A DNA stretch of 64,000 bases, taken from assembly GCA_028407765.1 (NCBI GenBank), contig JAOOJU010000001.1, forward strand, positions 14,838 through 78,837. The letters are read 5' to 3'. The notes below the pieces were generated by a model, which did no database searches, was not told where the DNA came from, and saw only the letters and a list, made by a program, of their open reading frames with translations. The stretch's first letter is position 1. Every line of letters begins with the position of its first letter. This stretch comes from Rickettsiales bacterium. GTDB lineage: Bacteria > Pseudomonadota > Alphaproteobacteria > Methylaequorales > Methylaequoraceae. Of the stretch, positions 1-64,000 are shown in pieces. A program made the translations under genes and the position numbers.

Positions 1-2158
1 TCGTTTTACTTGTTGTCGAATTCATTTGTATTTTATTGTATATAGCTTTAATTATAGAAAGTATTTCTGTCTGTACTTTTACTGAATCATTTTTTTTATT
101 AGTTTTTAATAACTCATATGATTTGTTCAACCTCGTTTCTAGATCATTCAAAAGCTCTTTATCACTTGGTATTACTTTTGAAATATCACCATATGACTCT
201 TTAATGATTTCTGAAATAACCATTTGTTGTTTGGAAAGTTCTATTTTTTCTGAAGAATCATTTAATGAATTATAGGTTTCTTCAATTAAGTCCTTCTGTT
301 TTATATATGCATCTTGAACTAAATCTAGTAGTAACTCATTGACCTCATCTTTGTTTACATTCTTTTTATCAAATAATTGTTCAACCCTATTTATTAGATT
401 TTCAGCCATATTTTTAATAGAGCTTTTATCAGCTAATAAATCTTCAGGAACTTCACTTTTTTTAGTTTTTCCTTTTTCATTATTTTTTTCTATATCTTTT
501 TGCGTTAGTTTTTCATATTTCCTGAGAAGTAAACTTAATTCATCTATTTTAACAGATAATTCTTTGTCTGAGGATTGATTCTTAATCATCAATTCCAATT
601 CTTTCTTCAACTTCATTATATTGTTAGAAATATTATCTAAGTTTGTAGTTTCCAAAAAAACAGCTATTTTCCATGACTCTTCAAGAAATTTTTCTATTTT
701 ATAGCTTTCATCTCTTTTACTATTTTCTAAAAAGTTAATTATGTTTTCCATGAGATTTTTTATTTTTTCTTTGTTAGTAAACTTCAAACTTCTTAGTGAA
801 TCCAATGTTTCTGAAATATCATTCCTTTCATATAATTCTTGTCTTATTAAAATAATTTTTTTTGCCTCAGAGTCATAAAATATTTTTCTTGGTAAAAAAA
901 TTGACATTATTTTGGAACTTCCAAGCTGGTTATTTTGATCAATTATACCTAATCTCATTGATACTTTATTACCAGTTATTGGAAGGCTTGTAATATCCAT
1001 CTCATAAAAATATGTATCAACCTTTTCAAGGTCTTCATTGTCTGAGCTCATAACAAGGTAATTTATTGGCTTAAGATGTATTTTGTTAAGTTGAGATAAA
1101 ATAGGTTCTTTGATTTCACTTACTTTTGGTATTAAGTTGCCTATTTCTAACCATATCATTTTTGTATTTTCATCTATCTTTGAATAACTGAAACTTAGTG
1201 TTGTTTTATCTAAGACTTTTGGTTCCTCTATTATTTCTATCACTGGAGGTTTATCAAAAAAGACATTAAACTTCTGAAATAGTTTATTTTTAAATATCAA
1301 AGAATATTCTCCCTCCTCCAGTAATGTATTTAATTGAATAGTGTTTTGGTCCATCATACTAAGACCTTTAATTTTTTTTCTCCCCTCCTTACTTTTTAAA
1401 ATTACTGATACATCTTTTGATAGTAGGTTAAAGAAATTAATTGATATCCTACTACCTTCTTCAATCAAAAAATTTTTGTTACTATAATCTGTCTCATTTG
1501 CATTTTTTTCTAGAAATATTATGTCATTTTTTGATTTTAATGGTGGGTATATCCAAATATTTGTACTGTAATTATTAATAGAAGATTCGTAATTCTGATA
1601 ATTACCAACATTAAAAAAACTTCTATTAAATTGATCATTAGAAAAAATGATTATTGCAACACTCAAAAAAAAAATACTTAAAATTGTATCTTTAGATTTT
1701 TTTTGATCATCTAAAAAGAAGTATTTTAATTTAAATGAATAATTCCTAACTATTGTTTTACTTACTTCACTCTGAAAGATATTCCAAAGATCAGAATTTT
1801 TCTGTTTTGGAAATTGGTAAGCTTGCTTATCATTGAGTGATAAAAGTTCATTATTCTCCAGTTTTAATTCATTTTGTAATAATTTTTTAAGTCTAATAAT
1901 TGAAGGCCAAAACCTAGTTTTTCGAACTTGAATAGTTTTCTTAATAAAAAAAAAAGAATTAAATAATATAAAAAAAATTACATAAAAATTTTTAAAAAAA
2001 TTATTTTTCGGAAAAATTTCAGAAAAAATAAAAACAGAGATAATTATTAATGAGATACTTATACTACTACTAAACTGAATCAACCTAATAAAAAAGCTCC
2101 AGAAAAGTGAAAAAATTAATTGAACGTTTATTAAGTCTAGTTTGTTGAATTTGATCAT
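1..2158 (-). CDS. Partial large hypothetical protein with N-terminal TM segment and long K/E-rich coiled-coil C-terminal region; C-terminus runs off the window start
   Basis: The minus-strand reading from an ATG at 2156-2158 (8 nt after the lysA stop) gives MIKFNKLDLINVQLIFSLFWSFF..., which appears open across the region. The plus strand has only tiny ORFs here. It is absent from the ORF track, presumably because its stop lies before position 1. Hand translation was not checked for stops. Confidence 0.35.
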   Translation of the reverse strand, partial: MIKFNKLDLINVQLIFSLFWSFFIRLIQFSSSISISLIIISVFIFSEIFPKNNFFKNFYVIFFILFNSFFFIKKTIQVRKTRFWPSIIRLKKLLQNELKLENNELLSLNDKQAYQFPKQKNSDLWNIFQSEVSKTIVRNYSFKLKYFFLDDQKKSKDTILSIFFLSVAIIIFSNDQFNRSFFNVGNYQNYESSINNYSTNIWIYPPLKSKNDIIFLEKNANETDYSNKNFLIEEGSRISINFFNLLSKDVSVILKSKEGRKKIKGLSMMDQNTIQLNTLLEEGEYSLIFKNKLFQKFNVFFDKPPVIEIIEEPKVLDKTTLSFSYSKIDENTKMIWLEIGNLIPKVSEIKEPILSQLNKIHLKPINYLVMSSDNEDLEKVDTYFYEMDITSLPITGNKVSMRLGIIDQNNQLGSSKIMSIFLPRKIFYDSEAKKIILIRQELYERNDISETLDSLRSLKFTNKEKIKNLMENIINFLENSKRDESYKIEKFLEESWKIAVFLETTNLDNISNNIMKLKKELELMIKNQSSDKELSVKIDELSLLLRKYEKLTQKDIEKNNEKGKTKKSEVPEDLLADKSSIKNMAENLINRVEQLFDKKNVNKDEVNELLLDLVQDAYIKQKDLIEETYNSLNDSSEKIELSKQQMVISEIIKESYGDISKVIPSDKELLNDLETRLNKSYELLKTNKKNDSVKVQTEILSIIKAIYNKIQMNSTTSKT

Positions 2159-2166
2159 AATAAATT

Positions 2167-3465
2167 TTAATTTTTAGAAAATTTTATTCTTTTACCATTT
2201 GAATCAATGATTCTTTTTCCATCTATAAAAATTTCCTTAGCAGTATTTCTACAATTATAGCTTGATGACATACAAGATCCGTAAGCACCTACTGAGCAAA
2301 GGACTAATATTTCATCTTTTTGCATTCTTTGAATTTTTCTTTTTTTTCCAAAAACATCACTTGATTCACAAATAGGTCCCACCACATCCACAGCAACCTT
2401 TTCTTCGTTTCTGAGTTTAGCTGGAAAAATCTCATGGTAGGAATCATACATGGATGGTCTAACCAGATTATTCATTCCACAGTCTATAATTAAAAAATCA
2501 TTTTCCTCACCTTTTTTATTTCTTATCACTTTTGAAACTAAAATTCCTGCTGAACCCACTAATGATCTTCCAGGTTCAAATATAATCTTCAGGTCTAGGT
2601 CAGAAAAATTTCTCCTAATGACTTCTTTGTAATCATCAAGTGATATTGTTGGATTATCTGAATAAACAATTCCTATACCTCCCCCAAGGTCAACTCTTGA
2701 AATTTCAGAGCCAGCATCTCTTAAACTTAATACAAGCAGTCGTACTTTCTTGAAAGCCCTTTCAAATGGTTTGATATTGGTAATTTGGGATCCAATATGT
2801 ACAGCTAATCCACATAAGTTTATATACTCATTATCTTGATATTTTCTAAAGATTTCTGTAACTCTATGGTAAGGGATACCAAACTTATCTTCAGAACGAC
2901 CCGTTGAAATCTTCTTATGTGTATTCGCATCAACATCAGGATTAATTCTTAATGAAATATCTATTTTTTTTTTAACTTTAATATTTTTAATAATCTCTAC
3001 TATTTCATCAAGCTCTTCGATAGACTCTACATTTATTTGATAGATTTCTTTTTTAATTGCATAAGTTATTTCTTCTCTGGTTTTACCCACACCAGAGAAT
3101 ACAATTTTTTCAGGTTTAATTCCCGAAGATAAAGCTAATTTTATCTCTCCTTTTGACACAACATCTGCACCTGATCCTAATTTTGCCAATAATGAAATTA
3201 TGTGCTTATTAAAGTTAGCCTTAATAGCATAACAAATCATTGAGTCGAATTCAGAAGTTGATTTTTTAAAATTTTTATAGTTATTTTTTATCTCATTTAT
3301 CGAATAACAATAAGTTGGAGTTCCTATTTTACTCCCAATCTTCTCGCAACTAATTTCTTCAACAAACAAAGATTTGTTTTTATAAATTAAATTATCACAA
3401 AAGTTTTTAGGATCCTTATTCATGTCAGTTAGCTGGATACGATCTTGGATAGTCAGATTCCTCAT
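2167..3465 (-). CDS. lysA: Diaminopimelate decarboxylase (PLP-dependent Orn/DAP decarboxylase fold)
   Basis: YAIKANFNKHIISLLAKLGSGADVVSKGE and C-terminal CESSDVFGK...VGAYGSCMSSSYN motifs match LysA. The probable true start is the internal Met (MNKDPKNF...) at 3423, immediately after the stop of the small upstream lipoprotein ORF. Confidence 0.85.
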   Translation of the reverse strand: MRNLTIQDRIQLTDMNKDPKNFCDNLIYKNKSLFVEEISCEKIGSKIGTPTYCYSINEIKNNYKNFKKSTSEFDSMICYAIKANFNKHIISLLAKLGSGADVVSKGEIKLALSSGIKPEKIVFSGVGKTREEITYAIKKEIYQINVESIEELDEIVEIIKNIKVKKKIDISLRINPDVDANTHKKISTGRSEDKFGIPYHRVTEIFRKYQDNEYINLCGLAVHIGSQITNIKPFERAFKKVRLLVLSLRDAGSEISRVDLGGGIGIVYSDNPTISLDDYKEVIRRNFSDLDLKIIFEPGRSLVGSAGILVSKVIRNKKGEENDFLIIDCGMNNLVRPSMYDSYHEIFPAKLRNEEKVAVDVVGPICESSDVFGKKRKIQRMQKDEILVLCSVGAYGSCMSSSYNCRNTAKEIFIDGKRIIDSNGKRIKFSKN

Positions 3466-3547
3466 ACCTCTCTAGAGAACTTTTTTTCCCGCATGAGAAT
3501 GAAAAGAAAATAATGATAAGAAGAATAACCAATTTTTTATATTTCAT
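3425..3547 (-). CDS. Small lipoprotein (~40 aa) between argH and lysA, possibly LptM/YifL-like; not in ORF track (<60 aa)
   Basis: Hand translation gives MKYKKLVILLIIIFFSFSCGKKSSLERYEESDYPRSYPAN, with a lipobox-like FSC in signal-peptide context. Its ATG overlaps the argH stop (ATGA) and its TGA abuts the internal lysA ATG. Small lipoproteins sit in this argH-lysA position in many proteobacteria. Confidence 0.4.
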   Translation of the reverse strand: MKYKKLVILLIIIFFSFSCGKKSSLERYEESDYPRSYPAN

Positions 3548-4938
3548 TTTTTTATCTTCTGTTTTGCACGTTTTATCGCTTTTTTTACTTGAGTAAATGA
3601 TGTTCCTCCATAAGAATTCTTTTGATTTACAGAATGATTTACTGATAAAAAATTAAAAATAGACTTGTCTATACATGATTCAACTTTCTGTAATTCTGAA
3701 AGTTTTAATTCACTTAATTTACATTTCTTCTTCTCTGCCATAAGAACTATTCTTCCAGCTATGTGATGAGCGTCCCTGAAAGGTAAATCAGTATTTTTTA
3801 CAACCCAGTCAGCTAAATCTGTTGCGGTAGAAAAACCATCTTTTGAAGCAATCAACATTTTGTCCTTATTAACAATTAGCTCGTCTATCATTTGCGTCAT
3901 CACAATTATTATAATTTCCATAGTATCAAAAGAATCAAATACTGGTTCTTTATCTTCTTGTAAATCTTTGCTATATGCCATTGGCAAACCTTTTAAGGTT
4001 GTTAAAAGAGAAACTAGATTACCATAAATTCTTGATGACTTTGACCTTATAAGCTCTGTTGCATCAGGATTTTTTTTCTGCGGCATTATAGATGAACCAG
4101 TACAAAAAGAATCAGAAAATCGAATAAAAGAGAATTGGCTAGTACACCAGATTATTAAATCTTCAGAAATTCTTGAGAAGTGCATACTGAGAATCGAAAG
4201 TGTAGATAAAAATTCTATTGCATAATCTCTGTCTGAAACACTATCTAAAGAATTTTCAGTTACTTTTTTAAATCCTAATTTTTTTGCCAATAAATTCCTG
4301 TCTATTTCAAAAAAATTTGTTCCAGCTAGTGCTCCAGAACCCAGCGGACATTCATCCATACGTTCGAGCATATCTCTTAAACGGCTTCTGTCTCTTTCAA
4401 ACATTTCAAAAAACGACATAAAATAATGTCCTAGAGAAATAGGTTGAGCATTTTGAAGGTGGGTAAAACCTGGCATAATGATTGCGATATTTGCTTCCGC
4501 TTTTTTTATTAAAGTCTTTTGAAGTTTTAATAAAAGCTTATCAAGTAAAAATGTTTTTTCTCGAATCCACATTTTTAAATCAGTTGTAACCTGATCATTT
4601 CTTGACCTACCTGCATGAATTTTACCAGCCACATCTCCAATCTTTTTTTTAAGATTCATCTCAATATTCATGTGAATATCTTCATATTCGTCTGAATATT
4701 CAAAAGTATTATTTTTTATTTCGTCTCTAATTTTATTTAAGCCTTCAAGTATTTTTTTTTTATCAATACTCGAAATAATCTTTGCCTTAAATAATGCTTC
4801 ACAGTATGCTTCAGATACTTTAATATCTTGATATGCTAATCTATAATCAAAAGATATAGAGTTATTAATTTTTTTAAGTAGGTCAGATGGACTTTTTTCA
4901 AATCTCCCACCCCACAAAGCATTAACTTCCTTTTTCAT
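3544..4938 (-). CDS. argH: Argininosuccinate lyase
   Basis: N-terminal WGGRFEKSPSDLLKKINNSISFDYRLAYQDIKVSEAY and the fumarase/aspartase-family signature region. Length is 464 aa. Confidence 0.9.
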   Translation of the reverse strand: MKKEVNALWGGRFEKSPSDLLKKINNSISFDYRLAYQDIKVSEAYCEALFKAKIISSIDKKKILEGLNKIRDEIKNNTFEYSDEYEDIHMNIEMNLKKKIGDVAGKIHAGRSRNDQVTTDLKMWIREKTFLLDKLLLKLQKTLIKKAEANIAIIMPGFTHLQNAQPISLGHYFMSFFEMFERDRSRLRDMLERMDECPLGSGALAGTNFFEIDRNLLAKKLGFKKVTENSLDSVSDRDYAIEFLSTLSILSMHFSRISEDLIIWCTSQFSFIRFSDSFCTGSSIMPQKKNPDATELIRSKSSRIYGNLVSLLTTLKGLPMAYSKDLQEDKEPVFDSFDTMEIIIIVMTQMIDELIVNKDKMLIASKDGFSTATDLADWVVKNTDLPFRDAHHIAGRIVLMAEKKKCKLSELKLSELQKVESCIDKSIFNFLSVNHSVNQKNSYGGTSFTQVKKAIKRAKQKIKK

Positions 4939-4955
4939 AACTACAAAATTTTAAT

Positions 4956-5456
4956 ATGGTTCTAAAAATATTTTTTCTTCTTTTTTTCTCTTTTTATCAT
5001 GCAGAAGCTAATGATAACAACGAATTAATTTTTCACAATAGTCCAAAAAAAATAGAGTCCATGAATTTAAGAAGACTTGATGGCATGAATATAGATTTAG
5101 AAAAAATTTCAAATAAGTATTTAATTATAAATTTTTGGGCTACCTGGTGCCCTCCATGTATTAAAGAGATTCCTGATCTACTCACACTTCAAGAAAAATT
5201 TGATAGCAAAATTAAATTAATTTTCGTTTCTGTTGATTCTTCTCCAGAAAAAGTAATACCTAAATTTATAAAAAAAAATAATTTTAAAAATTTTGATGTT
5301 TTTACTGATCAAGACTTTTCAATTGCCAAAAAACTCAAAGTGAAAATAATGCCAACAACGATAATAGTTGATAAAAAGCTATTTGAAATTGCAAGAATAA
5401 CTGGTTATGCAAAATGGCTTGATGAGACGTTTATTGAAAAGATAGAAGATTTATAA
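4956..5456 (+). CDS. Thioredoxin-fold thiol:disulfide oxidoreductase (TlpA/ResA-like), secreted
   Basis: WATWCPPC active-site motif with an N-terminal hydrophobic signal. Confidence 0.7.
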   Translation: MVLKIFFLLFFSFYHAEANDNNELIFHNSPKKIESMNLRRLDGMNIDLEKISNKYLIINFWATWCPPCIKEIPDLLTLQEKFDSKIKLIFVSVDSSPEKVIPKFIKKNNFKNFDVFTDQDFSIAKKLKVKIMPTTIIVDKKLFEIARITGYAKWLDETFIEKIEDL

Positions 5457-6386
5457 TTTCCCTTCTAACTTTGGTAAAACTTCAAATAAATCACCAATCA
5501 ATCCATAGTCAGAAAACTTAAATATAGGAGCTTCTTCGTCTTTATTGATTGCAACAATAAATTTGGAGTCTTTTATTCCAGCAATATGTTGAATTGCACC
5601 AGATATACCAACTGCAATATACAAATCAGGTGCCACAATTTTTCCCGTTTGTCCTACTTGCCAATCATTGGGTACAAAACCCGCATCTACTGCCGCCCTA
5701 CTAGCCCCAACAGCTGCTCCTAATTTATCAGCAATACCTTCAAGTAACTTAAAGTTCTCACCATTTTGCATGCCTCTTCCACCAGATATAACTACTTTTG
5801 CTGACGTAAGCTCTGGCCTGTCAGATTTAGACAACTCATGTTTTACAAAATTAACATTATTATTGAAGTCACTATCAACTTTCTTTTCCTCTATTTCTGC
5901 ATTACCTTCCAGAGAGCATTGCGCAAAGCATGTTCCTCTAATTGTAATAACTTTCACTTTATCCAATGACTTTACTTTCAACACAGCATTACCAGCATAA
6001 ATAGGTCTTTCAAAAGTTTCATGATCAAATATATTTATAACGTCAGATATCTGTTGAACATCAAGTAATGCTGAAACTCTGGGAAGAAGGTTTTTACCAA
6101 ACGTACTTGATGGTGCTAAGATATGAGTAAATTCCTCCTCTTTAACTAATTGTATAATTTGTTTTGAAAGATTCTCAGCAATTTGATGTTTAAAATTTTC
6201 ATCGTTATAAAAAATAACCTTCTTTACCTCTGAAAGTTTCTTTAAAATTTGAACTGCATCATTACATTCGGAACCAAGCAATAAACAAGTTATATCACTT
6301 CCAATTTTATTTGCGGCTGTAACACAACTGTATGTTGCGGCTTTTACTTCTTTATTATCATGTTCTGCTATAATTAATATTTTCAT
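5451..6386 (-). CDS. etfA: Electron transfer flavoprotein alpha subunit
   Basis: [11 protein letters not shown]... N-terminus and C-terminal FAD-binding region ([20 protein letters not shown]). It is translationally coupled to etfB. Confidence 0.85.
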
Positions 6387-7135
6387 TATAATACCTTCGC
6401 TTCATTTTTTAATTTCTCAACAAGTTCGTCAATATCTTTTACCATTATACCTGCTTTTCTCTCTGGTGGATCATTAACTTCAATTACTGATAATCTTGGT
6501 TTCAAATCAATTCCAAGTTCTGAAATTTCAACCTTCTCAATTGGCTTTTGTTTTGATTTCATTATATTAGGTAGTGAAGCATATCTTGGTTCATTTAATC
6601 TCAAATCAGTTGTTATTATACAAGGTGTTGAAACCTTCAATGTCTCTAAACCACCATCAATCTCTCTAGTTACATTAAGATAATCTCCTTCTTTTTCCAC
6701 CTTTGAAGCAAAAGTAGCCTGTGAGTAACCAGATAATGCTGATAACATTTGACCAGTTTGGTTAGAGTCATCATCAATTGCTTGCTTTCCCATAAATATA
6801 ATATCCGGTTTCTCTTTTTGTAGCAGTTTTAAAAGTACTTTAGCAATACATAATGGTTCAAGTTCATCATCGGTTAATACATGTATTCCTCTATCACCCC
6901 CCATCGCTAGGCCAGATCTAATTGTCTCTTGACTTGCAGATGAACCAATTGAGGCAATAACAACTTCTTTTGCTATTCCACTTTCTTTCAATTTTACTGA
7001 TTCTTCAACCGCTATTTCATCAAATGGATTCATGGACATTTTTACATTATCTTTTTCAACACCTGATTTATCGGTTTTAACTCTAATTTTGACATTATAA
7101 TCAATTACTCTTTTAACACATACCAACAATTTCAT
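6386..7135 (-). CDS. etfB: Electron transfer flavoprotein beta subunit
   Basis: [19 protein letters not shown]... is a typical EtfB N-terminus. Length is 249 aa. Confidence 0.85.
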
Positions 7136-7137
7136 TT

Positions 7138-7701
7138 TTAACTACCTTTCTGATATTTGCCTGGTTCCCACAAAACGTCACCATTCTCTCTATTTTCATA
7201 CCTTGATGCAACAAAAAGAAAATCTGACAATCTGTTAATGTACTTAATAATTATTTCACTAATACTTTCTTTATTTGCTAGCAAGGAAAGACTCCTCTCA
7301 CATCTTCTTACAACACACCTTGCCAAATGGAGATAGGCAGATCCTTTTGTTCCACCAGGTAAAACAAAAGATGATAAAGCTTCTAAATTACTATTCATTT
7401 TATCTATTTCATTTTCTAAATATTTAATTTGTTCTTCACAGACTCTTAATTTTTTCTTTTTTGAAATATCAGGAATGCATAAGTCACCACCTATATCAAA
7501 AAGATCATTCTGAATTATTCTTAATCTGTCAACAGTCTTTTTTGAAGAGTATAATATTGAAATGCCTATTAAAGCATTGGCTTCATCTATTTCTCCATAA
7601 GTATTTACTCTAAGATTATGTTTTTCAACTCTTTCCCCATCACCCAAAGATGTTATACCTTTGTCACCACCTTTGGTATATATTTTATCAAGTTTAACCA
7701 T
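7138..7701 (-). CDS. PduO-type ATP:cob(I)alamin adenosyltransferase
   Basis: [20 protein letters not shown]...[14 protein letters not shown] signature. Length is 187 aa. Confidence 0.8.
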
Positions 7702-7707
7702 AAATGG

Positions 7708-7914
7708 TTAACCAATTAATTTTCTTTTTAGATATATCGATATAATTAAAATAACAATAGCAACAAATTGAAAATAAACTCTGTATTTCATAAATTTATT
7801 TATTTTGTCACTACCGTCATTGTCTGATTTTGCAGTATACAATAAACCTGCAATCAAGATTAAGAAGACAGATAACACAGAAACAATTATTAAAAAATTT
7901 AAGAAACTAACCAT
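7708..7914 (-). CDS. Small two-TM membrane protein, hypothetical
   Basis: Two hydrophobic helices. The listed ORF start overlaps the upstream gene, so the internal Met at 7914 is the more likely start. Confidence 0.3.
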   Translation of the reverse strand: MVSFLNFLIIVSVLSVFLILIAGLLYTAKSDNDGSDKINKFMKYRVYFQFVAIVILIISIYLKRKLIG

Positions 7915-7918
7915 TAAA

Positions 7919-9604
7919 TTATTTACCCAATAAACCTTTAACAACAATCTGTGCTTGAATTTCTGCCGCTCCTTCAAAAATATTTAATATTCTTGAATCA
8001 CACAAAACTCTACTGACTGGATATTCTAATGCATAACCATTACCGCCATGTATCTGCAATGCACTGTCAGCATTGCTCCAAGCTATTCTTGCCGCTATTA
8101 ACTTAGCCATTCCAGCTTCAATATCACATCTGATATCATTATCTTTTTCTCTAGCTGAAAATAAAGTTATCTGTCTCGAAATTGTTGTTTCAACTGCCAT
8201 CCATGCAAGCTTCATTGCAATTCTGGGAAATTTAAGAAGTTGTTTTCCAAACTGAGACCTATCCTTTGAGTATTGTAAACCCAGTTCTAGTGCAGACTGA
8301 GCAACGCCCACAGCCCGTGCTGCAGTTTGAATTCTGGCAGACTCAAATGTCTCCATCAGTTGTTTAAATCCATGACCTTCTTTCTCGCCAAGCAAATCAT
8401 CTTTTGAAACTTTAATATCATTCAGAGCAATTTCATATTCTTTCATTCCTCTATATCCTAATACTTCAATTTCACTACCACTCATACCTTCCATCGGGAA
8501 AGGATTTTCACAATTTCCTCTTGGTTTCTCAACTAGAAACATACTTAAGCCTTTGTATCCTTTTTGATCACTATTAGTTCTAGCTAAAACTGTCATTAAA
8601 TCAGATCTGGCTCCATGAGTTATCCATGTCTTATTACCATTAATTACATAAGAATCACCCTCAACCTTAGCCCTAGTTGCAAGGCTTCCTAGATCTGAGC
8701 CTGTATTTGGTTCTGTAAAAACAGCCGTTGTAAGAGTTTCTCCCGATGCAATTTTTGGAAGATACTTCGTTTTTTGATTTTCGGTTCCACCAAGTCTAAT
8801 TAACTCTCCAGCAATCTCGGCTCTTGTACCCAATGAACCTGCGGCAAGAAATCCTCTTGATAATTCTTCTGTAACAACACACATCGCTGTTTTTCCCATT
8901 CCTAACCCCCCATATTCCTCAGGGATGGCAATGCTAAATACTCCAAGTTCTGCCATCTGCTTTAGAGTATCGTCAGGAATCAGTGCGTCTTTAAGATGCC
9001 ACTCGTGCGCATGAGGAATTATTTCTTCATCGGTAAATTTTTTAAATTGATCTTGAATCATTTCTAGAGTTTCATCACCAAGACCTAAACTTGGAAATTG
9101 TCCTTTGTCTAATAGGTCCACAATTGTTAACTTAACATTTTCTGATAAACCAAATTTGATAATATTTGAAATTTTTTCTTCTTTAAGAAAATCAAAATCT
9201 TTTTCTGAAAGATTAAAGTCATTGACAGGTCTAACAATTTCAGATTGACTCATCATGATTCCATCTTTCATTTGCATACAATACTCTGAAAATGCACACG
9301 CAAGAACCAAACTTTCTAACTCTGAAGCTTTACCGGACTCTAGCAGTCTTTCATACCATTTCAATGTTTGGACCAAACTAACCCTGTAAGTCTCAAACCA
9401 TGCATATCCGTGACACTTATACTGATTTTTCTCCAATAACTTTGAACTAACTCTGTCCTCTGAGACACATTCAATTAAAAGTTTATTTTTAATATCATTA
9501 CTTATTTTCTCAAAATTTTGAAGAATACTTCTATAATTGTTGAGATTGTCTTTTACAATTTGTTGTGTAGTTTTTTTTGTTTCAATGATTGATGTGCTGT
9601 CCAT
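7919..9604 (-). CDS. mcd: Acyl-CoA dehydrogenase with N-terminal extension, likely (2S)-methylsuccinyl-CoA dehydrogenase of the ethylmalonyl-CoA pathway
   Basis: The C-terminal ~380 aa is canonical ACAD (GGNGYALEYPVSRVLCDSRILNIFEGAAEIQ). A ~170 aa N-terminal extra domain and 561 aa length are typical of Mcd. It sits adjacent to ccr, ecm and etfAB. Confidence 0.6.
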   Translation of the reverse strand: MDSTSIIETKKTTQQIVKDNLNNYRSILQNFEKISNDIKNKLLIECVSEDRVSSKLLEKNQYKCHGYAWFETYRVSLVQTLKWYERLLESGKASELESLVLACAFSEYCMQMKDGIMMSQSEIVRPVNDFNLSEKDFDFLKEEKISNIIKFGLSENVKLTIVDLLDKGQFPSLGLGDETLEMIQDQFKKFTDEEIIPHAHEWHLKDALIPDDTLKQMAELGVFSIAIPEEYGGLGMGKTAMCVVTEELSRGFLAAGSLGTRAEIAGELIRLGGTENQKTKYLPKIASGETLTTAVFTEPNTGSDLGSLATRAKVEGDSYVINGNKTWITHGARSDLMTVLARTNSDQKGYKGLSMFLVEKPRGNCENPFPMEGMSGSEIEVLGYRGMKEYEIALNDIKVSKDDLLGEKEGHGFKQLMETFESARIQTAARAVGVAQSALELGLQYSKDRSQFGKQLLKFPRIAMKLAWMAVETTISRQITLFSAREKDNDIRCDIEAGMAKLIAARIAWSNADSALQIHGGNGYALEYPVSRVLCDSRILNIFEGAAEIQAQIVVKGLLGK

Positions 9605-9668
9605 TTTAATCTCCAGTCCTTAATATTAACTATTTAATGTATTTAAATCAATCTTCAATCAAGAATCA

Positions 9669-10901
9669 TTATTTTAAATCATTTAAAGTTCTCATTCCAG
9701 TATCTTTAGCCTGAACTAAAGCTGCCATATTACCCGGCAAATGTTTATTATTCATCATTTTAGTATGCGCTGCTGGAATTTTATCCCAAATAAAACATTC
9801 TGACATTAATGGATCAATAAGCTTATTAATCATCATATTATTAGCCTCATTCGCTTGAAAGAGATTTGCAAAATGGCTACCTTGTATTCTTTTTTGCCTC
9901 ATCCAGACATATCTAGCATCCATAGTTAAATTGTACCCTGAGGTGCCTGCACAGATTACAACCATACCTCCCGTTTTTACTAAATAACAAGATACAGGAA
10001 AAGTAGACTCACCTGGATGTTCAAACACGATGTCTACATCTTTTTTTCCTGTGATATTCCAAATATCTTTACCTAAAACTCTACATTTCTTTATAAAATC
10101 AGAGTACTCTTTTTGATTTTTAACGTCAGGTAACTGACCAAAACATTCATATTTTTTTCTATTTAAAACCCCTGAAGCGCCAAGTTTCTCAACAAATGGT
10201 ATTTTTTCATCATCAGATATTATTCCGATTGCATTTGCGCCAACAGCCTTACAAATTTGTACTGCCATACTTCCAATTCCCCCTGAAGCACCCCAAACTA
10301 AGACATTCATCCCGGTTTTTAATGCATGAGGTGGATGGCCGAAAAGCATCCTATAAGCAGTTGCTAACGTTAAAGTATAGCATCCACTTTCTTCCCATGA
10401 AAGATGTTCAGGTTTTTTTAGTAGTTGTCTCGATTGGACTGTCGTAAACTGAGCAAATGAGCCATCATTTGTCTCATAACCCCAGATTCTCTGAGATTTT
10501 GAATACATTGGTTCACCTCCATTACATTCCTCGTCATCACCGTCGTCACGATTACAGTGAATTATAACTTCGTCACCAATTTTCCATCTTTTTACATTGT
10601 CACCAACGGCCCAAATTACGCCAGAGGCGTCTGAACCTCCAATGTGGTATCCTGTATCTTCACCTATGACAGATATTGGTATGCCCTGAGATGCCCAAAC
10701 ATTATTATAATTGATACCGACTGCCATGACCATTACTAAAACCTCATCTTTCCCAGGTTTTTGGACTGGCATTTTTTCGATTTGCATTGCTTTCTCGGGA
10801 ACTCCCAATCTCTCTTCTCTAATTACCCATGCATACATTTCTTTTGGAACTATCCCTAATGGTGGTATTTCTCCAATATCATATATATCTTTTTTTGTCA
10901 T
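9669..10901 (-). CDS. ccr: Crotonyl-CoA carboxylase/reductase
   Basis: MTKKDIYDIGEIPPLGIVPKEMYAWVIREERLGVP is a Ccr-type N-terminus of the MDR superfamily. The ORF track start at 10970 adds an implausible N/F-rich leader. Confidence 0.8.
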   Translation of the reverse strand: MTKKDIYDIGEIPPLGIVPKEMYAWVIREERLGVPEKAMQIEKMPVQKPGKDEVLVMVMAVGINYNNVWASQGIPISVIGEDTGYHIGGSDASGVIWAVGDNVKRWKIGDEVIIHCNRDDGDDEECNGGEPMYSKSQRIWGYETNDGSFAQFTTVQSRQLLKKPEHLSWEESGCYTLTLATAYRMLFGHPPHALKTGMNVLVWGASGGIGSMAVQICKAVGANAIGIISDDEKIPFVEKLGASGVLNRKKYECFGQLPDVKNQKEYSDFIKKCRVLGKDIWNITGKKDVDIVFEHPGESTFPVSCYLVKTGGMVVICAGTSGYNLTMDARYVWMRQKRIQGSHFANLFQANEANNMMINKLIDPLMSECFIWDKIPAAHTKMMNNKHLPGNMAALVQAKDTGMRTLNDLK

Positions 10902-11024
10902 AGTTTCATTTCTAATGTTAATATTTAATAAAAATAAATTAGTTTTATCATTGTTATTAAAAAAAAACATAATTTTCTTGTTGAAAACTAAATTTAATAC
11001 TATTTTTCATGTAAAAGTTATTTT

Positions 11025-13007
11025 ATGAAGCAAGTAAAAGACAAACCATGGGTTATTCGAACATATGCAGGGCATTCAACTGCTGAAGCATCGAATAAAC
11101 TCTACAGAGAAAATTTAAGTAAAGGTCAAACTGGTCTTTCTGTCGCCTTTGATTTACCAACACAAACAGCATATGATTCTGATTTTGTACTTTCAAAAGG
11201 AGAAGTGGGTAAGGTTGGAGTACCAATAAGTCACATTGGAAATATGATGACATTATTTGACAAAATCCCACTTGATCAAATGAATACGTCAATGACTATT
11301 AATGCTCCAGCAGCATGGTTACTCTCTCTCTATATAGCTACTGCTGAAAAAAGAGGGCTAAACAGAAAAGATTTATCTGGGACAACACAAAATGATATAA
11401 CCAAAGAATACTTATCAAGGGGCACATACATTTTTCCACCAGAACCAAGTTTAAAGCTAACTACAGATATTATAAAATTTACAACCACTGAATTACCAAA
11501 ATGGAACCCAATGAATGTATGTTCTTATCATCTCCAAGAAGCTGGAGCAACTCCGGAACAAGAGTTATCATTTGCACTTGCAACTGCTATTGGAATACTC
11601 GAGTATCTGAAAAAAAATTCACACATAGAACATTCTTTATTTGAGAAAATTGTCGGAAGAATAAGTTTTTTTGTTAACTCTGGGATGAGATTTATTACCG
11701 AAACCGCAAAGATGATTGCTTTCACAGAATTATGGGATGAAATATGTAAAAAACGCTTTAAAATAAAAGATCCTAAATACGCAAGGTTTAGATACGGAAT
11801 GCAAGTCAATTCCTTGGGGTTAACAGAATCACAACCTGAAAATAATGTTTATAGAATTTTGATACAAATGTTACCGGTGGTTATAGCAAAAAACTCAAGA
11901 GCTCGGGCAGTTCAATTACCAGCCTGGAATGAGGCTCTAGGTTTACCTAGACCATGGGATCAACAATGGAGTTTAAGATTGCAACAAATAATGGCCTTTG
12001 AAACCGATTTGTTAGAATTTGGTGATATTTTTAAAGGTTCAAGTGAAATTAAGAAAAAGGTTTCTGATTTAAAGAAACAAGCTATTTCAGAATTGAAAGC
12101 TATTGATAAAATTGGTGGTCTAAAAGTTGCTATAGAAAATGGTTATATGAAGAAAAAACTTGTTTTATCTCAGACTGAAAGACAAAAAAATATTGAGTCT
12201 GGAACTCAAAAAGTAATTGGTGTGAATTGTTATAAAGAAGGAGTTAAATCGCCATTAATGGAATCTGACGATGGTGGATTCATGAAAGCTGATCAAAAAG
12301 CTGAAGAAAACCAGATTAAAAATGTAATTAATTGGAAAAAGAAAAGAGATCCAGGGAAAATTAAATTATGTTTAGAAAAATTATCAGAAAAGGCAAAAAA
12401 TGGTGATAATATCATGGAGGTTTCAATTGAGTGCGCTCATGCTGGAGTTACTACAGGAGAATGGGGTAAAGTTATGAGAGAGGTATTTGGTGAATATAGA
12501 GCGCCAACAGGAATTGTTGCATCATCTATAAATGTTACAAATGATAAGAGAGTGCAAATAAAAAAAATTCAAAAAAGAGTCGATAAAATAACAAAAATTG
12601 TTGGAAGAAGGCCTAAAATATTAGTTGGCAAACCTGGGCTAGATGGACATTCTAATGGAGCTGAGCAAATAGCCGTAAGAGCAAGAGATATTGGTCTTGA
12701 AGTTGTCTATGATGGTATTAGATCAACACCAGAACAACTTGTTAATACTTGTGTTGACGAAGGTATACATATAATCGGTTTATCAATTTTGTCAGGTTCC
12801 CATATATTTTTAGTAAAACAAACTATCTCTTTAATGAAAAAAATTAAGATAAATCATATTCCAATTATTGTTGGTGGGATTATTCCACCAACTGACGAAA
12901 AAAAATTAATTAAGATGGGTGTTAAGAAAGTTTTTACGCCTAAAAATTTCCAAATAGAAGATATCATGTCAGATATTGTTGATATTATTGAGATATCTTA
13001 TGCATGA
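11025..13007 (+). CDS. ecm: Ethylmalonyl-CoA mutase (single-chain, B12-dependent methylmalonyl-CoA mutase family)
   Basis: N-terminal VIRTYAGHSTAEASNKLYRENLSKGQTGLSVAFDLPTQ. C-terminal B12-binding domain DGHSNGAEQIAVRARDIGLEVVY. Length is 660 aa, divergent from ccr. Confidence 0.8.
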   Translation: MKQVKDKPWVIRTYAGHSTAEASNKLYRENLSKGQTGLSVAFDLPTQTAYDSDFVLSKGEVGKVGVPISHIGNMMTLFDKIPLDQMNTSMTINAPAAWLLSLYIATAEKRGLNRKDLSGTTQNDITKEYLSRGTYIFPPEPSLKLTTDIIKFTTTELPKWNPMNVCSYHLQEAGATPEQELSFALATAIGILEYLKKNSHIEHSLFEKIVGRISFFVNSGMRFITETAKMIAFTELWDEICKKRFKIKDPKYARFRYGMQVNSLGLTESQPENNVYRILIQMLPVVIAKNSRARAVQLPAWNEALGLPRPWDQQWSLRLQQIMAFETDLLEFGDIFKGSSEIKKKVSDLKKQAISELKAIDKIGGLKVAIENGYMKKKLVLSQTERQKNIESGTQKVIGVNCYKEGVKSPLMESDDGGFMKADQKAEENQIKNVINWKKKRDPGKIKLCLEKLSEKAKNGDNIMEVSIECAHAGVTTGEWGKVMREVFGEYRAPTGIVASSINVTNDKRVQIKKIQKRVDKITKIVGRRPKILVGKPGLDGHSNGAEQIAVRARDIGLEVVYDGIRSTPEQLVNTCVDEGIHIIGLSILSGSHIFLVKQTISLMKKIKINHIPIIVGGIIPPTDEKKLIKMGVKKVFTPKNFQIEDIMSDIVDIIEISYA

Positions 13008-13891
13008 GAAAGAAAGAAATAACAGAATTAATTATTTTTTCTCTAAAACAATTAAATAAAAAGAATATTGATGAATTATTCCCAATATATTTTAAAAGAA
13101 AAAAAGTTGGATGGATTAATTCTAAAAACTTTGAGTTAATCAAAAATTATTTTGGTATTAAATGCTCAAAAAAGTTAGATTTACAAAATTTGTTTTCCAT
13201 AAACTCTAAATGGCCCAAAAAATTATTAGATTTAAATATAAATTCATACCAAATTAATGAAAACTACAACGAAGATTGTCCTATATTTTATAATGAAGCA
13301 TTGAATCCAAGAATCCATTTCAATGATAGAGTGATCTTTGGAAAGGAAAAATTATTTGATATTAATAGAGGATTAATGTCTTTTTTTGGTTTTCCTACTT
13401 ATGGAGTTCACTGCAATGGATGGTCAGTTGAAAAAAAAAAAATCTTCCTATTTCTGGCTAAAAGGTCCAAAAAACTTAAAAATTTTCCTGGATTGTATGA
13501 CAACCTTATTGGCGGAGGTCAACCATCAAATATTTCAATAAAAGATAATCTTTTAAAAGAAGGTTTTGAAGAAGTGGGTCTGTCAAAAACTATTTTACTT
13601 AATGCAAATTTTAATAATTTTACTAAATATTCGCATACTCACAATAATGAGCTTAATTCGTCTGTAATTGCAACATACGATATAAAGCTAACTAAAAAAA
13701 TTATTTTCAAAGGAAACGATGGAGAAGTCGAAAAGGTAGAAAAATTTGAGGTTTTAGATATTTTCTATTTAATAAAAAAAAAACAATTAAAACCTAATTG
13801 TATCATACCTATAATTAATTTTATGTTAACAAATATGTCAGACTTTTTTGACAAAAATGCTTTACTTGAAATTAAAAAGTACCTAATTTGA
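13004..13891 (+). CDS. NUDIX-family hydrolase-like protein
   Basis: Nudix-box-like GGGQPSNISIKDNLLKEGFEEVGL. Its ATGA start overlaps the ecm stop. Confidence 0.45.
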   Translation: MRKKEITELIIFSLKQLNKKNIDELFPIYFKRKKVGWINSKNFELIKNYFGIKCSKKLDLQNLFSINSKWPKKLLDLNINSYQINENYNEDCPIFYNEALNPRIHFNDRVIFGKEKLFDINRGLMSFFGFPTYGVHCNGWSVEKKKIFLFLAKRSKKLKNFPGLYDNLIGGGQPSNISIKDNLLKEGFEEVGLSKTILLNANFNNFTKYSHTHNNELNSSVIATYDIKLTKKIIFKGNDGEVEKVEKFEVLDIFYLIKKKQLKPNCIIPIINFMLTNMSDFFDKNALLEIKKYLI

Positions 13892-13894
13892 ATT

Positions 13895-14542
13895 ATGTCA
13901 GTTACCAAACTACTTGATGGTCCAATAATATCACCAACCTCAAAAAAAGTAGAAAAGATAGTGCTTTTCCTCCATGGATATGGTGCTAACGGAGAAGATT
14001 TAATCAATATTGCATCGGAATGGATTGATATTTTACCTAATACAATTTTTTATTCACCCAATGCCCCTTTTGTATGCGATGTCAACCCCTCAGGTTATCA
14101 ATGGTTTAAATTACTAGAAAGAACTGAAGAGGAGCTCAATAACGGTTTAAATAAATGTGGTCCATACTTAAATCAATTCATAGATTATATTTTAAAAAAA
14201 CATAAACTTGGGATAAATAATTTATTAATTGTAGGGTTTTCTCAAGGAACAATCATTTCTCTGTATCATTTAATCAGAAGAAAAATCGCATGTGCAGGAG
14301 TGATTGGTTTCTCGGGTCTTTACTTCGAAGAAAAAGAATTGACTGTAGATGTAAGTTTCCCAATCTTCTTATATCACGGCAAAGATGACCAAGTTATTGA
14401 GTGCTCATCATCTGTAAAAGCAGAAAAGCTATTAAGCTTAAAGGGATTTGATGTTGAATGTTATTTACAAGACGATTTAGGACATGGAATAGATATGAAT
14501 GGTTTGAATCTGGCAAAAAGGTTTATTAATAAAATATTTTAA
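13895..14542 (+). CDS. Phospholipase/carboxylesterase-family alpha/beta hydrolase
   Basis: VLFLHGYGANGEDL, a GFSQG nucleophile elbow, and YHGKDDQVI. Confidence 0.7.
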   Translation: MSVTKLLDGPIISPTSKKVEKIVLFLHGYGANGEDLINIASEWIDILPNTIFYSPNAPFVCDVNPSGYQWFKLLERTEEELNNGLNKCGPYLNQFIDYILKKHKLGINNLLIVGFSQGTIISLYHLIRRKIACAGVIGFSGLYFEEKELTVDVSFPIFLYHGKDDQVIECSSSVKAEKLLSLKGFDVECYLQDDLGHGIDMNGLNLAKRFINKIF

Positions 14543-14613
14543 GTTAAATTTTGTAAAAAAATCATAATATACTAATATATCGTGTTGTTGTTTCGAAATT
14601 TAGGTTAAAAGAT

Positions 14614-15174
14614 ATGCTAATAAAAGAAAATAGTTTTCCAGCTCTCGTATTGAATGCAGATTTTCAACCATTGAGCTATTTTCCACTGTCAACTTGGTCA
14701 TGGCAAAATACACTCAAAGCTGTTTTCTTAAATAGAGTAAATGTAGTATCAGAATATAATCAAACAGTAAGTTCTCCCTCGACCGAATTCAAACTACCAA
14801 GTGTTATTTCACTCAAAGATTTTATCCCTTTACCCTCCAAGGCAGCTTTTACAAGATTCAATGTCTTTTTAAGAGACAAGTTTTGCTGCCAATATTGCAG
14901 GACTGTCTATAAAACTGAAGAACTTACTTTTGATCATGTAATTCCAAGATCAAAAGGTGGAAAAACTCAATGGTCTAATGTTGTAACCTCTTGTAGACCT
15001 TGTAATACTAAAAAGGGGAATAAGAGTTTAAAAATGATTGGTATAAAATTAAATAAAGAACCAACCACCCCAAATACTTATGAGCTAAAAGAAATTGGAA
15101 GACTATTTCCTCCTAATTTTCTTCATAAAAGTTGGAATGATTATTTATATTGGGATACCGAACTGGAACCATAG
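14614..15174 (+). CDS. HNH endonuclease-domain protein
   Basis: CCQYC...FDHVIPRSKGGKTQWSNVVTSCRPCNTKKGNK is an HNH motif. Confidence 0.7.
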   Translation: MLIKENSFPALVLNADFQPLSYFPLSTWSWQNTLKAVFLNRVNVVSEYNQTVSSPSTEFKLPSVISLKDFIPLPSKAAFTRFNVFLRDKFCCQYCRTVYKTEELTFDHVIPRSKGGKTQWSNVVTSCRPCNTKKGNKSLKMIGIKLNKEPTTPNTYELKEIGRLFPPNFLHKSWNDYLYWDTELEP

Positions 15175-15687
15175 TTAAATTTTTTGCGACACCTTAATGG
15201 CTAACTTAGTTATTGCTTCAATAAATTTCTTAAAAACCTTTAATTTCAAATCATTATTTTTAATTTGACTCATTCCAGTTATTTGATGTTCAGCCTCATC
15301 ATTAAGAAACTTCTCCAGTTTTTTTTTTATATCAACTTCAGATATTTGATCAATCTGATTTTTGTAATGATCAACTATCACTCTCTCAACAGCCTCAGTA
15401 CAGGCCATCACATAATCTTTTCCAAGAATAGCTGTAAATGCTCCTAGGTAAAATCCCCCCAACTTCCAAAGAGGAGTCATAAGAGTGGGCCTTACTCTTT
15501 TTTCAATCATTAAACTTTCAAAATAAGATAGGTGTTCATCTTCATCTTTTGCTATTTGCTGTAAAGTTTTTTTTAATCCTTGTTCTTTAGTGAATTTTAT
15601 CTGACCGGCATAAATTTGTTGAGCACCATACTCTCCAGCATGGTCAACTCTAATTATCTCGTCCATCTTTTTTTTTTCAGAATTCAT
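15175..15687 (-). CDS. coq7: Demethoxyubiquinone hydroxylase (COQ7 family, ferritin-like di-iron)
   Basis: IIRVDHAGEYGAQQIYAGQ and E..H repeats are diagnostic of COQ7. Confidence 0.85.
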   Translation of the reverse strand: MNSEKKKMDEIIRVDHAGEYGAQQIYAGQIKFTKEQGLKKTLQQIAKDEDEHLSYFESLMIEKRVRPTLMTPLWKLGGFYLGAFTAILGKDYVMACTEAVERVIVDHYKNQIDQISEVDIKKKLEKFLNDEAEHQITGMSQIKNNDLKLKVFKKFIEAITKLAIKVSQKI

Positions 15688-16163
15688 TACCTTATTTTTA
15701 ATCTATAAGTTGTTAAAATAATTAAATTTACAATAGAATATATTACATTATATCCCGCCATGGATATTCCTTTATAAGACCAGATAATTTGATCACATTT
15801 AGTAATTGGAACATCTTCTAGGAAAGACCTAAGCTTTTCAATATCATCAAAATCTTTGATGTTATTTGAACAAGAGCTTTTAATCTGCCAAAATCCTTGT
15901 TCAACACCCAAATGAGAAATAGAAAGACATACGCTCAAAAAAATTGCAAATATTATTACACTAGAAATAAAATTAAAATTCTTTCTAAAAATAAAAAAAA
16001 ATAAGGATGTGAAAATAATCAGATAATATGGAATTCTCTGATAAACACATAGTTCACAGGGTGGGTAATTTTCAATATATTGATAATATAAAGCAAAAAG
16101 AATTGCAGTTAAACTAAAAACAAAGCTATAAGAAATAAAATAAAAATTTTTCAAAACAACCAA
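15687..16163 (-). CDS. dsbB: Disulfide bond formation protein B-like
   Basis: Four TM helices and CELCVYQRIPYY, a CxxC..QR motif typical of DsbB. Length is 158 aa. Confidence 0.55.
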   Translation of the reverse strand: MVVLKNFYFISYSFVFSLTAILFALYYQYIENYPPCELCVYQRIPYYLIIFTSLFFFIFRKNFNFISSVIIFAIFLSVCLSISHLGVEQGFWQIKSSCSNNIKDFDDIEKLRSFLEDVPITKCDQIIWSYKGISMAGYNVIYSIVNLIILTTYRLKIR

Positions 16164-16760
16164 TCAATTCTGGGAAAACTTTAAAAAAATATAAGCTAAA
16201 AAAATTAAAATTAGAACTAAACTTATTAAATTAATATTTCTTTCTATAGTTAACTTTATACCATTTCCATATTTAAAAAACATATATCCAACAATTATAA
16301 ATCTCGCACTTCTTGATATTATAGAACATGCAATAAATAAGAAAATATCTAATTGAAGTATTCCTGATGAAATTGTTATTATTTTAAAAGGAAAAGGGGT
16401 GAATCCTCCTATCATTATTAACATCCAACTTAATTCAGAAAATTTATTTTTAAAGCTTAAAAAACCTGGTTGAAATTCTGGGTAAAGAACATTCACCTGC
16501 GGTTCTATTGACTCCCAGAAATAGAAACCTACCACATATCCCACAATCCCTCCTATTACTGAGAATAATATTGTTATAAAAACTAAAAAAACTGTTCTTT
16601 TACGATTGGCAATAATCATCGGAGCAAGAAAAAGATCTGTGGGTATAGGAAAAAAAATTGATTCAATAAAAGAGATAAATGATAGAAAAATCCATGACTT
16701 CTTATGTCCTGAGTAATCTAGCATCTTATTAAATAACGATTGTAGAAAATTATTTATCAT
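16164..16760 (-). CDS. YqaA/DedA-family inner membrane protein
   Basis: ESIFFPIPTDLFLAPM motif and multi-TM topology. Confidence 0.55.
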   Translation of the reverse strand: MINNFLQSLFNKMLDYSGHKKSWIFLSFISFIESIFFPIPTDLFLAPMIIANRKRTVFLVFITILFSVIGGIVGYVVGFYFWESIEPQVNVLYPEFQPGFLSFKNKFSELSWMLIMIGGFTPFPFKIITISSGILQLDIFLFIACSIISRSARFIIVGYMFFKYGNGIKLTIERNINLISLVLILIFLAYIFLKFSQN

Positions 16761-17024
16761 TTTGGTGAATCATAATACGATCTTGATTAACTAACCATAT
16801 TTTTATAGTTATATATTATTTAATAAACTTTAATTATATAGTTTTTCAATAGATGTGGTAAATATTATAGTTTCTTATTAAGAAAATATTAGTTAAATAA
16901 AAAATTATTTATAAATTTACAATCACTTTTTAGAAATATATAAATTTATGTTTTTAAAATTTCACAAATCTATTAAAGTGCCTTCTTACATATTACGAAA
17001 TTTCTTTTTTTTTGGTATACTGGA
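16761..17024. promoter_or_regulatory. Very AT-rich divergent intergenic region separating the core genes from the glycan island; putative promoters
   Basis: 264 bp with no ORF and extreme AT content, between the divergently transcribed 16164-16760(-) and 17025-18293(+). Confidence 0.2.
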
Positions 17025-18293
17025 TTGTTGAGATTAATTTTTAAACTTTTACTTAGATTTAAATTAATAAACGTAATTGCTTTTTTCTATTTTCTAAAAA
17101 CAAAAAAACTTTTTCAAAAAAATAGCAACAAAAAATTCAGAATCCTAGCGTTAAGTAGCGGAAGATTTTTGGAAGTTTTAGAGATAATTGAAAAAAATAG
17201 TGATTTCCAAATTTTAACTCTCCCTTTTTCTTGGCAATCAAGATTTTTAAATTTTTTTTATACCCGCGAGAGTAGAAAAAATATTGGACTGAAGACTATG
17301 GATGAAAAAATTCAATCAAAATTTCGCCATTTTTTAAAACTTTTTTTATGTACATATTATAAATTCACAAAAATAGATTTAGTTCTTGGTCCAGCTATTC
17401 ATTACAAACAAGACGTCGACTGGGGTATTGTTTCAAAATCTATCGGAGTACCATATATCGTTATTCACAAAGAAAATTTATATGCATCAGAGGATCATAT
17501 TGCAAATATGACAAAAAAACTCAAGCTGAGACAGCCATTTCGAGGAAGTCATGTAATCGTTCATAATGATATTGTTAAAAAAACTTGGGTTAAAAGTAAA
17601 TTTATAGAGGACAAGGAAATAAGTTCATGTGGAAAATTAACAAATAAAACAAAATCTAAATCTTCAAAAAATTCAATTTTTGATGTAGTTTTTTTTTCTT
17701 TTGGCCCTGGAGTATCCGTTAGCATTGACGGAAATGATATGTTTCCTGAAGAAAAATCTCCAGGCTATCACAACTTAAGCAGAATTACTCACCTTGAAGT
17801 GATTAATTTTGCAATTAAAAATCCCGAAAAAAAAGTGATAATCAAGCCTAAATGGGGAGGTAGATGGATAGATTACATCTATAAATTAGCTCGCGAGGAA
17901 AATATTAAATTAAACGAAATAAAAAATTTAGTGATTAATGAAAATTTAAACTCTTTTAGTCTTATTGAAAATTGTTCTGTTGTTATTTCTTTTAATTCAA
18001 CAACTGTGTTAGAGGCTGGTATAAAAAGTAAGTACGTAATTATTCCATATTTTGAAGAGGCAAAAAAAAATCTTAAAGGTTACGTATGTTTCAAGAATTA
18101 TTTTAATCTTTTTGAAATAGCAGATTCTGGTAAAGATCTTTATAAAAAAATAACCTTAGGTCTAGCAAATCCAAAAAAATACAATAGGTTTTTGCATAGA
18201 AGAAATAAATTATACGAGCTTTATGTCTCTTCATTAAAGGATAACCAAGTAAAAAAATACATCCAAGTGATCGAAAAAAATAAGATTTTGTAA
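17025..18293 (+). CDS. Capsule polysaccharide biosynthesis protein, KpsC/KpsS-like (Capsule_synth domain) candidate
   Basis: C-terminal VVISFNSTTVLEAGIKSKYVII resembles the KpsS/KpsC motif. It is the first gene of the glycan island. Confidence 0.4.
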   Translation: MLRLIFKLLLRFKLINVIAFFYFLKTKKLFQKNSNKKFRILALSSGRFLEVLEIIEKNSDFQILTLPFSWQSRFLNFFYTRESRKNIGLKTMDEKIQSKFRHFLKLFLCTYYKFTKIDLVLGPAIHYKQDVDWGIVSKSIGVPYIVIHKENLYASEDHIANMTKKLKLRQPFRGSHVIVHNDIVKKTWVKSKFIEDKEISSCGKLTNKTKSKSSKNSIFDVVFFSFGPGVSVSIDGNDMFPEEKSPGYHNLSRITHLEVINFAIKNPEKKVIIKPKWGGRWIDYIYKLAREENIKLNEIKNLVINENLNSFSLIENCSVVISFNSTTVLEAGIKSKYVIIPYFEEAKKNLKGYVCFKNYFNLFEIADSGKDLYKKITLGLANPKKYNRFLHRRNKLYELYVSSLKDNQVKKYIQVIEKNKIL

Positions 18294-18351
18294 TAAAATA
18301 ATTTGATTTAATGTAACTTAAAACTATAAATTTAAGAGAATATGAAATATT

Positions 18352-19359
18352 ATGTCTTTCTTTAAAAACAAAAAAGTGCTTGTAACAGGCGGATCAGGAA
18401 TGATTGGTCGACAACTAGTGAAGCTACTACTCAATAAAAAAGCAAAAGTAACTATAGCATCTCTTGATGATGAAAGTCGCTCAATCGATGGAGCAAATTT
18501 TGTTAAAACTGATTTAAGAAAGTTTGAAAGTTGTTTATTAGCATGCAAGGGAAAAGAAATTGTATTCCAACTAGCCGGAGTTAAAGGTTCACCTGTCATG
18601 ACATCAAAAAGACCAGCAACCTTTTTTGTTCCTACAATTACTATGTCAATAAATATGATGGAAGCAGCAAGAAGACAAAAAGTTGAAAACTATTTATTCA
18701 CCTCAAGTGTTGGCGTATATTCACCAGCTGAAATTTTTTTTGAAGATGATGTTTGGAAAACTTTTCCTTCTCCTAATGATAAATTTGCTGGATGGGCAAA
18801 AAGAATGGGTGAACTTCAAGCAGAGGCATATGGTATAGAATATGGTTGGAAAAAAATTTCTATTTTAAGACCAGCTAATGTTTATGGTACATTTGATAAC
18901 TTCGATTCAAAAAATGCTATGGTAATACCCAGCCTGATAAAACGAGCTTTTTCTGGAGAAAACCCTTTAACTGTTTGGGGAGATGGATCAGAGATCAGAG
19001 ATTTTGTAAATGCCAAGGATGTTGCACGTGCGATGATGTTTGTGGTAGAGAATAATATTAATGAGCCATTGAATATTGGGAGTGGAAAAGGGGTATCAAT
19101 AAAAGAAGTTGTTGAAATTTTAAAAAAAAGTTTACCATTTCAAATAGAAATTGAATGGGATAAATCAAAATCAAAAGGCGATAGTAAGCGCTTAATGGAT
19201 ATCTCTAAAATAGAATCATATGGTTTTAAAAATATAGTTTCCATTGAAGAAGGAATAATAGAGACAATTAAATGGTATAGTAAAAATAAAAAAATAGCTG
19301 AAAATAGATTTAATCCTTTTACAGAAAAAGATATGATGCCAGATTCTATTTTAAGCTAA
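18352..19359 (+). CDS. NAD-dependent nucleotide-sugar epimerase/dehydratase (SDR extended family)
   Basis: VTGGSGMIGRQL Rossmann motif, YxxxK region and 335 aa length. Confidence 0.7.
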   Translation: MSFFKNKKVLVTGGSGMIGRQLVKLLLNKKAKVTIASLDDESRSIDGANFVKTDLRKFESCLLACKGKEIVFQLAGVKGSPVMTSKRPATFFVPTITMSINMMEAARRQKVENYLFTSSVGVYSPAEIFFEDDVWKTFPSPNDKFAGWAKRMGELQAEAYGIEYGWKKISILRPANVYGTFDNFDSKNAMVIPSLIKRAFSGENPLTVWGDGSEIRDFVNAKDVARAMMFVVENNINEPLNIGSGKGVSIKEVVEILKKSLPFQIEIEWDKSKSKGDSKRLMDISKIESYGFKNIVSIEEGIIETIKWYSKNKKIAENRFNPFTEKDMMPDSILS

Positions 19360-19431
19360 ATATTTTTAGTATAAAAATAACTTAATTGTAAAAGTCAATT
19401 TTTTTATTTTTCGTTTTTATAGGAAATTAAT

Positions 19432-20346
19432 ATGAAGATATGGGTTGCAGGTCATAAAGGAATGGTTGGAAAGTCATTAACCGCCATTTTAAAAAAACAA
19501 TATAAAACAGTTCATACAAACTCTCGAAAAGAATTGGATTTGACTGATATGAATGCAGTCAGAAATTTTTTAAGTACAACAAAATTTGATTGGATATTTA
19601 TTACCGCAGGAAAGGTCGGAGGGATAGAAGCAAATATTAACTTCCCATTAGACTTCTTGTATGAAAACCTCATGATAAATAATAATATTTTAAGAGCTTC
19701 CTATGAAATGAAAATTAAAAAAGTTTTAGTTTTAGGTTCAAGCTGTATGTATCCAAAGAATGCCTCACAACCTATTAAAGAAAATTCAATCTTAACTGGC
19801 TCTGTTGAACCAACTAATGAGGGGTATGCGATTTCAAAAATTGTATCAACTAGGCTTGCAAAATTTTACTGTGAACAATTTAATTCTAATTTTATCTCCG
19901 TTATCCCCTCTGCAACTTTTGGCCCAAATGATAATTTCAATAATTCATTTAATCACGTAATTCCTGCTTTAATTAAAAAATTTCATAATGCTAAAGTAAA
20001 TAAAAGAAATTCTGTAGAGGTTTGGGGTAGTGGAAAGGCTCTTAGAGAGTTTTTATTCGTTGAAGACCTTGCTGAGGGCTTGATTTTTCTGATGAAAAAT
20101 TATAACGACCCTTCTCCTATAAATCTTGGATCAGGTGAAGAAATCACAATTCAAGGATTATCATATGAAATATCAAAAACTATTGGATATTCCGGGAAGA
20201 TAGTTTTTAATATTTCAAAACCTGAGGGTGTAAAACGTAAATTGCTTGATTCAAGTAAAATAAAAAAATTGGGCTGGAGACCTAAGTTTAATTTAAGGCA
20301 AGGTTTGCAGGTTACTTATGAAAAATTTAAAGAAAATAGTTTATGA
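19432..20346 (+). CDS. fcl: GDP-L-fucose synthase family (GDP-4-keto-6-deoxymannose 3,5-epimerase/4-reductase; Fcl/ColC-like)
   Basis: MKIWVAGHKGMVGKSL...ELDLTDMNAVRNFL is a typical Fcl/WcaG N-terminus. Length is 304 aa. Confidence 0.75.
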   Translation: MKIWVAGHKGMVGKSLTAILKKQYKTVHTNSRKELDLTDMNAVRNFLSTTKFDWIFITAGKVGGIEANINFPLDFLYENLMINNNILRASYEMKIKKVLVLGSSCMYPKNASQPIKENSILTGSVEPTNEGYAISKIVSTRLAKFYCEQFNSNFISVIPSATFGPNDNFNNSFNHVIPALIKKFHNAKVNKRNSVEVWGSGKALREFLFVEDLAEGLIFLMKNYNDPSPINLGSGEEITIQGLSYEISKTIGYSGKIVFNISKPEGVKRKLLDSSKIKKLGWRPKFNLRQGLQVTYEKFKENSL

Positions 20347-20373
20347 ATATATCTAAGTATAAGGCTTTTAATA

Positions 20374-21093
20374 ATGAATACATTTAAAAATACTGGTCAA
20401 GCTTTAAAAGAAAAAGGTTTTGAAATTATTCAAGATGTTTTAACTCATGAAGAATGTGATATTCTCATAAGTGATGCTCACTCTGTAGTAGAAAAAAATA
20501 GGGATGATATAAATAATTTCAGCCCAATTATGCACCCCCATAAAATCGAAGGAGACAATAATTTTTTAAAAATGATGAAAAAGAAAACCATAATTAGCTT
20601 GATAGAAAATATTATTAAAGGTCCAGTAATGGGGCTTCAAAGTCAATTTTTCTTTATGCCTCCTAACACTCCAGGGTTTCAACCTCATCAAGATGATTTT
20701 TATGTAAAATCTCAAGACCCAGAAGGTTTTGTTAGTTTATGGATCGCCCTTACAAAAATAAACAAACTGAATGGTCCTTTAAGCCTCTGGCCTGAGAGTC
20801 ATAAAAAAGGTATCTTTGAAGTTAGACGAAAAGAAATAAAAGAAAAAGAAAATACAGATAAAAATGGTTCAGAACTTTACTCAGTTATTCCTAAAGAGTT
20901 GACTGACTCTCAGGAGTTAGAAATTAATAGAGGAACTGGGGTTTTGTTACATAGCAGAGTACTTCATTCTTCCAGAAAAAATTTATCAAAAAGCTTTAGA
21001 TATGCTATTTTATATACATTTATTAGAGAAGGTCTTAAGTTTAATCCAGGATCTCATGCTAAAAGAGAGACTATCAAATTGGATTCAATATGA
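20374..21093 (+). CDS. Phytanoyl-CoA dioxygenase (PhyH) family Fe(II)/2-oxoglutarate oxygenase
   Basis: HQDDFYV (HxD) and distal LHSRVLHSS histidine. Length is 239 aa. Confidence 0.6.
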   Translation: MNTFKNTGQALKEKGFEIIQDVLTHEECDILISDAHSVVEKNRDDINNFSPIMHPHKIEGDNNFLKMMKKKTIISLIENIIKGPVMGLQSQFFFMPPNTPGFQPHQDDFYVKSQDPEGFVSLWIALTKINKLNGPLSLWPESHKKGIFEVRRKEIKEKENTDKNGSELYSVIPKELTDSQELEINRGTGVLLHSRVLHSSRKNLSKSFRYAILYTFIREGLKFNPGSHAKRETIKLDSI

Positions 21094-21986
21094 AGAAACC
21101 TAATATCGGTCATATGGGAATAACTCCGACTTTTAAAAGTAAGAAAGATCAAAGATCTTTTATTAAGGATTGGAATAATTCAGATGTGATGAAAAAGATT
21201 TTTAAAAAAGACTTCATTTTTGGATCTTTTGACTTTAATAGGTTTAACTTTCAAAAAATCATAATAGAAGAACTCTTAAATTTAAAGATAGTTGCTCCAG
21301 ATAGTTTTAAAGAAATTGACTCCAATCTAGCAAATCTTCATAAAATTATTCCACAAAAAGATAAAGAAATTGATGACAATGAAATTAATAATATTAGTAA
21401 ACTATTTTATACAAATAATAAAAGCTTCTTGAATATGTATAAGTCTTTTCTTGAAGAAGTTATTGCACCTTTATTTCCTGATAGAATATATTTTCAAAAA
21501 CAACCTACTATCAGATTTAATTTTCCTTCATCTCAATCATTAAAATATAATAAAAGATTTCATTCAGATATTATGCTAGGTCATCCACCAAAAGAGATAA
21601 ATTTATGGTTTAGTTTGACGGATGCATTTTCCTCTAATTCATTAAGGTTTATCAATCTGGAGAGAAGTAAGTTATTTTTTGATGAATGTAAGAGTAGTTA
21701 TGATATTTTAGCCGAAAAAGTTCAATACGATGAAGAATTTAAAAAGAAACTTGACCTTAAGTCACATTCAATCGACATGAAGTATGGTCAATACTTTTTA
21801 TTTGACTCAAGGTGCCTGCATTGTACCCAAAGAAATACTACAAATAAAACTAGAATAAGTATCGACATAAGAGTAATTCAGGATGTTGATTATAAATCTT
21901 TATCAAGAAAATATATTGGGACAGGGAGAAGAAAGAGTGAATTTAAACCAGGAGATTACTATCATTCAAAAAGACTAAAGTTATAA
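21090..21986 (+). CDS. Hypothetical protein, possible second Fe(II)/2OG oxygenase
   Basis: HSDIMLGHPP (HxD) with a later CLHCT histidine. Its start overlaps the preceding gene (ATGA). The call is weak. Confidence 0.3.
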   Translation: MKKPNIGHMGITPTFKSKKDQRSFIKDWNNSDVMKKIFKKDFIFGSFDFNRFNFQKIIIEELLNLKIVAPDSFKEIDSNLANLHKIIPQKDKEIDDNEINNISKLFYTNNKSFLNMYKSFLEEVIAPLFPDRIYFQKQPTIRFNFPSSQSLKYNKRFHSDIMLGHPPKEINLWFSLTDAFSSNSLRFINLERSKLFFDECKSSYDILAEKVQYDEEFKKKLDLKSHSIDMKYGQYFLFDSRCLHCTQRNTTNKTRISIDIRVIQDVDYKSLSRKYIGTGRRKSEFKPGDYYHSKRLKL

Positions 21987-22160
21987 TTATAATCAAATAA
22001 AAATATTATTCTTTTAGTGAAATATTTAGCTTATTTATCAGGAATATAGTATTAATTAATAAACTCACCTGTAGAATGCTTATTTTAGAACAATGTGTTA
22101 TTAAGTTAAAATTATTCTTAGATGAACGTGATTTATATGTACCTTAAATAAAATACTTGC

Positions 22161-23102
22161 ATGGTTAAAAAAAAATTTGATTTTGAATTAGCGTATTATA
22201 AATACAGGAAAATTCGTAGGACTGAAGAAAAAATAATAGAAATTTATGATACTGATAAAATTAAAAGTCCAGTTCATTTATCAATTGGTCAAGAGTCTAT
22301 TGCAGTAGGTTGTTCTTTAGCGACATCAAAAGATGACGTAATTTTCAGCAATTACAGAGGTCATGCACATTTTATAGCACACGATGGAAACTATAAAGCC
22401 TTTTGGTGTGAACTTTTCGGAAAGTCAGGAGGACTCTCATCAGGCAAAGCAGGTTCTATGCACCTAGGCGATTTAAATGCAAATTTTATGTTTACTTCTG
22501 CAATAGTAGCTAGTTCAGTTTCTGAAGCAGTGGGTTATGCTCTGGCCATAAAAATGAAGAATTATAAAAAAAATGTTATTTGTTATCATGGCGATGGCGC
22601 GATGGATGAAGGTGTATATTGGGAATCAATAAATTTTGCCACACTAAAAAAGCTTCCGATACTTTTCATTTGTGAAAATAATAAATATGCTATTTACTCT
22701 CATCAAAAAGATAGAATGACAAATGAAAACACAATTCAGAGGGTTAAAAGTTTTGGTATAAAAGCAAGAAAAGTGAAGAATCAGACCTTGTCTATTTATA
22801 CAGAGGTTAAAAATGCGTTAAATAAAATTAAAAAAAGAAATGAGGTTTGGTATTTGGAAATACCCACTACAAGAATTAATGATCATGTAGGAATACAAAA
22901 TGATTCATACCTCAAATATAGAAACCCTAGAATTATTGATGAAGCAATTAGGAAGGATGATTTAAAAAATTTAAGAAAAAAAGTTAAAAATCCCAATCTA
23001 GTTGATATTAGAATTGAGCAAGAAATTAATCAAGCAATTGATTTTGCTGAAAATGACAAATTTCCAAATAAAAAAGATCTTTTTAAAAATGTTTTAGCCT
23101 AA
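22161..23102 (+). CDS. Thiamine-diphosphate-dependent dehydrogenase E1 component, alpha subunit (PDH/acetoin-DH E1-alpha family)
   Basis: SIGQESIAVGCSLA...YRGHAHFIAHDG and the ThDP-binding region GDGAMDEGVYWESINFA. Confidence 0.7.
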   Translation: MVKKKFDFELAYYKYRKIRRTEEKIIEIYDTDKIKSPVHLSIGQESIAVGCSLATSKDDVIFSNYRGHAHFIAHDGNYKAFWCELFGKSGGLSSGKAGSMHLGDLNANFMFTSAIVASSVSEAVGYALAIKMKNYKKNVICYHGDGAMDEGVYWESINFATLKKLPILFICENNKYAIYSHQKDRMTNENTIQRVKSFGIKARKVKNQTLSIYTEVKNALNKIKKRNEVWYLEIPTTRINDHVGIQNDSYLKYRNPRIIDEAIRKDDLKNLRKKVKNPNLVDIRIEQEINQAIDFAENDKFPNKKDLFKNVLA

Positions 23103-23103
23103 A

Positions 23104-24159
23104 ATGAAGAAAAAAAGTAAACAATTGAATTATGGTGAAGCTATTTATGAAGGTTTATATCAATCTATGTTAAAAAACTCTGATATTTTTATTTATGGAC
23201 AAGGTGTAGATGATCCAAAGGGTCATTATGGTACAACTAAAAATCTGCATACTATTTTTGGAAAATCGAGATGTTTTGATACCCCAATTTCTGAAGATAG
23301 TTTGACCGGAATCGGAATAGGTGCAGCTCTGGCAGGTTTGAGACCAATATTTGTTCACCAAAGAATGGATTTCTTAATGCTATGTATGAACCAATTGATA
23401 AATATGGCTTCAAAAATTCATTATATTTCAGATGGAAAACAGAAAGTTCCATTTGTTGTAAGAGCATCAATAGGTCGAAGTTGGGGACAGGGTGCTCAAC
23501 ATAGTCAATCATTGTACTCTTTTTTTGCCCACGTGCCAGGACTCAAAGTTGTTGCTCCAACCACTCCCTATGATGCCAAGGGTACGATGATTTCAGCAAT
23601 TAAAGATGATAATCCAGTTATATTTGTAGAACATAGGATGCTTTATAAAAATATTGGGTATGTTCCAGATGACACATATGAAGTAAGAATAGGAAAGGCT
23701 AGACTTATTTGTAAAGGAAGTGATGTTACTTTATTAGGTGTTAGTTTTACTGTTACTGATTGTTTGAAAGCCAAAGATCTTTTGCTAGAGAAAAATATAA
23801 AGGCAGAAGTTATCGATCTTTTATCAATTGCACCTATTGATTTTGTTACAATTAAGAAATCAATAAAAAAAACAAAAAAAATAATCATTGTTGATAATGA
23901 TTGGCAAAATTGTGGTATTGCATCTGAGATATTAGCACGTATTTTTGAAACTATAGATCCAAATGAAGAAAATATTATAGGAAAAAGGTTAGGATATAAG
24001 TTTACACCTTGTCCAACAACAAGGTGTTTAGAGGATGAATTCTATCCTTCTCCTAAATCCATTGCTTTTGAAGCCTATAAAATGGTTACTAATAAAATTG
24101 ATTGGGTTCCAAGGGAAATTGAAAGTTCTGAAATTAAAGAGTTCAAAGGGCCATTTTAG
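23104..24159 (+). CDS. ThDP-dependent E1 component beta subunit (transketolase-like C-terminal)
   Basis: NYGEAIYEGL...YGQGVDDPKGHYGTTKNL is a typical E1-beta N-terminus. It sits immediately after the alpha subunit. Confidence 0.7.
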   Translation: MKKKSKQLNYGEAIYEGLYQSMLKNSDIFIYGQGVDDPKGHYGTTKNLHTIFGKSRCFDTPISEDSLTGIGIGAALAGLRPIFVHQRMDFLMLCMNQLINMASKIHYISDGKQKVPFVVRASIGRSWGQGAQHSQSLYSFFAHVPGLKVVAPTTPYDAKGTMISAIKDDNPVIFVEHRMLYKNIGYVPDDTYEVRIGKARLICKGSDVTLLGVSFTVTDCLKAKDLLLEKNIKAEVIDLLSIAPIDFVTIKKSIKKTKKIIIVDNDWQNCGIASEILARIFETIDPNEENIIGKRLGYKFTPCPTTRCLEDEFYPSPKSIAFEAYKMVTNKIDWVPREIESSEIKEFKGPF

Positions 24160-25427
24160 TGAAAAAAAATCAGTTATATAAAGCTATACAAAAAAAATGG
24201 GAAAAGAAAAATAGAGAGCATAACTTTCTTAAAAAAAAAGACTTGGAAGTAAAATTACATCAACCAACTTTTGGAGTGGATGAAATAACTGCTTTTACAG
24301 AACAGATGATAACAACAAATGTGACTATGGGAAAGGAAGTAGAAAACTTTGAAAACAATTATAGTAACTATTTAAAAACAAAGTATTCCGTTTCAAGTAA
24401 TTCAGGCTCATCTGCAAATCTTTTGATGATTGCAGCACTCTGTAACCATTATAATAAAGATAAACTAAATTTTGGAGATGAGGTTATTATTCCAGCTTTA
24501 ACATGGTCTACTACTATGTTTCCTCTCACACAATACGGTTTAAAACCTGTTTTTGTTGATTGTGATTTAAAAACCTTAAATATAGATCTTAATAAAATTG
24601 AAGGTGCTATTGGTCCTAAAACTAGAGCAATTTTTATTGTACATATTTATGGTAATCCCTGCGATATGTCTGGTATTATTTCAATCTGCAAAAAGTATAA
24701 TTTACTTTTAATTGAAGACTCATGTGAGTCAATGGGAGCATACTTCAATAAATCTCCTGTAGGTAGTTTTGGTTTAATGAGTAGTTTTAGTTTCTATTTT
24801 TCACATCATATAACATGTATGGAAGGAGGGATAACAGTTACAAAAGATAAAAGCTTATTTGAATCAATGAAAATGATAAGATCTCATGGATGGATAAGAA
24901 ATATAAAAAATAAGGCTAAATGGAAAAAAATGGGTCCTAATATTGACCCTAAATTTTTATTTGTTAATGAGGGTTATAATTTAAGACTAACAGAACCACA
25001 AGCAGTTATGGCGTCTATTCAATTAAAAAAATTAGACTTGTTTGTAAAAAAGAGAAGAAAAGCAGCAACATATTATAAAAAGAGATTTAAAGAATTTGAA
25101 GATAACTTTTTCTACCAAAATGAAACAAGAAATGCTTATCATTCATGGTTCGGGTTTCCAATCACAATAAAAAATAGAAAAATTAAATGTAAAATTTTAT
25201 GTGATTACTTAAACAGAAATGGAATTGAAACTAGGGCAGTTGTTTCAGGAAATTTGGCCAAACAGCCCGTTACAAAACTTTATCCAAATAGAGTAAGTGG
25301 AAAGTTAGAAAATGTGAATTATATTATGAATAACTCCTTTTCCATTGGGTGTCATCAAGATATTACTTATAATGAAATAGATTATGTATATATGAAAATT
25401 AAACGATTTCTGAAGAAAACCCTATGA
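24159..25427 (+). CDS. DegT/DnrJ/EryC1/StrS-family PLP enzyme with Lys-to-His active-site substitution; predicted GDP-4-keto-6-deoxy-D-mannose 3-dehydratase (ColD-like)
   Basis: The motif is SFSFYFSHHITCMEGG. The position six residues before EGG, which holds the Schiff-base Lys in aminotransferases, is His here, as in ColD/E1 3-dehydratases. It overlaps gmd (ATGA). Confidence 0.65.
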   Translation: MKKNQLYKAIQKKWEKKNREHNFLKKKDLEVKLHQPTFGVDEITAFTEQMITTNVTMGKEVENFENNYSNYLKTKYSVSSNSGSSANLLMIAALCNHYNKDKLNFGDEVIIPALTWSTTMFPLTQYGLKPVFVDCDLKTLNIDLNKIEGAIGPKTRAIFIVHIYGNPCDMSGIISICKKYNLLLIEDSCESMGAYFNKSPVGSFGLMSSFSFYFSHHITCMEGGITVTKDKSLFESMKMIRSHGWIRNIKNKAKWKKMGPNIDPKFLFVNEGYNLRLTEPQAVMASIQLKKLDLFVKKRRKAATYYKKRFKEFEDNFFYQNETRNAYHSWFGFPITIKNRKIKCKILCDYLNRNGIETRAVVSGNLAKQPVTKLYPNRVSGKLENVNYIMNNSFSIGCHQDITYNEIDYVYMKIKRFLKKTL

Positions 25428-26437
25428 AAAAAAGAGTTTTAATTACCGGCATCACTGGAATGGTTGGCTCTCATTTACTTGATTTTTTGTATGAAAATAC
25501 TGACTGGGATTTATTTGGTTTAATAAGATGGAGAAGTCCACTTGAAAATATACAAGAGCACTTAAATAATATAAATCACAAAAAACGTATTTTCCTAGAA
25601 TATGGAGATATTAGAGATACTCAGTCGGTAAATGAAATTATTAAAAGTGTAAAACCTGATTATGTATTTCATCTTGCTGCTCAAAGCTTTCCAAAAACAA
25701 GTTTTTCCAGTCCCCTAGATACTTATGAAACAAACATCAAAGGAACTACTAATGTATTGGAATCGATTAAAAACTATTCAAATAAAGCAAAGGTTCATAT
25801 TTGTTCTTCATCTGAAGTCTTTGGCAGAGTTAAAGCGGAAGCTATCCCAATCAAAGAAGATACAAATTTTCACCCTGCTTCACCATATGCTATATCTAAA
25901 GTTGGTACAGATTTAATTGGAAGGTTCTATGCTGAAGCTTATAAAATGTGTGTAATTACAACAAGGATGTTTACACATACTGGTCCCAGAAGAGGTGATG
26001 TTTTTGCAGAATCAAGTTTTGCAAAACAGATTGCTCTCGCTGAAGCTGGTCTGAGTGACGATATAATTTATGTTGGCAATCTAGATAGTTTAAGAACTAT
26101 TGCTGATGTTAGAGATGCTGTTAAAGCTTATTTTATGCTTCTAACAGTAAATCCAATTAGTGGCGAATACTATAATATTGGTGGGAGCCATACTGTTAAA
26201 ATTTCAGAACTATTAAATGACCTTATTGGTCTATCAACTAAGAAGGATAAATTAAAAATTAAAGTAGACTCTGATAGATTAAGACCGATTGATGCTGATC
26301 TTCAAGTTCCAGATATAGAAAAATTTAAAAAACATACTGGTTGGAAACCAATAATTAAATACGAACAAACATTAATTGACTTGTTAAATTATTGGCGTAA
26401 TGTGGTAGCATCCAAGGGCATACAATTAAAAAGATAA
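25424..26437 (+). CDS. gmd: GDP-mannose 4,6-dehydratase
   Basis: KRVLITGITGMVGSHLLDFL and CSSSEVFG...PASPYAISK, the T/E/YxxxK catalytic region of Gmd-type dehydratases. Confidence 0.7.
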   Translation: MKKRVLITGITGMVGSHLLDFLYENTDWDLFGLIRWRSPLENIQEHLNNINHKKRIFLEYGDIRDTQSVNEIIKSVKPDYVFHLAAQSFPKTSFSSPLDTYETNIKGTTNVLESIKNYSNKAKVHICSSSEVFGRVKAEAIPIKEDTNFHPASPYAISKVGTDLIGRFYAEAYKMCVITTRMFTHTGPRRGDVFAESSFAKQIALAEAGLSDDIIYVGNLDSLRTIADVRDAVKAYFMLLTVNPISGEYYNIGGSHTVKISELLNDLIGLSTKKDKLKIKVDSDRLRPIDADLQVPDIEKFKKHTGWKPIIKYEQTLIDLLNYWRNVVASKGIQLKR

Positions 26438-26462
26438 ATTTAATAATAAGGTTGTATTACAC

Positions 26463-27434
26463 ATGATTATTGTAAGATCTCCTCTACGAGTCTCGTTTTT
26501 TGGTGGAGGAACTGATTATGAAAAATGGTTTTCAAAAAATAAAGGAGCCTTCTTATCAATGGCAGTTGATAAGTATTGTTTCGCTGTAATAAAATATACA
26601 ATTCATCTATCAAACTTTAATTTCAGGGTATCATGGAAACAAGTAGAAGAAGTAAATCAGATTGAAAAAATCAGACAACCAATAGTAAGAGAAGTTCTCA
26701 AATATTTCGACTATAGGAAATCAGCTGAATATTTTTATATGGCTGATGTCCCAGCACAATCTGGTTTAGGCTCAAGTGCTTCTTATACTGTTGCGATGAT
26801 AAAAGCGATATCATCAATCAAGAAAATTAGTTTGACAAAAACAGAAATTGCGAATACTGCATACATAATCGAAAAAGAAAAATTACAGGAAAATACGGGG
26901 ATTCAAGATTCAATTGCTTCTACTTTTGGGGGCTTTAATTTTGTTGAGATTGAAAAGGATAAAAGCTTTAAAGTAACAAACTGTAATTTAAGTAAAGAGT
27001 TTAAAGAAAAATTCTTAGAAAGAATCCTTATAGTTTTTACAGGAATTCAAAGATCCTCATCAAAACAAGCTGGTAAAACTTTAAGTGCAATGGAGAGTAA
27101 TAATGAAAAATTTAAGAAAATTTATGATATGACCTATGAGGGTTTTAAAATTCTAAAGTCATTAGATTTAGATTCCTTCGGCAAACTTATTGATGAAGCA
27201 TGGAAGATCAAATCTTCTTTGAATAAAAGTATGTCAAATTTAAAAATAGATGAATTATATGAGTTTTCAAAAAAAGAAGGTGCATTAGGAATGAAACTTT
27301 TAGGTGCTGGAGGTGGTGGTTTCGCGGTAATTTTCTTTAAAGAGGGGAAAAAAGAATCGTTTAAGAAAAAAATAAAGAAATATAAGTTCATAGAAGTAAG
27401 TATGGATGAAGAAGGTACCAAAATAATTGAATGA
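26463..27434 (+). CDS. GHMP-family sugar kinase (D-glycero-D-manno-heptose 7-phosphate kinase HddA-like)
   Basis: MADVPAQSGLGSSASYTVAM (GHMP motif 2) and C-terminal LGAGGGGF. Confidence 0.65.
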   Translation: MIIVRSPLRVSFFGGGTDYEKWFSKNKGAFLSMAVDKYCFAVIKYTIHLSNFNFRVSWKQVEEVNQIEKIRQPIVREVLKYFDYRKSAEYFYMADVPAQSGLGSSASYTVAMIKAISSIKKISLTKTEIANTAYIIEKEKLQENTGIQDSIASTFGGFNFVEIEKDKSFKVTNCNLSKEFKEKFLERILIVFTGIQRSSSKQAGKTLSAMESNNEKFKKIYDMTYEGFKILKSLDLDSFGKLIDEAWKIKSSLNKSMSNLKIDELYEFSKKEGALGMKLLGAGGGGFAVIFFKEGKKESFKKKIKKYKFIEVSMDEEGTKIIE

Positions 27435-27593
27435 ACTATTTGGCATTACTAAACTAGATTCTTATTTATATGAATTCATTAATCTTGTTTAATAACTTTT
27501 AATGAATAATAACTTTGCTCAAAATGTTAATCAAAATTTATAAATAAGTAACATAGTTTCTTCAAATATTCTTAATTTCTATAGAAAAATATT

Positions 27594-28418
27594 TTAATTA
27601 GAGGTAAGACCATCTCTAACGAAAAAAACATCGAACATTGCAGTAGCATTTCTTCCTGACTCATATTGTGGGTGTGCTACTCCTGCCAAACGGTATCCAT
27701 ATGGAAACAGAGAGTTTTCGTAATCTGAAAAATATACTTTCCTATCAAGATAATGTTCAGTAGATATAAATTCAGAAAAAATGACATCTATTTTATTTTC
27801 TTGAAGTGTTTTTTTGGCACCTTTCAAACAATCAATCTCAAATCCCTCCAGATCTATCTTTAATAATTGTATTTTTTCTATATCATTGTCTTGGACAAAT
27901 TTATCGATTGATATTACTGGAATCTTTTGTTTTCCCAAAATAAAATCTTTTTTTGTTGCATTCGGATTTTTCTTCCGCATAAATTCTATGTATTGTTTAA
28001 CCAAATCAGAATCCAGATTAGCTTCATAGAAACTAGACATTGTCCTTTTAGCATAACGGTAAAAAGTTAATTCATCTTGCTTTGACCCTAAACCAATTGG
28101 ATAAGAGTTCAGTTTTGCATTGGGAAATACTTTCGATAATATATCAACGTTTCTGTCAAGTATTTCATATATTTCTGGATTAGGCTCAAAACTATAAATA
28201 GTTGCATTAGGAAAAAAATTTACAAAAGTAGCAAGAGTGGCACCAGTATGAGCACCTCCATCTATAATTGTAGGCTTATCTGTTTTTAAATACGGTTTAA
28301 TTAATTCAACATCACTTATTCTACTGATTATATTTCTTGTTGGAATAGTTGTAGAGTGAAAATATAGTTTTTTTAACCCTAATTTAACCATTAGCCTATT
28401 AGCAAATTTTTTCAGCAT
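27594..28418 (-). CDS. FkbM-family SAM-dependent methyltransferase
   Basis: IIDGGAHTGATLATFVNFFP is the FkbM motif. Confidence 0.65.
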   Translation of the reverse strand: MLKKFANRLMVKLGLKKLYFHSTTIPTRNIISRISDVELIKPYLKTDKPTIIDGGAHTGATLATFVNFFPNATIYSFEPNPEIYEILDRNVDILSKVFPNAKLNSYPIGLGSKQDELTFYRYAKRTMSSFYEANLDSDLVKQYIEFMRKKNPNATKKDFILGKQKIPVISIDKFVQDNDIEKIQLLKIDLEGFEIDCLKGAKKTLQENKIDVIFSEFISTEHYLDRKVYFSDYENSLFPYGYRLAGVAHPQYESGRNATAMFDVFFVRDGLTSN

Positions 28419-28527
28419 ATTTTTTTATCCCTCTCGACAATTAAAAATCGCCAGTTTATTCTGATACTTAAGAAACTTTTGTCAAAGAATTTTTTCTTAA
28501 TAATTATCATAATTTTAAAAACTAAAT

Positions 28528-29232
28528 ATGTACTCAATAATATTAGCTGGAGGTTTTGGAAAGAGACTAGGAAAAATTACAAAGAAAGTCCCCAAACCTC
28601 TTCTGAAAATTGGAAAAAAACCCTTTATTTTGTATTTATTGGACTCACTTGAAAAACATGGATTTAAATATTCAATAATATGTATTCACTATTTAAAGAA
28701 ACAATTTAAAGATATTTTATCAAAAAAAACCAGTAAAATACAAACCCTCTTTTCAGAAGAAGAAACTCCATTGGGCACTGGAGGAGCCATCAAAAAAGCA
28801 TTATCTTTAGTAAGATCCTCCGAGCCAGTATTAGTACACAACGGTGATAGTTTTACAAACTTAAATTACAGAAAAGTACTTGAATCACATATAAAAAGTA
28901 AAAAAAATTTAACTATTGTTCTTAAAAAAATAAAATCATGTAAAAGGTATGGTCAGTTTATCTTTGATAAAAAATTTCAAATAAAGGAATTTGTGTATCC
29001 AGGAAAAAATGAAGCTGGTTACATTAATATTGGTGTCTATATAGTTTCTAAAGACCTTTTTAAAAAAGATGATTTATCAAAAAACTTTTCATTTGAAAGC
29101 GACTTCTTAGTCCATAAAATTTTAGAAATTAATCCAAATATTTTTATTACAGAAGATTATTTTATCGATATTGGCACTCCTAAAGATTTTAAAAGAGCAT
29201 CACTGGAACTAGAAAAAAAAATAAAATCTTAA
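28528..29232 (+). CDS. Sugar-1-phosphate nucleotidyltransferase (HddC-like)
   Basis: MYSIILAGGFGKRLGKITKKVPKPLL is the NTP-transferase signature. Confidence 0.7.
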   Translation: MYSIILAGGFGKRLGKITKKVPKPLLKIGKKPFILYLLDSLEKHGFKYSIICIHYLKKQFKDILSKKTSKIQTLFSEEETPLGTGGAIKKALSLVRSSEPVLVHNGDSFTNLNYRKVLESHIKSKKNLTIVLKKIKSCKRYGQFIFDKKFQIKEFVYPGKNEAGYINIGVYIVSKDLFKKDDLSKNFSFESDFLVHKILEINPNIFITEDYFIDIGTPKDFKRASLELEKKIKS

Positions 29233-29963
29233 TAACCGCCAGTTACAGAAATAGTCGCACCACATAAATAACTTGCTTTTTCAGATAAAAGCCAAACAAC
29301 ACTATTAGCCACATCAATTGGTTTACCTAATCTGTTCATAGGAATTACTTTTTTTTTTTTATTTAATGGTTCATCTAAAATCGGGTCATCAAACCCAATA
29401 ATTCCTGGCCTAACTATATTTATTCTAATATTATTTTTTGAAAATTCCTTAGCACTACTCTTAGATAAACTTTCAAGTGCTTGTTTGGACGCAAGATAAG
29501 CTGCTATATTGTAACCTCCTGTTTTAATTGCATTAGAGGATATATTTACAATACTTCCACCGTCTGATATTTTCATTCTTTTTATAGATTCTTTCATTAT
29601 TTCAAAACTAGCGTAAAAATTTATTTTAAAAATCTCTTCAACTTCAGGACCTTTGATATTTATAAAGGAAACTCTATTACCAGAAATTGCTGCATTATTA
29701 ACAACACTACTTAAATTATTCCACCTTTTATCTATTTCTAAAAACATAGTTTTTATCTCACTTTGATTTCTAAGATCCGCCTTTATTGGAAAAGCATCGA
29801 CACCTATTTTTTTTATAGACTGAGCTAAAAAATTAACTTTTTTAAAGTTTTGGTTATAGTGAAGAGCAATTGAAAACCCTTCTTTTGCTGCTTTTATACA
29901 AATTTCTGATCCAATATTACCAGTTGAACCAGTAACTAATAAAGTTTTATGTCTGGTTATCAT
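29229..29963 (-). CDS. Short-chain dehydrogenase/reductase
   Basis: LLVTGSTGNIGSEI and the YxxxK region. Confidence 0.7.
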   Translation of the reverse strand: MITRHKTLLVTGSTGNIGSEICIKAAKEGFSIALHYNQNFKKVNFLAQSIKKIGVDAFPIKADLRNQSEIKTMFLEIDKRWNNLSSVVNNAAISGNRVSFINIKGPEVEEIFKINFYASFEIMKESIKRMKISDGGSIVNISSNAIKTGGYNIAAYLASKQALESLSKSSAKEFSKNNIRINIVRPGIIGFDDPILDEPLNKKKKVIPMNRLGKPIDVANSVVWLLSEKASYLCGATISVTGGY

Positions 29964-30065
29964 TATTATCGAATTGAAACCATAAAAGATTATTTTAATT
30001 GTTTAAGATTTAAACTTAATAATGTTATCTTACTGATATCATTAAATTAAACGGTTTTCAAAAAA

Positions 30066-31037
30066 ATGTTAAAAAAAAAATTACTTGTTTGTGGAGCTAC
30101 GGGTTTTATAGGTAAAAATTTAGTAAAATACTTTTCCTCATTGGATGAATATGAAGTAATTGGAATATATAACAAGAAACCAAAATTTGCATGGAACAAT
30201 TTAAAATGGAAAAAAGCTGATTTAACAAATTCAAAAGACGTTCATAGAGTATTAAAAGGGATCGATATTATAGTCCAAGCAGCTGCAACAACCTCTGGTT
30301 CTAAGGATATAGTCTCAAAACCTATGATACACGTTACAGATAATGTGATTATGAATTCATTGATTTTTAGAACTGCTCACGAGAATAATGTAAAAAATGT
30401 AGTTTTCTTTAGTTGTACAGTTATGTATAGAAATAGTCAAAAACCACTTAAAGAAGACGATTTTAAACTTAATGAAGAAATTCATCCAAAATATTTTGGA
30501 GTAGGTTGGACTAAAGTATCATTGGAAAAACAATGTGAATTTTATTCTAGAATTGGAAAAACTAAATATACTGTTTTAAGACATTCAAATATATACGGAC
30601 CTGACGATAAATTTGACTTAGAAAAAAGTCATGTATGTGGCGCAACAATCACAAAGGTTTTATCTTCAGATAAAAAAGGTAAGATAAAGGTCTGGGGATC
30701 AGGTGAAGAAGAAAGAGATCTTCTTTACATCGATGACTTAGTCAACTCTGTAGGATTGGCAATAAAAAAGCAGAAAATGTCTTTCGGTCTTTTTAATGTA
30801 GGTTATGGTAAATCAATATCTATTAATAAACTTGCAGAAAAAATAATTTTACATTCAGGTTTAAAAGTTGAAATTGAACATGACAAAACGCAACCAACTA
30901 TTAAAACTTCTCTTTCACTCAATTGTTCTAAAATAAAAAAATATCTTGGTTGGGAGAGGAATATTTCGCATGATGAGGGTTTAAAAAGAACCATTCAATG
31001 GTGGAGGGAAAATTTTGAAACCAGTAAAACTAGATAA
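30066..31037 (+). CDS. NAD-dependent nucleotide-sugar epimerase/dehydratase
   Basis: LLVCGATGFIGKNL and 323 aa length. Confidence 0.7.
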   Translation: MLKKKLLVCGATGFIGKNLVKYFSSLDEYEVIGIYNKKPKFAWNNLKWKKADLTNSKDVHRVLKGIDIIVQAAATTSGSKDIVSKPMIHVTDNVIMNSLIFRTAHENNVKNVVFFSCTVMYRNSQKPLKEDDFKLNEEIHPKYFGVGWTKVSLEKQCEFYSRIGKTKYTVLRHSNIYGPDDKFDLEKSHVCGATITKVLSSDKKGKIKVWGSGEEERDLLYIDDLVNSVGLAIKKQKMSFGLFNVGYGKSISINKLAEKIILHSGLKVEIEHDKTQPTIKTSLSLNCSKIKKYLGWERNISHDEGLKRTIQWWRENFETSKTR

Positions 31038-31076
31038 GTCTTTTGAAAACAAAGTTTATCTCTAAAAGGATATATT

Positions 31077-32165
31077 ATGAAAAAAAAGATTGAAGATGGA
31101 TCAAACACCTTATCTCTATTAGATTATGAATTATTATACACTAATGGGTTTTTTAATTCTATTATTGCAAAATCATTTGCAAAAAATCCTCTGAGTATTA
31201 TTGATGTCGGAGCAAGATGGGGTATTAACCAGATGTTTGAACCTATTGCAGGAGTCACACATGCTCTTTCATTCGAACCAGACCCTATTGAATCAGAACT
31301 AATAACTGAAAAAGAAGAGAGAAAAGGAATCTGGTTTAAAAGTGAAGTTTTACCATATGCACTTAGTGATAGAAATGAAGAAATAAAACTCTATTTACTT
31401 AAAAGACCAAATAATAGCTCTATTTTTAAGGTAAAAAAGCAGGTTTATAATAGATATAAGCTTAGGGGATTTGAGCTTGAAAAAGAAATAATAGTTCCAG
31501 CAATAACACTAGATAATTTTTTTCTAAAACAAAAAAAGGTATCTCCTAACCTTGGTGAAATAATAAAACTGGATACACAAGGTGCAGAACATAAGATTTT
31601 AAAAGGAGCCAAAAATGTAATAAAAAATAATACAATGTGTATTATTTGCGAAGTTTCCTTTTTTTCCCCTTATGAAAAGGCAAGTAGTTTAACTGATATT
31701 ATTGATACCTTAAAATCAATGGGTTTTCATCTATATGGTTTTCTTGATTATAAATTTCGTTCTACGAAAAGGTTCAATAAAAAGAATAGTATTGGAAGGG
31801 AGAGATTAATGCAGGCAGACGCAGTATTCTTTAAAGATCCATTTGAAAAAAAAAATAAGTTGATAAAAGAAAGTGATAGAAAGAAAGAAGTTATATTTAT
31901 AGCATCATTGTTATTGGGTTATTTTGATTTTTCTTGTGAAATTCTAGAATCTTTGAGTTATTCTTCGGTTGAAAAGAAAACTCTCAGGATATTAATAAAT
32001 AATTTAGCGTTCAAGGACTTATCTTATATAAAAAAGGAAACTAAAAAACTACAGAGTTATCTGAATAGTAACGATAAAAAAGCATTTCTAGAACTGGGAA
32101 AAATTACTGATAGTAGGAGAGATTTTTTTTCTTATCATGATTTATATGTAAACTATGAAGAATAA
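31077..32165 (+). CDS. FkbM-family methyltransferase-like protein
   Basis: IIDVGARWGINQMFEP is an FkbM-type motif. Length is 362 aa. Confidence 0.5.
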   Translation: MKKKIEDGSNTLSLLDYELLYTNGFFNSIIAKSFAKNPLSIIDVGARWGINQMFEPIAGVTHALSFEPDPIESELITEKEERKGIWFKSEVLPYALSDRNEEIKLYLLKRPNNSSIFKVKKQVYNRYKLRGFELEKEIIVPAITLDNFFLKQKKVSPNLGEIIKLDTQGAEHKILKGAKNVIKNNTMCIICEVSFFSPYEKASSLTDIIDTLKSMGFHLYGFLDYKFRSTKRFNKKNSIGRERLMQADAVFFKDPFEKKNKLIKESDRKKEVIFIASLLLGYFDFSCEILESLSYSSVEKKTLRILINNLAFKDLSYIKKETKKLQSYLNSNDKKAFLELGKITDSRRDFFSYHDLYVNYEE

Positions 32166-32228
32166 AAAGTATTTTTTTTTATTAAAACTTTATATGGATA
32201 ATATAATTTAAATATGGTTTTTCATTAA

Positions 32229-34037
32229 ATGAGATTAAATCATTTGAAAGAAATTTGGAGTCTTCTACTTTTTAAAGAGAAGAGATCTTTTGTTTTTGTT
32301 ATTTTTCTTTCATTAATCCTTCCATTTGTTGAACTTTTTGGAATAGGTTCGGTTTTTGTTTTTGTAGATATAATTCTTAATCCTACAAATATTGAAAATT
32401 CAAAAATTATGTCAAAGTTAAATGAATTTTTAGAAATTAAAGATCAAAAAAAATTAATTACTATTCTTGGTTTTCTTGTAATTATATCGCTTATTATAAG
32501 AAATGTTTTTATTGCATTTAATTTATGGATGGTAACGAGTTTTTCCTTAAATGTGTCAGCTGGTTTGTCATCAAGATTATTAATTAGTTATTTAAAGTTT
32601 CCCTATCATTTTTTCATGGAAAATAATCATGCCGTTCTTCTAAAAAACATAAATACTGAAGCACAGTTGGTTGCTACGGGTTTCCTCATTCCATTACTTA
32701 AAATCTTATCTGGAAGTTTTGTATTTATTGTAATTTTCATAAGCCTACTTTTTTATAATTTCAATTCAACAATAATAATTTTCTCAACATTAGGAATTAT
32801 TTATTTTGTAGTTTATTATCTTTCAAAAAAGGTTTTTACGCAATATGGTAAAGAACGATTTGAATTAAATCAAAAAAGATTTGAATATACCTCACAATTA
32901 ATTAGTGGTATACAGGAAATAAAAGTCCTTGGTAGAGAAAATCTTTTTTATAAAAAATGTAAAAAAATTTTTTTCAAAATTGCAGCTCTTGCAATTAAAA
33001 CATCCATTGTTCCAAGATTGCCAAGGCTTGTAATGGAAATACTAATATTTGGCGGCATAGTATTGTTAACTTTATATAAGTTTTCTTATGATGCCAGTTC
33101 AATTGATCAATCAACGATAAGTTTGATTGCTTTATTTGGAATGTCCAGTTATAGATTAATGCCTTATTTGGACGGTTTATTTTTAGCTTTAACACAAATA
33201 AAATTAAATAGCACAGTAGTAGATGTAATGAAAAAACATCTAAAAGACCCTGAAAAAAATAGTTTATCTCCAGGAAAGAGAAATGTTATACCTTTAAAGA
33301 AAAGTGTATCACTGAATGGAGTTTTTTTTAAATATAGAAATAGGAAAAAATCTTCTTTAGAAAAACTTGACTTAGAAATAAAATATGGGAAATCCGTGGC
33401 ATTAGTTGGTCCTACAGGTTCTGGGAAGTCAACGATAATAAATCTCCTTTTAGGTCTTTATTTACCAGACAAAGGCACATTAAAAGTTGATCAAAAAAAG
33501 ATTGATAAATCTAATGTTCGTTCATGGCAAAAATCAATTGGTTTTGTTCCTCAAGAGATATATTTAAGCGATGAAATTGTAAAAAATAATATTGCATTTG
33601 GTATTCCTGATCATGAAATCGATATGGAAAGAGTTATTCAAACCTCAAAAATGGCAGGTATATATGATTTTATTTCAAATGAACTACCAGAAAAATTTAA
33701 TACATTAATTGGTGAAAGAGGTTCAAGAATTAGTGGAGGTCAAAAACAAAGAATCGGAATTGCCCGAGCATTATACCATGATCCCTCTTTTATTGTTTTT
33801 GATGAAGCTACAAGTTCATTGGATAATATAACAGAAAGATTAATCTCTGAAACAGTTTTCAAAACATTTAAGGATAAAACTATAATCATGGTGGCTCATA
33901 GAATTTCCACAATTAAAAATTGTGATTTAATTTATGTTATTAATAAGGGAGCAGTTGAAGCTAAGGGAAGCTATGACCAACTTCTAAAAAACAGCGATCT
34001 ATTTAAAAATATTGTGCTGGGGAAGAAAAAAATATAA
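32229..34037 (+). CDS. ABC exporter, fused permease/ATPase (MsbA/glycan-flippase type)
   Basis: Six N-terminal TM helices, Walker A GPTGSGKST, ABC signature LSGGQKQRIGIARAL and Walker B IVFDEATS. Confidence 0.8.
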   Translation: MRLNHLKEIWSLLLFKEKRSFVFVIFLSLILPFVELFGIGSVFVFVDIILNPTNIENSKIMSKLNEFLEIKDQKKLITILGFLVIISLIIRNVFIAFNLWMVTSFSLNVSAGLSSRLLISYLKFPYHFFMENNHAVLLKNINTEAQLVATGFLIPLLKILSGSFVFIVIFISLLFYNFNSTIIIFSTLGIIYFVVYYLSKKVFTQYGKERFELNQKRFEYTSQLISGIQEIKVLGRENLFYKKCKKIFFKIAALAIKTSIVPRLPRLVMEILIFGGIVLLTLYKFSYDASSIDQSTISLIALFGMSSYRLMPYLDGLFLALTQIKLNSTVVDVMKKHLKDPEKNSLSPGKRNVIPLKKSVSLNGVFFKYRNRKKSSLEKLDLEIKYGKSVALVGPTGSGKSTIINLLLGLYLPDKGTLKVDQKKIDKSNVRSWQKSIGFVPQEIYLSDEIVKNNIAFGIPDHEIDMERVIQTSKMAGIYDFISNELPEKFNTLIGERGSRISGGQKQRIGIARALYHDPSFIVFDEATSSLDNITERLISETVFKTFKDKTIIMVAHRISTIKNCDLIYVINKGAVEAKGSYDQLLKNSDLFKNIVLGKKKI

Positions 34038-34106
34038 ATTTTATTTTTTAATACAATTTCATTAAAATCATAAGATGATTTTTTATTAATAATAGTCAGA
34101 ATAGAT

Positions 34107-35039
34107 ATGTTAGTTAAATTTTTAAAATTATTTAAGAAAGATTTATTATTCCAAAAAATAGATCAAAAATTTAAGAGTCTATTTCCGGACACCTTTATTG
34201 GGCAACAGATATATTTTAATTTCTCAAAGATTTTTAATTATTACTCTTACAATAAGCGAAAAAGTATCTTTAAGAAAAAATTCTCTGATATTCCTGACGG
34301 CTTGAGTATTTTAGATTATGAGGGATATAAAATAAATAAATTAGGAGATGATTTTTCTAAAGAAATTTTAAAAAAAATAAATTTAAAAAAAATTATTGAC
34401 CCGAATTTAAATTTCAAGAAAGACTTCTTAAAAAACTACCCTATAGACATCTTATCAAAAGATTTTGCAGGGCTAAAAAAATTAGTTATTTCTCATGATT
34501 TTATAGCTCCTATCATAAATTATCTTGGATCAGTCCCTTTGTTGTGGACTTGTGAGGTATGGGTATCACCTAACAAGTCCTTTGAAACTGGTAGAAGTCA
34601 AGAATTTCACCTAGATGGAGAGGATATTAGACAAGTAAAATGTTTCATTCCTCTTGAAGATATCACAGAAGATTCTGGACCATTAAATATAATTAACGCA
34701 GAAAATACAAAAAATATCTTCAACAAACTTCAAAATGCTAAGAAAATAAATTTTAGACATCAAAAAGTTTCTGATGAAGATATGTATAAAGTAACCAGCA
34801 AGAAGAATACAGTTACCCTTTTAGCAAAAAAGGGAGATGTCATCATGTTGGATACCTCAAGGTGTTATCATTATGGTAGTCGTCCTGGTAAAAAAATAAG
34901 AAAGTTACTTTTTCTTCAATTTTTTTCAATTAATTCAAAAAAACTTTCTATTTTCCAAAATTTCCACAATAACAAATACAATAACATAGAAGGAAATATT
35001 TTCTTATTCCAGAAATTAAACCATAATACAACAAATTAA
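34107..35039 (+). CDS. Hypothetical protein, PhyH-like Fe(II)/2OG oxygenase candidate
   Basis: QEFHLDGED (HxD) and distal CYHYGSRP. The call is weak. Confidence 0.3.
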   Translation: MLVKFLKLFKKDLLFQKIDQKFKSLFPDTFIGQQIYFNFSKIFNYYSYNKRKSIFKKKFSDIPDGLSILDYEGYKINKLGDDFSKEILKKINLKKIIDPNLNFKKDFLKNYPIDILSKDFAGLKKLVISHDFIAPIINYLGSVPLLWTCEVWVSPNKSFETGRSQEFHLDGEDIRQVKCFIPLEDITEDSGPLNIINAENTKNIFNKLQNAKKINFRHQKVSDEDMYKVTSKKNTVTLLAKKGDVIMLDTSRCYHYGSRPGKKIRKLLFLQFFSINSKKLSIFQNFHNNKYNNIEGNIFLFQKLNHNTTN

Positions 35040-35095
35040 CTTGATTATTATAATTAAATAACTAATTAAACTAAAAATAACTATAGGAAAAAATA

Positions 35096-35251
35096 ATGAA
35101 TAATTTAATAAAATACTTAGCATTAATTTTTTTCATTTCTTTAGGTTCTTCTCAGGTTATTGCAAACCATTGTTCAGGTGGACATGATAAATCTACCGAA
35201 ACATCAACCACTACCTCAGAAGATAGCGAAGATAGTGAGAAAAAAGAATAA
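35096..35251 (+). CDS. Small secreted peptide (51 aa) with HCSGGHD motif and acidic S/T/E/D-rich tail; not in ORF track
   Basis: Hand translation gives MNNLIKYLALIFFISLGSSQVIANHCSGGHDKSTETSTTTSEDSEDSEKKE. It has a signal peptide and sits after an RBS-like aggaaaaaataATG. Confidence 0.25.
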   Translation: MNNLIKYLALIFFISLGSSQVIANHCSGGHDKSTETSTTTSEDSEDSEKKE

Positions 35252-35280
35252 ATTAATAAGATTATCGGAATAATTAAATA

Positions 35281-35799
35281 TTAATTATTCCGATGAATTT
35301 CTTTAACATACTTATCCTCAAAAAACTCACCTGATAACTTCCTTCCATCTGTATATAACAGTGTGCCGAGACCATTCCTTTTTCCGTCACTCCAGTCTCC
35401 CTCATAAATTACTCCGTCTGGATAAGTGTAAACTCCGTTACCATGTTTTTTACCATTTTGAAATTCTCCTTCATATTTAGAACCGTGAGCAAAACAGATA
35501 AATATTCCAATTCCGTGCTCTTTTCCGAACTTAAAGCCACCAGAATAAACAGCACCGTCTGAATAAGTCAAAGTTCCTTTCCCATGAGGCAAACCATCTT
35601 TAAATTCTCCTACATATGCTGTAAGATCTTTTGTGATAACCGCTCTACAATTATTCCATTTAGATGTTTGAGTTCCCTCACATTTCATAGATTTTGATTC
35701 TAAAAAATTATTTGAATTTAATAATACTAATATTAGTAAAGTTAATTTATACATCTGAAATTTTTCAATTTTTTTTATAGTTAATAATATTGTAGTCAC
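35281..35799 (-). CDS. Secreted MORN-repeat protein
   Basis: Signal peptide and repeated YxGxxxxGxxHGxG units (YVGEFKDGLPHGKG, YEGEFQNGKKHGNG, YEGDWSDGKRNGLG). Confidence 0.7.
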   Translation of the reverse strand: MTTILLTIKKIEKFQMYKLTLLILVLLNSNNFLESKSMKCEGTQTSKWNNCRAVITKDLTAYVGEFKDGLPHGKGTLTYSDGAVYSGGFKFGKEHGIGIFICFAHGSKYEGEFQNGKKHGNGVYTYPDGVIYEGDWSDGKRNGLGTLLYTDGRKLSGEFFEDKYVKEIHRNN

Positions 35800-36057
35800 T
35801 AGTCAATATTTGTTTTTAAAACTTATCTGATATATTAATAAAATATGAATAATTTAGTCAGTTTTTATTAAGACTAAGCATTGTAACTTAAATATCTATT
35901 TTAAATCAAGAGATCCTGATGGTTAAGAATATTGCAATAATTAGTTAAATTTTGTTTCATCGAAAATAAATTCTTGAGCGCATTGTTAGAAATGAAGAAG
36001 ATTAATCATTGATCATAAAGCTTGACTCAATTCTCTGGCTTTTTAAATTGAAATATT

Positions 36058-36324
36058 ATGAAGTTATTTTTGTTTTTAATTATTTTATCAAATCTATGTT
36101 TTTATAGTTCAACAGTAAATTCAAGTATTTCGGATATAAGAAAGTATGAAAAACTAAATATTTACGATGAGAAAACGTTTTCTTCTGGTCCGATGGGTAT
36201 AGGATTAACTAAGTCTTACAAAATAGAAGAAAAATTAGTTTGTATTTACAGTACTGTTACCGGTCAAAAAGAAATAGAAATTAAGCATAAGCAAATTAGT
36301 TGTCCAAAAGAATTACCAAAATAA
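36058..36324 (+). CDS. Small secreted hypothetical protein
   Basis: Signal peptide. No recognisable domain. Confidence 0.3.
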   Translation: MKLFLFLIILSNLCFYSSTVNSSISDIRKYEKLNIYDEKTFSSGPMGIGLTKSYKIEEKLVCIYSTVTGQKEIEIKHKQISCPKELPK

Positions 36325-36346
36325 TTTTTTTATATTTAAAATTTCA

Positions 36347-36745
36347 ATGACTAAAAATATTTCAATTTTACTAATAAAACTACTGCTCTTGTTATGTTTT
36401 GTTGATACACAATCAAAAAATGACAGTTTAAAACCTATTATTTGTGCTGATTCGATTGGACCAAGGTTAATATTTCAGGTTCCTTTTTTTAAGAATCCAG
36501 ATCAAGAAGAAACTTTTTTTTTAAAATATTATGATTTAAAAAATCGAAATAACTTTGAAAAATTGGACGGAAAAATATTTAAAAGAAAAAGATCTAAGAA
36601 TTCTACTTATTTTTTTTATGATGGATATTTTTTTCTGGACAAAAAAAAGTCAGAAAAGAAACATTTTAGATTCTTTCCTCCATCAACTTTGATGTTAGAT
36701 GTTATTATTTCTTCATCAGATACCCTAGCATGTTGGGAAGAGTAG
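36347..36745 (+). CDS. Secreted hypothetical protein
   Basis: Signal peptide. No recognisable domain. Confidence 0.3.
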   Translation: MTKNISILLIKLLLLLCFVDTQSKNDSLKPIICADSIGPRLIFQVPFFKNPDQEETFFLKYYDLKNRNNFEKLDGKIFKRKRSKNSTYFFYDGYFFLDKKKSEKKHFRFFPPSTLMLDVIISSSDTLACWEE

Positions 36746-36894
36746 TTATGTAAGTTAATTACATTAGAAATATTACAATTTTTTGGTAATTTTATAAAAA
36801 AATTCATTCCAAACACAGTAAAAATAAAAAGAAAAGGTTGTTAAATTAAAATTGAACTGTATATATTAATAGGTCATTTCTGAAATTTTTAGAT

Positions 36895-37245
36895 TTGAAC
36901 TGGAGTAACTTTTTTGTGGAGGAAATTTTGAAAAACATACTTTTCGGAGTTGTTTGCTTGGCTTTATTTTCACTTTCTAATATTGCGTTAGGCGGGGATA
37001 TTACAGCCGGAGAAAAAAGATATGCACAAAATTGTGGTAACTGTCATGGACCAGCAGGTATGGGACTAGCTAGTTACCCTAAAATCTCCGGCAAAGAAGT
37101 CCCTTATCTTGTTGATAGATTAAAGACTTACAGAGCTGGAAAAAAGATTGGTCCAAATTCAAGTTTAATGATCATGATGGCAGGTGTGTTATCTGATGAC
37201 GAAATTTCAAATCTGGCTGCATACTTATCAAGTGTGCAAAATTAA
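36895..37245 (+). CDS. Class I c-type cytochrome (c551/c552-like)
   Basis: Single CGNCHG heme-binding motif (CxxCH), a distal Met region and a signal/TM segment. Confidence 0.75.
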   Translation: MNWSNFFVEEILKNILFGVVCLALFSLSNIALGGDITAGEKRYAQNCGNCHGPAGMGLASYPKISGKEVPYLVDRLKTYRAGKKIGPNSSLMIMMAGVLSDDEISNLAAYLSSVQN

Positions 37246-37276
37246 CTTTAACACAACTAAGGAGGATTAATATTTT

Positions 37277-38587
37277 ATGTCTATAAAATTGAAATCAAAA
37301 CTTTTGTCAGCAGTCGTAGTTTCGGCGGCGGCATTGTTCTCATCAGCTGCAAGTGCAGACACTATGGGAACTCCTAAAATTAGTGCGATGTCTATATTAA
37401 ATGGGTTAGAAAACCCATGGGATATGGCTTTTACAAGCGCTGGTGACATGTTTTATACTGAAAAATGTAAAGGTCTTTCAGTAAAAACTAAATCTGGTTC
37501 AGTTAATGCTTTAGCTGGCATGACAGGATCAAAAGGATATGCAAGTTCTAACGATGACCTTTTTTGTTCAGGTCAAGCTGGAATGATGGGTGTTGCATTA
37601 GACCCTAATTTCAAGAAAAATCGTAGAATTTATGTTGCTTCTACTTCTAATAAGTATCATGGAAGTGGTTGTAAAGACAATTTCTCAAAGTGTGATGGTA
37701 ACATCATTATGAGATTCGAAGTCAGCAAAGATATGAAAAGTGTATCAAATCGTACTGACATCGTAAAAGATATCCAGTATAAGCCATTTGAATCTGACCA
37801 TCCTTTCGGTGGACCAGGTGCACATAATGGTAACAGATTGCGTTTCGGTCCTGAGGGTTACCTTTGGGCTACAACTGGCGATCGTCACAGAGGTGTAGTG
37901 CCACAATCACCAAAACTATTAGGTGGTAATGTACTTCGTATCGATACAGATGGAAATGCACATCCAAAAAACAATCCTCCGCAGGGATTTGATAAGCGTA
38001 TGTATACTTACGGACATAGAAATGTTCAGGGTATTGACTTTCGTCCAAGTGACGGACAAGCGTTCACTGCAGAGCATGGACCATGGCAAAACGACGAAAT
38101 TACTGCATTAGTAAATGGCGGTAATGGTGGTTGGGATCCACGTCCAAATGTTGGTGGTCGTGGTGATTGTCCAGACAAGTATTGTGGTTACATGCCTAAT
38201 CAAAAAGAAGGTATGCTTCCAGCTGCTCGTGCTGCATTTATGCCAATGAGTGATACTCGTTTCAAGGACTTAATGCCGCCTGCATGGAACAACAGTGGTC
38301 TATCTCAAGGAACAGGTTCAGCTGCTTTCTTAAAAGGTGGCAACTGGGGTTACTATGAAGGCCGTATGGCTGTTGGAATCATGGGAATTGGTTTCGGTGG
38401 TACACCATCTGGAATGAGAATCGACCTCGTTGACCTTGCTGCAGACGGTAAATCAGTGAAGAGTGTTGTACACTTACCAACTGGTCTTACTAAAAGATTC
38501 AGAGGACTAAGACTTGGTCCAGACGGAGCTTTATATGCAGCTGTAGATGAAGGTGAAATCTACAAAATTACTGCAACTAAGCCGTAG
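37277..38587 (+). CDS. PQQ-dependent soluble sugar (glucose/sorbosone) dehydrogenase family beta-propeller
   Basis: Signal peptide. LENPWDMAFTSAGDMFYTEK and later GPEGYLWATTGD, GHRNVQGIDF motifs match the GSDH family. Confidence 0.7.
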   Translation: MSIKLKSKLLSAVVVSAAALFSSAASADTMGTPKISAMSILNGLENPWDMAFTSAGDMFYTEKCKGLSVKTKSGSVNALAGMTGSKGYASSNDDLFCSGQAGMMGVALDPNFKKNRRIYVASTSNKYHGSGCKDNFSKCDGNIIMRFEVSKDMKSVSNRTDIVKDIQYKPFESDHPFGGPGAHNGNRLRFGPEGYLWATTGDRHRGVVPQSPKLLGGNVLRIDTDGNAHPKNNPPQGFDKRMYTYGHRNVQGIDFRPSDGQAFTAEHGPWQNDEITALVNGGNGGWDPRPNVGGRGDCPDKYCGYMPNQKEGMLPAARAAFMPMSDTRFKDLMPPAWNNSGLSQGTGSAAFLKGGNWGYYEGRMAVGIMGIGFGGTPSGMRIDLVDLAADGKSVKSVVHLPTGLTKRFRGLRLGPDGALYAAVDEGEIYKITATKP

Positions 38588-38596
38588 TTAAATATA

Positions 38597-38627
38597 ATCG
38601 CGTCGTTTATTCGGCGCGATTTTTTTA
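38597..38627 (+). terminator. Rho-independent terminator after the PQQ-dehydrogenase gene
   Basis: atcgcgtcg-tttatt-cggcgcgat hairpin with one mismatch, followed by a T7 run. Confidence 0.5.
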
Positions 38628-38865
38628 TTCTTTTATTCTCTCCCTTTCCGGAATTCTTTTAAAACCAGATTACTACGTTTTATTCTTAATTAAAGTTAAT
38701 TTAAATAAGTATTATCTAAAATTCTTTACACTATGTATTTCTAGATATTTATTTAATATTGAAGCTTATTAATCAGAATGCCTCTATGCTTTCTTTACTA
38801 TTTGAAAAAAAATGTAGTACCTTATTTGCATAAATCCATTATAATTCTTATTCATAATGAGTTAA

Positions 38866-38952
38866 GCCCCTATGGCGGAATTGGTAGACGCGACGGATTC
38901 AAAATCCGTTGAACTTCGGTTCATGTCCGTTCGAGTCGGACTAGGGGTACCA
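38866..38952 (+). tRNA. tRNA-Leu (anticodon CAA), with encoded CCA
   Basis: Cloverleaf readable by eye. Acceptor gccccta/taggggt with G1:U72. D-loop ggaattggtaga. Anticodon stem acgga/tccgt with loop ttCAAaa. Long variable arm gaacttcggttca. T-arm gtccg-ttcgagt-cggac, then CCA. Confidence 0.85.
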
Positions 38953-38967
38953 TAAATTTATGCCTGT

Positions 38968-39954
38968 TTAAATTTTATTTTTACTCTTTCTACTTTCTAG
39001 ATATGAATCATATTCTACTTTAAGTTTCCTGTAAGGAAGAATTATTTTTATATTCTTATCATCCAGAGCATAACTTCGCGCACATTTTACATCTGAATAA
39101 TTCCCTTTTAATAAAGAACCGAGAGTTGGAAAAACTAATTCAATACCTTTGTTTATTATAGAATCATCCAAGCGTAACGTTGTTCTATCAATAATAATAT
39201 TTCCACCAAGTTCAGTGTAACTGTAGTTGTGATTTGGATTTCTACATTCTAGTTTTCCATAATTTGAAAAATGACCGTTATCGCAAGCTAAATAAAGGTC
39301 ACTATCAGAATTTAAAAAAGAAATATTTATTTTTTCAGTACTAATACCATCGTTTATACCAGTAGTTTCATAATAAAAATCTGTTTCGTTCAAAGCTGGA
39401 TCAAATCCATAACTCAACCATCCTTTACTTGCCCAGTCACTTTTTTTTGTTATTACAAACTCAGACATTCGACCTAAATAATCATTTCTAAATTCTAAAT
39501 AAATTTTAACATCAAACTCAAAAGTTGCGTGTCTCTTTCTTCCACTGCAATATAACAATCTTTTTGATAGATCTTTAGAGTCTAGATTCTCATTTATATT
39601 TGTGGGTTTTTCAGTTATTTTTTTTGTAATTTTTTCATTTATTGATCTTTTAATTTCTGGATTTTTTTTATTGTTACTTTTTTTTACTTCATCTTTTTTT
39701 TTCAATTCATTTTCATTTTTAATACTAATTTTAGTGTTTTTTTTCGGTCCAATTTTTTCAAGACAAAGATTACAAACATTTTCCTCGTTCCATTCTCTAA
39801 TTGATGAATAGTTTTCTAAATAGTCAACTCTTTGATCAGTCTTACATGTATAAAACTGAGTTAACAAATCTAATTTTAAATTTTGAGGGTTACAAGAATC
39901 AGCAAAGGATTGAGAAAATATAAAAAAAATAAATACACAAAAAAAAATAAACAT
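38968..39954 (-). CDS. Secreted Cys-containing hypothetical protein with K/N-rich low-complexity linker
   Basis: Signal peptide MFIFFCVFIFFIFSQSFA. No recognisable domain. Confidence 0.4.
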   Translation of the reverse strand: MFIFFCVFIFFIFSQSFADSCNPQNLKLDLLTQFYTCKTDQRVDYLENYSSIREWNEENVCNLCLEKIGPKKNTKISIKNENELKKKDEVKKSNNKKNPEIKRSINEKITKKITEKPTNINENLDSKDLSKRLLYCSGRKRHATFEFDVKIYLEFRNDYLGRMSEFVITKKSDWASKGWLSYGFDPALNETDFYYETTGINDGISTEKINISFLNSDSDLYLACDNGHFSNYGKLECRNPNHNYSYTELGGNIIIDRTTLRLDDSIINKGIELVFPTLGSLLKGNYSDVKCARSYALDDKNIKIILPYRKLKVEYDSYLESRKSKNKI

Positions 39955-40059
39955 TATATTATTTTAGTAAAATTAAGTGAAAAAAAAAACGAAAAAAATA
40001 AAGAAAAAAAAATTTAATTGGTGATTTTTATCTAAATTCTGGAGTTCTAAGAGAAATTT

Positions 40060-42054
40060 ATGAATGACATTAATTCAGTATTACAAAGAGAAAGAAAAAA
40101 ATATAAGATTCGATCTTTTTATTTCGTAGGTTTTGTTGGATGTATTTCAATCTTTATTTATTTTTTTTTACTTCTCTCAAATGGTACGAAAATAATTATT
40201 TTACCTGAAGAGGCAAGTATAAATGCAAAGGTAAAATCTGAGAATTTTTTAGATTTAAGTTTAAACAATTCTATTTATTCATTTTATTCCACACCTCTTT
40301 TTTCCTTATCTTCAAAGGGGTATAAAAAAATCAGCGAAACTATTCCACAAGAAAATAAAGGGAAATTTCATGAGGTTTTAATGACTGAACTTCCAGGCAT
40401 ATTAAATGTCAATATTAAAAAAAAAAATGAAAATACCCAATGGTTTTTAGATCAGAAATTTATCCATGAAGGGGAAAAATTAGAAACAAGCCTACCCGCA
40501 GGACAGTATGATTTAGAAGTTAATAACCCTTTTTTTGAAAAAAAAAATACATATGTCATTATTGAAAAAGGGGAAACTCACAACCTAGATTTAGAACTCA
40601 ATAATATTAACGGTTTTATAAAAATCGATTCAGAGCCAGCTAATGCAAGTGTATTCATTAACAAAAAAAAAATTGGACTCACCCCAATAATTTTTAAAGA
40701 TCAAGGTGGTAAGTACATAATTGAAGTTAAAAAAGAGAATTACAAAAAAATTAATGAAACAATAATTATTACAAATCAGAATAAAGTAAATCAAAGAAAC
40801 TATATCTTGGGGCTAATCGAGGCAAAACTAAAAGTCACTGCAAAACCAAGAGGAGGAAACTTAAATATTAATGGTTTGGTTTATCAAACAGATAAATTTA
40901 TTAATCTTAAATCTAATAAGGAATATGTTGTTTCATATGAAAAACCTGGCTTTAAAAAAAAATCGCTTAATTTAAATTTAAAACCTAATGAAGAAAGAAC
41001 TGAAACTATTAATTTGGAAGAAGAATATGGTATTGTTGAAATTATTTCTCAACCAGAAGCAGAAATTTGGATTAATGGAAAATTATCAGGCCAAACTCCC
41101 AAACTGATCGAGTTAAGAACTATTCAGCAGACTATTGAAGTTAGAAAAAAAAACTTCAGGTCTGTGACTAACAAAATTTTACCGAAAGCAGATAAAAAAA
41201 AAGTTTTAAATATTGATCTTATTGACGAAAAGGTAGCAAAATTGCAAGAGGCAAAATCCTCATACAATAATTCTATTAATATTGAAATGAAATTATTTAA
41301 TCCAAAAGGCGATATATTGCAATTAGGTGCTAAACGTCATGAAAAAGGTCAAAGAGCCAATGAAATTTTGCGAAAAGTTAATCTAACCAAACCTTTTTAT
41401 GTCTCTTTACATGAAGTATCCAACGAAAATTTTACCAATTTTAAAAAAAAGCAATTATCTAGAAATGGAAGTTTTCCTGTAAGCAACATCTCTTGGATCG
41501 AAGCTGCAGCTTTCTGCAATTGGTTAAGTAAAAAAGAAAAACTTGAAGAATTTTATGTCATTAAAGGTGGCAAATTAATTGATTTTAAAGGAAATTCCAA
41601 CGGATATAGATTGCTAACTGAGGCTGAATGGGAGTGGTTATCAAGAAAAGCAAATAAGAAAAAAGCCAGTAAATTTAGTTGGGGTGATAGCTTTATAATT
41701 CCAGACAATTATCTTAATATTGCCGATGAAAGTGCTCAGAGCAATCAAAGGAACTTTGTAAAAGATTATGATGATGGTTATGAAAATCTTGCAGAGATTG
41801 GTAGTTTCAATAGGGAAAGATCTGGGTTATATGATTTATCTGGTAATCTTAGTGAATGGGTTCATGATTATTATACAGTTACTTTCTCCGACAAAATAGA
41901 AAAAGATCCATTAGGTAAAAAAAAGGGATCAAGTCATGTAATCAAAGGTGCAAATTGGAGTTCAGGTACATTAACAAAAATTAGACCTAGTTATAGAGAA
42001 AATGGTATAAAGGGAAATGAAACAACTGGTTTTAGAATAGCAAGATATTTATGA
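40060..42054 (+). CDS. Membrane-anchored protein with three PEGA domains and a C-terminal FGE-sulfatase (SUMF1/formylglycine-generating-enzyme-like) domain
   Basis: N-terminal TM FYFVGFVGCISIFIYFFLLL. PEGA-like units IKIDSEPANASVFINKKKIGLTP, VTAKPRGGNLNINGLVYQ and IISQPEAEIWINGKLSGQTP. FGE-domain motifs NISWIEAAAFCNWLS, GYRLLTEAEWEW, YDLSGNLSEWVHD, VIKGANW and TGFRIARY. Confidence 0.65.
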   Translation: MNDINSVLQRERKKYKIRSFYFVGFVGCISIFIYFFLLLSNGTKIIILPEEASINAKVKSENFLDLSLNNSIYSFYSTPLFSLSSKGYKKISETIPQENKGKFHEVLMTELPGILNVNIKKKNENTQWFLDQKFIHEGEKLETSLPAGQYDLEVNNPFFEKKNTYVIIEKGETHNLDLELNNINGFIKIDSEPANASVFINKKKIGLTPIIFKDQGGKYIIEVKKENYKKINETIIITNQNKVNQRNYILGLIEAKLKVTAKPRGGNLNINGLVYQTDKFINLKSNKEYVVSYEKPGFKKKSLNLNLKPNEERTETINLEEEYGIVEIISQPEAEIWINGKLSGQTPKLIELRTIQQTIEVRKKNFRSVTNKILPKADKKKVLNIDLIDEKVAKLQEAKSSYNNSINIEMKLFNPKGDILQLGAKRHEKGQRANEILRKVNLTKPFYVSLHEVSNENFTNFKKKQLSRNGSFPVSNISWIEAAAFCNWLSKKEKLEEFYVIKGGKLIDFKGNSNGYRLLTEAEWEWLSRKANKKKASKFSWGDSFIIPDNYLNIADESAQSNQRNFVKDYDDGYENLAEIGSFNRERSGLYDLSGNLSEWVHDYYTVTFSDKIEKDPLGKKKGSSHVIKGANWSSGTLTKIRPSYRENGIKGNETTGFRIARYL

Positions 42055-42178
42055 ACTTAAAAAAAAAAAAAAAAATTTTTGTCATATTAATTTTTACATG
42101 TCTTATATGTTATAATATTATTGAGGCTGGTGGCCTGACTATTTCGTTAAATACTCCAATTTCTTTTCCAGTTGATAT

Positions 42179-42937
42179 TTGATGAATAATATACTCAAGA
42201 ACTCTCTATTTTTAATTTTTACAGTCATTATTGTACATTTTATTTTTTCTGGTTTTATAAGACCTGAAGCGAATTTGATAATTGAAACAGCTAAGAACAC
42301 ACAAACATCAGTACCTAGAAATTTCTATATTATTGTAAAAGACCTTGAACAGGAAATTTGTTTCATATTGTTAATTTGGGGAGTTTTTTTAATACTTCAA
42401 AAATGTCTTAAAATTATCAATTCAAACTATCTTTTTAATATTGACCTTATTGAAAGACAAATTGAAACTAAAAAAACGGCAGAAGAAGTTATAAGCAAAT
42501 TAAATAATCAGCTTGATAAAAATCTTCAAGAAACCCCTCTTATCGAATCCATAAATCTTGCATTACTTAGATACTCTCAAACAAAAAATGTTCAAAACGT
42601 GTCAGATTCTATTAAAAGTAGTATTGAAATGCTCTCAACGAAACAAGATAGTGATAACGCAATGATCAGATATTTAATATGGGCTATACCCTCTGTTGGT
42701 TTTATTGGAACTGTTAGAGGCATTGGATTAGCATTATCAAACGCTGATAAGGCAATTGCTGGTAATATTTCATTAATGACTGAAAATTTAGGAATAGCTT
42801 TTAATTCAACTTTTGTTGCATTGATCATTAGTTTAATTTTAATGCTTTTTTTCCATCAACTACAAAAGCTACAAGATGAAAATTTGGTTGATATTCAAGA
42901 ATATTGTGAAAAATATCTTTATTCTAAATTTATATAA
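42179..42937 (+). CDS. MotA/TolQ/ExbB-family proton-channel protein
   Basis: C-terminal consensus MIRYLIWAIPSVGFIGTVRGIGLALSNA and ISLMTENLGIAFNSTFVALIISLILMLFF, plus an N-terminal TM helix. Length is 252 aa. Confidence 0.7.
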   Translation: MMNNILKNSLFLIFTVIIVHFIFSGFIRPEANLIIETAKNTQTSVPRNFYIIVKDLEQEICFILLIWGVFLILQKCLKIINSNYLFNIDLIERQIETKKTAEEVISKLNNQLDKNLQETPLIESINLALLRYSQTKNVQNVSDSIKSSIEMLSTKQDSDNAMIRYLIWAIPSVGFIGTVRGIGLALSNADKAIAGNISLMTENLGIAFNSTFVALIISLILMLFFHQLQKLQDENLVDIQEYCEKYLYSKFI

Positions 42938-42940
42938 ATT

Positions 42941-44011
42941 ATGAAAAAAAAAAAACGTAACAATGATTTTAGCTTATCATTTTTAGACATTATGGCGTGC
43001 GGTTTAGGTGGAGTAATAATAATTTTTTTATTATTAGAAAATAAACCTACTTTCAAAATTAATAAATCCAATACTAATAATGAAATATTAATAGAGCAAA
43101 TTGAAAGCCTTACTAGTTCTAATCAAGAACTAAGTATTGCTAATCAACAATTAGAGTCAGATATAGAAAATGAAAAAAATAAAATATCCGTTATTAATAA
43201 GCAAAATGTAAATTTAGAGAAAACAATTGAAAATGCTAATAAAAACATTCAAGAAGTCAATACAGAAGTCTCTCAACTGAAGGAAAAAATATCAAAAATG
43301 CCGCAGCAAATGATCGAAGATCCTATTTCAAATGATGAATTGTTTGAGGAAAATTATATTGAGGGTCTCACAATAGTAGGGAAAAAAATTTGTATATTAC
43401 TTGATTCTAGTTCATCAATGACCGATGAAAAATTATTAGAAATTATTAAAAGGAAAAATCTATCTAACGAAGAAAAAAAAAAGGGTCCAAAGTGGAAGAG
43501 AAGTTTAGATATTGTAAAGTGGATTTTAGCTAGAGCACCCAAAGACAGTGATATTGCTGTAATACGATTCAATGAAACAGCAAAATATATTGCCAAACAA
43601 TCCTTCCAAACCAAAAATAAGAATGATTTAAAAACAGTTTTTTTAGGTTTAAATAATATAACCCCTGACGGGCCCACAAATTTATTATCTGCTTTAATAC
43701 AAGCGGCAAAATTTAATCCAACCAATATTTATCTAATAACAGATGGATTACCAACTTTTGGTGGAGAAAGATTCAAAAGTTTGAATCCATTTAATAAATG
43801 TGATTCCATTATTGGTTCCTCAAATAAAATATCTGGTGATTGTAGAGTAAAATTATTTAATCAAAGTATAAGATATGTTAGCAATAATGGAGCACAAATA
43901 GATATAATTCTTCTACCCGTTGAGGGTGATCCCCAAGCCTCACCTGAGATGTGGAAATGGGCCTCTGACACAGGTGGTATATTAATCAGCCCAGCGAGAA
44001 GTTGGCCATAA
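42941..44011 (+). CDS. Single-pass membrane protein: TolR/ExbD-like TM helix with Asp, ~100-residue coiled coil, C-terminal vWA (MIDAS) domain
   Basis: N-terminus KKRNNDFSLSFLDIMACGLGGVIIIFLLL. An N/E/K/Q-rich heptad region follows. MIDAS DxSxS is KICILLDSSSSMTDEK, with downstream T and D (ITPDGPTNL..LITDGLP). Its start is 4 nt after the MotA-like stop. Confidence 0.55.
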   Translation: MKKKKRNNDFSLSFLDIMACGLGGVIIIFLLLENKPTFKINKSNTNNEILIEQIESLTSSNQELSIANQQLESDIENEKNKISVINKQNVNLEKTIENANKNIQEVNTEVSQLKEKISKMPQQMIEDPISNDELFEENYIEGLTIVGKKICILLDSSSSMTDEKLLEIIKRKNLSNEEKKKGPKWKRSLDIVKWILARAPKDSDIAVIRFNETAKYIAKQSFQTKNKNDLKTVFLGLNNITPDGPTNLLSALIQAAKFNPTNIYLITDGLPTFGGERFKSLNPFNKCDSIIGSSNKISGDCRVKLFNQSIRYVSNNGAQIDIILLPVEGDPQASPEMWKWASDTGGILISPARSWP

Positions 44012-44946
44012 TGAAGAAAAAAAGGGATTTAGAAAATACACTTTTTTCATTCTTAGATGTAATATCTTGTGGGTTTGGGGCTATTGTGATGTTGGTGTTA
44101 ATTTACAAATTTAATCCCAGTGAAAATATTGAGAATTCTGATGAAGATAATGAGAGTTACATTTTAAAAATTAATGAGTTACAAGAAATTAATGATCAAT
44201 TAAAGAAAACAAAAGAACAATTAAATAATAAGGTTTTAGAAATTAATAAAAAATTTTTAGAAGTTAAAAATTCTATACAAAATAAACAAAATTCACTTAC
44301 ATCAATTGAAGAAAAAAAAAAAAATCTAAAAGATTCAGCTGAAGCATTAAAACTAGTTGAGAATAATCTCAAATCCTTTTCACTGAAAAAGAAAAAGGAA
44401 ATTGTAAGGGATATTGAAGTTGGTGGAATTCCTGTCGATAGCGACTATGTCATTTTTATAGTTGATACATCTGGAAGTATGTTGACTATCTGGGATAAAG
44501 TTTCTAGCAAAATTGAAAATATTTTAAAGATTCATCCAAATGTCAAGGGTTTTCAAATATTGAATGATATGGGAGTTCCGCTCATTTCTGGTTATAAAAA
44601 TAAATGGATACCAGATACACCAACTTGGCGTAAAAATTCATTAAAATTGTTCAAAATGTGGGTTATTGCCTCAAACAGTAGTCCTCTAGAAGGTATTGAA
44701 TGGGCACTTATAAAATATTCAGATCCTAAAAAGTCTGTGGCAATTTATGTCATGGGGGACGATTATACAGGCGGAGATTATGACATAGCAATTAATAAAA
44801 TAACAAATTTAAATAAAAAAAAAAAATTCAAAACAAGGATTCATGCCATTGGTTTTCTTGCTCAAGATACAACAGATAGATTTTCAATTATTATGCGTGA
44901 GATAACGAAACAAAACAACGGAACCTTTATCGCTTTACCCAGATAA
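44002..44946 (+). CDS. Paralog of the preceding gene: TolR/ExbD-like TM with Asp, coiled coil, vWA (MIDAS) domain
   Basis: N-terminus KKKRDLENTLFSFLDVISCGFGAIVMLVLIY. A coiled coil follows. MIDAS is YVIFIVDTSGSM. It overlaps the previous gene by 10 nt. Confidence 0.55.
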   Translation: MAIMKKKRDLENTLFSFLDVISCGFGAIVMLVLIYKFNPSENIENSDEDNESYILKINELQEINDQLKKTKEQLNNKVLEINKKFLEVKNSIQNKQNSLTSIEEKKKNLKDSAEALKLVENNLKSFSLKKKKEIVRDIEVGGIPVDSDYVIFIVDTSGSMLTIWDKVSSKIENILKIHPNVKGFQILNDMGVPLISGYKNKWIPDTPTWRKNSLKLFKMWVIASNSSPLEGIEWALIKYSDPKKSVAIYVMGDDYTGGDYDIAINKITNLNKKKKFKTRIHAIGFLAQDTTDRFSIIMREITKQNNGTFIALPR

Positions 44947-44950
44947 TTTT

Positions 44951-46576
44951 TTATATCTTTTCTAAGCAAATAACCTTCAATTGAACAGGCTCATTTTCTG
45001 TCAAATTGACATCTAAAAAAATATCTCTGAAACCTTTTTTTTTTCCTATAAAATAGTATTTTCCTGGAGGAAGCTGAATAATTTTTTCTTCAACTTTCCC
45101 AACTTTACCAATACCTCTGATTTCTATTAGAGTTTCGTTGTCCGAAAAAATTTTTACATTAATTTTTGTTTCAGATTTTTTAATAACATCAGAGACCTCA
45201 AGATAATTTTTAAAAAGTGATGGACTAATATCCAAGTATTTTTTTGATCTTTTAAGATCACTAAGAACCTTGTTCTTAAATTTTTGATTAGTTAATCTGT
45301 GCAAGTTTTTGGAATAACTTCTTAAACTTTTTTTTAAAGATAAAATTTCTTCTGTCATTTCAATTTTTTCTCTAATAAAAGCGTCATTACTTTCTATAGT
45401 TTCAATTTTCTTGAGATTGAGTAATGAAGTTTCCCAATCATCATTACTGGAAGCAATATTAAAATTAGAAAGTAAATCTTTTTTTATTTTTTCTTCTTTA
45501 AGTTTATCTAATTTGTCTTCAAATAAATTTATCTCAGGTCTATTTGGCAAAATTATCTTTGCTTTTATTAAGAAGTTTTCTGCATCTTTAATATTTCCAT
45601 CTTTAAAAAACTTTTCTGCTTTATTAATTTTCTTTGCAAATTCTGTTTCAGCTATTGTGAGACTCAAATTTTTTATTTCATCATCTAATTTAGGGTTCTT
45701 TTCTATTTGACTGAGCTTTTGCATTAAAAGTAATTCTTTTTTTTTATTATTCTCGTTTCGGGCAGTTTCTAAATTTTCAAGGATTTGAATTTTTTCTGGA
45801 AGCACTTTTATCTTGGTTCTTAACTTTTTTGCTTCTGGGGCATTAGGTTTTAATTTGAGAGCATTTTTGATGTTTTCATATGCTTTTAAATATGATAAAT
45901 CACTGTAGAATGATTTTGCATTTGAAAAAAAATTATTAAAATCCTCTTCAAGTTTCTTGTTAGTTTTTTTAATTTCAATTTCAGTGTTATCAATTTTTTT
46001 TATAGCATCAATAAAGTTTCCTTTATTTTTGATTACAATAATCTCTTTTCTCATGTTCTCAATCTTTTCAATATTTTGTTGAAAATAATTAAAATTCCAA
46101 ATAAATAATGAATCATAAAAAAATTTTTCAAGTTCAATTTTCTTGTTTAGAAAAACTTCTTTTGCATTTTTTAAATTAATATTCTCAGTTTTATTAGAAA
46201 AACTTTCCAAGTTATCTTTAATTGTATTTCTTTTATTTGTGATAATATTACTCTCAAAATTTTGACAATTAAATTCTGTAAAATCGTTGTTGATTGTTGA
46301 TGTTATTTTCTTATTTTTAAAATCAATAAATTCAATTTTATTATTATCCTCAGTTACATAAGTAAGATTTAAATCGTCAGAAGAAGTGAATTGCTGGCAC
46401 TTTTCTTGGTTGGAAGAATTTATCATACAAATATTATTTTTGGTTTTTGTATATTTGGTTAGTTTATTCGCTCCATCTATACATTCCATTGTTAGCTCAT
46501 AATTATTTGCTTTAGAAAAAATTTTATTACTAATTAAAGAAATAAGTATAAAAAAGATTATTTTGTGGAATTTCAT
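44951..46576 (-). CDS. Secreted coiled-coil/TPR-like repeat protein with C-terminal PEGA-like beta domain
   Basis: Signal peptide MKFHKIIFFILISLISNKIFSKA and a long K/E/N-rich helical region with TPR-like units (AYENIKNALKLKPNAPEAKKL; FFKDGNIKDAENFLIKAKIILPNRPE). The C-terminus is ...IQLPPGKYYFIGKKKGFRDIFLDV. It is convergent, 4 nt from the vWA gene stop. Confidence 0.4.
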   Translation of the reverse strand: MKFHKIIFFILISLISNKIFSKANNYELTMECIDGANKLTKYTKTKNNICMINSSNQEKCQQFTSSDDLNLTYVTEDNNKIEFIDFKNKKITSTINNDFTEFNCQNFESNIITNKRNTIKDNLESFSNKTENINLKNAKEVFLNKKIELEKFFYDSLFIWNFNYFQQNIEKIENMRKEIIVIKNKGNFIDAIKKIDNTEIEIKKTNKKLEEDFNNFFSNAKSFYSDLSYLKAYENIKNALKLKPNAPEAKKLRTKIKVLPEKIQILENLETARNENNKKKELLLMQKLSQIEKNPKLDDEIKNLSLTIAETEFAKKINKAEKFFKDGNIKDAENFLIKAKIILPNRPEINLFEDKLDKLKEEKIKKDLLSNFNIASSNDDWETSLLNLKKIETIESNDAFIREKIEMTEEILSLKKSLRSYSKNLHRLTNQKFKNKVLSDLKRSKKYLDISPSLFKNYLEVSDVIKKSETKINVKIFSDNETLIEIRGIGKVGKVEEKIIQLPPGKYYFIGKKKGFRDIFLDVNLTENEPVQLKVICLEKI

Positions 46577-46606
46577 CTATTAGCGACAAAAAAATTGAAT
46601 TATCAA

Positions 46607-47830
46607 TTAGATAGTGGCTGGAATTTCGACCTCAGGAGTTTTTTCTTTTTCATATATTTTTTTTAAAAACACTCTCCATTGAGAAAATTGTTCTTTAGCT
46701 GTCCCTGTCAATTCTACAGTATCATTATTTAATTCTATTACTTTAGATGTCATTTCAACTTCTATAGATTGACCAAGTTCATTAATTGCGTCTCTATGAA
46801 CTTTAGCTTCTTCACTCTTCTTAAAACTATCTTGTAAAAGTGATGCCCCAGCCATTCCTCCACTAACAGCGCCCAATGTACCTAAAGCTTGGCTACCAGC
46901 ATCACCAGAATTTGCACCAGCTACAGCAGCAAGTACTGCTGCACCAAGCAATAAAATTCCACCAATTGCTTTACCTACTGCTTCACCCTTGGCTTTACTT
47001 TCGGCTTGTTTTTCCTGAAATGACTGTTGCTGCCATGTTAAATAACTTGTATCGATATTTTCGTCAAAATTCATATAAAAAACTTGTAATTCGTCAATAA
47101 ATAATTGATCTCGAACTCTTAAATTTGATAATCTAAGATATTTTGGATCAGAACTATCAAGCTTTGCTTTAATTATATATTTTCCATCTTCATTTTTATC
47201 AATATTTTCTGAAAAAGATTCTTCAGAGAGATTCATACCGAATCTTAAATCACTGATGTATTTTAAATCATCAAGGTTATTGGTAGAAACAAATTGAAGC
47301 TTTTCTTCGATTTTTTTCGCGATTTTCTGAAAAACTGGGTCATAAGAATCTTGGTTATATCCTCCTTTAGTGTAGAAATCTTCTGGCACTTGGTGTTCAA
47401 AATCGTCATTAATCCATAAGTTACCAGAGATGTCTGCCACTTTAATGTCTAATTCAACTTCTTCACTGTTTGATTCCATAATTTTTCCTGAGATATATAA
47501 ATCACTTGTTGCGTTCAGGTCAGGAACAACTCTGACAGCCCCAAATTTGTCTAACTTTTCAATATATAGTTTAAGTTTATATGCGAATCTAATTGATTCA
47601 GCTTTTCTTAATTCTGTCCAAACATCTTCGTTGTTGGATTTAGGAATATTTGGATCAAATACAGCTATTGCAACATCTAGTCTTGGTCTGGAATCATCAG
47701 CAAAATCTTGAACTTTTTCTTCCTCAAGAATTTGATTTGAAGTTTTTGGACCAAAGTCCATTAACGACTGTGTAGTTTTACAACTAGAAATAAAAAAAAC
47801 TATTAATATAACTAATGAAGTAAGTCTCAT
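46607..47830 (-). CDS. Lipoprotein with C-terminal glycine-zipper membrane segment
   Basis: Lipobox LVILIVFFISSC, an acidic central domain and a Gly-zipper AIGGILLLGAAVLAAVAGANSGDAGSQALGTLGAVSGGMAGASLL. Confidence 0.4.
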   Translation of the reverse strand: MRLTSLVILIVFFISSCKTTQSLMDFGPKTSNQILEEEKVQDFADDSRPRLDVAIAVFDPNIPKSNNEDVWTELRKAESIRFAYKLKLYIEKLDKFGAVRVVPDLNATSDLYISGKIMESNSEEVELDIKVADISGNLWINDDFEHQVPEDFYTKGGYNQDSYDPVFQKIAKKIEEKLQFVSTNNLDDLKYISDLRFGMNLSEESFSENIDKNEDGKYIIKAKLDSSDPKYLRLSNLRVRDQLFIDELQVFYMNFDENIDTSYLTWQQQSFQEKQAESKAKGEAVGKAIGGILLLGAAVLAAVAGANSGDAGSQALGTLGAVSGGMAGASLLQDSFKKSEEAKVHRDAINELGQSIEVEMTSKVIELNNDTVELTGTAKEQFSQWRVFLKKIYEKEKTPEVEIPATI

Positions 47831-47874
47831 AATTAAAATTTCCAGATAGATTAGATCATAAATTTAATAAAAAC

Positions 47875-48420
47875 TCAATCTTCAAGCGGTAAATTTTTAT
47901 ATTTTCTATACTCATTCCAAATCTTTTTTTGCTTTTCGGGGTCACTTTCTTTAAGTGCAGCATTCTTTATTTGTTGAGCTAAAACATCATCATTGTCATC
48001 AAAAGGAATATCTTCAGGAATTTTTCCATTTGACCCTGAATTATTTTTATTAATAGAACCTGCGAGTTCATTTTCAGTGTTTTGATTTTGTTCATTGTAT
48101 GACTCAGTTGATTCTTGATCTGCGCTAAGTTTATTGCCTCTTAATTCTTGGGATCTATCCGATGCATTTTCTATACTATCGTCAACATTATTTTGCCTTG
48201 CTGATGTTTTTGCTTTTATACACTCTTCAAATCTATCCAAGGACTCGAGTAAAGCGTCATCCATCGCCTGAATCTGCTCTCTGTCTGTTAAATATTCATT
48301 TTCTTTATAGTTTACATCAAAATTATCGCACTCATCATTAAATGTTTCAGAGTAAGAAGCTTTTCCCATGACAAAAATAACAATAAGAAGTAGATGACTT
48401 AAAAAAAATTTGTACAACAT
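47875..48420 (-). CDS. Secreted acidic hypothetical protein
   Basis: Signal peptide and a D/E/N/Q-rich body. Confidence 0.3.
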   Translation of the reverse strand: MLYKFFLSHLLLIVIFVMGKASYSETFNDECDNFDVNYKENEYLTDREQIQAMDDALLESLDRFEECIKAKTSARQNNVDDSIENASDRSQELRGNKLSADQESTESYNEQNQNTENELAGSINKNNSGSNGKIPEDIPFDDNDDVLAQQIKNAALKESDPEKQKKIWNEYRKYKNLPLED

Positions 48421-48705
48421 AAATTAAACTTTTTTTCAAATTATTTTGGAGCTAACCCCATTTAATTTTAATCTTTAATTGTCAGTTGGAAAAGAAAAAT
48501 TTTTATCTCTTATTATCGATAGGAGGATGATGTGTAATCCGCATTCAGGATAATTATCTATTAAACCTCTCCTGTTATCTAAGATTAATTTTTTTTACTT
48601 TATTTTTTAAAGGTATTAAATTTACTGAAAAATATTATTAAATGGTTAAAAAAGTGTGATGGTAAAATTTATCTTTTTTTAAATCAATGACTTATACAAC
48701 AACAC

Positions 48706-48766
48706 AACTGATTCAAAATCCGTTGAACTTCGGTTCACGTCCGTTCGAGTCGGACTAGGGGTACCA
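48706..48766 (+). repeat. Direct repeat: partial copy (anticodon stem to CCA) of the tRNA-Leu(CAA) 3' portion, 2-3 mismatches
   Basis: actgattcaaaatccgttgaacttcggttcaCgtccgttcgagtcggactaggggtacca compared with the tRNA at 38893-38952. Confidence 0.8.
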
Positions 48767-49188
48767 TTTAAGAAAAATATTTAAATATAAATTTCAAAAT
48801 TCTATTTTGTTTTAATAATTCATGTCCGAAAAAACTTTCAATAATCCTTTGAATCAAGATGAAAAAAATATGATGAAAGATCTTTCAGCATAAAACAATA
48901 TCTTTTACATTTTAATCCAACTAATGCACCTTTTTTCCCGCTATATTTTAATTTGTCAGTAAATTCATACGCTACACTTATAGATCCACCATGATTAAAA
49001 TCTTTTTCAACAATATTAGTATTATTTGGAGCTGAGTATTGATATTTGCCTACTTGGTATTCAGCCTGAGAAAATAGCTGTCCCAAAATTAGACTATATC
49101 GTAGACCAAAGAAGTGATGATATTGAAAAGTTGGGTTTCATTTTTATTTCGTACCAAGAGTGATAATTTTATTACCTCATGTTTGATA

Positions 49189-50538
49189 TTAGTTCAAAAG
49201 TATTGTTTTTAAATATTCACCAACAATTTTATTACCTGTAAAACTTAGGTGACCGCCAGTATCTCCACCTCGAAAAGCAAATAATTTTTTTAAATCTTTA
49301 TTTTCCTTAAAGATTTCTCCTAGATCATAATATTTTATTTGTTGGCTTGTAATAATTTTTCTTACTTTTAAATCATTTTTAGAAATTGTTTTGATGTCTT
49401 TTTCATGTGGTAAATTAATGAAAATCAGTTCAGCATTAATTCTATCTGAAAATCTTTTTGCTTTTGAAATAATTTGTTCGAATCTTCCAAAATCAATTTC
49501 ATCAGATTCCTTAGATTTGTTAAATCTTAGGTTTACTTTGTTTCTTATACTCTTTAAGAATAGTCTATCCTTTGAGAAAAAAATTTCATTTATTGATCTC
49601 AATTTTTTTTCAGTATCTGGTTTCTTAAGTAACTTATTAAAATAAAAATCACTTAATAAAGACTCAATCTCTTTTTTTTTTTGAAATAGATTTTGTGAAT
49701 AATCATCAAGCAAATAATTATCAAATTTTTTTATCTTTTTGTAATAGTTTATTCCATCACTAAGATCATTACCTCCATAATGAACCCAAATAATTTTTTT
49801 TGGTTTTATTTCAGCAGCGTATTCTTTAATAATACCAAGATTTATAATTGGTCCATTTCCTGAAATTCCTAAATTTAATGCATTAACACCGACTTTTCTG
49901 AAAATATTTATAAAATGATTATTATTTGGAAGACAGCAACCTTCAGTAAAAGAGTCACCTACAAACAAATACTCAATTTTTTCATCCCAATATTCATCTA
50001 AGTTATTAAATCCATGCCTATCAGTTAAAAATTTGTGATGTTTACCGTATTCATTCTTACTTACAATTACTGTGTTTGGAGAATATGCCAGGGGAGTTAA
50101 ACCTATGTTTTCTTTAAAAACTCTAAAAGCAGGATGAGCCTTTCCATCACTTTGATTTATATCTTCTGCTACTTGTCTTTTTGTTCTAACATCATAATCA
50201 TAATCGAATGCTAACGAGTTTGCGAAAATAGCATATCTTTTATATGTGGCATAGTACTCAAATATTAAAATTGGAAAAGTAAAAGATCCAATTAATATCA
50301 AAGTATATGACGAACTGAATATTTTTTTTTTTTGATTCCAAATTAATAAAATACTCACAAAAAGTGTAATAGATAATATTATTAAAAGTTGGAATATATA
50401 GTTTTCTGCAAAATTTTCTTTATTTAAAAAATTAAAATTTAAACCTAAAATTCTATAACACAAAAAAAATGAAAGTATTAGCAAGGAAAATATTATAAGT
50501 CTAATTAATACTCTTGATAGTTTCTCAATTAAACTCAT
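49189..50538 (-). CDS. Polytopic membrane protein with C-terminal SGNH/GDSL-type hydrolase-like domain (polysaccharide O-acyl modification candidate)
   Basis: Four N-terminal TM helices. The GDS(x)nG block is YLFVGDSFTEGCC. Later motifs are GISGNGP and WVHYGGNDL (GxND). Confidence 0.45.
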   Translation of the reverse strand: MSLIEKLSRVLIRLIIFSLLILSFFLCYRILGLNFNFLNKENFAENYIFQLLIILSITLFVSILLIWNQKKKIFSSSYTLILIGSFTFPILIFEYYATYKRYAIFANSLAFDYDYDVRTKRQVAEDINQSDGKAHPAFRVFKENIGLTPLAYSPNTVIVSKNEYGKHHKFLTDRHGFNNLDEYWDEKIEYLFVGDSFTEGCCLPNNNHFINIFRKVGVNALNLGISGNGPIINLGIIKEYAAEIKPKKIIWVHYGGNDLSDGINYYKKIKKFDNYLLDDYSQNLFQKKKEIESLLSDFYFNKLLKKPDTEKKLRSINEIFFSKDRLFLKSIRNKVNLRFNKSKESDEIDFGRFEQIISKAKRFSDRINAELIFINLPHEKDIKTISKNDLKVRKIITSQQIKYYDLGEIFKENKDLKKLFAFRGGDTGGHLSFTGNKIVGEYLKTILLN

Positions 50539-50760
50539 GGGTAATGTATATTCATAAAATTAAGTAAAGTCTACTAATTCTAATTTTCTTCAAAAAATTA
50601 TACACTTGGGTAAGAAAAATCTAATAAAAAAAGTTAAAAAAGTTTTTCGAGATTTAACATTCATAGGGATATTTTTAGAGATTTTGAAAAAAAACATTGA
50701 TACAAGACATTGAAATAAGCAATGAAAGTCAATGTAATAAAGGGTTTTAGACCCAAAGCA

Positions 50761-50819
50761 ACTGATTCAAAATCTGTTAAACTTCGGTTCATGTCCGTTC
50801 GAGTCGGGCTAGGGGTACT
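50761..50819 (+). repeat. Direct repeat: second partial copy of the tRNA-Leu 3' portion (~5 mismatches)
   Basis: actgattcaaaatctgttaaacttcggttcatgtccgttcgagtcgggctaggggtact. Confidence 0.75.
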
Positions 50820-50988
50820 AATTAATGAAAAGTTAGATTGATTGTGATTTAATCTAAATCACTAATAAAGGTAAGGTTGAGGAGAAAAGTAATTATAATT
50901 AACTTTTAAAGACTAATATTTATCCAAAAAATATTGTTCTTGCGAACTAAAAGAATTAATCTAAAACTATATTTAGAGAAGTATTCTT

Positions 50989-52872
50989 ATGTGTGGGATA
51001 GCAGGAATTTACAGTTTAAAGGGTAAACCAATTTTAAATATTGAAGATAGAATATTTAAAATGAACGAGTCCTTAAAACACAGAGGACCTGACCAAAACG
51101 GGTTATTTATTTCTGAAGACAAGACATGTGCAATTGGTAATACTAGGTTATCAATAGTTGATGTTAAATCAAAGCTAAGACAACCTCTTAAATCAAAAAA
51201 TGGAGAGTTTATTCTAAGTTTTAATGGTGAAATATATAATTATAAGGAACTAAAGAAAGATATTTTTAACAAGAATTTTCAATTTCGATCAGATCTTGAT
51301 ACAGAAGTGCTTCTAGAAGGTTTCTTGAAATATGGTAAGAAATTTTTAGATGAAATAGACGGTGTTTATAGTTTTGTGATATATAACAAATCCGATAAGA
51401 GTATTGAGTTATTTAGAGATTTAATGGGTGAAAGACATCTTTTCTATAGAATTTATAAAGATGAACTTATATTTTCATCAGAAATAGAACCCATAATTAG
51501 AGACAACAAACCAGGGCTTACGTTTTGTTTTAATTCAATTGCTTCTGCAATTAGGTTTGGTGCATGCGGTATGGATAATACTCTTTTCAAAGAAATTAAA
51601 ACACTCAAACCTGGGTTTAGTATCTCTGCAAAAAATAATGGAGAACTAAAAATAAAAAATGTTAAAAAATTATGTCCTAAAAAGTGGTTAAATTTCTTTA
51701 AAAAAGACCCCAATTATGACGAAGTTATTGATATTTACCAAAAGCTTTTATTTAAATCATGTAAATTGAGAGTGCCAAGAGAAGTAGATTTCTTTTCAAC
51801 ATTAAGTGGAGGTTTAGATAGTTCATTAATCAATATATTATTATCGGATAATGGTAAGAAAAAAATTGATACGATTTTCGGCTTTAGTAATAATATTGAA
51901 GAGAGAGAGAATGCGATCTATGTTTCAAAAAAATTAAATACTAATCATACCATAATTGATTTTTTTGATTCAGATTTTTACGAATTAATTAAGAATAATG
52001 CCAAAGGATGTTTTGATGGTTCACTTTCCCAGCACGCCCCATTTGAATGTATAGCAAATGCCACTAGAAAGAAAGGTAAAAAAGTTGTAATAATGTCAGA
52101 CTCTCCTGACGAATTAATGGGTGGTTATGCTGCAGACTTCTCCAACTTTAAAATAAGAAGTTTTTTAGGAAAAAATAAATTACTCAGAAATTTTATGTTT
52201 CGATTAGCTAAAAATAGGGTAGGTAGAAAATTACTTAGTAAACTTATTTTTGATAGTCGAGAAATTAATTGCCTTTTAAAAATGGGAAGAAATGATTTTT
52301 TTACTTTTGTACCTACTCATGATAGCCATGACATAAAAGATATTTTTCCTGATAGTATCGTAGAACAATCAGAAAAAAGCTTCGGATGTATCCCAAAATG
52401 CTATGATGATCTAAAGGAAAGATTATCGATAGGCGGGAATATGGCGCTAGCTTATGCTACTGGAACAATACCAAATATGAGTAATTTAAGAGTTGATAAA
52501 TCTTTTTTCAGACAATCTATCGAACCCAGGTTACCATTTCTAAGCATTGATTTAGTAGAATTCATGGTTGCAATGCCTGATAAATATCGTTTTAACAAAG
52601 AAGGATTAGGTAAAAAATTATTACGAGATATAATAAAAAAATCTTTAGGAAAAAAAATTGCAAACAGGTCTAAATTTGGCTTAGCAAACAGCTACACTTC
52701 TGAAATTAAGATTTACAATAAATTAAAAATTAGAGATGTTATCGCTGGAAGTAATATTTTTGATGTTTTTCCATTTAAAAAAGGCTCAAAAGATTTTGTG
52801 TTAAATAATAAAAAAATACATTGGAGCTTTTATAGTTTTATCAAGACATTTGAAAATTTTAAAAATTTATAA
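50989..52872 (+). CDS. asnB: Asparagine synthetase (glutamine-hydrolysing) family amidotransferase
   Basis: N-terminal MCGIAGIY (Cys2 nucleophile) and PP-loop SGGLDSS. Length is 627 aa. Confidence 0.75.
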   Translation: MCGIAGIYSLKGKPILNIEDRIFKMNESLKHRGPDQNGLFISEDKTCAIGNTRLSIVDVKSKLRQPLKSKNGEFILSFNGEIYNYKELKKDIFNKNFQFRSDLDTEVLLEGFLKYGKKFLDEIDGVYSFVIYNKSDKSIELFRDLMGERHLFYRIYKDELIFSSEIEPIIRDNKPGLTFCFNSIASAIRFGACGMDNTLFKEIKTLKPGFSISAKNNGELKIKNVKKLCPKKWLNFFKKDPNYDEVIDIYQKLLFKSCKLRVPREVDFFSTLSGGLDSSLINILLSDNGKKKIDTIFGFSNNIEERENAIYVSKKLNTNHTIIDFFDSDFYELIKNNAKGCFDGSLSQHAPFECIANATRKKGKKVVIMSDSPDELMGGYAADFSNFKIRSFLGKNKLLRNFMFRLAKNRVGRKLLSKLIFDSREINCLLKMGRNDFFTFVPTHDSHDIKDIFPDSIVEQSEKSFGCIPKCYDDLKERLSIGGNMALAYATGTIPNMSNLRVDKSFFRQSIEPRLPFLSIDLVEFMVAMPDKYRFNKEGLGKKLLRDIIKKSLGKKIANRSKFGLANSYTSEIKIYNKLKIRDVIAGSNIFDVFPFKKGSKDFVLNNKKIHWSFYSFIKTFENFKNL

Positions 52873-52926
52873 TTTTCTATTATTTTTAAATATGAAAAAT
52901 ACTTATGGTTTAAATATTTATTTTAA

Positions 52927-53012
52927 GCCCTAATAACTGAATTGGAGTACACGACGGATTCAAAATCCGTTAAACTTCGGTTCATGTCCGCTCGTGTTGG
53001 ATTAGGAGTACA
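52927..53012 (+). pseudogene. Degenerate near-full-length tRNA-Leu-like copy (pseudo-tRNA); T-stem and acceptor pairing disrupted
   Basis: gccctaataactgaattggagtacacgacggattcaaaatccgttaaacttcggttcatgtccgctcgtgttggattaggagtaca aligns along the whole tRNA-Leu. However gtccg/tggat cannot form a T-stem. Confidence 0.65.
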
Positions 53013-53234
53013 ATCTAAATACTAAAAAATTTCTATAATTTCAGTAAATTGAACTTTATAAAATTAGATAATTTTGCTTAAATTTAAATATAACAAAAAT
53101 ATTATTATGATTGAGATTGATGTATCTTATAGTTGTGTGATAATTCAAATGTTTTTATTGAAAAACTATAATTCTATCGATTGTTCTTAATTTTAATAAT
53201 TATAGTTTTTAACTTTTCTTAAAAAGGATACAAT

Positions 53235-54074
53235 ATGTTTTTTTCAATTAAAGATTATTTAAGAATCCTTTTTAACTTTCTAAATTTTTTAAAAACAATT
53301 TTATTTAATTTGATTGACAATATTTCGATTAGAAATTTGTTTAAATATGTTAAAATCAAATATATTTCAAATAAATTTGGATTTACTATTTCAGTTAAGA
53401 ATAAAATTGGAAGACTCTATTTTGATTCTTCATATATTAATTCTGAGTTATGTGCTTTGGGAAAAAAATATGGAACTGACAAATCTCCATATAATAAAGA
53501 ATTACATAGACAAGCTTATACCGCATTTTATAGTTTAATTTTTAGCAGTTTAAAAAATAAAAAAATATATTTTGCAGAAATTGGAATTTTAAATAATGCG
53601 TCAATAAAAATGTGGAAAAAATTTTTTCCTTACGCAATTATTTATGGTTTTGAATTTTTTGATAGGTATATTCTTGCTGCAAAAAAAGATAAATTAAAAG
53701 AAGTTTTTTACCAAAAAATAGATGTAAAAAAAAGAAGTTCAATTGGGAGTACCTTTAGAAAATTAAAAAAGAAGTTTAATATTATTATTGATGACAGTAC
53801 TCATCAATTTAATGACCAGATTAATGTTATAAAAGAAGTCATACCCTTTCTTGAAACAGGGGGATATTTAGTGATTGAGGATATACCAATCAATGACAAG
53901 TCTTTCACTGAAGATATTTTTTACGAAAAACTTAAGAATGAATTAAAATTTTTTGATTTTATTAGTTTTATTGATTGTAATCATATTATTAGATGTTCTA
54001 AAGGATCAAATAACACCAGATTACTTATATTAATTAGAAATAAGGAAAAATTTTTTTCCTCAAATATTAATTAA
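53235..54074 (+). CDS. Putative class I SAM-dependent methyltransferase (TylF/CmcI-like)
   Basis: IIIDDSTHQFNDQINVIKEVIPFLETGGYLVIEDI resembles macrocin-O-methyltransferase-family C-terminal motifs. The call is weak. Confidence 0.3.
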   Translation: MFFSIKDYLRILFNFLNFLKTILFNLIDNISIRNLFKYVKIKYISNKFGFTISVKNKIGRLYFDSSYINSELCALGKKYGTDKSPYNKELHRQAYTAFYSLIFSSLKNKKIYFAEIGILNNASIKMWKKFFPYAIIYGFEFFDRYILAAKKDKLKEVFYQKIDVKKRSSIGSTFRKLKKKFNIIIDDSTHQFNDQINVIKEVIPFLETGGYLVIEDIPINDKSFTEDIFYEKLKNELKFFDFISFIDCNHIIRCSKGSNNTRLLILIRNKEKFFSSNIN

Positions 54075-54305
54075 AGTTTTTTCATTCAAATTAATAAAAA
54101 TTAAGCTTTTTTTTAAAGAAACAAGTCTACTCTTTTTAAGTCTAACTGGTATGTACTTTTAATTTGCTGGGAAGTATTGTTTTGGAATCTTATTATAAAA
54201 AGAATTATTTAAATATATTGAGATTATTGAACAGAATTTTTTTTAGTCTGCATTCTTTTGCATTATTATTAATTTTATTTAGTTTTCTTATAACGATATA
54301 AGTAA

Positions 54306-55505
54306 CTAATAAATATCCAATAATCTTTTCGAAATATTATTATTATCTATTTTCCTAAAAAAATTAATAATTGTTTCTGTCTTTTCTCTAGAACTCTGAA
54401 TAGTTTTTAATACTGCTGATATTACCTCTATATAATCGCTTACTGTTAAGTCTTTTTCATTTCCAAATAGCTGACAAATAACAAGAAAATTAGTTACATT
54501 TAATAGGCATAATATTTCTCTTACAAAGTTGTCGAATTCGTTAGTTAAGATCTTAAATTTCTCAATGTTTTTTAAAAATTCATTAATAAAAAAGTTTTTA
54601 TATATAAAGTTATTTTCTCTTTTAAATTTGGCGAACCTATTTCTATAGTTGTAAATATAATTTCTTTGAAATACAGTTTTAGATTGACTAAAAAAATTAC
54701 TTTTTTCTGCTGCTCGTTTACAGATTTGATGATATCTAGAACTACCTGTTAAATTTGAAAAACAAATTTTTGATAAAAAATTTATCTGTATTAGTAAATT
54801 ATTTTCCTCTAATTGTTTTTTTTTACTTTTAGAAAAAATTTCTATATTTTTTTCTGTGTTATTTAATTTAGAGAACGATCTAATGATCCCATCAAGATTA
54901 TTAAAAAATGTATCGTTATTAGATAACTTATAAATTACTTCCTCAATAAACTTCATAATTACTTCAGGTAAATCTTTAGAAATTTCAAAAGAATGGATAT
55001 TATCAGAGTTAAAGATATTTTTTAATTTATTCTTTGTTAACTTTTTAATCCTTAAATTCTTATCCCCTAAACAGAGTCTTGCAATTTCTGGACAGGACAA
55101 TTCACCTGAAATAAAACCTATTTCCTTGAAATTTTTTATAATCCTTGGATAGGTGGAACAACCGATTGATAGGCTTTCTTTTCCCAGTAAATTATAAACT
55201 TTACATAACTTATTATTAGTCAAAAAAGGACAAGTATTATTAAGTGTATTTTCTATTTTGGCGTATGCTATATTTGAATCAATCTCTTTCTTAAATAGAT
55301 ACTGCTTTGAAATTGAACTGATTGTTCTATTTGATGAATCTTTATATTTTTTATAGGTTGTTTTATCAATTTCCACATTCCAACCTACACAACACGAGTC
55401 TATACAGTCTTTACCAATACATTTAAACTTAGGTAAATAATCAGGGGTAAAGAAAACTTCATTGTTCCTTGAACTCATAAGTAAGTTTCGCAAAATTAAT
55501 GCCAA
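54306..55505 (-). CDS. CxxCxxCC-type (YkgJ/FliB-like) putative metal-chelating domain protein
   Basis: N-terminal KFKCIGKDCIDSCCVGW cysteine cluster. The call is weak. Confidence 0.3.
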   Translation of the reverse strand: MALILRNLLMSSRNNEVFFTPDYLPKFKCIGKDCIDSCCVGWNVEIDKTTYKKYKDSSNRTISSISKQYLFKKEIDSNIAYAKIENTLNNTCPFLTNNKLCKVYNLLGKESLSIGCSTYPRIIKNFKEIGFISGELSCPEIARLCLGDKNLRIKKLTKNKLKNIFNSDNIHSFEISKDLPEVIMKFIEEVIYKLSNNDTFFNNLDGIIRSFSKLNNTEKNIEIFSKSKKKQLEENNLLIQINFLSKICFSNLTGSSRYHQICKRAAEKSNFFSQSKTVFQRNYIYNYRNRFAKFKRENNFIYKNFFINEFLKNIEKFKILTNEFDNFVREILCLLNVTNFLVICQLFGNEKDLTVSDYIEVISAVLKTIQSSREKTETIINFFRKIDNNNISKRLLDIY

Positions 55506-55948
55506 AAATTGGACATCATATTGTCATTACTTAAATAGTATTTTATTAAGCCTAATTTGGAGAAGTTAAAAACTAACATTACATAAACATAAATCTCCAA
55601 TTCCTTAATAACTCCAAACAGTTTTTCCTCTGAATGAGTTCTAATTTCTCAGTATCAACTGGTTTTTAGTGCGATGCTGCCTCTGAATGAAATGTAGTTT
55701 GATTATTTCTTTTTTATTCATGAAATAGTTCGATTAATTATCAATGATTTTTTCTTTGATAAATTTAGCCGTCAATCTATTTGCAAACATTGGAAAATTC
55801 ACAGTAGTTTCGCATGAAAATATAAATTTTTTGCCGGTAAATTTCAAACCATTAATGGTCATGTTTTTTAAATTATCAACTTTCAAGAACAAAAATATAT
55901 GTTGATTCTACTTTAATTTTGTAAATATCATAGTATAGAAATTAAAAA

Positions 55949-56950
55949 ATGAATGTTATGAGATATTTTATTGGATTTATAATTAGTGTTATATTTCTAA
56001 GTTCATGTATGATTTTTAATCACAATAAAGATTTTTTAAACTCAAAAAAATACGACTTTCATTTCAGAAAATGGTTTTCTAATGATAACTCAGATATTTT
56101 AATCATAGCTATTCATGGTTATAATGCTCACTCTGGTTCATTTGAAAGGCCAGCCAATCTTTTTTCAAAATTTAATATTAATACAATATCTTTTGACTTA
56201 AGGGGTTTTGGCTTAAATAAAGATTTCGGTGAATGGTTTTCACTTGAAGTTCATGTAAATGATGTTTACGAAATAATAAAAAAAATCTGCAAAAAAGAAC
56301 CAAATAAAAAGATTTTTCTATTGGGAGAAAGTATGGGAGGAGCTATTGCAATAAGTCTAGTTAATAAAAAAAAAGATCTGCCATTAGAGGGTTTAATCCT
56401 TGTCTCTCCAGCTCTTTGGAATTTTTCTGAAGCCAATCCAGTTAAGAGCTTTATAATGAAAAGTTTTTCAAATTTATTTCCTAATTTTCGTATTAGTGGG
56501 GAAGGAATAATTAAAGTGAGACCAAGTGATAATTTAGAAATGTTAAAGAATTATGCCATCGATCCTCTAGTTGTTCATGATCCAACTGCACAAAGTTTAA
56601 GTGGTATCATTGATTTAATGGATAAGGCTTATGAACAGTTTCAAATATTTATAAAAAACCCAACTATACAAACATTAATTGTAATTCCTGGTATCGATGA
56701 AATAGTACCAAGAAAACCGATGCTTCATTTATTAAAAAATATTGATATTTACAGAAATTTAAATAAAGATTTATTCTTAGCTTTATATGATAAAAATTTT
56801 CATATGATAATGAGAGACCTAGATGGTGATAGAATTTCCTGGGAAATAAAAGAATGGATTATTGATAAAAAAAGAGTGCTAGATTTTCAGACATTTAAAA
56901 ATGTTTTGCAAAGACTAGAAAACTCAACTTTTTATCATAAACTCGATTAA
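55949..56950 (+). CDS. Alpha/beta hydrolase lipoprotein (lysophospholipase/monoglyceride-lipase-like)
   Basis: Lipobox FLSSC, HGYNAHSG, the GESMGG nucleophile elbow, and a later Asp/His. Confidence 0.65.
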   Translation: MNVMRYFIGFIISVIFLSSCMIFNHNKDFLNSKKYDFHFRKWFSNDNSDILIIAIHGYNAHSGSFERPANLFSKFNINTISFDLRGFGLNKDFGEWFSLEVHVNDVYEIIKKICKKEPNKKIFLLGESMGGAIAISLVNKKKDLPLEGLILVSPALWNFSEANPVKSFIMKSFSNLFPNFRISGEGIIKVRPSDNLEMLKNYAIDPLVVHDPTAQSLSGIIDLMDKAYEQFQIFIKNPTIQTLIVIPGIDEIVPRKPMLHLLKNIDIYRNLNKDLFLALYDKNFHMIMRDLDGDRISWEIKEWIIDKKRVLDFQTFKNVLQRLENSTFYHKLD

Positions 56951-57043
56951 AAATAATTTATTTAAGAGTTCATATTCAAAAAATTAAGTTTACAAACCTC
57001 CAAACTGAATGTGTAAAAAAATATTCCTTACTTATTATTCTAT

Positions 57044-57454
57044 TTACTGTGTGTGAACTCTGTTCCCTCTAAGTGCAAAAAATAACCCTCCACAATACAT
57101 CATCACATGAAAATTATCATACAGTAAAACTTCAATAATACTATCAGGTTGTTGCATGAGTATTATTCCTGTCATTATACCACAAATAACAATACCACAA
57201 AAACGAGTTAACGCACCGCCATATACATTAAGCTTTTTAGTAACCAATAATCCTCCAAGTAAAAGACCAACACCGGAAAGTAACTCACCCCAAGCTACAA
57301 AGAACCAAACCGATAAAGGCAAACCATATGCTTCTGCATCAGATATATCTAATGGTAATTTTGAAAGACCCTGTAAAATAAATACTATGGCCAATGGCAA
57401 TCTAATTAAAAAGTTTGCTCCTTTAAAATCTGGTATCTTTTTTATATAATTCAT
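57044..57454 (-). CDS. DoxX-family small membrane protein
   Basis: Four TM helices. RLPLAIVFILQGLSKL is a DoxX-like motif. Confidence 0.4.
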   Translation of the reverse strand: MNYIKKIPDFKGANFLIRLPLAIVFILQGLSKLPLDISDAEAYGLPLSVWFFVAWGELLSGVGLLLGGLLVTKKLNVYGGALTRFCGIVICGIMTGIILMQQPDSIIEVLLYDNFHVMMYCGGLFFALRGNRVHTQ

Positions 57455-57529
57455 CTTTATTATAATACTTTACAAAATCAAAAAATTAACCACTTAATAA
57501 TTACATCAACAATTTTAAAAAAATTTATC

Positions 57530-58363
57530 ATGAACATAGAAAAATTTCAATTAAGTGACGGTACATACCTAAGATTTAAAAAAGAAGGTGAAGGAAATCC
57601 AATCCTACTGCTACATACGTTTAGAAATAGATTAGAATATTCCAAAAAACTCAGCCATCAGCTCAAGAAAAGTTTTACCGTTTACTCTATTGATCTTCCT
57701 GGATTTGGTGATTCGCCAATAAATACAGATTCACCCTATGATCTAAATTTTTTTACGAGTTCTATAGTAAGTTTTATAAAAGAACTAAAATTAAATCGTC
57801 TTACGATAGCCGGGGAGTCAATTGGAGCAAACTTAGCAGCAAGTGTATCAGTTGAACTTCCTACTAAAGTAAAGAAGATATTTTTATTTAACCCATATGA
57901 CTATGACTCCTTTTTTGGAGAGGGTATACAAAGGGGGAATTTTTTTGCAAAATTTATTTTATTTCACGTCGGATTACCCTTTATCGGAAATTTTTTTGGA
58001 AGTTTAGAAAATAAATTTATTCTAAAAAATGTTATGCAAGGAGGGTTTTATAATTCTAGAAAATTACCTGATGATTACTTAGACCTATTATGTGTGTCTG
58101 TAAAAAAAAAAGGGTATGTCTATCATTTTAGAAAAGTCCTTTCAAATTTTAATAGAAATAATGGAGTCAAAGAGTTATATAAAAAAGTTAAAGTTTCTGT
58201 AAAACTAATTTACGGAATCAAAGATTGGGCAAATGAATCGGAAAGAATAGAAACAAAGAATTGTCTGAAGCTTGATTCCTATCAAACAATAAATGAATCT
58301 GCTCATTTTTCTTTTTTAGAAAATACAAATGAAGTATCAAAGATCATAAAAATGAAAGGATGA
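57530..58363 (+). CDS. Alpha/beta hydrolase fold protein
   Basis: ILLLHTFRN and IAGESIGANLAA (GxSxG). Confidence 0.65.
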   Translation: MNIEKFQLSDGTYLRFKKEGEGNPILLLHTFRNRLEYSKKLSHQLKKSFTVYSIDLPGFGDSPINTDSPYDLNFFTSSIVSFIKELKLNRLTIAGESIGANLAASVSVELPTKVKKIFLFNPYDYDSFFGEGIQRGNFFAKFILFHVGLPFIGNFFGSLENKFILKNVMQGGFYNSRKLPDDYLDLLCVSVKKKGYVYHFRKVLSNFNRNNGVKELYKKVKVSVKLIYGIKDWANESERIETKNCLKLDSYQTINESAHFSFLENTNEVSKIIKMKG

Positions 58364-58544
58364 TACGTCAACGTTTTGCGACTAAGATACTTTTTATCTG
58401 TCCAAAAAAGTTACAATTAGTTGAAAAATTCAAAATAAATTTGTTTTAAAATATGTCTTAATAATAAGACTGTTGTTTATAATCAAAAAAAATAGTGATA
58501 TTTAAGTATAAATGACAAACTGTAACAAAAGAGAGGAATGTTAA

Positions 58545-59000
58545 ATGTTAAATGTATATTTGTCAGGTGAAATTCATACTAATTGGAGAGAAGAAATTAT
58601 TAATCTTTGTAGGAAAAGAGAAATGAATATCAACTTTTCTTCACCTATTACAAATCATGACGCTTCAGATAATTGTGGAATAGAAATACTCGGATCAGAG
58701 GAAAAAAGATTTTGGAAAGATAATAAAGGCGCAAAGATAAACTCTATTAAAACTAGAAAATCCATCAAAGACTGTGATGTAATAATTGTTAAATTTGGAG
58801 AAAAATATAAACAATGGAATGCAGCCTTTGATGCAGGTTATGCTTCAGCATTAAATAAATCAGTTATTATTATTCATAACGAAGAACACCAACATGCACT
58901 AAAAGAAGTAGATGCATTCGCGTCTGCAGTTGCAGAAGATCAAAATCAAGTTGTTAGAATACTTAAATATATCTTAGATGGCTCTTTGGATAATATCTGA
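58545..59000 (+). CDS. YtoQ-family protein (nucleoside 2-deoxyribosyltransferase-like fold)
   Basis: MLNVYLSGEIHTNWREEII is a characteristic YtoQ N-terminus. Confidence 0.55.
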   Translation: MLNVYLSGEIHTNWREEIINLCRKREMNINFSSPITNHDASDNCGIEILGSEEKRFWKDNKGAKINSIKTRKSIKDCDVIIVKFGEKYKQWNAAFDAGYASALNKSVIIIHNEEHQHALKEVDAFASAVAEDQNQVVRILKYILDGSLDNI

Positions 59001-59133
59001 TTAAAACTTTTTTAAAATTTCAATAAAATTTCGATCTAAAGATAATTCACTCGTAAATTTACAAGTAAAATGACCAAAGAAAACAAATAGATAAAAAATT
59101 TATTCGCGCCAGATATAGCGCGAATTTATTGAT

Positions 59134-59271
59134 GCTTTTTTAGGATCTTAATTTTTTTTTATTTTCAAAATCAATTAATTTCTTCTTATACTCTTCTTCA
59201 GACAAATCATGCCAACCGATACATTTTCCAGTTGGTGAACGACCGCATCCGCATTCATTAACATTACTCAT
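59134..59271 (-). CDS. Small Cys-rich ORF (~45 aa), hypothetical; not in ORF track
   Basis: Hand translation gives MSNVNECGCGRSPTGKCIGWHDLSEEEYKKKLIDFENKKKLRS. The coordinates are approximate. Confidence 0.2.
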
Positions 59272-59419
59272 AAATTACTCCCATTAATTTATTTCATTAA
59301 AGTTTATAAATTAATATAATAGTTTGTGAGCCATAATTATCAATATAAATTTTTTTGATTTTTATATTTATACCTTAAAGTTACTTTATATTTTGTATTT
59401 AAGTACTAAATATCATTAT

Positions 59420-59782
59420 ATGAAAAAAATATATGTTTTTTTTGATGGACAATGTGGAATCTGTTTAAAAGAGATAAATTACTACAAAAAAAAAGATAGG
59501 AATTCTAGCTTTGAGTGGATTGATGTTAACCATGAGAAAAATAAGTTAGATGCCTATGGTATTTCTTATACTGATAGTTTAAAATTTCTTCATGTTATAG
59601 GTAGGGACAATAGAGTTGTGCTTGGAGTTGAGGCATTTTTAATAATATGGAATGAATTTAAATATTGGAAAACATTTTCTAAAATAGTTAAATTCATGCC
59701 AATAAAATATATAATTACAATAATTTATAATATTTGGGCAAAAAGAAGATACGAAAAATTAAAATATAAATGTGATTTATAA
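59420..59782 (+). CDS. DCC-family thiol-disulfide oxidoreductase (DUF393)
   Basis: MKKIYVFFDGQCGICLKEINYYKKKD, matching the DUF393 F/YDGxCxxC motif. The start is taken at the internal Met. Confidence 0.55.
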   Translation: MKKIYVFFDGQCGICLKEINYYKKKDRNSSFEWIDVNHEKNKLDAYGISYTDSLKFLHVIGRDNRVVLGVEAFLIIWNEFKYWKTFSKIVKFMPIKYIITIIYNIWAKRRYEKLKYKCDL

Positions 59783-59937
59783 AAAGCGATTACTTTTTCT
59801 TGGAAATACGATTTGATTTTATTTTGTATAAATAAAATGCAAAAACGCAATACTAAAATAAACAATAAAAATTTTACATAAAACATTAAATAAAATAGTA
59901 TTAAAGTAGTTAAGAAACAACTAATAGGATTAATATT

Positions 59938-60669
59938 ATGGATAAAGTAGCTTTTATAACGGGTGCAAACAGAGGTATAGGCTTTGAAACATCAAAAAAA
60001 TTAGGAGAAATGGGAATTAAAGTTATTTTAGGTTCTAGAGATATCACTAAAGGTAAAGAAGCTGTCGAAGAACTTTCAGCACTCGGTATCGAATCGGAAT
60101 CAATTCAATATAATGCATTTGATCTAGATGCTCCAAAAAAAATTTACAATTATATTGAAAATAAATATAAAAAATTAGATATTTTGATAAATAATGCAGG
60201 CGTACTTCTTACAGGCAATCTATTTGTGGTTAATAGTTCAACAGTGAGCGACAAAGATATCAAAGATACATTCCAAACAAATCTTTTTTCAGTGATTTCC
60301 CTAACTCAGAAATTACTTCCTTTGATTAGAAAGTCTGATGCGGGAAGAATTGTAAACGTATCAACAATTTTGAGTTCATTAACCCTTCATTCTTCAAAAG
60401 ACTCACCAATTGCACCAGCAAAAGAATTTGCATACAATGCTTCTAAAACAGCCTTAAATGCTTATACAATTCATCTTGCACTCGAACTTAAGGATACAAA
60501 TATCAAAGTAAATTCTGGTCATCCAGGTTGGGTAAAAACAGAATTAGGAGGTCCTAATGCACCAATGGAAGTTAAAGATAGTTATAAAACTTCATTGCGT
60601 TTAGCGACATTAGACAATAACGGCCCTAGTGGTGGTCTATTCCATGAAGACGATACAATACCTTGGTAA
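59938..60669 (+). CDS. Short-chain dehydrogenase/reductase (carbonyl-reductase-like)
   Basis: AFITGANRGIGFE, NNAG and YNASK motifs. Confidence 0.75.
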   Translation: MDKVAFITGANRGIGFETSKKLGEMGIKVILGSRDITKGKEAVEELSALGIESESIQYNAFDLDAPKKIYNYIENKYKKLDILINNAGVLLTGNLFVVNSSTVSDKDIKDTFQTNLFSVISLTQKLLPLIRKSDAGRIVNVSTILSSLTLHSSKDSPIAPAKEFAYNASKTALNAYTIHLALELKDTNIKVNSGHPGWVKTELGGPNAPMEVKDSYKTSLRLATLDNNGPSGGLFHEDDTIPW

Positions 60670-60816
60670 TTGGAAGTCTTCTTAATAAGATTATTATTAT
60701 AAAATATTTGAAATTCTAATACCAAGTAAAGTATTTACTTTGTTATTCAATTTAATAGACATTTTCCAGTTCAAACATCTTAACCTCACTAAATAATGCC
60801 ATTATAATATAATCAC

Positions 60817-61080
60817 ATGGATATAATTTTTTTAAAAAAATGTCTTGGTTATTTTGCCGCATTTTGTACTACCATCGCTTTTTTACCTCAAGCATTTAAA
60901 GTTTGGAAATCTAATAATACCAAAGATATTTCACTTCATATGTTTATGATATTTACAATTGGTGTTTTTTCTTGGTTAATATACGGAATACTCATAAAAG
61001 ATTTTCCGATAATAATTTCAAATTCTTTCACTTTGATCTTTTCTATATTTATACTTTATTACATTTTAAAAAACAAGTAG
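60817..61080 (+). CDS. SemiSWEET (PQ-loop/MtN3) sugar transporter
   Basis: 87 aa, three TM helices and the FLPQAFKVWKS PQ motif. Confidence 0.6.
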   Translation: MDIIFLKKCLGYFAAFCTTIAFLPQAFKVWKSNNTKDISLHMFMIFTIGVFSWLIYGILIKDFPIIISNSFTLIFSIFILYYILKNK

Positions 61081-61219
61081 ATGGTCTGATAGAAGGATAC
61101 AATAGCAATATCCTTTTTAGGGGGGAACTTCAGACCACCTATTATAGAAATAATAATTGCAAGTAAAATCTTAAATTTATTTTAAAAATGACTACTATTA
61201 ACAGGAATTATATTAAATA

Positions 61220-62728
61220 TTATAGAAACTCAATTTCCGATCCTTTTAGACCCATTGATTCTGCTGCATTTTTCAAACCTCTTGGAATAGATTGACCATA
61301 AAATATAGAATGTTTACCCTTAACCAAAAGTTTTAAAATTCCATTTTTTTTTTTTAAAGAACACAAATCAAGATTTTTTGAAGAAATACCTCCTGTAATG
61401 TGATGCGCTAATCTTAGGCACTGTCCGATAAATTTACACCTCATTCTAATTTTTTTTTCCAACTTATCATAAAATTCACTTACTTGCTTATCTTTAATAG
61501 CATTAGAATGCCGAAAATACATTATCAAAGCAAGTTCGATTCTTTCAGACCTGTCTATCCCATAAAATGGATACCATAAAATCCTATCCATAGCGTATAA
61601 TCTTCTATGCTCTGGGTGTATATCCCATGCTATATTTGAAACCCAACATGCCGATCTTAGTATATCACTCTTTAAAGCTGAAGTATCAACAGCATTTTTT
61701 ATCCAAAAAAATAAGGCTTCAGCCATATGTCTTTTCATAGTGCTATTGGACATTCTTTTAATTTGAAAAATGAAAGGATCACTAATTCTAGTATTTAAGA
61801 TCTTACTTAAAATATATCCCTCTCTTATACCAGAACTTGAAAAGTAAATTTTCTTAATACTAAAATGAATAATTAACTTCTCCATAACTTTAAGAGCATA
61901 AGAAATAGAATTTCTTCTGGACTTTGTTACTTTCGATAAAAGCTTTTCATTAAGTTCTCCTTTATGAAATAAGTTCGTTTTTATGTTTCTTTTAATATCA
62001 TCACTACCAATCACATAATCTTGAATAATTTTTAAACTATTATCCATGAGATACATATTTAACTTTGCGATCACTCTAAATGCGCCTCCAACCGCATATA
62101 AGTTATCAATTTTTTTTCTTGGTACTTTTTTAAAATTCTTATTAATATAGTCTTCTACTTTTTGACTATTATAGTCTCCTAAATTTTGTAAAAAAGTATG
62201 CCCAATAGGAAGCGACTTCAAGAAATTAATTTCCTTTAATCCATACATCTCAGTTATTTCTAGACTACCCCCTCCTAAATCTCCAACCAGTCCATTTACA
62301 TTTTTATGACTATAATATGTTCCCAAAGCGGCTAACTTACCTTCTTCTTTTTCATCAAGAATTTTTATCTCTACACAAAAAATCTTGTAAACAAGTTTCG
62401 CAAATTCATTCCCATTGCTTGCATTTCTAATTGCAGCGGTAGCCAAAATAACTGGTTTTTCAATTTCTACTGACTTTAAGATACTAAAGAACCTCTCTAA
62501 AATATCAATTAGGAATTTAATTGACACCTTATCAATATATTTTTTTTTGCTTACTATCTTCCCTAAATTACTTATGACTTTCTCATTAAATAGAGTTCTT
62601 GATGCGACAGAAATAGAATCATAAATAACTAACCTTATAGAGAAAGAGCCAATGTCTATTATAGCAAACGGAATACTTTTAGATAAAGATTTGTCACTTT
62701 TATTTACTTTTACTTCATTTTTTTTCAT
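61220..62728 (-). CDS. ppx: Exopolyphosphatase (Ppx/GppA family)
   Basis: AIIDIGSFSIRLVIY N-terminal actin-like ATPase motif. Length is 502 aa. Confidence 0.8.
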   Translation of the reverse strand: MKKNEVKVNKSDKSLSKSIPFAIIDIGSFSIRLVIYDSISVASRTLFNEKVISNLGKIVSKKKYIDKVSIKFLIDILERFFSILKSVEIEKPVILATAAIRNASNGNEFAKLVYKIFCVEIKILDEKEEGKLAALGTYYSHKNVNGLVGDLGGGSLEITEMYGLKEINFLKSLPIGHTFLQNLGDYNSQKVEDYINKNFKKVPRKKIDNLYAVGGAFRVIAKLNMYLMDNSLKIIQDYVIGSDDIKRNIKTNLFHKGELNEKLLSKVTKSRRNSISYALKVMEKLIIHFSIKKIYFSSSGIREGYILSKILNTRISDPFIFQIKRMSNSTMKRHMAEALFFWIKNAVDTSALKSDILRSACWVSNIAWDIHPEHRRLYAMDRILWYPFYGIDRSERIELALIMYFRHSNAIKDKQVSEFYDKLEKKIRMRCKFIGQCLRLAHHITGGISSKNLDLCSLKKKNGILKLLVKGKHSIFYGQSIPRGLKNAAESMGLKGSEIEFL

Positions 62729-64000
62729 TTTTTTTTCTCAATAACTCCTCTTCCAGAGAGAGATGGATTATTCATAAAAAATTCATGAGCTGAAAAACTT
62801 TCTCCATCATTCCTTGTCTTGAAGTATTCTCCATTACTATTAAGCTCTGAACTCTGAACATTATCTTTAATATAACTCATAACTATCTGATCAAGTATTT
62901 GCTCATGAATAGTTTTATTCATAATTGGTATAAACGTTTCAACTCTCCTTTCAAGATTTCGAGTCATTAAATCTGCAGAAGAAATAAAAACCTTATTCTT
63001 TCTTGATGGCATTTTAAAGCCATTAGAAAAACAATAAATTCTACTGTGCTCTAAGAACCTTCCTATAATACTTTTTACTGTAATATTTTCTGATAAACCT
63101 TTAATTCCTGGTTTCAGACTGCAAATACCTCTCACTATTAATTTTATTCTAACTCCTGCATTTGACGCTTCATAAAGATCGTCAATAATTTCAGGGTCTG
63201 TTAGAGAATTGACTTTAATACATATTTCTGAGAACAATTTTTTTTTCTTATTATTAATTTCTTTTTTAATTAAATCTTTAAGTTTTTTTCTTAATGTTAT
63301 TGGAGAAAAGTCAACTAATTTCATATTCTCTGGTTTGGCATAACCAGTTATAAAATTAAAGATTTTTCCTGCGTCCTCACATAAATCTTTATTGTTTGAA
63401 AAATAAGATAAGTCTGTGTAGATTTTAGCGGTAATTGGGTGGTAATTACCTGTTCCAAAATGGACGTAACTTTGAATAGTGCCACCTTCTTTTCTTGATA
63501 TCAGAGAAATTTTAGCATGGGTTTTCCAATTAAAAAAACCATAAACAATTTGAACTCCTGCTTTTTCTAAATTTTTTGCCCATTGTATATTTTTTTCTTC
63601 ATCAAACCTTGCCTTTAACTCTACTATCGCGGTGACCGACTTTCCATTTGTAGCAGCTTCTATCAATGCTTTTACTATAGGAGAATTTTTACTTGTTCTA
63701 TATAACGTTTGTTTAATCGATATTACTGAAGGATCATTTGCAGCTTGATCTAAGAAATCTATAACAACATCAAAGCTTTCAAAAGGATGATGAATTAGTA
63801 TATCTTTTTTTTTAATTGCCTGGAAACAATCACCTTGGTGATCCGTTATTCTTTTTGGAAATCTAGGAATAAAGCTTTTGAAAAGTTCTATTGAGTTTGA
63901 TTTTTCTATAATTTCTGCTAGCGACTCTATTTCTAGTATTGAATTTATTTCAAAAAGTTTTGAATCATCAATATTCAATTTTTCTTTTACAAAATTTAAT
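62725..64000 (-). CDS. ppk: Polyphosphate kinase 1, partial (N-terminal ~280 aa lie beyond the window end)
   Basis: VYGFFNWKTHAKISLISRK contains the phosphohistidine KTHAK motif, with PLD-like C-terminal domains. The ORF track Met at 63978 is internal. It overlaps ppx (ATGA). Confidence 0.8.
   Translation of the reverse strand, partial: LNFVKEKLNIDDSKLFEINSILEIESLAEIIEKSNSIELFKSFIPRFPKRITDHQGDCFQAIKKKDILIHHPFESFDVVIDFLDQAANDPSVISIKQTLYRTSKNSPIVKALIEAATNGKSVTAIVELKARFDEEKNIQWAKNLEKAGVQIVYGFFNWKTHAKISLISRKEGGTIQSYVHFGTGNYHPITAKIYTDLSYFSNNKDLCEDAGKIFNFITGYAKPENMKLVDFSPITLRKKLKDLIKKEINNKKKKLFSEICIKVNSLTDPEIIDDLYEASNAGVRIKLIVRGICSLKPGIKGLSENITVKSIIGRFLEHSRIYCFSNGFKMPSRKNKVFISSADLMTRNLERRVETFIPIMNKTIHEQILDQIVMSYIKDNVQSSELNSNGEYFKTRNDGESFSAHEFFMNNPSLSGRGVIEKKK

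Follow-up and report, generated by a model that had tools for sequence, protein, structure and literature searches.

The DegT-family gene analysed here sits within an ~18-kb surface-glycan cluster, at about 17.0-35.0 kb of the window (the whole 64-kb stretch of DNA, to which all coordinates refer; genes lie on the + strand unless marked -). It belongs to a widely conserved cassette for which a seven-carbon GDP-heptose is the most likely starting compound and whose enzymes probably add a two-carbon branch to the sugar. The cassette core consists of ThDP-dependent E1-alpha and E1-beta subunits, a His-type DegT protein, a 4,6-dehydratase, a GHMP kinase, a nucleotidyltransferase and at least one short-chain dehydrogenase/reductase (SDR). 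Homologues were counted either in 28 fully flanked loci, which come from Alpha- and Gammaproteobacteria, Verrucomicrobia and Marinimicrobia, or in all 53 related loci. An earlier note on this DNA predicted a GDP-3,6-dideoxyhexose pathway; its dehydratase/3-dehydratase chemistry is retained here while its mannose start is not, given the heptose-type dehydratase and the GmhA and GmhB genes of related loci described below.

The DegT open reading frame (24159-25427; GTG start, 422 aa; Pfam DegT_DnrJ_EryC1, 300.8 bits) was annotated as a ColD-type PLP/PMP-dependent NDP-4-keto-6-deoxy-sugar 3-dehydratase, with His for Lys and no Fe-S motif. Replacement of the PLP lysine by His, as previously proposed, was found in the motif SFSFYFSHHITCMEGG. 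A HMMER alignment to structures of E. coli ColD puts the leading His of SHH in the His188 column, where wild-type ColD (2gms) has His and the mutants H188N (3b8x) and H188K (2r0t) have Asn and Lys, respectively; ColD Ser187, which precedes it, is also kept. Of 50 family members in other genomes, 47 share the S-H-H triplet, indicating that the substitution is no sequencing accident, and an alignment of 15 sequences shows no variation at S215, H216 and H217. Such a Lys-to-His change is the defining difference from aminotransferases, and transamination by ColD and E1 was not observed unless the His was mutated to Lys (PMC8987622). The DegT fold and scores of 100-150 bits with numerous structures of sugar aminotransferases would also suit a conventional aminotransferase producing a 4-amino-4,6-dideoxy sugar, a reading that we consider very improbable since the Schiff-base Lys is His, the motif holds no Lys, and lower-identity DegT paralogues of the same loci, true aminotransferases, keep Lys at the equivalent position (e.g., ATKVF, GKNLG). 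This candidate function was rejected as contradicted by the sequence.

The earlier note called the substitution a hallmark of ColD/E1-type 3-dehydratases; of these two types, ColD is the one supported here. The protein scores higher against ColD (2gms, 288.6 bits) than against E1 (3bcx, 230.6 bits) and shares 42% identity with O55 ColD. A four-Cys [2Fe-2S] motif is present in E1 and SpnQ but absent in ColD (PMC8987622); the E1 cysteine segment RDCYCAPGCDNTCKK aligns to HGWIRNIKNKAKW of the DegT protein, which resembles HGWTRNLPKKNK of ColD. An RfbH/DdhC-like CDP-sugar 3-dehydrase relying on [2Fe-2S] and an external E3-type reductase, like those of paratose, abequose and yersiniose biosynthesis, could be argued from RfbH being the best NCBIfam model (343.6 bits), from the 422-aa length and N-terminal extension that resemble E1 (437 aa), and from relatives named "CDP-6-deoxy-D-xylo-4-hexulose-3-dehydrase" in some databases. 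Yet the RfbH score lies below the 423 cut-off, a ColD-like HGWIRN segment stands where E1 is cysteine-rich, the CxC...C motif occurs in none of the 50 family members examined, neither a ferredoxin-reductase-like gene in the window nor an E3-like reductase among the window ORFs scanned could be found, and all neighbouring enzymes have GDP-sugar relatives, so that this reading is barely credible. The sequence thus argues for a ColD-type 3-dehydratase rather than an aminotransferase. That the successive action of a 4,6-dehydratase and a 3-dehydratase yields an NDP-4-keto-3,6-dideoxy sugar is well founded, and the DegT protein is very probably the 3-deoxygenase that would strip the C3 hydroxyl to give GDP-3,6-dideoxy-4-keto-heptose, with PMP regenerated from glutamate and neither an Fe-S cluster nor a reductase partner being needed.

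The DegT gene overlaps the 4,6-dehydratase gene (25424-26437) at the ATGA reported earlier (...CTATGAAA at 25422-25429; ATG at 25424-25426, TGA at 25425-25427). The dehydratase had been described as Gmd-type, an assignment that its similarities overturn: it shares 48.7% identity (344.6 bits) with 7US5, the GDP-D-glycero-D-manno-heptose 4,6-dehydratase of C. jejuni, versus 30% with both E. coli Gmd copies (Gmd, 142 bits), its SSE and YxxxK motifs align with those of 7US5, and the Gmd equivalog model TIGR01472 gives 177.8 bits where the cut-off is 415 (258 bits with the Pfam GDP_Man_Dehyd superfamily). The Gmd-like gene hence groups with another nucleotide-sugar specificity, in the GDP-heptose (DmhA/WcbK/7US5) clade. 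The GHMP anomeric sugar kinase (26463-27434), found in 24 of the 28 fully flanked loci, is HddA/WcbL-like; in the PDB it best matches WcbL (4usm, 113 bits), C. jejuni HddA (4n3o, 103 bits) and 3k85, and its closest solved relatives WcbL and HddA are heptose-7-P kinases (NCBIfam HddA, 129 bits against a cut-off of 600). The HddC-like sugar-1-phosphate nucleotidyltransferase (28528-29232; 19/28 loci), probably a guanylyltransferase, best matches HddC of Y. pseudotuberculosis (6jq8/5xhw, 128 bits) and scores 157 bits with NCBIfam HddC (cut-off 300).

Gene content of the related loci points the same way. GmhB homologues accompany the cassette in 14 of all 53 related loci and GmhA in 8, as compared with ManC in 2 and ManB in none; in several loci, among them L030, L024 and L011, a GmhB homologue directly follows the transferase gene. 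No gmhA or gmhB homologue was detected by tblastn in the 64-kb window, nor is there one near the closest relatives (L001, L004, L006 and L086). In C. jejuni, gmhB is likewise located outside the capsule cluster (PMC10680097), and biochemical work has demonstrated 4,6-dehydratase-then-3-dehydratase chemistry on GDP-heptose (PMC10440746). The nearest named models of kinase, transferase and dehydratase lie far below the NCBIfam equivalog cut-offs, which leaves substrate identity unsecured. Based on homology and on the gene content of related loci, we nevertheless regard GDP-heptose specificity of activation and 4,6-dehydration as fairly likely: D-glycero-D-manno-heptose would be activated as a GDP sugar by the HddA-like kinase and HddC-like transferase, GmhA and GmhB being supplied from elsewhere in the genome, and the 7US5-like dehydratase would then produce GDP-6-deoxy-4-keto-heptose.

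These observations also bear on the route proposed earlier, in which GDP-mannose would be converted by Gmd, a ColD-type enzyme and an Fcl/ColC-like reductase to yield GDP-colitose or a different 3,6-dideoxyhexose, and the remaining genes would be unrelated neighbours. Its ColD-type assignment is correct, the absence of gmhA and gmhB from the window suits it, and DmhA-type dehydratases can also act on GDP-mannose in vitro. Its reductase was identified as an Fcl/ColC-like protein ~4 kb upstream; the Fcl-like GDP-4-keto-6-deoxy-sugar epimerase/reductase (19432-20346), which precedes the start of the DegT gene by 3.8 kb, does belong to the Fcl family (NCBIfam GDP-L-fucose synthase, 394.8 bits, cut-off 500; PDB 8du0, 305 bits) and keeps all five Fcl/ColC catalytic residues (S107, C109, Y136, K140, H179); Fcl and ColC are also homologous to each other (39% identity). 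However, the protein is nearer to E. coli Fcl (42.8% identity) than to O55 ColC (37.2%), and this accessory cassette member has homologues in only 5 of the 28 fully flanked loci, being missing from 23. Likewise, the dehydratase is closer to the heptose enzyme than to Gmd, and the window contains neither ManB nor ManC where related loci carry GmhA and GmhB. The 7US5-like dehydratase, the heptose-type kinase and transferase and the GmhA/GmhB genes in relatives together mean that a GDP-mannose start is not supported. The route would moreover leave the translationally coupled E1 alpha/beta pair unexplained, and we judge it improbable.

The earlier note overlooked three additional SDRs as well as the E1 alpha/beta pair, which is conserved and translationally coupled. 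These genes speak against a simple colitose-like product. The ThDP-dependent E1 alpha (22161-23102), of the two-subunit alpha-keto acid dehydrogenase type, matches Pfam E1_dh (164 bits) and the PDH E1-alpha equivalog TIGR03182 (231 bits, below the cut-off of 394); it carries GDG-x26-NN, and the ThDP motif is intact in all 26 homologues. E1 beta (23104-24159; Pfam Transket_pyr and Transketolase_C) scores 282 bits with NF006667 (cut-off 321) and has PDH E1-beta as its top PDB match (212 bits), ahead of BCKDH (156). A one-base TAGTG overlap (24157-24161) couples its gene to that of the DegT protein, and no E2 or E3 gene was found in the window. The pair lies directly upstream of the DegT gene in 21 of the 28 fully flanked loci (75%); loci with this arrangement include two cultured strains, Kiloniella litopenaei (L085) and Skermanella aerolata (L018).

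We propose, tentatively and only from conserved gene order and precedent, that the pair is the C-branching enzyme and that the branch ketone is then reduced. The stand-alone ThDP E1 alpha/beta would decarboxylate pyruvate and transfer the two-carbon unit onto the C4 ketone, resulting in a tertiary alcohol bearing an acetyl branch, whose ketone would be converted by an SDR into a hydroxyethyl group. The same logic operates in yersiniose biosynthesis, where ThDP-dependent addition to a 3,6-dideoxy-4-keto sugar is followed by reduction (PMC9306805), and the two-subunit E1-like AviB1/B2, Pau11/12 and KbDH attach C2 branches to keto sugars in actinomycetes (PMC4753412, PMC12247030).

Three SDRs are available for such steps besides the Fcl-like enzyme. 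SDR30066 (30066-31037; Pfam Epimerase, 141 bits; best PDB match Fcl, 90 bits), the proposed branch-ketone reductase, is an extended SDR with homologues of 49-61% identity in 18 of the 28 loci, and has a conserved YFGVGxTK with unusual Y-x6-K spacing. SDR18352 (18352-19359; Pfam Epimerase, 154 bits), another extended SDR and a conserved cassette member (16/28 fully flanked loci, 60-73% identity), matches GDP-fucose synthases best in the PDB, at only 110 bits, and lacks the canonical catalytic Tyr, a conserved FAGWAK replacing YxxxK. The missing Tyr of the latter and the Y-x6-K spacing of the former make the reductase assignment of both uncertain. The third, a candidate ketoreductase, is a classical, FabG-like short-chain dehydrogenase (29229-29963, - strand; Pfam adh_short, 142 bits; best NCBIfam model FabG, 170 bits, below cut-off), whose homologues, found in 8 of the 28 loci, adjoin SDR18352 and SDR30066. 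A minimal cassette of seven genes, followed by housekeeping genes, occurs in L004, L006 and L086, with SDR30066 as its only SDR. Seven genes fit activation, 4,6-dehydration, 3-deoxygenation, branching and reduction without a separate C4 reductase, which we count in favour of branching.

A different use of the same heptose precursor would be an unbranched GDP-3,6-dideoxy-heptose as in C. jejuni HS:5 and HS:11, with C5 epimerisation and C4 reduction by the Fcl-like enzyme, SDR30066 or SDR18352, and with E1 alpha/beta acting elsewhere, e.g., in placing an acetyl or hydroxyethyl substituent on the glycan or in cleaving an acetoin-like compound. The heptose evidence serves this reading equally well, biochemical work has established its pathway in C. 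jejuni (PMC10440746), and the window encodes an Fcl-like epimerase/reductase whose catalytic residues are intact. Furthermore, six fully flanked loci (L015, L022, L025, L031, L032, L043) retain the DegT gene, SDR30066 and SDR18352 without E1 alpha/beta and the dehydratase, so the 3-dehydratase is not obligatorily tied to branching. Still, all loci examined that lack E1 alpha/beta also lack the 7US5-type dehydratase, so that the two are gained and lost jointly; this, the position of E1 alpha/beta immediately upstream of the DegT gene in most loci with frames overlapping here, and a minimal cassette with one SDR and no cupin epimerase make the unbranched product rather unlikely.

Under the branched-heptose proposal, the extra SDRs, two Fe/2OG oxygenases and two FkbM methyltransferases would further tailor the sugar in this window. 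The PhyH-family Fe(II)/2-oxoglutarate dioxygenase (20374-21093; Pfam PhyH, 88.9 bits), a probable tailoring enzyme, has homologues in 7 of the 28 fully flanked loci, mostly paired with the gene of a 2OG-Fe(II) oxygenase. The latter (21090-21986), of the "sporadic carbohydrate cluster" type (NCBIfam TIGR04324, 76.5 bits, cut-off 150) and also probably involved in tailoring, has a start that overlaps the stop of the PhyH gene and homologues in 6/28 loci. One FkbM-family methyltransferase (27594-28418, - strand; Pfam Methyltransf_21, 77.8 bits; TIGR01444, 84.8 bits), a putative tailoring enzyme, is specific to this cluster; the second lies at 31077-32165 (68.9 and 55.4 bits, respectively). A fused PglK/MsbA-like ABC exporter (32229-34037; Pfam ABC_membrane and ABC_tran; NCBIfam PglK, 306 bits, cut-off 1000) is likely the flippase for a lipid-linked glycan. 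At the upstream edge, a 422-aa protein (17025-18293), placed in the cluster by position only, has no Pfam match; its sole hit, to the BFO_1060 glycosyltransferase domain of NCBIfam (E 9e-5), is weak, and it is possibly a glycosyltransferase. A 310-aa protein (34107-35039) with neither Pfam nor NCBIfam match is probably also in the cluster, a 46%-identical homologue directly following the kinase gene in L001.

The Fcl-like enzyme would be an optional side branch, possibly leading to an L-configured 6-deoxy- or 3,6-dideoxy-heptose that lacks the two-carbon branch. Taken as a whole, the route may be right in outline, and we would put its chances as evenly balanced. We know of no glycan with such a branched dideoxy-heptose. 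On this reading, the product of the cassette would be not colitose but a surface sugar yet to be described.

Within a run of sugar-modifying genes at roughly 17.0-35.0 kb of the window, mostly on the + strand, the DegT protein encoded at 24159-25427 (+) belongs to the fold-type I PLP/PMP family (Pfam PF01041, 300.8 bits over residues 41-414) and matches the structures of the colitose enzyme ColD with 282-289 bits. An earlier note had proposed that His replaces the PLP-binding Lys in this protein. The 422-aa sequence contains SFSFYFSHHITCMEGG, and alignment to the E. coli ColD structures sets its 'FSHHIT' against ColD 'YSHHIA', the first His corresponding to ColD His188 with Ser187 kept, which bears out the proposed replacement. 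The His188 column was identified through the ColD mutant entries H188N, H188K and S187N/H188K, which carry Asn or Lys in place of the wild-type His. The substitution is kept in 47 of 50 DegT relatives whereas low-identity DegT paralogues encoded in the same loci retain Lys. Among 8000 database candidates scored, at least 7794 are His-type DegT family matches at E below 1e-40, many of them from Tara and other ocean metagenomes. According to a review (PMC8987622), nucleotide-sugar 3-dehydratases are set apart from aminotransferases chiefly by this Lys-to-His replacement. A conventional aminotransferase is ruled out by the His at the Schiff-base Lys position.

The same note called the substitution a hallmark of ColD/E1-type 3-dehydratases. 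The DegT protein shares its fold, the Lys-to-His replacement and a similar length with E1 (RfbH/DdhC), the CDP-4-keto-6-deoxyglucose 3-dehydrase, and RfbH (NF011936) is its top-scoring NCBIfam model, albeit with 343.6 bits under an equivalog cut-off of 423. A four-cysteine [2Fe-2S] motif is present in E1 and SpnQ while ColD is devoid of it (PMC8987622). In our alignment, the Cys-rich segment of E1, RDCYCAPGCDNTCKK, lies opposite HGWIRNIKNKAKW in the DegT protein, which resembles ColD HGWTRNLPKKNK, and the CxC...C motif was found in none of the 50 family members. The missing cysteine segment rules out an E1-type Fe-S dehydrase. Neither a reductase-like domain nor a reductase partner, E3 included, was found for DegT among the window ORFs scanned. 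Taken together, the His188 equivalent, the lack of an Fe-S motif and the lack of a reductase partner argue strongly for a ColD-type nucleotide-sugar 3-dehydratase. The relationship is a distant one: identity between the protein and E. coli O55 ColD is 42%, whereas the C3-dehydratases of Campylobacter jejuni are 62-67% identical to ColD (PMC10440746). The protein falls in a separate clade whose members have an N-terminal extension and measure about 420 aa.

The DegT gene overlaps the next gene (25424-26437, +) by ATGA, as previously noted, but the designation of the latter as a Gmd-type GDP-mannose 4,6-dehydratase does not hold. Its product scores 177.8 bits against the Gmd equivalog TIGR01472, below the cut-off of 415, and is 30% identical to each of the two E. 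coli O55 Gmd copies (taken from NC_013941.1). Among solved structures, 7US5, a GDP-D-glycero-D-manno-heptose 4,6-dehydratase of C. jejuni, is by a wide margin its best relative, with 344.6 bits compared to 142 for E. coli Gmd 1db3. Identity to 7US5 is 48.7% over 343 aa, and in the structure alignment, which spans residues 1-335, the SDR dehydratase motifs 'CSSSEV' and 'SPYAISK' match 'CSSSEV' and 'SPYSISK' of 7US5. These similarities place the enzyme in the DmhA/WcbK/7US5 group of GDP-heptose 4,6-dehydratases, with a predicted preference for GDP-heptose over GDP-mannose. The neighbouring activation genes point in a similar direction. The best solved relatives of the GHMP kinase (26463, +) are the heptose-7-phosphate kinases WcbL and HddA, and that of the nucleotidyltransferase (28528, +) is Yersinia HddC. 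Scores against the NCBIfam models are 129 bits for HddA (cut-off 600) and 157.2 bits for HddC (cut-off 300); since the dehydratase, kinase and transferase all lie below their equivalog cut-offs, these matches indicate a pathway type rather than a proven specificity.

To see what travels with the DegT gene, species-representative genomes were scanned with an alignment of DegT family members, yielding 80 loci, to which contig look-ups added more. Window proteins and E. coli reference proteins then served as tblastn queries. A DegT protein at least 43% identical is encoded in 53 loci, 28 of which are flanked by 6 kb or more on each side and are hereafter called fully flanked. Among these 28, the GHMP kinase was detected in 24, the 7US5-type dehydratase in 22, the nucleotidyltransferase in 19, the extended SDR encoded at 30066-31037 of the window (+; SDR30066) in 18 and that encoded at 18352-19359 (+; SDR18352) in 16. 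Heptose and mannose activation genes contrast in frequency: GmhB and GmhA are found in 10 and 6 fully flanked loci (14 and 8 of all 53), ManC in one (2 of 53) and ManB in none (0 of 53). In several loci (L030, L024, L011), a GmhB homologue directly follows the transferase gene, an order that favours a 1,7-bisphosphate intermediate and hence a heptose. No gmhA or gmhB homologue was found by tblastn in the 64-kb window, a caveat rather than a contradiction since C. jejuni gmhB likewise lies outside the capsule cluster (PMC10680097). On balance, the pathway probably starts from GDP-heptose.

The cassette is not confined to one phylum. Its minimal form, seen in L004, L006 and L086 of an abundant marine lineage, consists of seven genes, namely E1-alpha, E1-beta, DegT, dehydratase, kinase, transferase and a single SDR, with housekeeping genes following. 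Cultured carriers are Kiloniella litopenaei and Skermanella aerolata. In K. litopenaei (L085), the genes immediately upstream of the cassette form a nonulosonic-acid-type set (1.8-7.8 kb; 4,6-dehydratase, DegT aminotransferase, 2-epimerase, formyltransferase, PIG-L and NeuB), so two rare-sugar pathways adjoin in one locus. In two Candidatus Odyssella MAGs (L014 and L017; about 4.9-7.5 kb and 12.2 kb), the cassette is surrounded by two homologues of the GHMP kinase and two or three of the nucleotidyltransferase, which suggests that a second activated sugar is made in parallel.

The genes that accompany the His-type DegT gene most constantly are the two immediately upstream, which encode the subunits of a ThDP enzyme, E1-alpha (22161-23102, +; Pfam E1_dh) and E1-beta (23104-24159, +; Pfam Transket_pyr and Transketolase_C), and occupy this place, directly ahead of DegT and the dehydratase, in 21 of the 28 fully flanked loci. 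The E1-beta stop codon overlaps the GTG start of DegT in the window, as TAGTG. The ThDP motif is intact in the window E1-alpha (GDG-x26-NN) and present in 26 of 26 homologues. Both subunits are nearer pyruvate dehydrogenase E1 than branched-chain E1, with scores under the PDH equivalog cut-offs. Scanning of the window ORFs revealed no E2 or lipoyl domain, and the cassette E1 subunits never occur alongside E2 or E3. A split transketolase was considered and rejected, E1_dh scoring 164 bits versus 21.6 for Transketolase_N, and the window ORFs scanned include no YerE-type single-chain acetolactate-synthase-like ThDP enzyme. Six fully flanked loci (L015, L022, L025, L031, L032 and L043) are missing both E1 subunits and the 7US5-type dehydratase; these functions are gained and lost together. 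The six retain DegT, SDR30066, SDR18352 and a short SDR, with a kinase in some only, and also encode a GT2 glycosyltransferase and often two PhyH-type oxygenases and an ABC-2 transporter. That DegT is kept there indicates that the 3-dehydratase also works in an unbranched context.

The literature offers precedents for ThDP enzymes that branch nucleotide sugars. In the yersiniose A pathway (CDP-glucose 4,6-dehydratase, E1/E3, YerE and YerF, with ErwE/MygE variants), a ThDP enzyme adds an acyl branch at C4 of a 3,6-dideoxy-4-keto nucleotide sugar and a reductase follows, with no C4 reductase; YerE and YerF act on CDP-3,6-dideoxy-4-keto-glucose (PMC9306805). The alphaKADH2 enzymes AviB1/AviB2, Pau11/Pau12 and KbDH-alpha/beta, the last characterised in vitro, are two-subunit E1-like proteins which form C2 branches on keto sugars of actinomycete antibiotics (PMC4753412; PMC12247030), the known ones using pyruvate as donor and branching at C3 or C4. 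The minimal seven-gene cassette holds the exact enzyme set for a yersiniose-type logic: activation and 4,6-dehydration would be followed by 3-deoxygenation, ThDP-dependent addition of a C2 unit at the C4 ketone and, finally, reduction of the ketone thus introduced in the side chain. As C4 becomes a tertiary alcohol, a C4 reductase would not be needed. In the model we favour, a 3,6-dideoxy-4-keto sugar derived from GDP-heptose would be C-branched by the ThDP E1 pair, then reduced and tailored. By analogy with these systems, C-branching by the E1 alpha/beta pair is a serious possibility, if one falling slightly short of an even chance. More tentatively still, and with rather more doubt than confidence, we propose a widespread pathway in marine and soil Gram-negatives in which a GDP-heptose 4,6-dehydratase, a ColD-type 3-dehydratase and a pyruvate-dehydrogenase-E1-like ThDP carboligase would produce a nine-carbon, C4-branched GDP-3,6-dideoxy-4-C-(1-hydroxyethyl)-heptose, or a tailored derivative, for cell-surface glycans. 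A candidate lead is caryose (4,8-cyclo-3,9-dideoxy-nonose), whose carbon skeleton corresponds to a heptose with a C2 unit at C4 and a deoxygenated C3; its biosynthesis is stated to be unknown (PMC9092360).

The two extended SDRs of the cassette are atypical. SDR30066, the sole SDR of the minimal cassette, has a conserved 'YFGVGxTK' with a Y-x6-K spacing in place of YxxxK (26 homologues). Across distant bacterial classes, SDR18352 keeps 60-73% identity, with homologues in L007, L008, L015, L019, L020, L022, L023, L025, L031, L032, L039, L040, L048 and L052. It keeps the Rossmann glycine motif and a conserved FAGWAKRMGELQ, in which 'FAGWAK' stands in place of YxxxK with no Tyr, and is devoid of equivalents of Fcl Cys109 and His179. 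The Fcl-like protein (19432-20346, +) possesses all of S107, C109, Y136, K140 and H179 in a MAFFT alignment with E. coli Fcl, His179 lying within 'NSHVIPAL', and scores 394.8 bits against NF047922 (cut-off 500). The earlier note had taken it for an Fcl/ColC-like reductase closing a colitose-like pathway. It is nearer E. coli Fcl (42.8%, 284 bits) than E. coli O55 ColC (37.2%, 219 bits), a weak test as it relies on a single ColC reference, and six cassette-linked Fcl-like homologues likewise score higher against Fcl. The gene adjoins the cassette where it is found (e.g., L019, L029, L033), that is in about a fifth of the loci (5 of the 28 fully flanked). It would thus be accessory, and could divert the 4-keto intermediate to an unbranched L-sugar instead of catalysing an obligatory last step. 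Of the route from GDP-mannose to a GDP-dideoxyhexose put forward in that note, the ColD-type 3-deoxygenation survives, while the dehydratase turns out to be of the heptose type rather than Gmd and the reductase to be nearer Fcl than ColC.

Oxygenases acting on nucleotide sugars are unusual. Two overlapping genes of the window (20374-21093 and 21090-21986, both +) encode Fe(II)/2-oxoglutarate oxygenases, with the same pair seen in six or more related loci; the product of the second matches the 'sporadic carbohydrate cluster' model TIGR04324 below its cut-off. The cluster further comprises an unknown 422-aa protein (17025, +) with only a faint glycosyltransferase match, two FkbM methyltransferases (27594, -, and 31077, +), a classical SDR (29229, -), a PglK/MsbA-like ABC exporter (32229, +) and an unknown protein (34107, +). 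Scanning of roughly 50 window ORFs revealed no glycosyltransferase supported by Pfam.

Housekeeping genes flank the cluster: those for methylmalonyl-CoA mutase, COQ7 and DsbB at one end, that for a glucose/sorbosone dehydrogenase at the other. No compositional island signal was detected, the whole window being uniformly AT-rich with a GC content of about 29%. About 2 kb ahead of the glycan cluster, a stand-alone HNH endonuclease gene (14614-15174) lies between an esterase gene and COQ7/DsbB; it may be the trace of a boundary formed by recombination or insertion. Unrelated to the cassette, the stretch 40060-44946 encodes a 664-aa protein combining PEGA repeats with an FGE-sulfatase (formylglycine-generating-enzyme) domain, followed by MotA/ExbB-like and von Willebrand A-domain proteins. 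A second glycan-modification region may lie at 44951-55505, where several ORFs of 180-540 aa giving no Pfam match (44951, 46607, 47875, 54306) are interspersed with genes for a methyltransferase, a GDSL-like hydrolase and an amidotransferase of the asparagine-synthase-like type (50989-52872). An asparagine-synthase-like gene also adjoins the cassette of locus L001.

Several known systems come close to the cassette. One is the GDP-3,6-dideoxy-heptose pathway of C. jejuni HS:5/HS:11, which proceeds through a GDP-heptose 4,6-dehydratase, a PLP C3-dehydratase, a C5-epimerase and a C4-reductase (Ghosh, Xiang and Raushel 2023, PMC10440746). Both share an HddA/HddC-type activation module, a 7US5-type 4,6-dehydratase, a His-type Fe-S-free C3-dehydratase and the same predicted intermediate, GDP-3,6-dideoxy-4-keto-heptose. 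The window differs from it by the lack of a cupin C5-epimerase, by the absence of gmhA from the cluster and by the addition of E1 alpha/beta, two atypical SDRs and dioxygenases. With the GDP-colitose pathway of E. coli O55 and Y. pseudotuberculosis (Gmd, ColD, ColC), the window would share PMP-dependent, Fe-S-free 3-deoxygenation through His188 with glutamate regeneration, and it has an Fcl/ColC-family SDR nearby, while differing in its non-Gmd dehydratase, the lack of ManB/ManC, a likely heptose substrate and an Fcl-like gene that is dispensable in most related loci. Yersiniose relies on CDP, Fe-S-dependent E1/E3 deoxygenation and a hexose acceptor whereas our model involves GDP, a ColD-type enzyme and a heptose, and the two-subunit E1 alpha/beta contrasts with YerE, a single-chain acetolactate-synthase-like flavoprotein. 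The alphaKADH2 enzymes resemble the cassette pair in gene organisation, in that separate E1-alpha and E1-beta genes without E2/E3 lie beside deoxy-keto-sugar genes. These act on dTDP sugars in the secondary metabolism of Gram-positive actinomycetes, unlike the cassette, which Proteobacteria and other Gram-negative phyla carry in surface-glycan clusters, coupled to GDP-type enzymes. Branching of Gram-negative LPS sugars has been attributed to YerE-like enzymes and the two-subunit type assigned to secondary metabolites (PMC9306805; PMC4753412; PMC12247030), so that a GDP-linked, heptose-based surface sugar branched by E1 alpha/beta would be a new combination of enzyme families that are all known; the survey of about 120 alphaKADH2 clusters, as cited in PMC12247030, may already list such cassettes.

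Taken alone, the ColD-type assignment is a correct but ordinary annotation refinement. If the branching proposal is true, the pair would be without precedent among two-subunit E1-type sugar-branching enzymes, both in serving a primary surface glycan and in acting on a GDP sugar. Current annotation as aminotransferase, GDP-mannose dehydratase and pyruvate dehydrogenase leads metabolic reconstructions of abundant marine bacteria to misread the cassette. With Kiloniella litopenaei and Skermanella aerolata in culture, the branched-sugar prediction is directly testable. Should branching be real, a new clade of carboligases accepting ketones would be added to ThDP biocatalysis, and a GDP-linked, C-branched, higher-carbon deoxysugar to the bacterial surface-sugar repertoire.

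Follow-up and report, generated by a model that had tools for sequence, protein, structure and literature searches.

The tRNA-Leu(CAA) Gene and Its Copies

The window, a 64 kb stretch of DNA analysed as a whole, contains a single tRNA gene as judged by ARAGORN, a tRNA-Leu(CAA) with an Rfam tRNA match (38873-38931) inside it. In 30 related tiles the gene has exactly the same 87 nt. When the 87-nt gene was used as a BLASTN query against the window, three further copies were detected, all on the same strand as the gene (Table 1). Copy 1 matches over 57 nt with one mismatch (E 8e-26; four mismatches if extended to 48702), copy 2 over 55 nt with three (E 8e-20; five if extended to 50758), and copy 3 over 60 nt with six (52952-53011; E 1e-15). 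With lenient scoring, copy 3 extends to 52927-53011, or tRNA positions 1-85, with 15 mismatches in 85. Chance is ruled out for the three copies, as the next-best hits in the window all have E > 1. When 49 related copies were combined into an arm-plus-core nhmmer profile, a search of the window returned these four sites and none besides. Successive copies are spaced by 9,749, 1,991 and 2,106 nt.

An earlier note, made from the letters of this DNA, had described these copies; its coordinates and mismatch counts are right to within a few bases, the similarity to the tRNA that it reported is significant for all three, and its insertions of roughly 9.8, 2.0 and 2.2 kb agree with the spacing given above. 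It had also read the copies as increasingly decayed. Part of that gradient is not decay: in copies 1 and 2 the differences at the 5' edge (tRNA positions 23-30) mostly reflect the boundary with an arm and not mutation. In arrays from related genomes, divergence rises only weakly with distance from the tRNA (Spearman 0.37; monotonic in 8 of 13 arrays).

Table 1. Features of the tRNA-Leu(CAA) locus, in window coordinates.
Feature	Position	Strand	Description	Basis
Intact tRNA-Leu(CAA)	38866..38952	+	Proposed chromosomal attachment site, today in attL position	ARAGORN, Rfam
Islet 1	38953..48644		Eight cargo genes	Pfam, PHROGs, PADLOC, translations
P arm, class A, degenerate	48645..48709	+	Putative arm of copy 1	nhmmer 48645-48772, E 2e-40; alignment of 83 copies plus flanks
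Copy 1	48710..48766	+	tRNA positions 31-87; putative attR core of the element delivering islet 1	BLASTN
Islet 2	48767..50648		449-aa GDSL/SGNH-like protein (-)	Pfam
P arm, class B	50649..50763	+	Putative arm of copy 2	nhmmer 50649-50825, E 1e-40
Copy 2	50764..50818	+	tRNA positions 31-85; putative attR core of a class B element	BLASTN
Islet 3	50819..52926		Sole gene: 627-aa AsnB-type glutamine amidotransferase / asparagine synthase family (+)	Pfam
Copy 3	52927..53011	+	Near full-length pseudo-tRNA-Leu	BLASTN; nhmmer profile matches core alone
Flexible DNA past copy 3	53012..57043		GC 21-27%; without detectable att site	Composition, Pfam

Genes Carried Between the Copies

Islet 1 encodes a 328-aa secreted protein (-), a 664-aa PEGA/FGE-sulfatase protein, a 252-aa MotA/ExbB protein, two vWA-type proteins (356 and 314 aa), and three more whose N-termini are of signal-peptide or lipoprotein-like type (541, 407 and 181 aa (-)). 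The Pfam matches are MotA_ExbB (E 1.8e-12), VWA_2 (E 4.4e-06), and FGE-sulfatase together with PEGA. A defence system was considered for this islet and rejected; the PADLOC matches are weak (E 1e-04 to 1e-02) and were attributed to low-complexity or coiled-coil-like regions. The Pfam match of the islet 2 protein to GDSL-type hydrolases is also weak (E 5.5e-06, under the curated cut-off). The left end of this islet holds a truncated gene start (48826-48895), and 48767-48886 is common to DNA lying directly 3' of the tRNA in one related genome, L017 (92% identity over 180 nt). The islet 3 protein matches GATase_6, GATase_7 and Asn_synthase. Pfam thus bears out the cargo named previously (MotA/vWA proteins, an SGNH hydrolase, an AsnB-type amidotransferase), the hydrolase with a weak match.

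Past copy 3 the DNA encodes a 279-aa methyltransferase, a 399-aa CxxCxxCC protein (-) and a 333-aa Hydrolase_4 protein. Relatives of the CxxCxxCC gene, at 68-71% nucleotide identity, occur inside cassettes of three other genomes (L016, L035, L008). The conserved flank begins at a DoxX gene (57044), where DoxX/Abhydrolase_1 synteny is found with L001 and L003. An exact-match search for the GSDH protein encoded upstream of the tRNA had no hit. Its closest homologues are in these same two, where the surroundings are rearranged and lack the tRNA, so that they say little about the locus.

Absence of a Recombinase from the Window

The earlier note found no recombinase in the islets, and the same can be said of the whole window. 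Pfam detects no recombinase among all sizeable window ORFs, PHROGs no integrase among the islet ORFs, and tblastn with the cognate integrase described below finds nothing in the 64 kb. Leftover ORFs in 38953-57000 are all shorter than 130 aa. A screen of 315 ORFs for the HxLRH motif of tyrosine recombinases was negative, but it is a crude one. The result rests on PHROGs, a library that does detect the cognate integrase (phrog_1 'integrase', 2e-23), and on tblastn; Pfam PF00589 misses even the true cognate integrase, for which Pfam reports a SAM_5 N-terminal domain alone.

The window also contains neither a P' arm nor a backbone remnant. Because all three components are missing, attribution of the islets to elements is drawn from the right junctions alone. 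The islets are therefore remnants and not complete elements, since the integrase is found only in related DNA. Neither the window nor the relatives have a recombinase next to the tRNA; in the relatives the upstream genes are MCM, Abhydrolase_2, HNH, COQ7, DsbB and VTT/DedA-like.

Junction Arms

Copies 1 and 2 are each preceded by a conserved arm of 60-110 nt with short direct repeats. Conserved arms with tandem 9-10 nt repeats likewise lie upstream of the partial copies in related genomes. Three motifs separate the arms into class A, class B and a pooled class C/D (motif counts 22, 9 and 10). Across the window the motifs occur about three to four times per strand, yet often two lie within 110 nt of a copy.

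The window carries one arm of each of the first two classes. The class A arm comprises an A-run, a single GTGTGATGG arm-type site at 48654-48662 and then TAAATCAATGACTTA; 48651-48771 is 84.6% identical to the arm plus core of a related element, L046. That the copy 1 arm has just one arm-type site, and a degenerate one, counts against its attribution to an element. The class B arm comprises GATTTTGAA and an A-run, arm-type sites CATTGATAC (50695-50703) and CATTGAAAT (50708-50716), and AAGGGTTTTAGACCC. Its identity is 78% to the L046 arm plus core (50651-50818), 80.5% to the class B P arm of a second element, L053 (50682-50763), and 85-88% to the class B arms of four host genomes (L017, L014, L038, L043).

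Because these arms match the P arm of attP on integrase-bearing elements, the repeats at copies 1 and 2 are interpreted as integration junctions. Their reading as attR-type junctions, in which a conserved arm is followed by the tRNA from anticodon stem to CCA, is largely supported by such comparisons, and the two copies appear to derive from distinct element classes, copy 1 from class A and copy 2 from class B.

Cognate Elements, attP Sites and Integrases

A class A attP is found on an element of about 8.2 kb (L046/L047/L048) that is circular or concatemeric. The ends of L046 overlap by 322 nt at 99.4% identity, and it is therefore taken as a circle of about 8.2 kb; L047 consists of at least three tandem 8.2-kb units. 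Class A elements have one attP, in which TGTTTGATAC-type repeats, two in P and two in P' about 200 nt apart, surround a tRNA-like core, and the integrase gene comes after. The class B attP, on L053, has CATTGACAC twice per side. Arm-type repeats on both sides of a target-homologous core are thus present in L046 and L053, and the window keeps P arms only.

Elements of both classes encode a 393-aa tyrosine integrase. For class A the ORF is intact in short-read contigs (L048, L049); fragments obtained in a protein search with the N-terminus were considered as pseudogenes and are instead explained by long-read frameshift errors. The L053 integrase is 90% identical to that of class A, with the differences clustered in the first 60-90 residues, as would be expected of an N-terminal domain that reads the arm repeats. 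Integrase relatives are numerous in metagenomes (501 at E <= 1e-10), many on contigs of 8-10.6 kb. L046 codes for both tyrosine and serine recombinase types. The element backbone includes an RFC/AAA-like ATPase, a small serine recombinase and small acidic ORFs. Of replication-type genes, only an AAA / DNA_pol3_delta2-like ATPase is recognised; L050 has a ParB-like protein. Neither a terminase nor a packaging gene was detected on the elements, and the IMG/VR viral contigs yielded no relatives when searched with the integrase protein, with two patterns from tRNA fragments or with one from the P' arm.

Integrase genes are also associated with the tRNA in host DNA. In five cases (L015, L011, L029, L040, L004) the tRNA or one of its copies is followed immediately on the 3' side by an integrase stub with a P' arm, and the int gene starts about 100 nt past the att core, reading into the element, in L015, L011 and L053. 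The integrated integrases in host contigs are stubs or are cut off by the end of the contig (L011, L051), and no complete, uninterrupted element between tRNA and attR was found in the fetched host contigs.

A more distant integrase (48% identity) is encoded by L050, whose attP holds the 5' half of the tRNA (positions 1-40). A corresponding 5'-half relic occurs upstream of the tRNA in one host genome, L024. The only segment common to both attP types is the anticodon stem-loop, from which we infer a crossover region at tRNA positions 28-44.

Variability Among Related Genomes

The comparison set consisted of 42 tiles of 8 kb from 30 related marine alphaproteobacterial genomes (AT-rich, about 28% GC). 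The search pattern demanded a host-type variable arm, and the sample is biased by that pattern and by the 8-kb tiles. In at least 23 of the 30 genomes at least one partial copy follows the identical tRNA on the same strand, with a maximum of five within 6 kb (L022). Two other genomes have islet 1, set in another array context: 40805-48768 matches L032 at 97.6% identity, and 39754-48583 matches L031 plus L007 at 90-93%. Islets 2 and 3 have no match among the 42 tiles. Because islet presence varies across these tiles, the islet DNA is accessory, as the earlier note proposed; among the relatives the block does not behave as conserved core. Between genomes whose core DNA upstream either aligns at 68-89% identity or cannot be aligned, inter-copy segments are 93-99% identical along their full length. 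The 37 att-bounded segments have a median length of 1,285 nt, and 26 of them contain just one ORF.

The Third Copy

Copy 3 is of a different kind. The three repeats had been treated as like duplicates left by insertion, which holds for copies 1 and 2 as junctions; copy 3 is armless (the nhmmer arm plus core profile matches the core only) and nearly full-length. It is not called as a tRNA by ARAGORN or Rfam. Divergence is about 36% in the 5' 25 nt and about 10% in the 3' 60 nt, and the damage is mostly at conserved T-loop positions and in the 5' third of the gene. The T-stem, previously described as broken, still pairs through G-U pairs when the sequence is read. Apparent compensatory changes in the acceptor stem vanish on re-alignment with a 1-nt deletion; the G-U pairs left after it are C-to-T transitions, expected in an AT-rich genome, and so are not evidence of selection. 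Another idea, that the DNA upstream of copy 3 preserves the native tRNA flank in its ancestral state, was dropped: aligned locally with 30 upstream flanks from other genomes, it reached no significant score (z <= 3.1).

Copy 3 is a decayed full-length tRNA copy, and full-length decayed copies are likewise present in L005 and L039. Most simply, it would be an old right junction, from an element with a weak full-length tRNA look-alike in its attP; failing that, a redundant duplicated tRNA. Today it is a pseudogene.

Origin of the Locus

The repeats and their arms, the attP sites and integrases elsewhere, the lack of a recombinase in the window and the variability among relatives are direct observations. 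They are probably best explained if the locus is an additive genomic island at tRNA-Leu(CAA), built by the lambda-type tyrosine integrases of small integrative elements. Each element, of about 8-10 kb and carrying an integrase of this family, would have an attP made up of a P arm with two arm-type direct repeats, a core copying the tRNA from anticodon stem-loop to CCA, and a P' arm with two further repeats, followed by the inward-facing int gene. Recombination in the anticodon loop region would restore a working tRNA at the left junction and leave the P arm plus the 3' part of the tRNA at the right one. A later element entering at the restored tRNA would displace earlier material away from it. 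Copy 1 would then be a class A right junction and copy 2 a class B right junction, both elements having lost integrase, P' arm and backbone and left cargo and right junctions behind. We infer the order of events and the manner of loss; the latter could have been deletion, or exit of the element via an inner att copy, leaving cargo acquired elsewhere. Integration and excision are both proposed from comparison of sequences. The serial site-specific insertion suggested before, with the integrase since gone, is on the whole supported, as the arms match attP sites and integrases found elsewhere.

Homologous recombination at conserved att or arm sequences could shift segments without any integrase. 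In its full form this explanation is possible but not favoured: a few old integrations would have occurred, and the main role of the tRNA fragments and arms today would be that of portable homology (about 60-200 nt) for RecA-type exchange, duplication and deletion after DNA uptake, with present turnover integrase-free. The identical or nearly identical att cores, the 80-96% conservation of arms between genomes and the lack of a recombinase in the window fit it, and segment borders at repeats are equally expected. It is also in keeping with the reported scarcity of mobile elements: streamlined marine bacteria have been described as without canonical mobile elements, and only one integrase was found in the SAR11 islands studied (PMC11796062). 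However, intact integrases with perfectly matching attP are abundant in metagenomes (the 501 relatives above), and integrase stubs adjoin the tRNA. The arm-type repeats and integrase N-termini co-vary between class A and class B, which argues for ongoing selection on site recognition.

A little less likely again is capture in trans, similar to that of integrons, in which integrase-less cassettes (a gene plus att) are cut out as small circles, which the integrase of a co-resident 8-10 kb element or phage then inserts at the tRNA. The predominance of short single-ORF segments would suit such a process, as would the occurrence of identical segments at differing ranks across genomes with borders exactly on att cores. 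No integrase was found in the segments (tblastn, all segments; Pfam, 18 distinct single-ORF cassette proteins only), and five segments keep arm-type sites at both ends. Against it, arm-type motifs occur at the left end of 5 of 37 segments versus the right end of 25, so that most excised circles would be without P' sites, which lambda-type integrases normally require for integration. Gene orientation is mixed, no free cassette circles were seen, and the integrase stubs demonstrate that deletion in full elements produced at least some of the segments. An origin of all copies as tandem duplications or pseudogenes of a tRNA family, with no link to mobile elements, is very unlikely; the near full-length, armless copy 3 and the decayed full-length copies in L005 and L039 would agree with it, but copies 1 and 2 begin at the anticodon stem behind element-type arms matching attP, a homology that refutes it for these two, and the inter-copy segments are mutually unrelated.

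Comparison with Known Systems

The additive island at tRNA-Leu(CAA) has the general form of a tRNA-targeting integrative element, bounded on one side by an intact tRNA gene and on the other by a direct repeat of that gene's 3' part. The integrase expected within such an element is absent from the window and present in related DNA (as stubs, and intact in L048 and L053).

The same island model has been proposed for the tycheposons of Prochlorococcus (Hackl et al., bioRxiv 10.1101/2020.12.28.424599; later Cell). As far as described in the portion of that preprint consulted, they target island tRNA genes (seven tRNAs in Prochlorococcus), have an inward-facing tyrosine recombinase at one end, and are displaced inward by newer elements, with fragmented integrases and extra partial tRNAs scattered in the islands; related elements are reported in Alpha-, Gamma- and Deltaproteobacteria. 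Insertion at a tRNA, an inward-facing int at one end, additive stacking, integrase fragments and partial tRNAs are all shared with the present locus. In contrast, the present elements target tRNA-Leu(CAA) in an AT-rich marine alphaproteobacterium, no primase, helicase or polymerase module was recognised in their backbone, and, compared with that description, the arrays consist mostly of single-gene segments, each keeping a P arm. The likeness is one of architecture, the integrase being known here by its phrog_1 and SAM_5 matches. VEIMEs (Eppley et al. 2022, PMC9618062) resemble the elements in being small, in forming tandem concatemers in long reads and in having no capsid genes. Here the resemblance comes from contigs alone (L047 concatemeric, L046 circular, both recombinase types in L046; samples ERZ28548058 and ERZ28548059), and unlike VEIMEs, the elements have no IMG/VR relative and no terminase or packaging gene found. 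By analogy, the locus may be considered comparable to additive islands of tycheposon or VEIME shape.

In the sections consulted of two further reports, tRNA 3' end repeats (the last 20 nt) mark inserted gene cassettes in fGI-2 at tRNA-Lys of 'Ca. Methylopumilus' (PMC10872708), and four SAR11 islands contain partial tRNA repeats (PMC11796062). A fixed locus, strain-variable genes, direct repeats of the tRNA 3' end and few or no mobile-element genes are common to these islands and the one described here. The repeat here differs from that of fGI-2 in spanning about 57 nt (anticodon stem-loop to CCA) plus an arm of 60-110 nt, and candidate cognate integrases with attP were found, whereas those sections name no recombinase. 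Class 1-type and chromosomal integrons also have mostly single-gene units, a recurring recombination site and addition beside a fixed primary site. The defining integron set (IntI with attI, and attC-bounded cassettes) is not found here: the array has no IntI-type integrase next to it, a tRNA fragment plus arm recurs in place of a folded attC, gene orientation is mixed, and most units are without a complete site of their own.

Significance

Streamlined ocean bacteria have large flexible gene pools and few recognisable mobile elements, and how their islands are filled is debated. Since its logic is known from Prochlorococcus tycheposons and additive islands, the locus introduces no new principle. 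A tentative and rather unlikely extension is that it acts as an integron-like gene-capture platform without a resident integrase, served by 8-10 kb satellite- or plasmid-like carriers. If true, mostly single-gene segments would be picked up, carried and dropped via alternative att copies, pairs of arm class and matching integrase N-terminal domain would define compatibility groups, and sister elements that use the 5' half of the tRNA would form a further island on the opposite flank of the gene. What the locus does offer is a defined target, namely the tRNA-Leu(CAA) anticodon stem-loop, together with two or more specificity classes of arm and integrase and segments common to diverged genomes. 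It ties integrase-less chromosomal scars to specific candidate integrases and attP sites on small seawater elements, and the question of what moves the cassettes becomes testable in this lineage.

Copies of tRNA-Leu(CAA) in the window

The window (GC ~28%) contains a single tRNA gene by ARAGORN, tRNA-Leu(CAA), and downstream of it three same-strand repeats of the 3' part of that gene (copies 1-3; see the table). An earlier note had described this arrangement of a gene followed by three further copies, and it is borne out by ARAGORN, by BLASTN self-comparison, where all further matches of the 87-nt query in the window had E > 1, and by a profile of 49 related copies with their upstream arms, which found the same four sites and no others. 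The copies behind tRNA-Leu are probably integration scars. In the proposed mechanism, tyrosine-integrase elements would insert at the tRNA and leave the P arm, one flank of the attP core, and the tRNA 3' part at the right junction. The view of these copies as serial-insertion scars lacking an integrase is supported, with refinement needed in the arm classes, the arm boundary and the interpretation of copy 3.

Features of the window, with positions on the forward strand
Feature	Position	Strand	Description
Intact tRNA-Leu(CAA)	38866-38952	+	ARAGORN; Rfam agrees
Copy 1	48710-48766	+	tRNA positions 31-87, 1 mismatch, E 8e-26 (BLASTN, 87-nt gene against window)
Copy 2	50764-50818	+	tRNA positions 31-85, 3 mismatches, E 8e-20 (BLASTN)
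Copy 3	52927-53011	+	tRNA positions 1-85, 15 mismatches; 3' 60 nt, 6 mismatches, E 1e-15
Islet 1 (tRNA to copy 1)			9,749 nt; 328-aa protein (signal-peptide-like N-terminus), PEGA/FGE-sulfatase, MotA/ExbB, two vWA-type proteins, three proteins of no assigned family whose N-termini resemble signal peptides or those of lipoproteins
Islet 2 (copy 1 to copy 2)			1,991 nt; GDSL/SGNH-like protein
Islet 3 (copy 2 to copy 3)			2,106 nt; AsnB-type amidotransferase
Islet 1 block shared with relatives	39754-48768		
Short ORF at left end of islet 2	48826-48895		MSEKTFNNPLNQDEKNMMKDLSA, then stop
CxxCxxCC protein	54306-55505	-	399 aa, N-terminal CxxCxxCC, weak Pfam PF03692 match
Block between VTT/DedA-like gene and tRNA	16761-38865		22 kb
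Cytochrome c and PQQ-dependent sugar dehydrogenase (GSDH)	36895-38587		directly 5' of tRNA; 38% GC vs 28% for the genome
Right conserved flank	from ~57044		
HNH/MCM block; DoxX, Abhydrolase_1, SDR, Ppx block	11025-16760, 57044-63978		DoxX-Ppx block inverted relative to more distant contigs L001 and L003

The islets were said to lack a recombinase, and this holds across the whole window. Pfam identified none among all sizeable ORFs, PHROGs found no integrase among the islet ORFs (the same library detects the cognate integrase described below at 2e-23), and tblastn with that integrase as query gave no match in the window. None of the leftover ORFs in 38953-57000 reaches 130 aa, and most lie over real genes of the opposite strand. 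The cargo does differ from islet to islet, as the earlier note had it, with MotA/vWA genes in the first, an SGNH-like gene in the second and an AsnB-type gene in the third. The islet 1 block is kept as a unit in AG-349-G10 (L032 1-7976, 97.6%) and in MED715 (L031 3717-8000 and L007 1-4596, 90-93%). It is probably one functional envelope-associated system; no PADLOC defence model matched it.

Arms and cognate elements

Alignment of all copies with their flanks shows a conserved arm of 60-110 nt in front of the partial copies. It is made up of an A-run, usually two tandem 9-10 nt direct repeats, and a conserved spacer leading into the tRNA anticodon stem. The arms can be sorted by repeat type: class A has GTKTGATA-type repeats, class B CATTGAYA, and classes C and D GTGTGAGA. 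Such motifs occur just 3-4 times per strand in the full window, yet there are often two within 110 nt of a copy. In the window, the arm of copy 1 belongs to class A and is degenerate, and that of copy 2 belongs to class B. These two copies mismatch the tRNA at positions 23-30 in ways common to all copies of the respective class, and the mismatches mark the arm boundary rather than decay. The motif GATTTTGAA followed by an A-run lies just upstream of the arm-type repeats in many P arms (window 50680-50688; L046, an integrase-bearing contig, 5945-5953). Read in reverse complement it gives the anticodon-loop core TTCAAAATC, and in the window the complementarity reaches 16 nt at 88% (50673-50688 vs 50766-50781). 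The motif may serve as an additional core-type site, or may have arisen by chance, the DNA being AT-rich.

Candidate cognate integrases were found in related DNA. In the host-genome tiles L015 and L011 the N-terminal part of a tyrosine integrase is encoded just 3' of the tRNA. The ends of L046, a long-read contig of 8.5 kb, overlap by 322 nt at 99.4% identity, which implies a circle of ~8.2 kb; the 27-kb contig L047 consists of three or more tandem units. In the short-read contigs L048 and L049 the integrase is an intact 393-aa ORF. The class A element has a single attP with TGTTTGATAC-type repeats, two in the P arm and two in the P' arm (the other flank), ~200 nt apart. Its core corresponds to tRNA positions ~28-87 and is followed by an inward-facing int gene; the other genes encode an AAA/RFC-like ATPase, a small serine recombinase, a lipoprotein and small acidic ORFs. 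The class A P arm is 84-96% identical to array arms, and the P' arm matches DNA 3' of the tRNA in five host tiles (L004, L029, L015, L011, L014). In the window, the copy 1 arm region (48651-48771) shares 84.6% identity with L046, and the copy 2 arm (50682-50763) shares 80.5% with L053, a contig with a class B attP carrying CATTGACAC twice per side.

The L053 integrase and the class A enzyme are 90% identical (L053 633-1814 vs L048 185-1363), and most differences fall within the first 60-90 residues: 13, 22 and 24 of 30 residues are identical in the first three windows of 30, and at least 28 in later ones. The arm-type repeats of the two classes are wholly different. This N-terminal clustering is the pattern expected if the N-terminal domain reads the arm repeats, and the class A/B pair would then be a natural specificity swap in the predicted arm-binding domain. 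This is a large integrase family: a search gave 501 relatives at E <= 1e-10, and many of these are on contigs 8-10.6 kb long.

Copy 3 and the proposed site of crossover

Copy 3 is of another kind. It spans the whole tRNA, ~36% diverged in its 5' third and ~10% in its 3' part; neither ARAGORN nor Rfam calls it, the profile of 49 related copies with arms found no arm, and its upstream flank has no significant similarity to native tRNA flanks. With divergence so uneven along the tRNA, the copy may be the right junction formed by an element with a weak, full-length look-alike of the tRNA in its attP. Extended tRNA homology does exist, in host tile L037 (positions 12-87) and in the integrase-bearing contig L050.

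L050 encodes a 48% identical relative of the cognate integrase, and its attP (4487-4700) joins class C GTGTGAGAG-type repeats to the 5' half of tRNA-Leu(CAA), positions 1-40. The 3'-type and 5'-type attP sites share only the anticodon stem-loop, which suggests that strands are exchanged within or near the anticodon loop, reportedly a known sublocation for tRNA-targeting integrases. The predicted crossover is the 7-nt loop TTCAAAA. The 5'-half relic expected of such elements, 41 nt long, is present in host tile L024 (2647-2687), 2.4 kb upstream of the intact tRNA. Together with the L050 attP it suggests that sister elements insert on the other side of this tRNA. A copy in a related MAG (L019 7598-7676) is identical to the tRNA at positions 1-79 and then diverges, and so lacks the acceptor stem's 3' strand; it may be a junction from an element crossing over in the T-loop or acceptor region.

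Arrays in related genomes

A scan of one genome per bacterial species with a 34-nt repeat motif yielded 42 tiles; they come from 30 genomes of marine Alphaproteobacteria, either single-cell or metagenome-assembled. All full-length tRNA copies in these tiles are identical to the window gene (87/87), and same-strand partial copies are found, one or more each, in at least 23 of the 30 genomes, with up to five within 6 kb in L022. The earlier note had divergence rising along the array. The rise with distance from the tRNA is only weak (Spearman 0.37, p = 0.026).

Segments with a copy at both ends (n=37) have a median length of 1,285 nt, and 26 hold a single ORF (>=100 aa, either strand). Single-gene cargo includes FkbM-type and other methyltransferases, 2OG-Fe(II) oxygenase, GIY-YIG, HNH, T5orf172, Sel1 repeats and histidine phosphatase. 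CxxCxxCC proteins resembling the 399-aa ORF of the window also recur as cargo, an assignment made by nucleotide similarity and reading of the sequences, Pfam having called none among single-gene cargo. Relatives of the 399-aa gene are the single gene of cassettes in L016, L035, L008 and L029 (68-71% nucleotide identity).

Between genomes, whole segments can be 93-99% identical from first to last base despite upstream core DNA that is 68-89% identical or unalignable, and near-identical segments occupy different array ranks in different genomes. Segments therefore travel as whole units with att cores at their ends. Arm-type motifs lie at the right end of 25 of the 37 segments and at the left end of five, so most are not complete mini-elements. 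This favours a full element that carries and drops segments via alternative att copies, or homologous recombination, over autonomous cassette circles.

Integrase stubs with a P' arm are preserved in L015 (176 aa), L029 (28 aa), L040 and L004, and L040 also keeps fragments of other backbone genes, so integrated elements do erode by deletion. A Sel1-repeat gene of 595 aa sits in full after the tRNA in L017; the short ORF at the left end of islet 2 is its truncated start, a further deletion scar.

Genomic surroundings

In relatives the tRNA comes immediately after a conserved block (methylmalonyl-CoA mutase, Abhydrolase_2, HNH, COQ7, DsbB, VTT/DedA-like); for example, the VTT gene is 79 nt from the tRNA in L017. 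In the window the two are separated by 22 kb containing a sugar-modification cluster, an ABC exporter and the cytochrome c/PQQ-dehydrogenase pair, so that the tRNA has a second flexible island on its 5' side; no tRNA relic is detectable in this block. With the right conserved flank, this places the tRNA inside a flexible region of ~40 kb. Genes of the 22-kb block include epimerases/dehydratases, DegT aminotransferase, FkbM methyltransferases, PhyH-type dioxygenases, E1-type TPP enzymes, GHMP kinase, the ABC exporter and a MORN-repeat protein. The cytochrome c/GSDH pair has ~80% nucleotide identity to L001 and L003, in which its neighbourhood is different, with an SDR gene on one side and a DCC1-like gene on the other; it looks like a transferred two-gene module. 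The DoxX-Ppx block is parted from the HNH/MCM block by the entire flexible region; with its inversion, one inversion endpoint seems to coincide with the island.

Relation to known systems

No earlier description was found of candidate cognate integrases and attP classes for integrase-less scars, of integrase N-termini that co-vary with the arm repeats, or of paired targeting of the 3' half and the 5' half of a single tRNA. For Prochlorococcus tycheposons an accretion model has been described, in which new elements push older ones inward and islands contain partial tRNAs and fragments of integrases; related elements are reported in Alphaproteobacteria (bioRxiv 10.1101/2020.12.28.424599). VEIMEs are concatemeric small elements of Pelagibacter/Alphaproteobacteria hosts, with tyrosine and serine recombinases and without capsid genes (PMC9618062). 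In 'Ca. Methylopumilus', additive islands with recurring repeats of a tRNA 3' end as markers have been described (PMC10872708), and four SAR11 islands are reported to contain partial tRNA repeats (PMC11796062). Because accretion, concatemeric elements and tRNA 3'-repeat islands have already been described, the window feature belongs to an already known kind and resembles tycheposon/VEIME-type additive islands.

Follow-up and report, generated by a model that had tools for sequence, protein, structure and literature searches.

The peptidoglycan-binding domains of MotB and ZorB serve as anchors, and in current models a rotating pentamer drives TolA and TonB. TM-anchored vWA proteins are encoded in Bat aerotolerance operons. 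TPR scaffolds are typical of PelB/BcsC/AlgK-type systems, and FGE-fold domains are C-type-lectin-like. A 2025 study (PMC12204202) describes TM-tethered vWA proteins that are encoded as heterologous pairs beside tolQ homologues, without tolR or exbD, and presents an Asp-bearing trans-pore helix with an AF3 model as an in-silico prediction. The locus reported here appears to be of the same type of tolQ/vWA-pair cluster, for which the exemplar in that study is from Idiomarina. Its motor core has thus already been predicted, and the label "undescribed" given to it in the original prediction fails for this core. However, the full cassette and its micro-protein appear to be undescribed, adding five conserved partners to the predicted motor core.

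Extent, order and distribution of the cassette

The locus is an eight-gene, self-contained, chromosomally inherited envelope cassette. Within the analysed window, a 64,000-nucleotide stretch from a Rickettsiales bacterium, ORF calling confirmed the four plus-strand genes first noted, namely D (40060-42054, 664 aa), E (42182-42937 and 251 aa from its ATG; 252 aa from the TTG at 42179 called by the ORF tool), F (42941-44011, 356 aa) and G (44002-44946; 314 aa with the TTG start at 44002, 311 aa with the ATG start at 44011). These genes are real but represent only half of the unit. A newly recognised micro-protein ORF, X (42051-42182, plus strand, 43 aa), is the fifth member, and the minus-strand genes C (44951-46576, 541 aa, a TPR-repeat protein), B (46607-47830, 407 aa, a lipoprotein) and A (47875-48420, 181 aa, a small secreted protein) extend the unit to 48420 and are orthologues of the three genes preceding D elsewhere (for the first gene, A, BLASTP 8e-31 to locus L001; for the third, C, 4e-30). 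Gene junctions across the cassette are overlapping or very short. The start ATG of X overlaps the stop of D (TTATGA) and its TGA stop overlaps the ATG of E (TGATG); D, X and E are translationally coupled, and the tight coupling proposed downstream holds, with a 3-nt gap between E and F and a 10-nt overlap between F and G, or TAATG if G begins at ATG 44011.

The order A-B-C-D-(X)-E-F-G is shared by 55 collinear loci, which represent at least five bacterial classes, and recurs in five further loci with A-B-C inverted, the loci compared ranging over Alpha-, Beta-, Gamma- and Zetaproteobacteria, Desulfobacterota and Myxococcota. The cassette recurs in at least 576 species-level genomes, with fixed gene order and E about 55 % identical across classes. 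Flanking genes are housekeeping genes that differ by lineage, and no neighbour beyond the cassette recurs across lineages in the locus neighbourhoods compared. In the window, the neighbours include genes for a sugar epimerase, an FkbM methyltransferase, an ABC exporter, an asparagine synthase and a GDSL protein, among many hypothetical and surface-glycan genes.

The description of the locus as a tRNA-flanked accessory islet is not borne out. The only tRNA that ARAGORN detects anywhere in the window is a tRNA-Leu at 38866-38952, GC content stays at about 0.27-0.29 without a shift, and the cassette is kept in every close relative fetched (loci L007-L012). An accessory nature also finds no support in its presence in at least 576 species-level genomes and the lack of any copy on 72,556 plasmids and 50,697 phages. 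The same distribution argues against the suggested role in defence, in which the MotA-like motor of a Zorya-like anti-phage system would sense envelope perturbation. Although the window cassette does sit among hypothetical and surface-glycan genes, PADLOC models match no component beyond coiled-coil noise, the flanks are lineage-specific housekeeping genes without a recurrent partner, and the fixed order and E conservation are unlike patchy defence islands. In addition, every cassette product, A, B, C, D and X included, is either exported or bound to the membrane. Neither an ATPase nor a nuclease, a helicase or any other effector acting in the cytoplasm is among them, and E, at 251 aa, does not have the long tail of ZorA. 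We regard a defence function as very unlikely.

A MotA-type subunit with a pair of vWA proteins

The assignment of E to the MotA/ExbB family was upheld by Pfam (MotA_ExbB, 1.8e-12, 47.6 bits, cutoff 22.9). Its pore-helix motifs AIPS, GFIGTVRGIG and AFNST, which include the P/T/T pore residues, are nearly invariant, and its predicted fold is structurally nearest to TolQ and ExbB. Comparison with solved motor subunits gave no significant sequence match, so the assignment relies on Pfam, the predicted fold and the motifs, by which E is a MotA/TolQ/ExbB-fold protein that shares its fold and pore motifs with the subunit forming the pentamer in 5:2 motors (TolQ/ExbB/MotA/ZorA).

In F, an N-terminus rich in K/R precedes a TM helix containing Asp16, a coiled coil of about 100 aa and a vWA domain, which matches Pfam VWA_2 (4.4e-6, 27.7 bits, cutoff 27.0) and has a complete MIDAS (D155, S157, S159, T246 and D268) plus a Cys287/Cys301 pair. 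G is likewise built from a TM helix (bearing Asp19), a coiled coil and a vWA domain, here divergent, with DxSxS (D155, S157, S159), an invariant SNSSPxEG loop and GDD. The vWA assignment originally made for both proteins is thus secured by Pfam for F, whereas G stays below the VWA_2 threshold (0.0098). However, hhalign aligns G with F over 240 columns (99.5 %, E 6e-23), spanning the TM helix, coiled coil and vWA core, and by this comparison the two are paralogues, with an identity of only about 20 %. The motifs quoted earlier, including FLDIMACGLGG, FLDVISCGFG and DxSxS, are all present. After correction of CTG starts, the TM Asp is invariant in 87/87 F sequences, as it is in 86/86 G sequences (173/173 together), and F-L-D stays invariant even in relatives only 26-33 % identical. 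The MIDAS residues are also invariant. The Asp and the MIDAS are 135 residues apart in 68/86 F and 134-138 in 85/86 G, and despite the low identity of the two proteins this distance matches within +/-2 between F and G in 73/86 loci. The basic N-termini, like the invariant Cys pair, are consistent with an N-in topology that places the vWA domains in the periplasm. The architecture originally read from the locus, a MotA-type subunit with a pair of Asp-TM/coiled-coil/vWA proteins, therefore holds on Pfam, the invariant Asp and hhalign; F and G each supply one N-terminal TM helix, followed by a coiled coil, matched in length between the two, and a vWA domain, which take the place of a TolR/ExbD/OmpA domain.

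The N-terminal helices of F and G match no ExbD, TolR or MotB profile, contrary to the ExbD match considered possible at the outset. Together with the TM-anchored vWA proteins of Bat operons, this could be taken to mean that the locus encodes no motor; E would then be no more than a scaffold or a passive channel within a static vWA membrane complex, Bat-like or otherwise. However, a MoxR ATPase or DUF58 gene occurs in or near none of the loci, and the buried Asp, kept throughout, and the Thr/Pro pore motifs of E are hard to explain without ion coupling, making a static complex highly improbable. The locus is not a Bat operon, nor is it a canonical Tol/Ton operon; no TolR, ExbD or MotB gene accompanies the cassette in any of about 85 loci.

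Envelope partners

D consists of a basic N-terminus, a TM helix, the three PEGA stretches originally claimed (Pfam 9.3e-26), one weak CarboxypepD_reg-like stretch and, also as claimed, a C-terminal FGE-sulfatase-fold head (1.9e-30). Its PDB relatives are TvpA (2y3c), FGEs and PorK/GldK (9ots/9mzu). In 75/76 sequences, the stretch that separates the GxxW motif from the GFR motif contains no Cys; D is read from sequence as a bitopic inner-membrane protein whose FGE-like head is devoid of the FGE catalytic Cys pair and would be non-catalytic. C matches TPR_2 in 14/27 members (best 2.9e-10), and its profile matches consensus TPR structures (1.6e-8); it has a C-terminal beta-domain whose likeness to PEGA is weakly supported (Pfam 0.024; hhalign 4.9 %). 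In most lineages, C begins with a cytoplasmic helix and a TM anchor, whereas the C proteins of the window's clade start with a signal-peptide-like sequence and carry a Cys-rich insertion. The lipobox Cys of B is Cys16. The protein also has an alpha/beta domain and a long helix, and a hydrophobic segment of the glycine-zipper kind covers about residues 285-336; its small C-terminal domain is conserved. Its fold is like that of the PelC/CsgG/TolB-N/FlgT lipoproteins and, since this similarity suggests both an outer-membrane location and ring formation and Asp is absent at +2 (bearing on location), B is probably an outer-membrane-type, ring-forming lipoprotein. A, present in 60/60 complete loci and without a Pfam family match, combines a signal peptide and an invariant Cys pair with an acidic/Ser-rich middle that is disordered and with the conserved C-terminal motif NGKIPxDIPxxDNDxxLAAQIRxAAxxExDPxxxxxLWNEYRKYKGL.

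These partners raise an alternative in which the cassette exports, anchors or moves a surface polymer or adhesin, as in exopolysaccharide-type secretion or gliding/adhesion, with the cargo handled by the vWA heads together with the FGE/PEGA protein, which is lectin-like. PelC and CsgG, which B resembles, are lipoproteins that belong to outer-membrane export systems, C would be a TPR scaffold comparable to those of PelB/BcsC/AlgK-type systems, the FGE fold of D is C-type-lectin-like, and the sugar epimerase, FkbM methyltransferase, ABC exporter, asparagine synthase and GDSL genes lie nearby in the window. In addition, CglB, a vWA adhesin, partners the Agl motor in Myxococcus gliding (PMC9946355). 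However, the glycan-gene surroundings are peculiar to the window's lineage, glycosyltransferase, synthase, porin and secretin genes are absent from the cassette and do not recur next to it, the inner membrane holds the vWA domains, which are not surface-exposed, and the hosts include streamlined planktonic bacteria. This alternative is therefore unlikely.

Proposed mechanism

The best reading, which we consider probable, is a PMF-driven trans-envelope machine of eight proteins built around a TolQ/MotA-type motor. The same motor model, with AF3 complexes, is published for this cluster type (PMC12204202) and provides independent support. Five E subunits would encircle one F-G heterodimer, with stoichiometry, heterodimer and insertion of the helices in the pore all inferred; the Asp residues of F and G would bind and release protons, and proton flow would rotate the E pentamer relative to F-G. 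The F/G coiled coil of about 100 residues (about 12-15 nm) would span the periplasm, bearing two vWA heads whose metal-ion sites may grasp an acidic ligand on some cassette partner. Work would thus be passed to a periplasmic/outer-membrane assembly of D, C, B, A and X, to which D could contribute a PEGA stalk and PorK-like FGE head, C a TPR scaffold and B a lipoprotein ring. The end function is most likely an energised outer-membrane or cell-surface process, for which Tol-Pal, Ton and the T9SS PorLM-PorKN arrangement are analogues. The T9SS echo noted originally, where the PorK/GldK protein is FGE-like and accompanies a 5:2 motor, is a reasonable analogy but not membership (GldK TIGR03525, 65 bits against a cutoff of 350).

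The roles within the motor could also be reversed, with F-G stationary and its vWA heads anchored to a fixed periplasmic or outer-membrane structure, while the E pentamer rotates and drags docked TM helices of C and/or D, which would then be the force transducers. D, and C in most lineages, are bitopic proteins whose short N-terminus on the cytoplasmic side is amphipathic and conserved and whose long parts lie in the periplasm, a topology of the TolA/TonB type; E is structurally nearest to TolQ/ExbB and coupled in translation to D and X, and the B fold, that of ring-forming outer-membrane lipoproteins, offers a possible anchor. However, the TM helices of C and D contain no conserved SHLS/His-type motif or other conserved polar residue, C of the window's clade has a signal-peptide-like N-terminus in place of the cytoplasmic helix and TM anchor, and the AF3 analysis in PMC12204202 favours rotation of the vWA dimer. 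The reversed arrangement is possible but rather doubtful.

A conserved micro-protein

X (MNLKKKKKIFVILIFTCLICYNIIEAGGLTISLNTPISFPVDI) is found in 84/85 loci and matches no family in Pfam or NCBIfam. It shows n-h-c region features followed by an invariant C-terminal tail ending in FPVDI, with L-11, F-5, P-4, D-2 and I-1 identical in 84/84 sequences, and its codon-position entropy is 0.51/0.21/1.37. In its layout, X resembles a Sec-type signal peptide or a signal anchor with a tail attached. The Magnetovibrio X is deposited as WP_170826984.1 with the label "hypothetical protein", and the window copy is absent from the protein collection. A 17-nt poly(A) run thought to separate D from E is present at 42059-42075 (plus strand), but it is not intergenic: it lies within the conserved ORF of X, where it codes for Lys4-Lys8 and the first base of Ile9.

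Gene content and distribution of the cassette

Ion-driven motors of 5:2 stoichiometry serve flagella, nutrient import, envelope integrity, gliding, secretion and phage defence, and every newly understood output of such a motor has opened a field. The original prediction proposed a motor of this kind for four co-directional genes, and ORFs encoding a PEGA/FGE protein (D, 40060-42054), a MotA/TolQ/ExbB-type protein (E, 42179-42937) and two TM/coiled-coil/vWA proteins (F, 42941-44011; G, 44002-44946) were found on the plus strand at the predicted positions, with junctions as tight as described. However, the unit extends beyond these four genes. In Nitrosomonadaceae, Desulfobacterota, Mariprofundus and Methylophaga, D-E-F-G invariably follows three further genes on the same strand, which encode about 200, 415 and 475-490 aa and gave no match in Pfam, and three minus-strand genes of the window are orthologous to these cassette genes, as judged by BLASTP against the orthologues of two homologous loci (L001 and L004): the secreted protein A (47875-48420; E 8e-31), the lipoprotein B (46607-47830; up to 7e-115, 45 % identity) and the TPR protein C (44951-46576; E 4e-30). 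A hidden gene, X, in the D-E spacer completes the set of eight.

The family is widespread, with relatives in at least 576 genomes in a scan of one genome per species; F homologues form 298 clusters at 50 % identity (E <= 1e-30), and their full-length matches are uniform in architecture, at about 340-370 aa. Cultured hosts among the matches include Aestuariispira insulae, Magnetovibrio blakemorei, Denitrobaculum tricleocarpae and Methylophaga sulfidovorans. Conservation is high even in this streamlined, 28 %-GC marine alphaproteobacterium, whose proteins share about 55 % (E) and 41-44 % (F) identity with those of Nitrosomonadaceae, Desulfobacterota, Mariprofundus and Methylophaga. A search of gene neighbourhoods confirmed that the cassette recurs: among 86 loci, 55 are collinear (A-B-C-D-E-F-G) and five carry D-E-F-G followed by an inverted C-B-A, each of these five belonging to the clade of the window; nearly all the remainder are interrupted by contig ends. 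E, F and G are adjacent in the window and in all 82 loci that have all three, and the split between C and D in the window's clade hints at a division into two sub-operons.

At this junction in the window (44946-44951), the convergent halves D-X-E-F-G (plus) and C-B-A (minus) have stop codons only 4 nt apart, and no terminator-like hairpin was found between them. In a Methylomonas MAG (L086, positions 1-7056), the 7 kb located 5' of D contain UvrB-like, aconitase-like and other genes and no A-B-C; the contig stops just after G, and A-B-C may either be located beyond this point, which is their place in the window's clade, or be missing.

The predicted motor core

The assignment of E to the MotA/ExbB family was upheld by Pfam (PF01618 MotA_ExbB, 47.6 bits against a cutoff of 22.9; E 1.8e-12; profile positions 17-124 of 127), and its predicted fold agrees with that of MotA/TolQ/ExbB subunits, while a PDB sequence search with E, both as a single sequence and as a profile, returned no significant relative. 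Across 51 sequences, the pore-lining helices retain invariant S171, G176-T177-V178 and N208-S209-T210, with P170 in at least 90 %, and the Pro of AIPS, the Thr of GFIGTVRGIG and the Thr of AFNST are near-invariant. Read off the common GTVxGI motif, the pore Thr residues would correspond to T145 and T178 of TolQ. Hydrophobicity points to four TM segments in E, as in MotA, rather than three. The start of E is most likely the ATG at 42182, which gives the 251 aa found in all homologues and overlaps the stop codon of X (TGATG), rather than the TTG at 42179.

Both F and G begin with a K/R-rich segment followed by a single TM helix with an Asp, and the conservation of this Asp in homologues, on which the original prediction depended, is complete (D16 in 87/87 F sequences; D19 in 86/86 G sequences). 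For F, this count includes a correction of gene starts. Sixty-six F ORFs reach the Asp column, all with Asp, and the other 21 seemingly began at Met18, with no ATG, GTG or TTG upstream (L004-L006, L013-L018, L020-L022, L028, L034, L046, L048, L049, L066, L072, L073 and L081). In all 21, the upstream frame reads ...RRKTEGFNxAFLDIM from a CTG located 3' of an SD-like AGTAGG/AGGAGG. Because the conserved N-terminus is encoded from this upstream CTG, the public gene calls starting at Met18 (for example, database entries P0051 and P0094; 337 aa) are truncated, and they thereby drop the key TM Asp. The start of G may likewise be the ATG at 44011, within a TAATG overlap with the F stop, instead of the TTG at 44002.

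The F-L-D motif is invariant even among F relatives of 26-33 % identity, and the helix FSLSFLDIMACGLGGVIIIFLLL has neither a His nor an SHLS motif. Homology of these helices to ExbD or MotB was considered and rejected: the ExbD (PF02472) and MotB_plug/OmpA profiles matched neither full-length F and G nor their isolated N-terminal 50 aa, even at E <= 10. Since there is neither an ExbD/TolR/MotB profile match nor such a gene in the cassette, the likeness of F and G to TolR/ExbD lies at the level of architecture and motif, not of family membership. The periplasmic part of both proteins consists of a coiled coil and a vWA domain, without an ExbD-type or peptidoglycan-binding domain.

The vWA domain of F scored just above the Pfam threshold (VWA_2, 27.7 bits against 27.0), and its metal-ion site (MIDAS) is complete, with D155, S157, S159, T246 and D268 in 87/87 sequences. 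The best match of F in the PDB had an E-value of 0.0019, the rest being mostly coiled-coil noise. F also carries an invariant Cys pair, which fits a periplasmic location. G scored below the Pfam threshold for vWA (0.0098), but hhalign matched it to F (99.5 %, E 6e-23) and made it a clear paralogue from the TM helix through the coiled coil to the vWA core; it has DxSxS in 86/86 sequences and a conserved GDD, with an invariant SNSSPxEG loop in place of the MIDAS Thr. The TM Asp and the MIDAS Asp lie 135 residues apart in 68 of 86 F sequences and 134-138 apart in all but one G, and the two spacings agree within +/-2 in 73/86 loci, despite only about 20 % mutual identity. This match accords with one parallel, in-register stalk, whose length would be roughly 12-15 nm. 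The stalk lengths are matched yet barely variable (r = 0.23), which supports a constraint and is no proof of covariation.

Most of the distant F relatives (26-33 % identity; P0425-P0513, alignment A6) lack a vWA insertion of ~14 residues that bears Cys287, and most of them also lack Cys301, so that the window's subfamily is set apart from most distant relatives by its Cys-pair insertion. They retain F-L-D, D155/S159/T246 in at least 90 % and a C-terminal DWP, suggesting a wider superfamily with sub-types.

A micro-protein encoded between D and E

Cassette junctions are overlapping or very short, except that between D and E, where the median gap is 140 nt. When these spacers were aligned, a 3' block was found to be kept across phyla with 3-nt periodicity. 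In the window it corresponds to X (42051-42182, plus strand), an ORF of 43 aa (MNLKKKKKIFVILIFTCLICYNIIEAGGLTISLNTPISFPVDI) whose ATG overlaps the D stop (TTATGA) and whose TGA overlaps the E ATG at 42182 (TGATG). The poly(A) run noted previously is present (17 nt, 42059-42075), but it represents Lys codons of X and is not intergenic. X was found in 84 of 85 E-containing loci, the single miss being cut off at a contig edge. Its C-terminal 13 residues read I-S-L-N-S-P-x-S-F-P-V-D-I, with L-11, F-5, P-4, D-2 and I-1 invariant in 84/84, and its codon-position entropy (0.51/0.21/1.37) bears the mark of purifying selection on a protein, as judged from the aligned sequences. X had no family match in Pfam or NCBIfam, and the window copy was not found in a collection of 15 billion proteins; the gene is missed by most gene callers, and where it is annotated, it is called a 'hypothetical protein'.

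The N-terminus of X is basic; a hydrophobic core of ~20 aa follows, and an AxA-like end (often VYA, AYA or AQA) lies 3-8 residues ahead of the tail. X would thus be either a micro-protein held by a signal anchor or a Sec signal peptide from which a peptide of ~15-20 aa is freed. Non-coding roles of the spacer were also considered. A regulatory RNA was rejected, as nothing was found in Rfam, and a promoter or terminator was rejected because such sites are no commoner than in shuffled sequences; the spacer is coding. Two systematic annotation errors thus affect this family, namely the missed 43-55-aa gene and the CTG-start truncation that strips the key Asp from database entries.

Probable partner proteins of the motor

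Pfam identified the three PEGA stretches and the FGE-sulfatase domain expected in D, the latter as a match to the FGE fold family (PF03781, 1.9e-30). D is an N-in bitopic protein with PEGA beta-sandwich repeats and an FGE-fold head; T. denticola TvpA, true FGEs and PorK/GldK are among the solved structures closest to it. The catalytic Cys pair of FGE sits between the GxxW and GFR motifs (human Cys336/Cys341). This segment of D is without Cys in 75/76 sequences; the catalytic FGE/SUMF1 reading is therefore not supported, and the head is better regarded as a binding domain than as an enzyme.

C is a TPR protein with a membrane anchor in most lineages. Its C-terminus gave values of 0.024 in Pfam and 4.9 % in hhalign against PEGA, at most a faint hint of such a domain. 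In the window's clade, the N-terminal ~130 aa of C comprise a signal-peptide-like N-terminus and an extra Cys-rich segment of ~100 aa, which take the place of the cytoplasmic helix and TM anchor of other lineages.

The lipobox Cys of the lipoprotein B is invariant, and B also contains a glycine-zipper segment; since it has no Asp at +2, the Lol sorting rule would direct it to the outer membrane. Proteins such as B are sometimes labelled SlyB by JGI, and a sequence search of the PDB found no relatives of B. A, a small secreted protein without family matches, has a Cys pair and, at its C-terminus, an invariant acidic/aromatic motif. One database entry (P0342, 628 aa, on a single 3.4-kb contig) reads through from A into B and retains the internal signal peptide and lipobox of B; an A-B Rosetta-stone fusion was rejected on account of the retained signal peptide and the lone short contig, and the entry is probably a sequencing or gene-calling artefact.

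Comparison with known ion-driven motors

Like Tol-Pal (TolQR-TolA) and Ton (ExbBD-TonB), the cassette would be expected to form a pore dimer of Asp-bearing helices and to have a periplasmic or outer-membrane output, and it shares with Tol-Pal a TPR protein (cf. CpoB) and, in B, a TolB-N-like fold. However, it has no ExbD/TolR periplasmic domain or profile match, no TolA/TonB-type SHLS helix, and no Pal, TolB beta-propeller or TonB-dependent transporter. In addition, its dimer would pair two distinct proteins, both of which carry a coiled coil and a vWA domain, and E apparently has four TM segments instead of three.

The T9SS motors GldLM and PorLM are likewise of the 5:2 type, with a dimeric subunit reaching far into the periplasm toward an FGE-fold protein; the FGE-like head of D matches PorK/GldK structures (E about 3e-8) and, as in PorK, lacks the FGE catalytic cysteines. 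In contrast, D scores only 65.3 bits against the GldK model TIGR03525 (cutoff 350), and it has an N-terminal TM anchor and no lipobox, thus differing from the lipoproteins PorK and GldK. No GldL, GldM or GldN homologues occur in the cassette, and its hosts are Proteobacteria and Desulfobacterota, not Bacteroidota.

AglRQS, the gliding motor of Myxococcus, combines a MotA/TolQ-like subunit with two different small Asp-bearing partners and provides a precedent for a heterodimeric pore dimer. Nevertheless, AglQ and AglS are short and TolR-like, without coiled-coil or vWA extensions, and their Glt partners are unrelated to A-D and X. The MotAB/PomAB stator shares with the cassette the Pfam family and fold of E, its apparent four-TM topology and the partner-helix Asp, whereas a MotB plug and an OmpA domain are missing from the cassette, E is without the large cytoplasmic domain that interacts with FliG, and the NCBIfam MotA models give E only 14-16 bits against cutoffs above 300.

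Unlike the defence system Zorya (ZorAB), the cassette has an E (251 aa) without the long ZorA tail, no ZorB peptidoglycan-binding domain and no ZorC/D/E effectors, and PADLOC gave no match for E. A Zorya-like or other defence system was rejected, as PADLOC produced only coiled-coil noise for F and G and no copies were found on plasmids or phages. With no recurrent extra neighbour beyond single lineages either, the niche or defence role suggested originally did not hold. A Bat aerotolerance-type vWA operon, one of the known systems that the earlier reading had named as a possible refutation, was also rejected: neither a MoxR AAA+ ATPase nor a DUF58 gene is present in the window cassette or in L001-L006.

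Relation to predicted TolQ-like/vWA motors and a working model

The architectural reading of the motor, with E accompanied by Asp-helix, coiled-coil and vWA partners, was right, whereas its description as undescribed was not. TolQ-like or 'TPH-vWA' motor clusters have been predicted with Idiomarina loihiensis as exemplar (Mol Biol Evol 2025;42:msaf138, Fig. 4c-d; PMC12204202). They occur mainly in Proteobacteria and also in Verrucomicrobia, with vWA proteins mostly in 'heterologous pairs'; AF3 models gave a TolR/ExbD-like trans-pore helix with a conserved Asp within a Thr ring, and a GldM-like shaft rotation was proposed (PMC12204202). As in these clusters, a tolQ/MotA-family gene lies immediately beside a heterologous pair of TM-tethered vWA genes in the window, there is no tolR, exbD or motB gene, and a conserved helix Asp, the lack of SHLS and a conserved pore Thr ring are shared. 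E-F-G of the window thus has all the stated features, the comparison with the Idiomarina exemplar being one of descriptions.

The locus therefore belongs to a recently predicted kind of 5:2 motor system, whose core has been noted once before, in silico. The subject of that study is the tolQ gene and vWA pair only, and in its text and supplements we found no mention of PEGA, FGE/sulfatase, a lipoprotein, this family's TPR protein or a micro-protein (PMC12204202); in the literature searched, no report links MotA/TolQ/ExbB and vWA with FGE/PEGA, PMC12204202 covering the first two only. New in the present analysis are the full list of eight genes, with the hidden gene X among them, the corrected CTG starts and the structural assignments made for B, C, D and E. 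The motor is thereby joined by what is probably the remainder of the machine, namely an FGE/PEGA protein resembling PorK, a scaffold of TPR type, a lipoprotein of outer-membrane type, a secreted protein and a micro-protein, and it acquires a defined parts list, cultured hosts and specific testable contacts.

Because all eight products are membrane-bound or exported and none is an ATPase, PMF through E would be the only evident energy source. In the model that fits best, E and F-G would form an E5:F1G1 complex, a 5:2 motor whose pentamer would be turned against the F-G shaft by proton flow at the Asp/Thr site; through the vWA heads, this movement would be passed on to D, C, B, A and X, assembled on the outer side of the periplasm. 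Within this model, the F-G shaft itself may rotate in a GldM-like manner (as in PMC12204202), or it may be anchored, with C and D dragged in a TolA/TonB-like manner. As a speculation, the MIDAS may bind the C-terminus of X (...VDI-COOH) or that of A, both of which are acidic and invariant. On the whole, it is a serious possibility, though somewhat short of probable, that A, B, C, D, X, E, F and G constitute a complete, uncharacterised class of PMF-driven trans-envelope machine whose output is none of flagellar rotation, Ton import, Tol-Pal constriction, gliding/T9SS or Zorya defence, in which a heterodimeric coiled-coil vWA shaft, turned by or anchoring a TolQ-like pentamer, engages a dedicated outer-membrane lipoprotein assembly, with X (...SFPVDI-COOH) serving as an acidic ligand of the vWA metal or as an extra motor subunit.

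Genomic surroundings in the window

The cassette had been placed on a tRNA-flanked accessory islet. The window contains one tRNA rather than two flanking ones, and GC is about 0.27-0.29 across the region, without a compositional island. The flanks (30066-35039 and 49189-54074) carry surface-glycan-type genes, including an NAD-dependent epimerase/dehydratase, an FkbM methyltransferase, an ABC exporter, a GDSL-like protein, an asparagine synthase and another methyltransferase, and thus resemble a cell-surface polysaccharide locus. This neighbourhood is lineage-specific, and synteny of the flanks with the closest relatives is only partial. Closer to the cassette (36895-38587), the gene of a small cytochrome c (116 aa) immediately precedes that of a soluble GSDH (glucose/sorbosone dehydrogenase; 2e-50) with a signal peptide, plausibly a periplasmic dehydrogenase and electron-acceptor pair. 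A MORN-repeat protein of 172 aa (7.9e-30) is encoded on the minus strand at 35281-35799.
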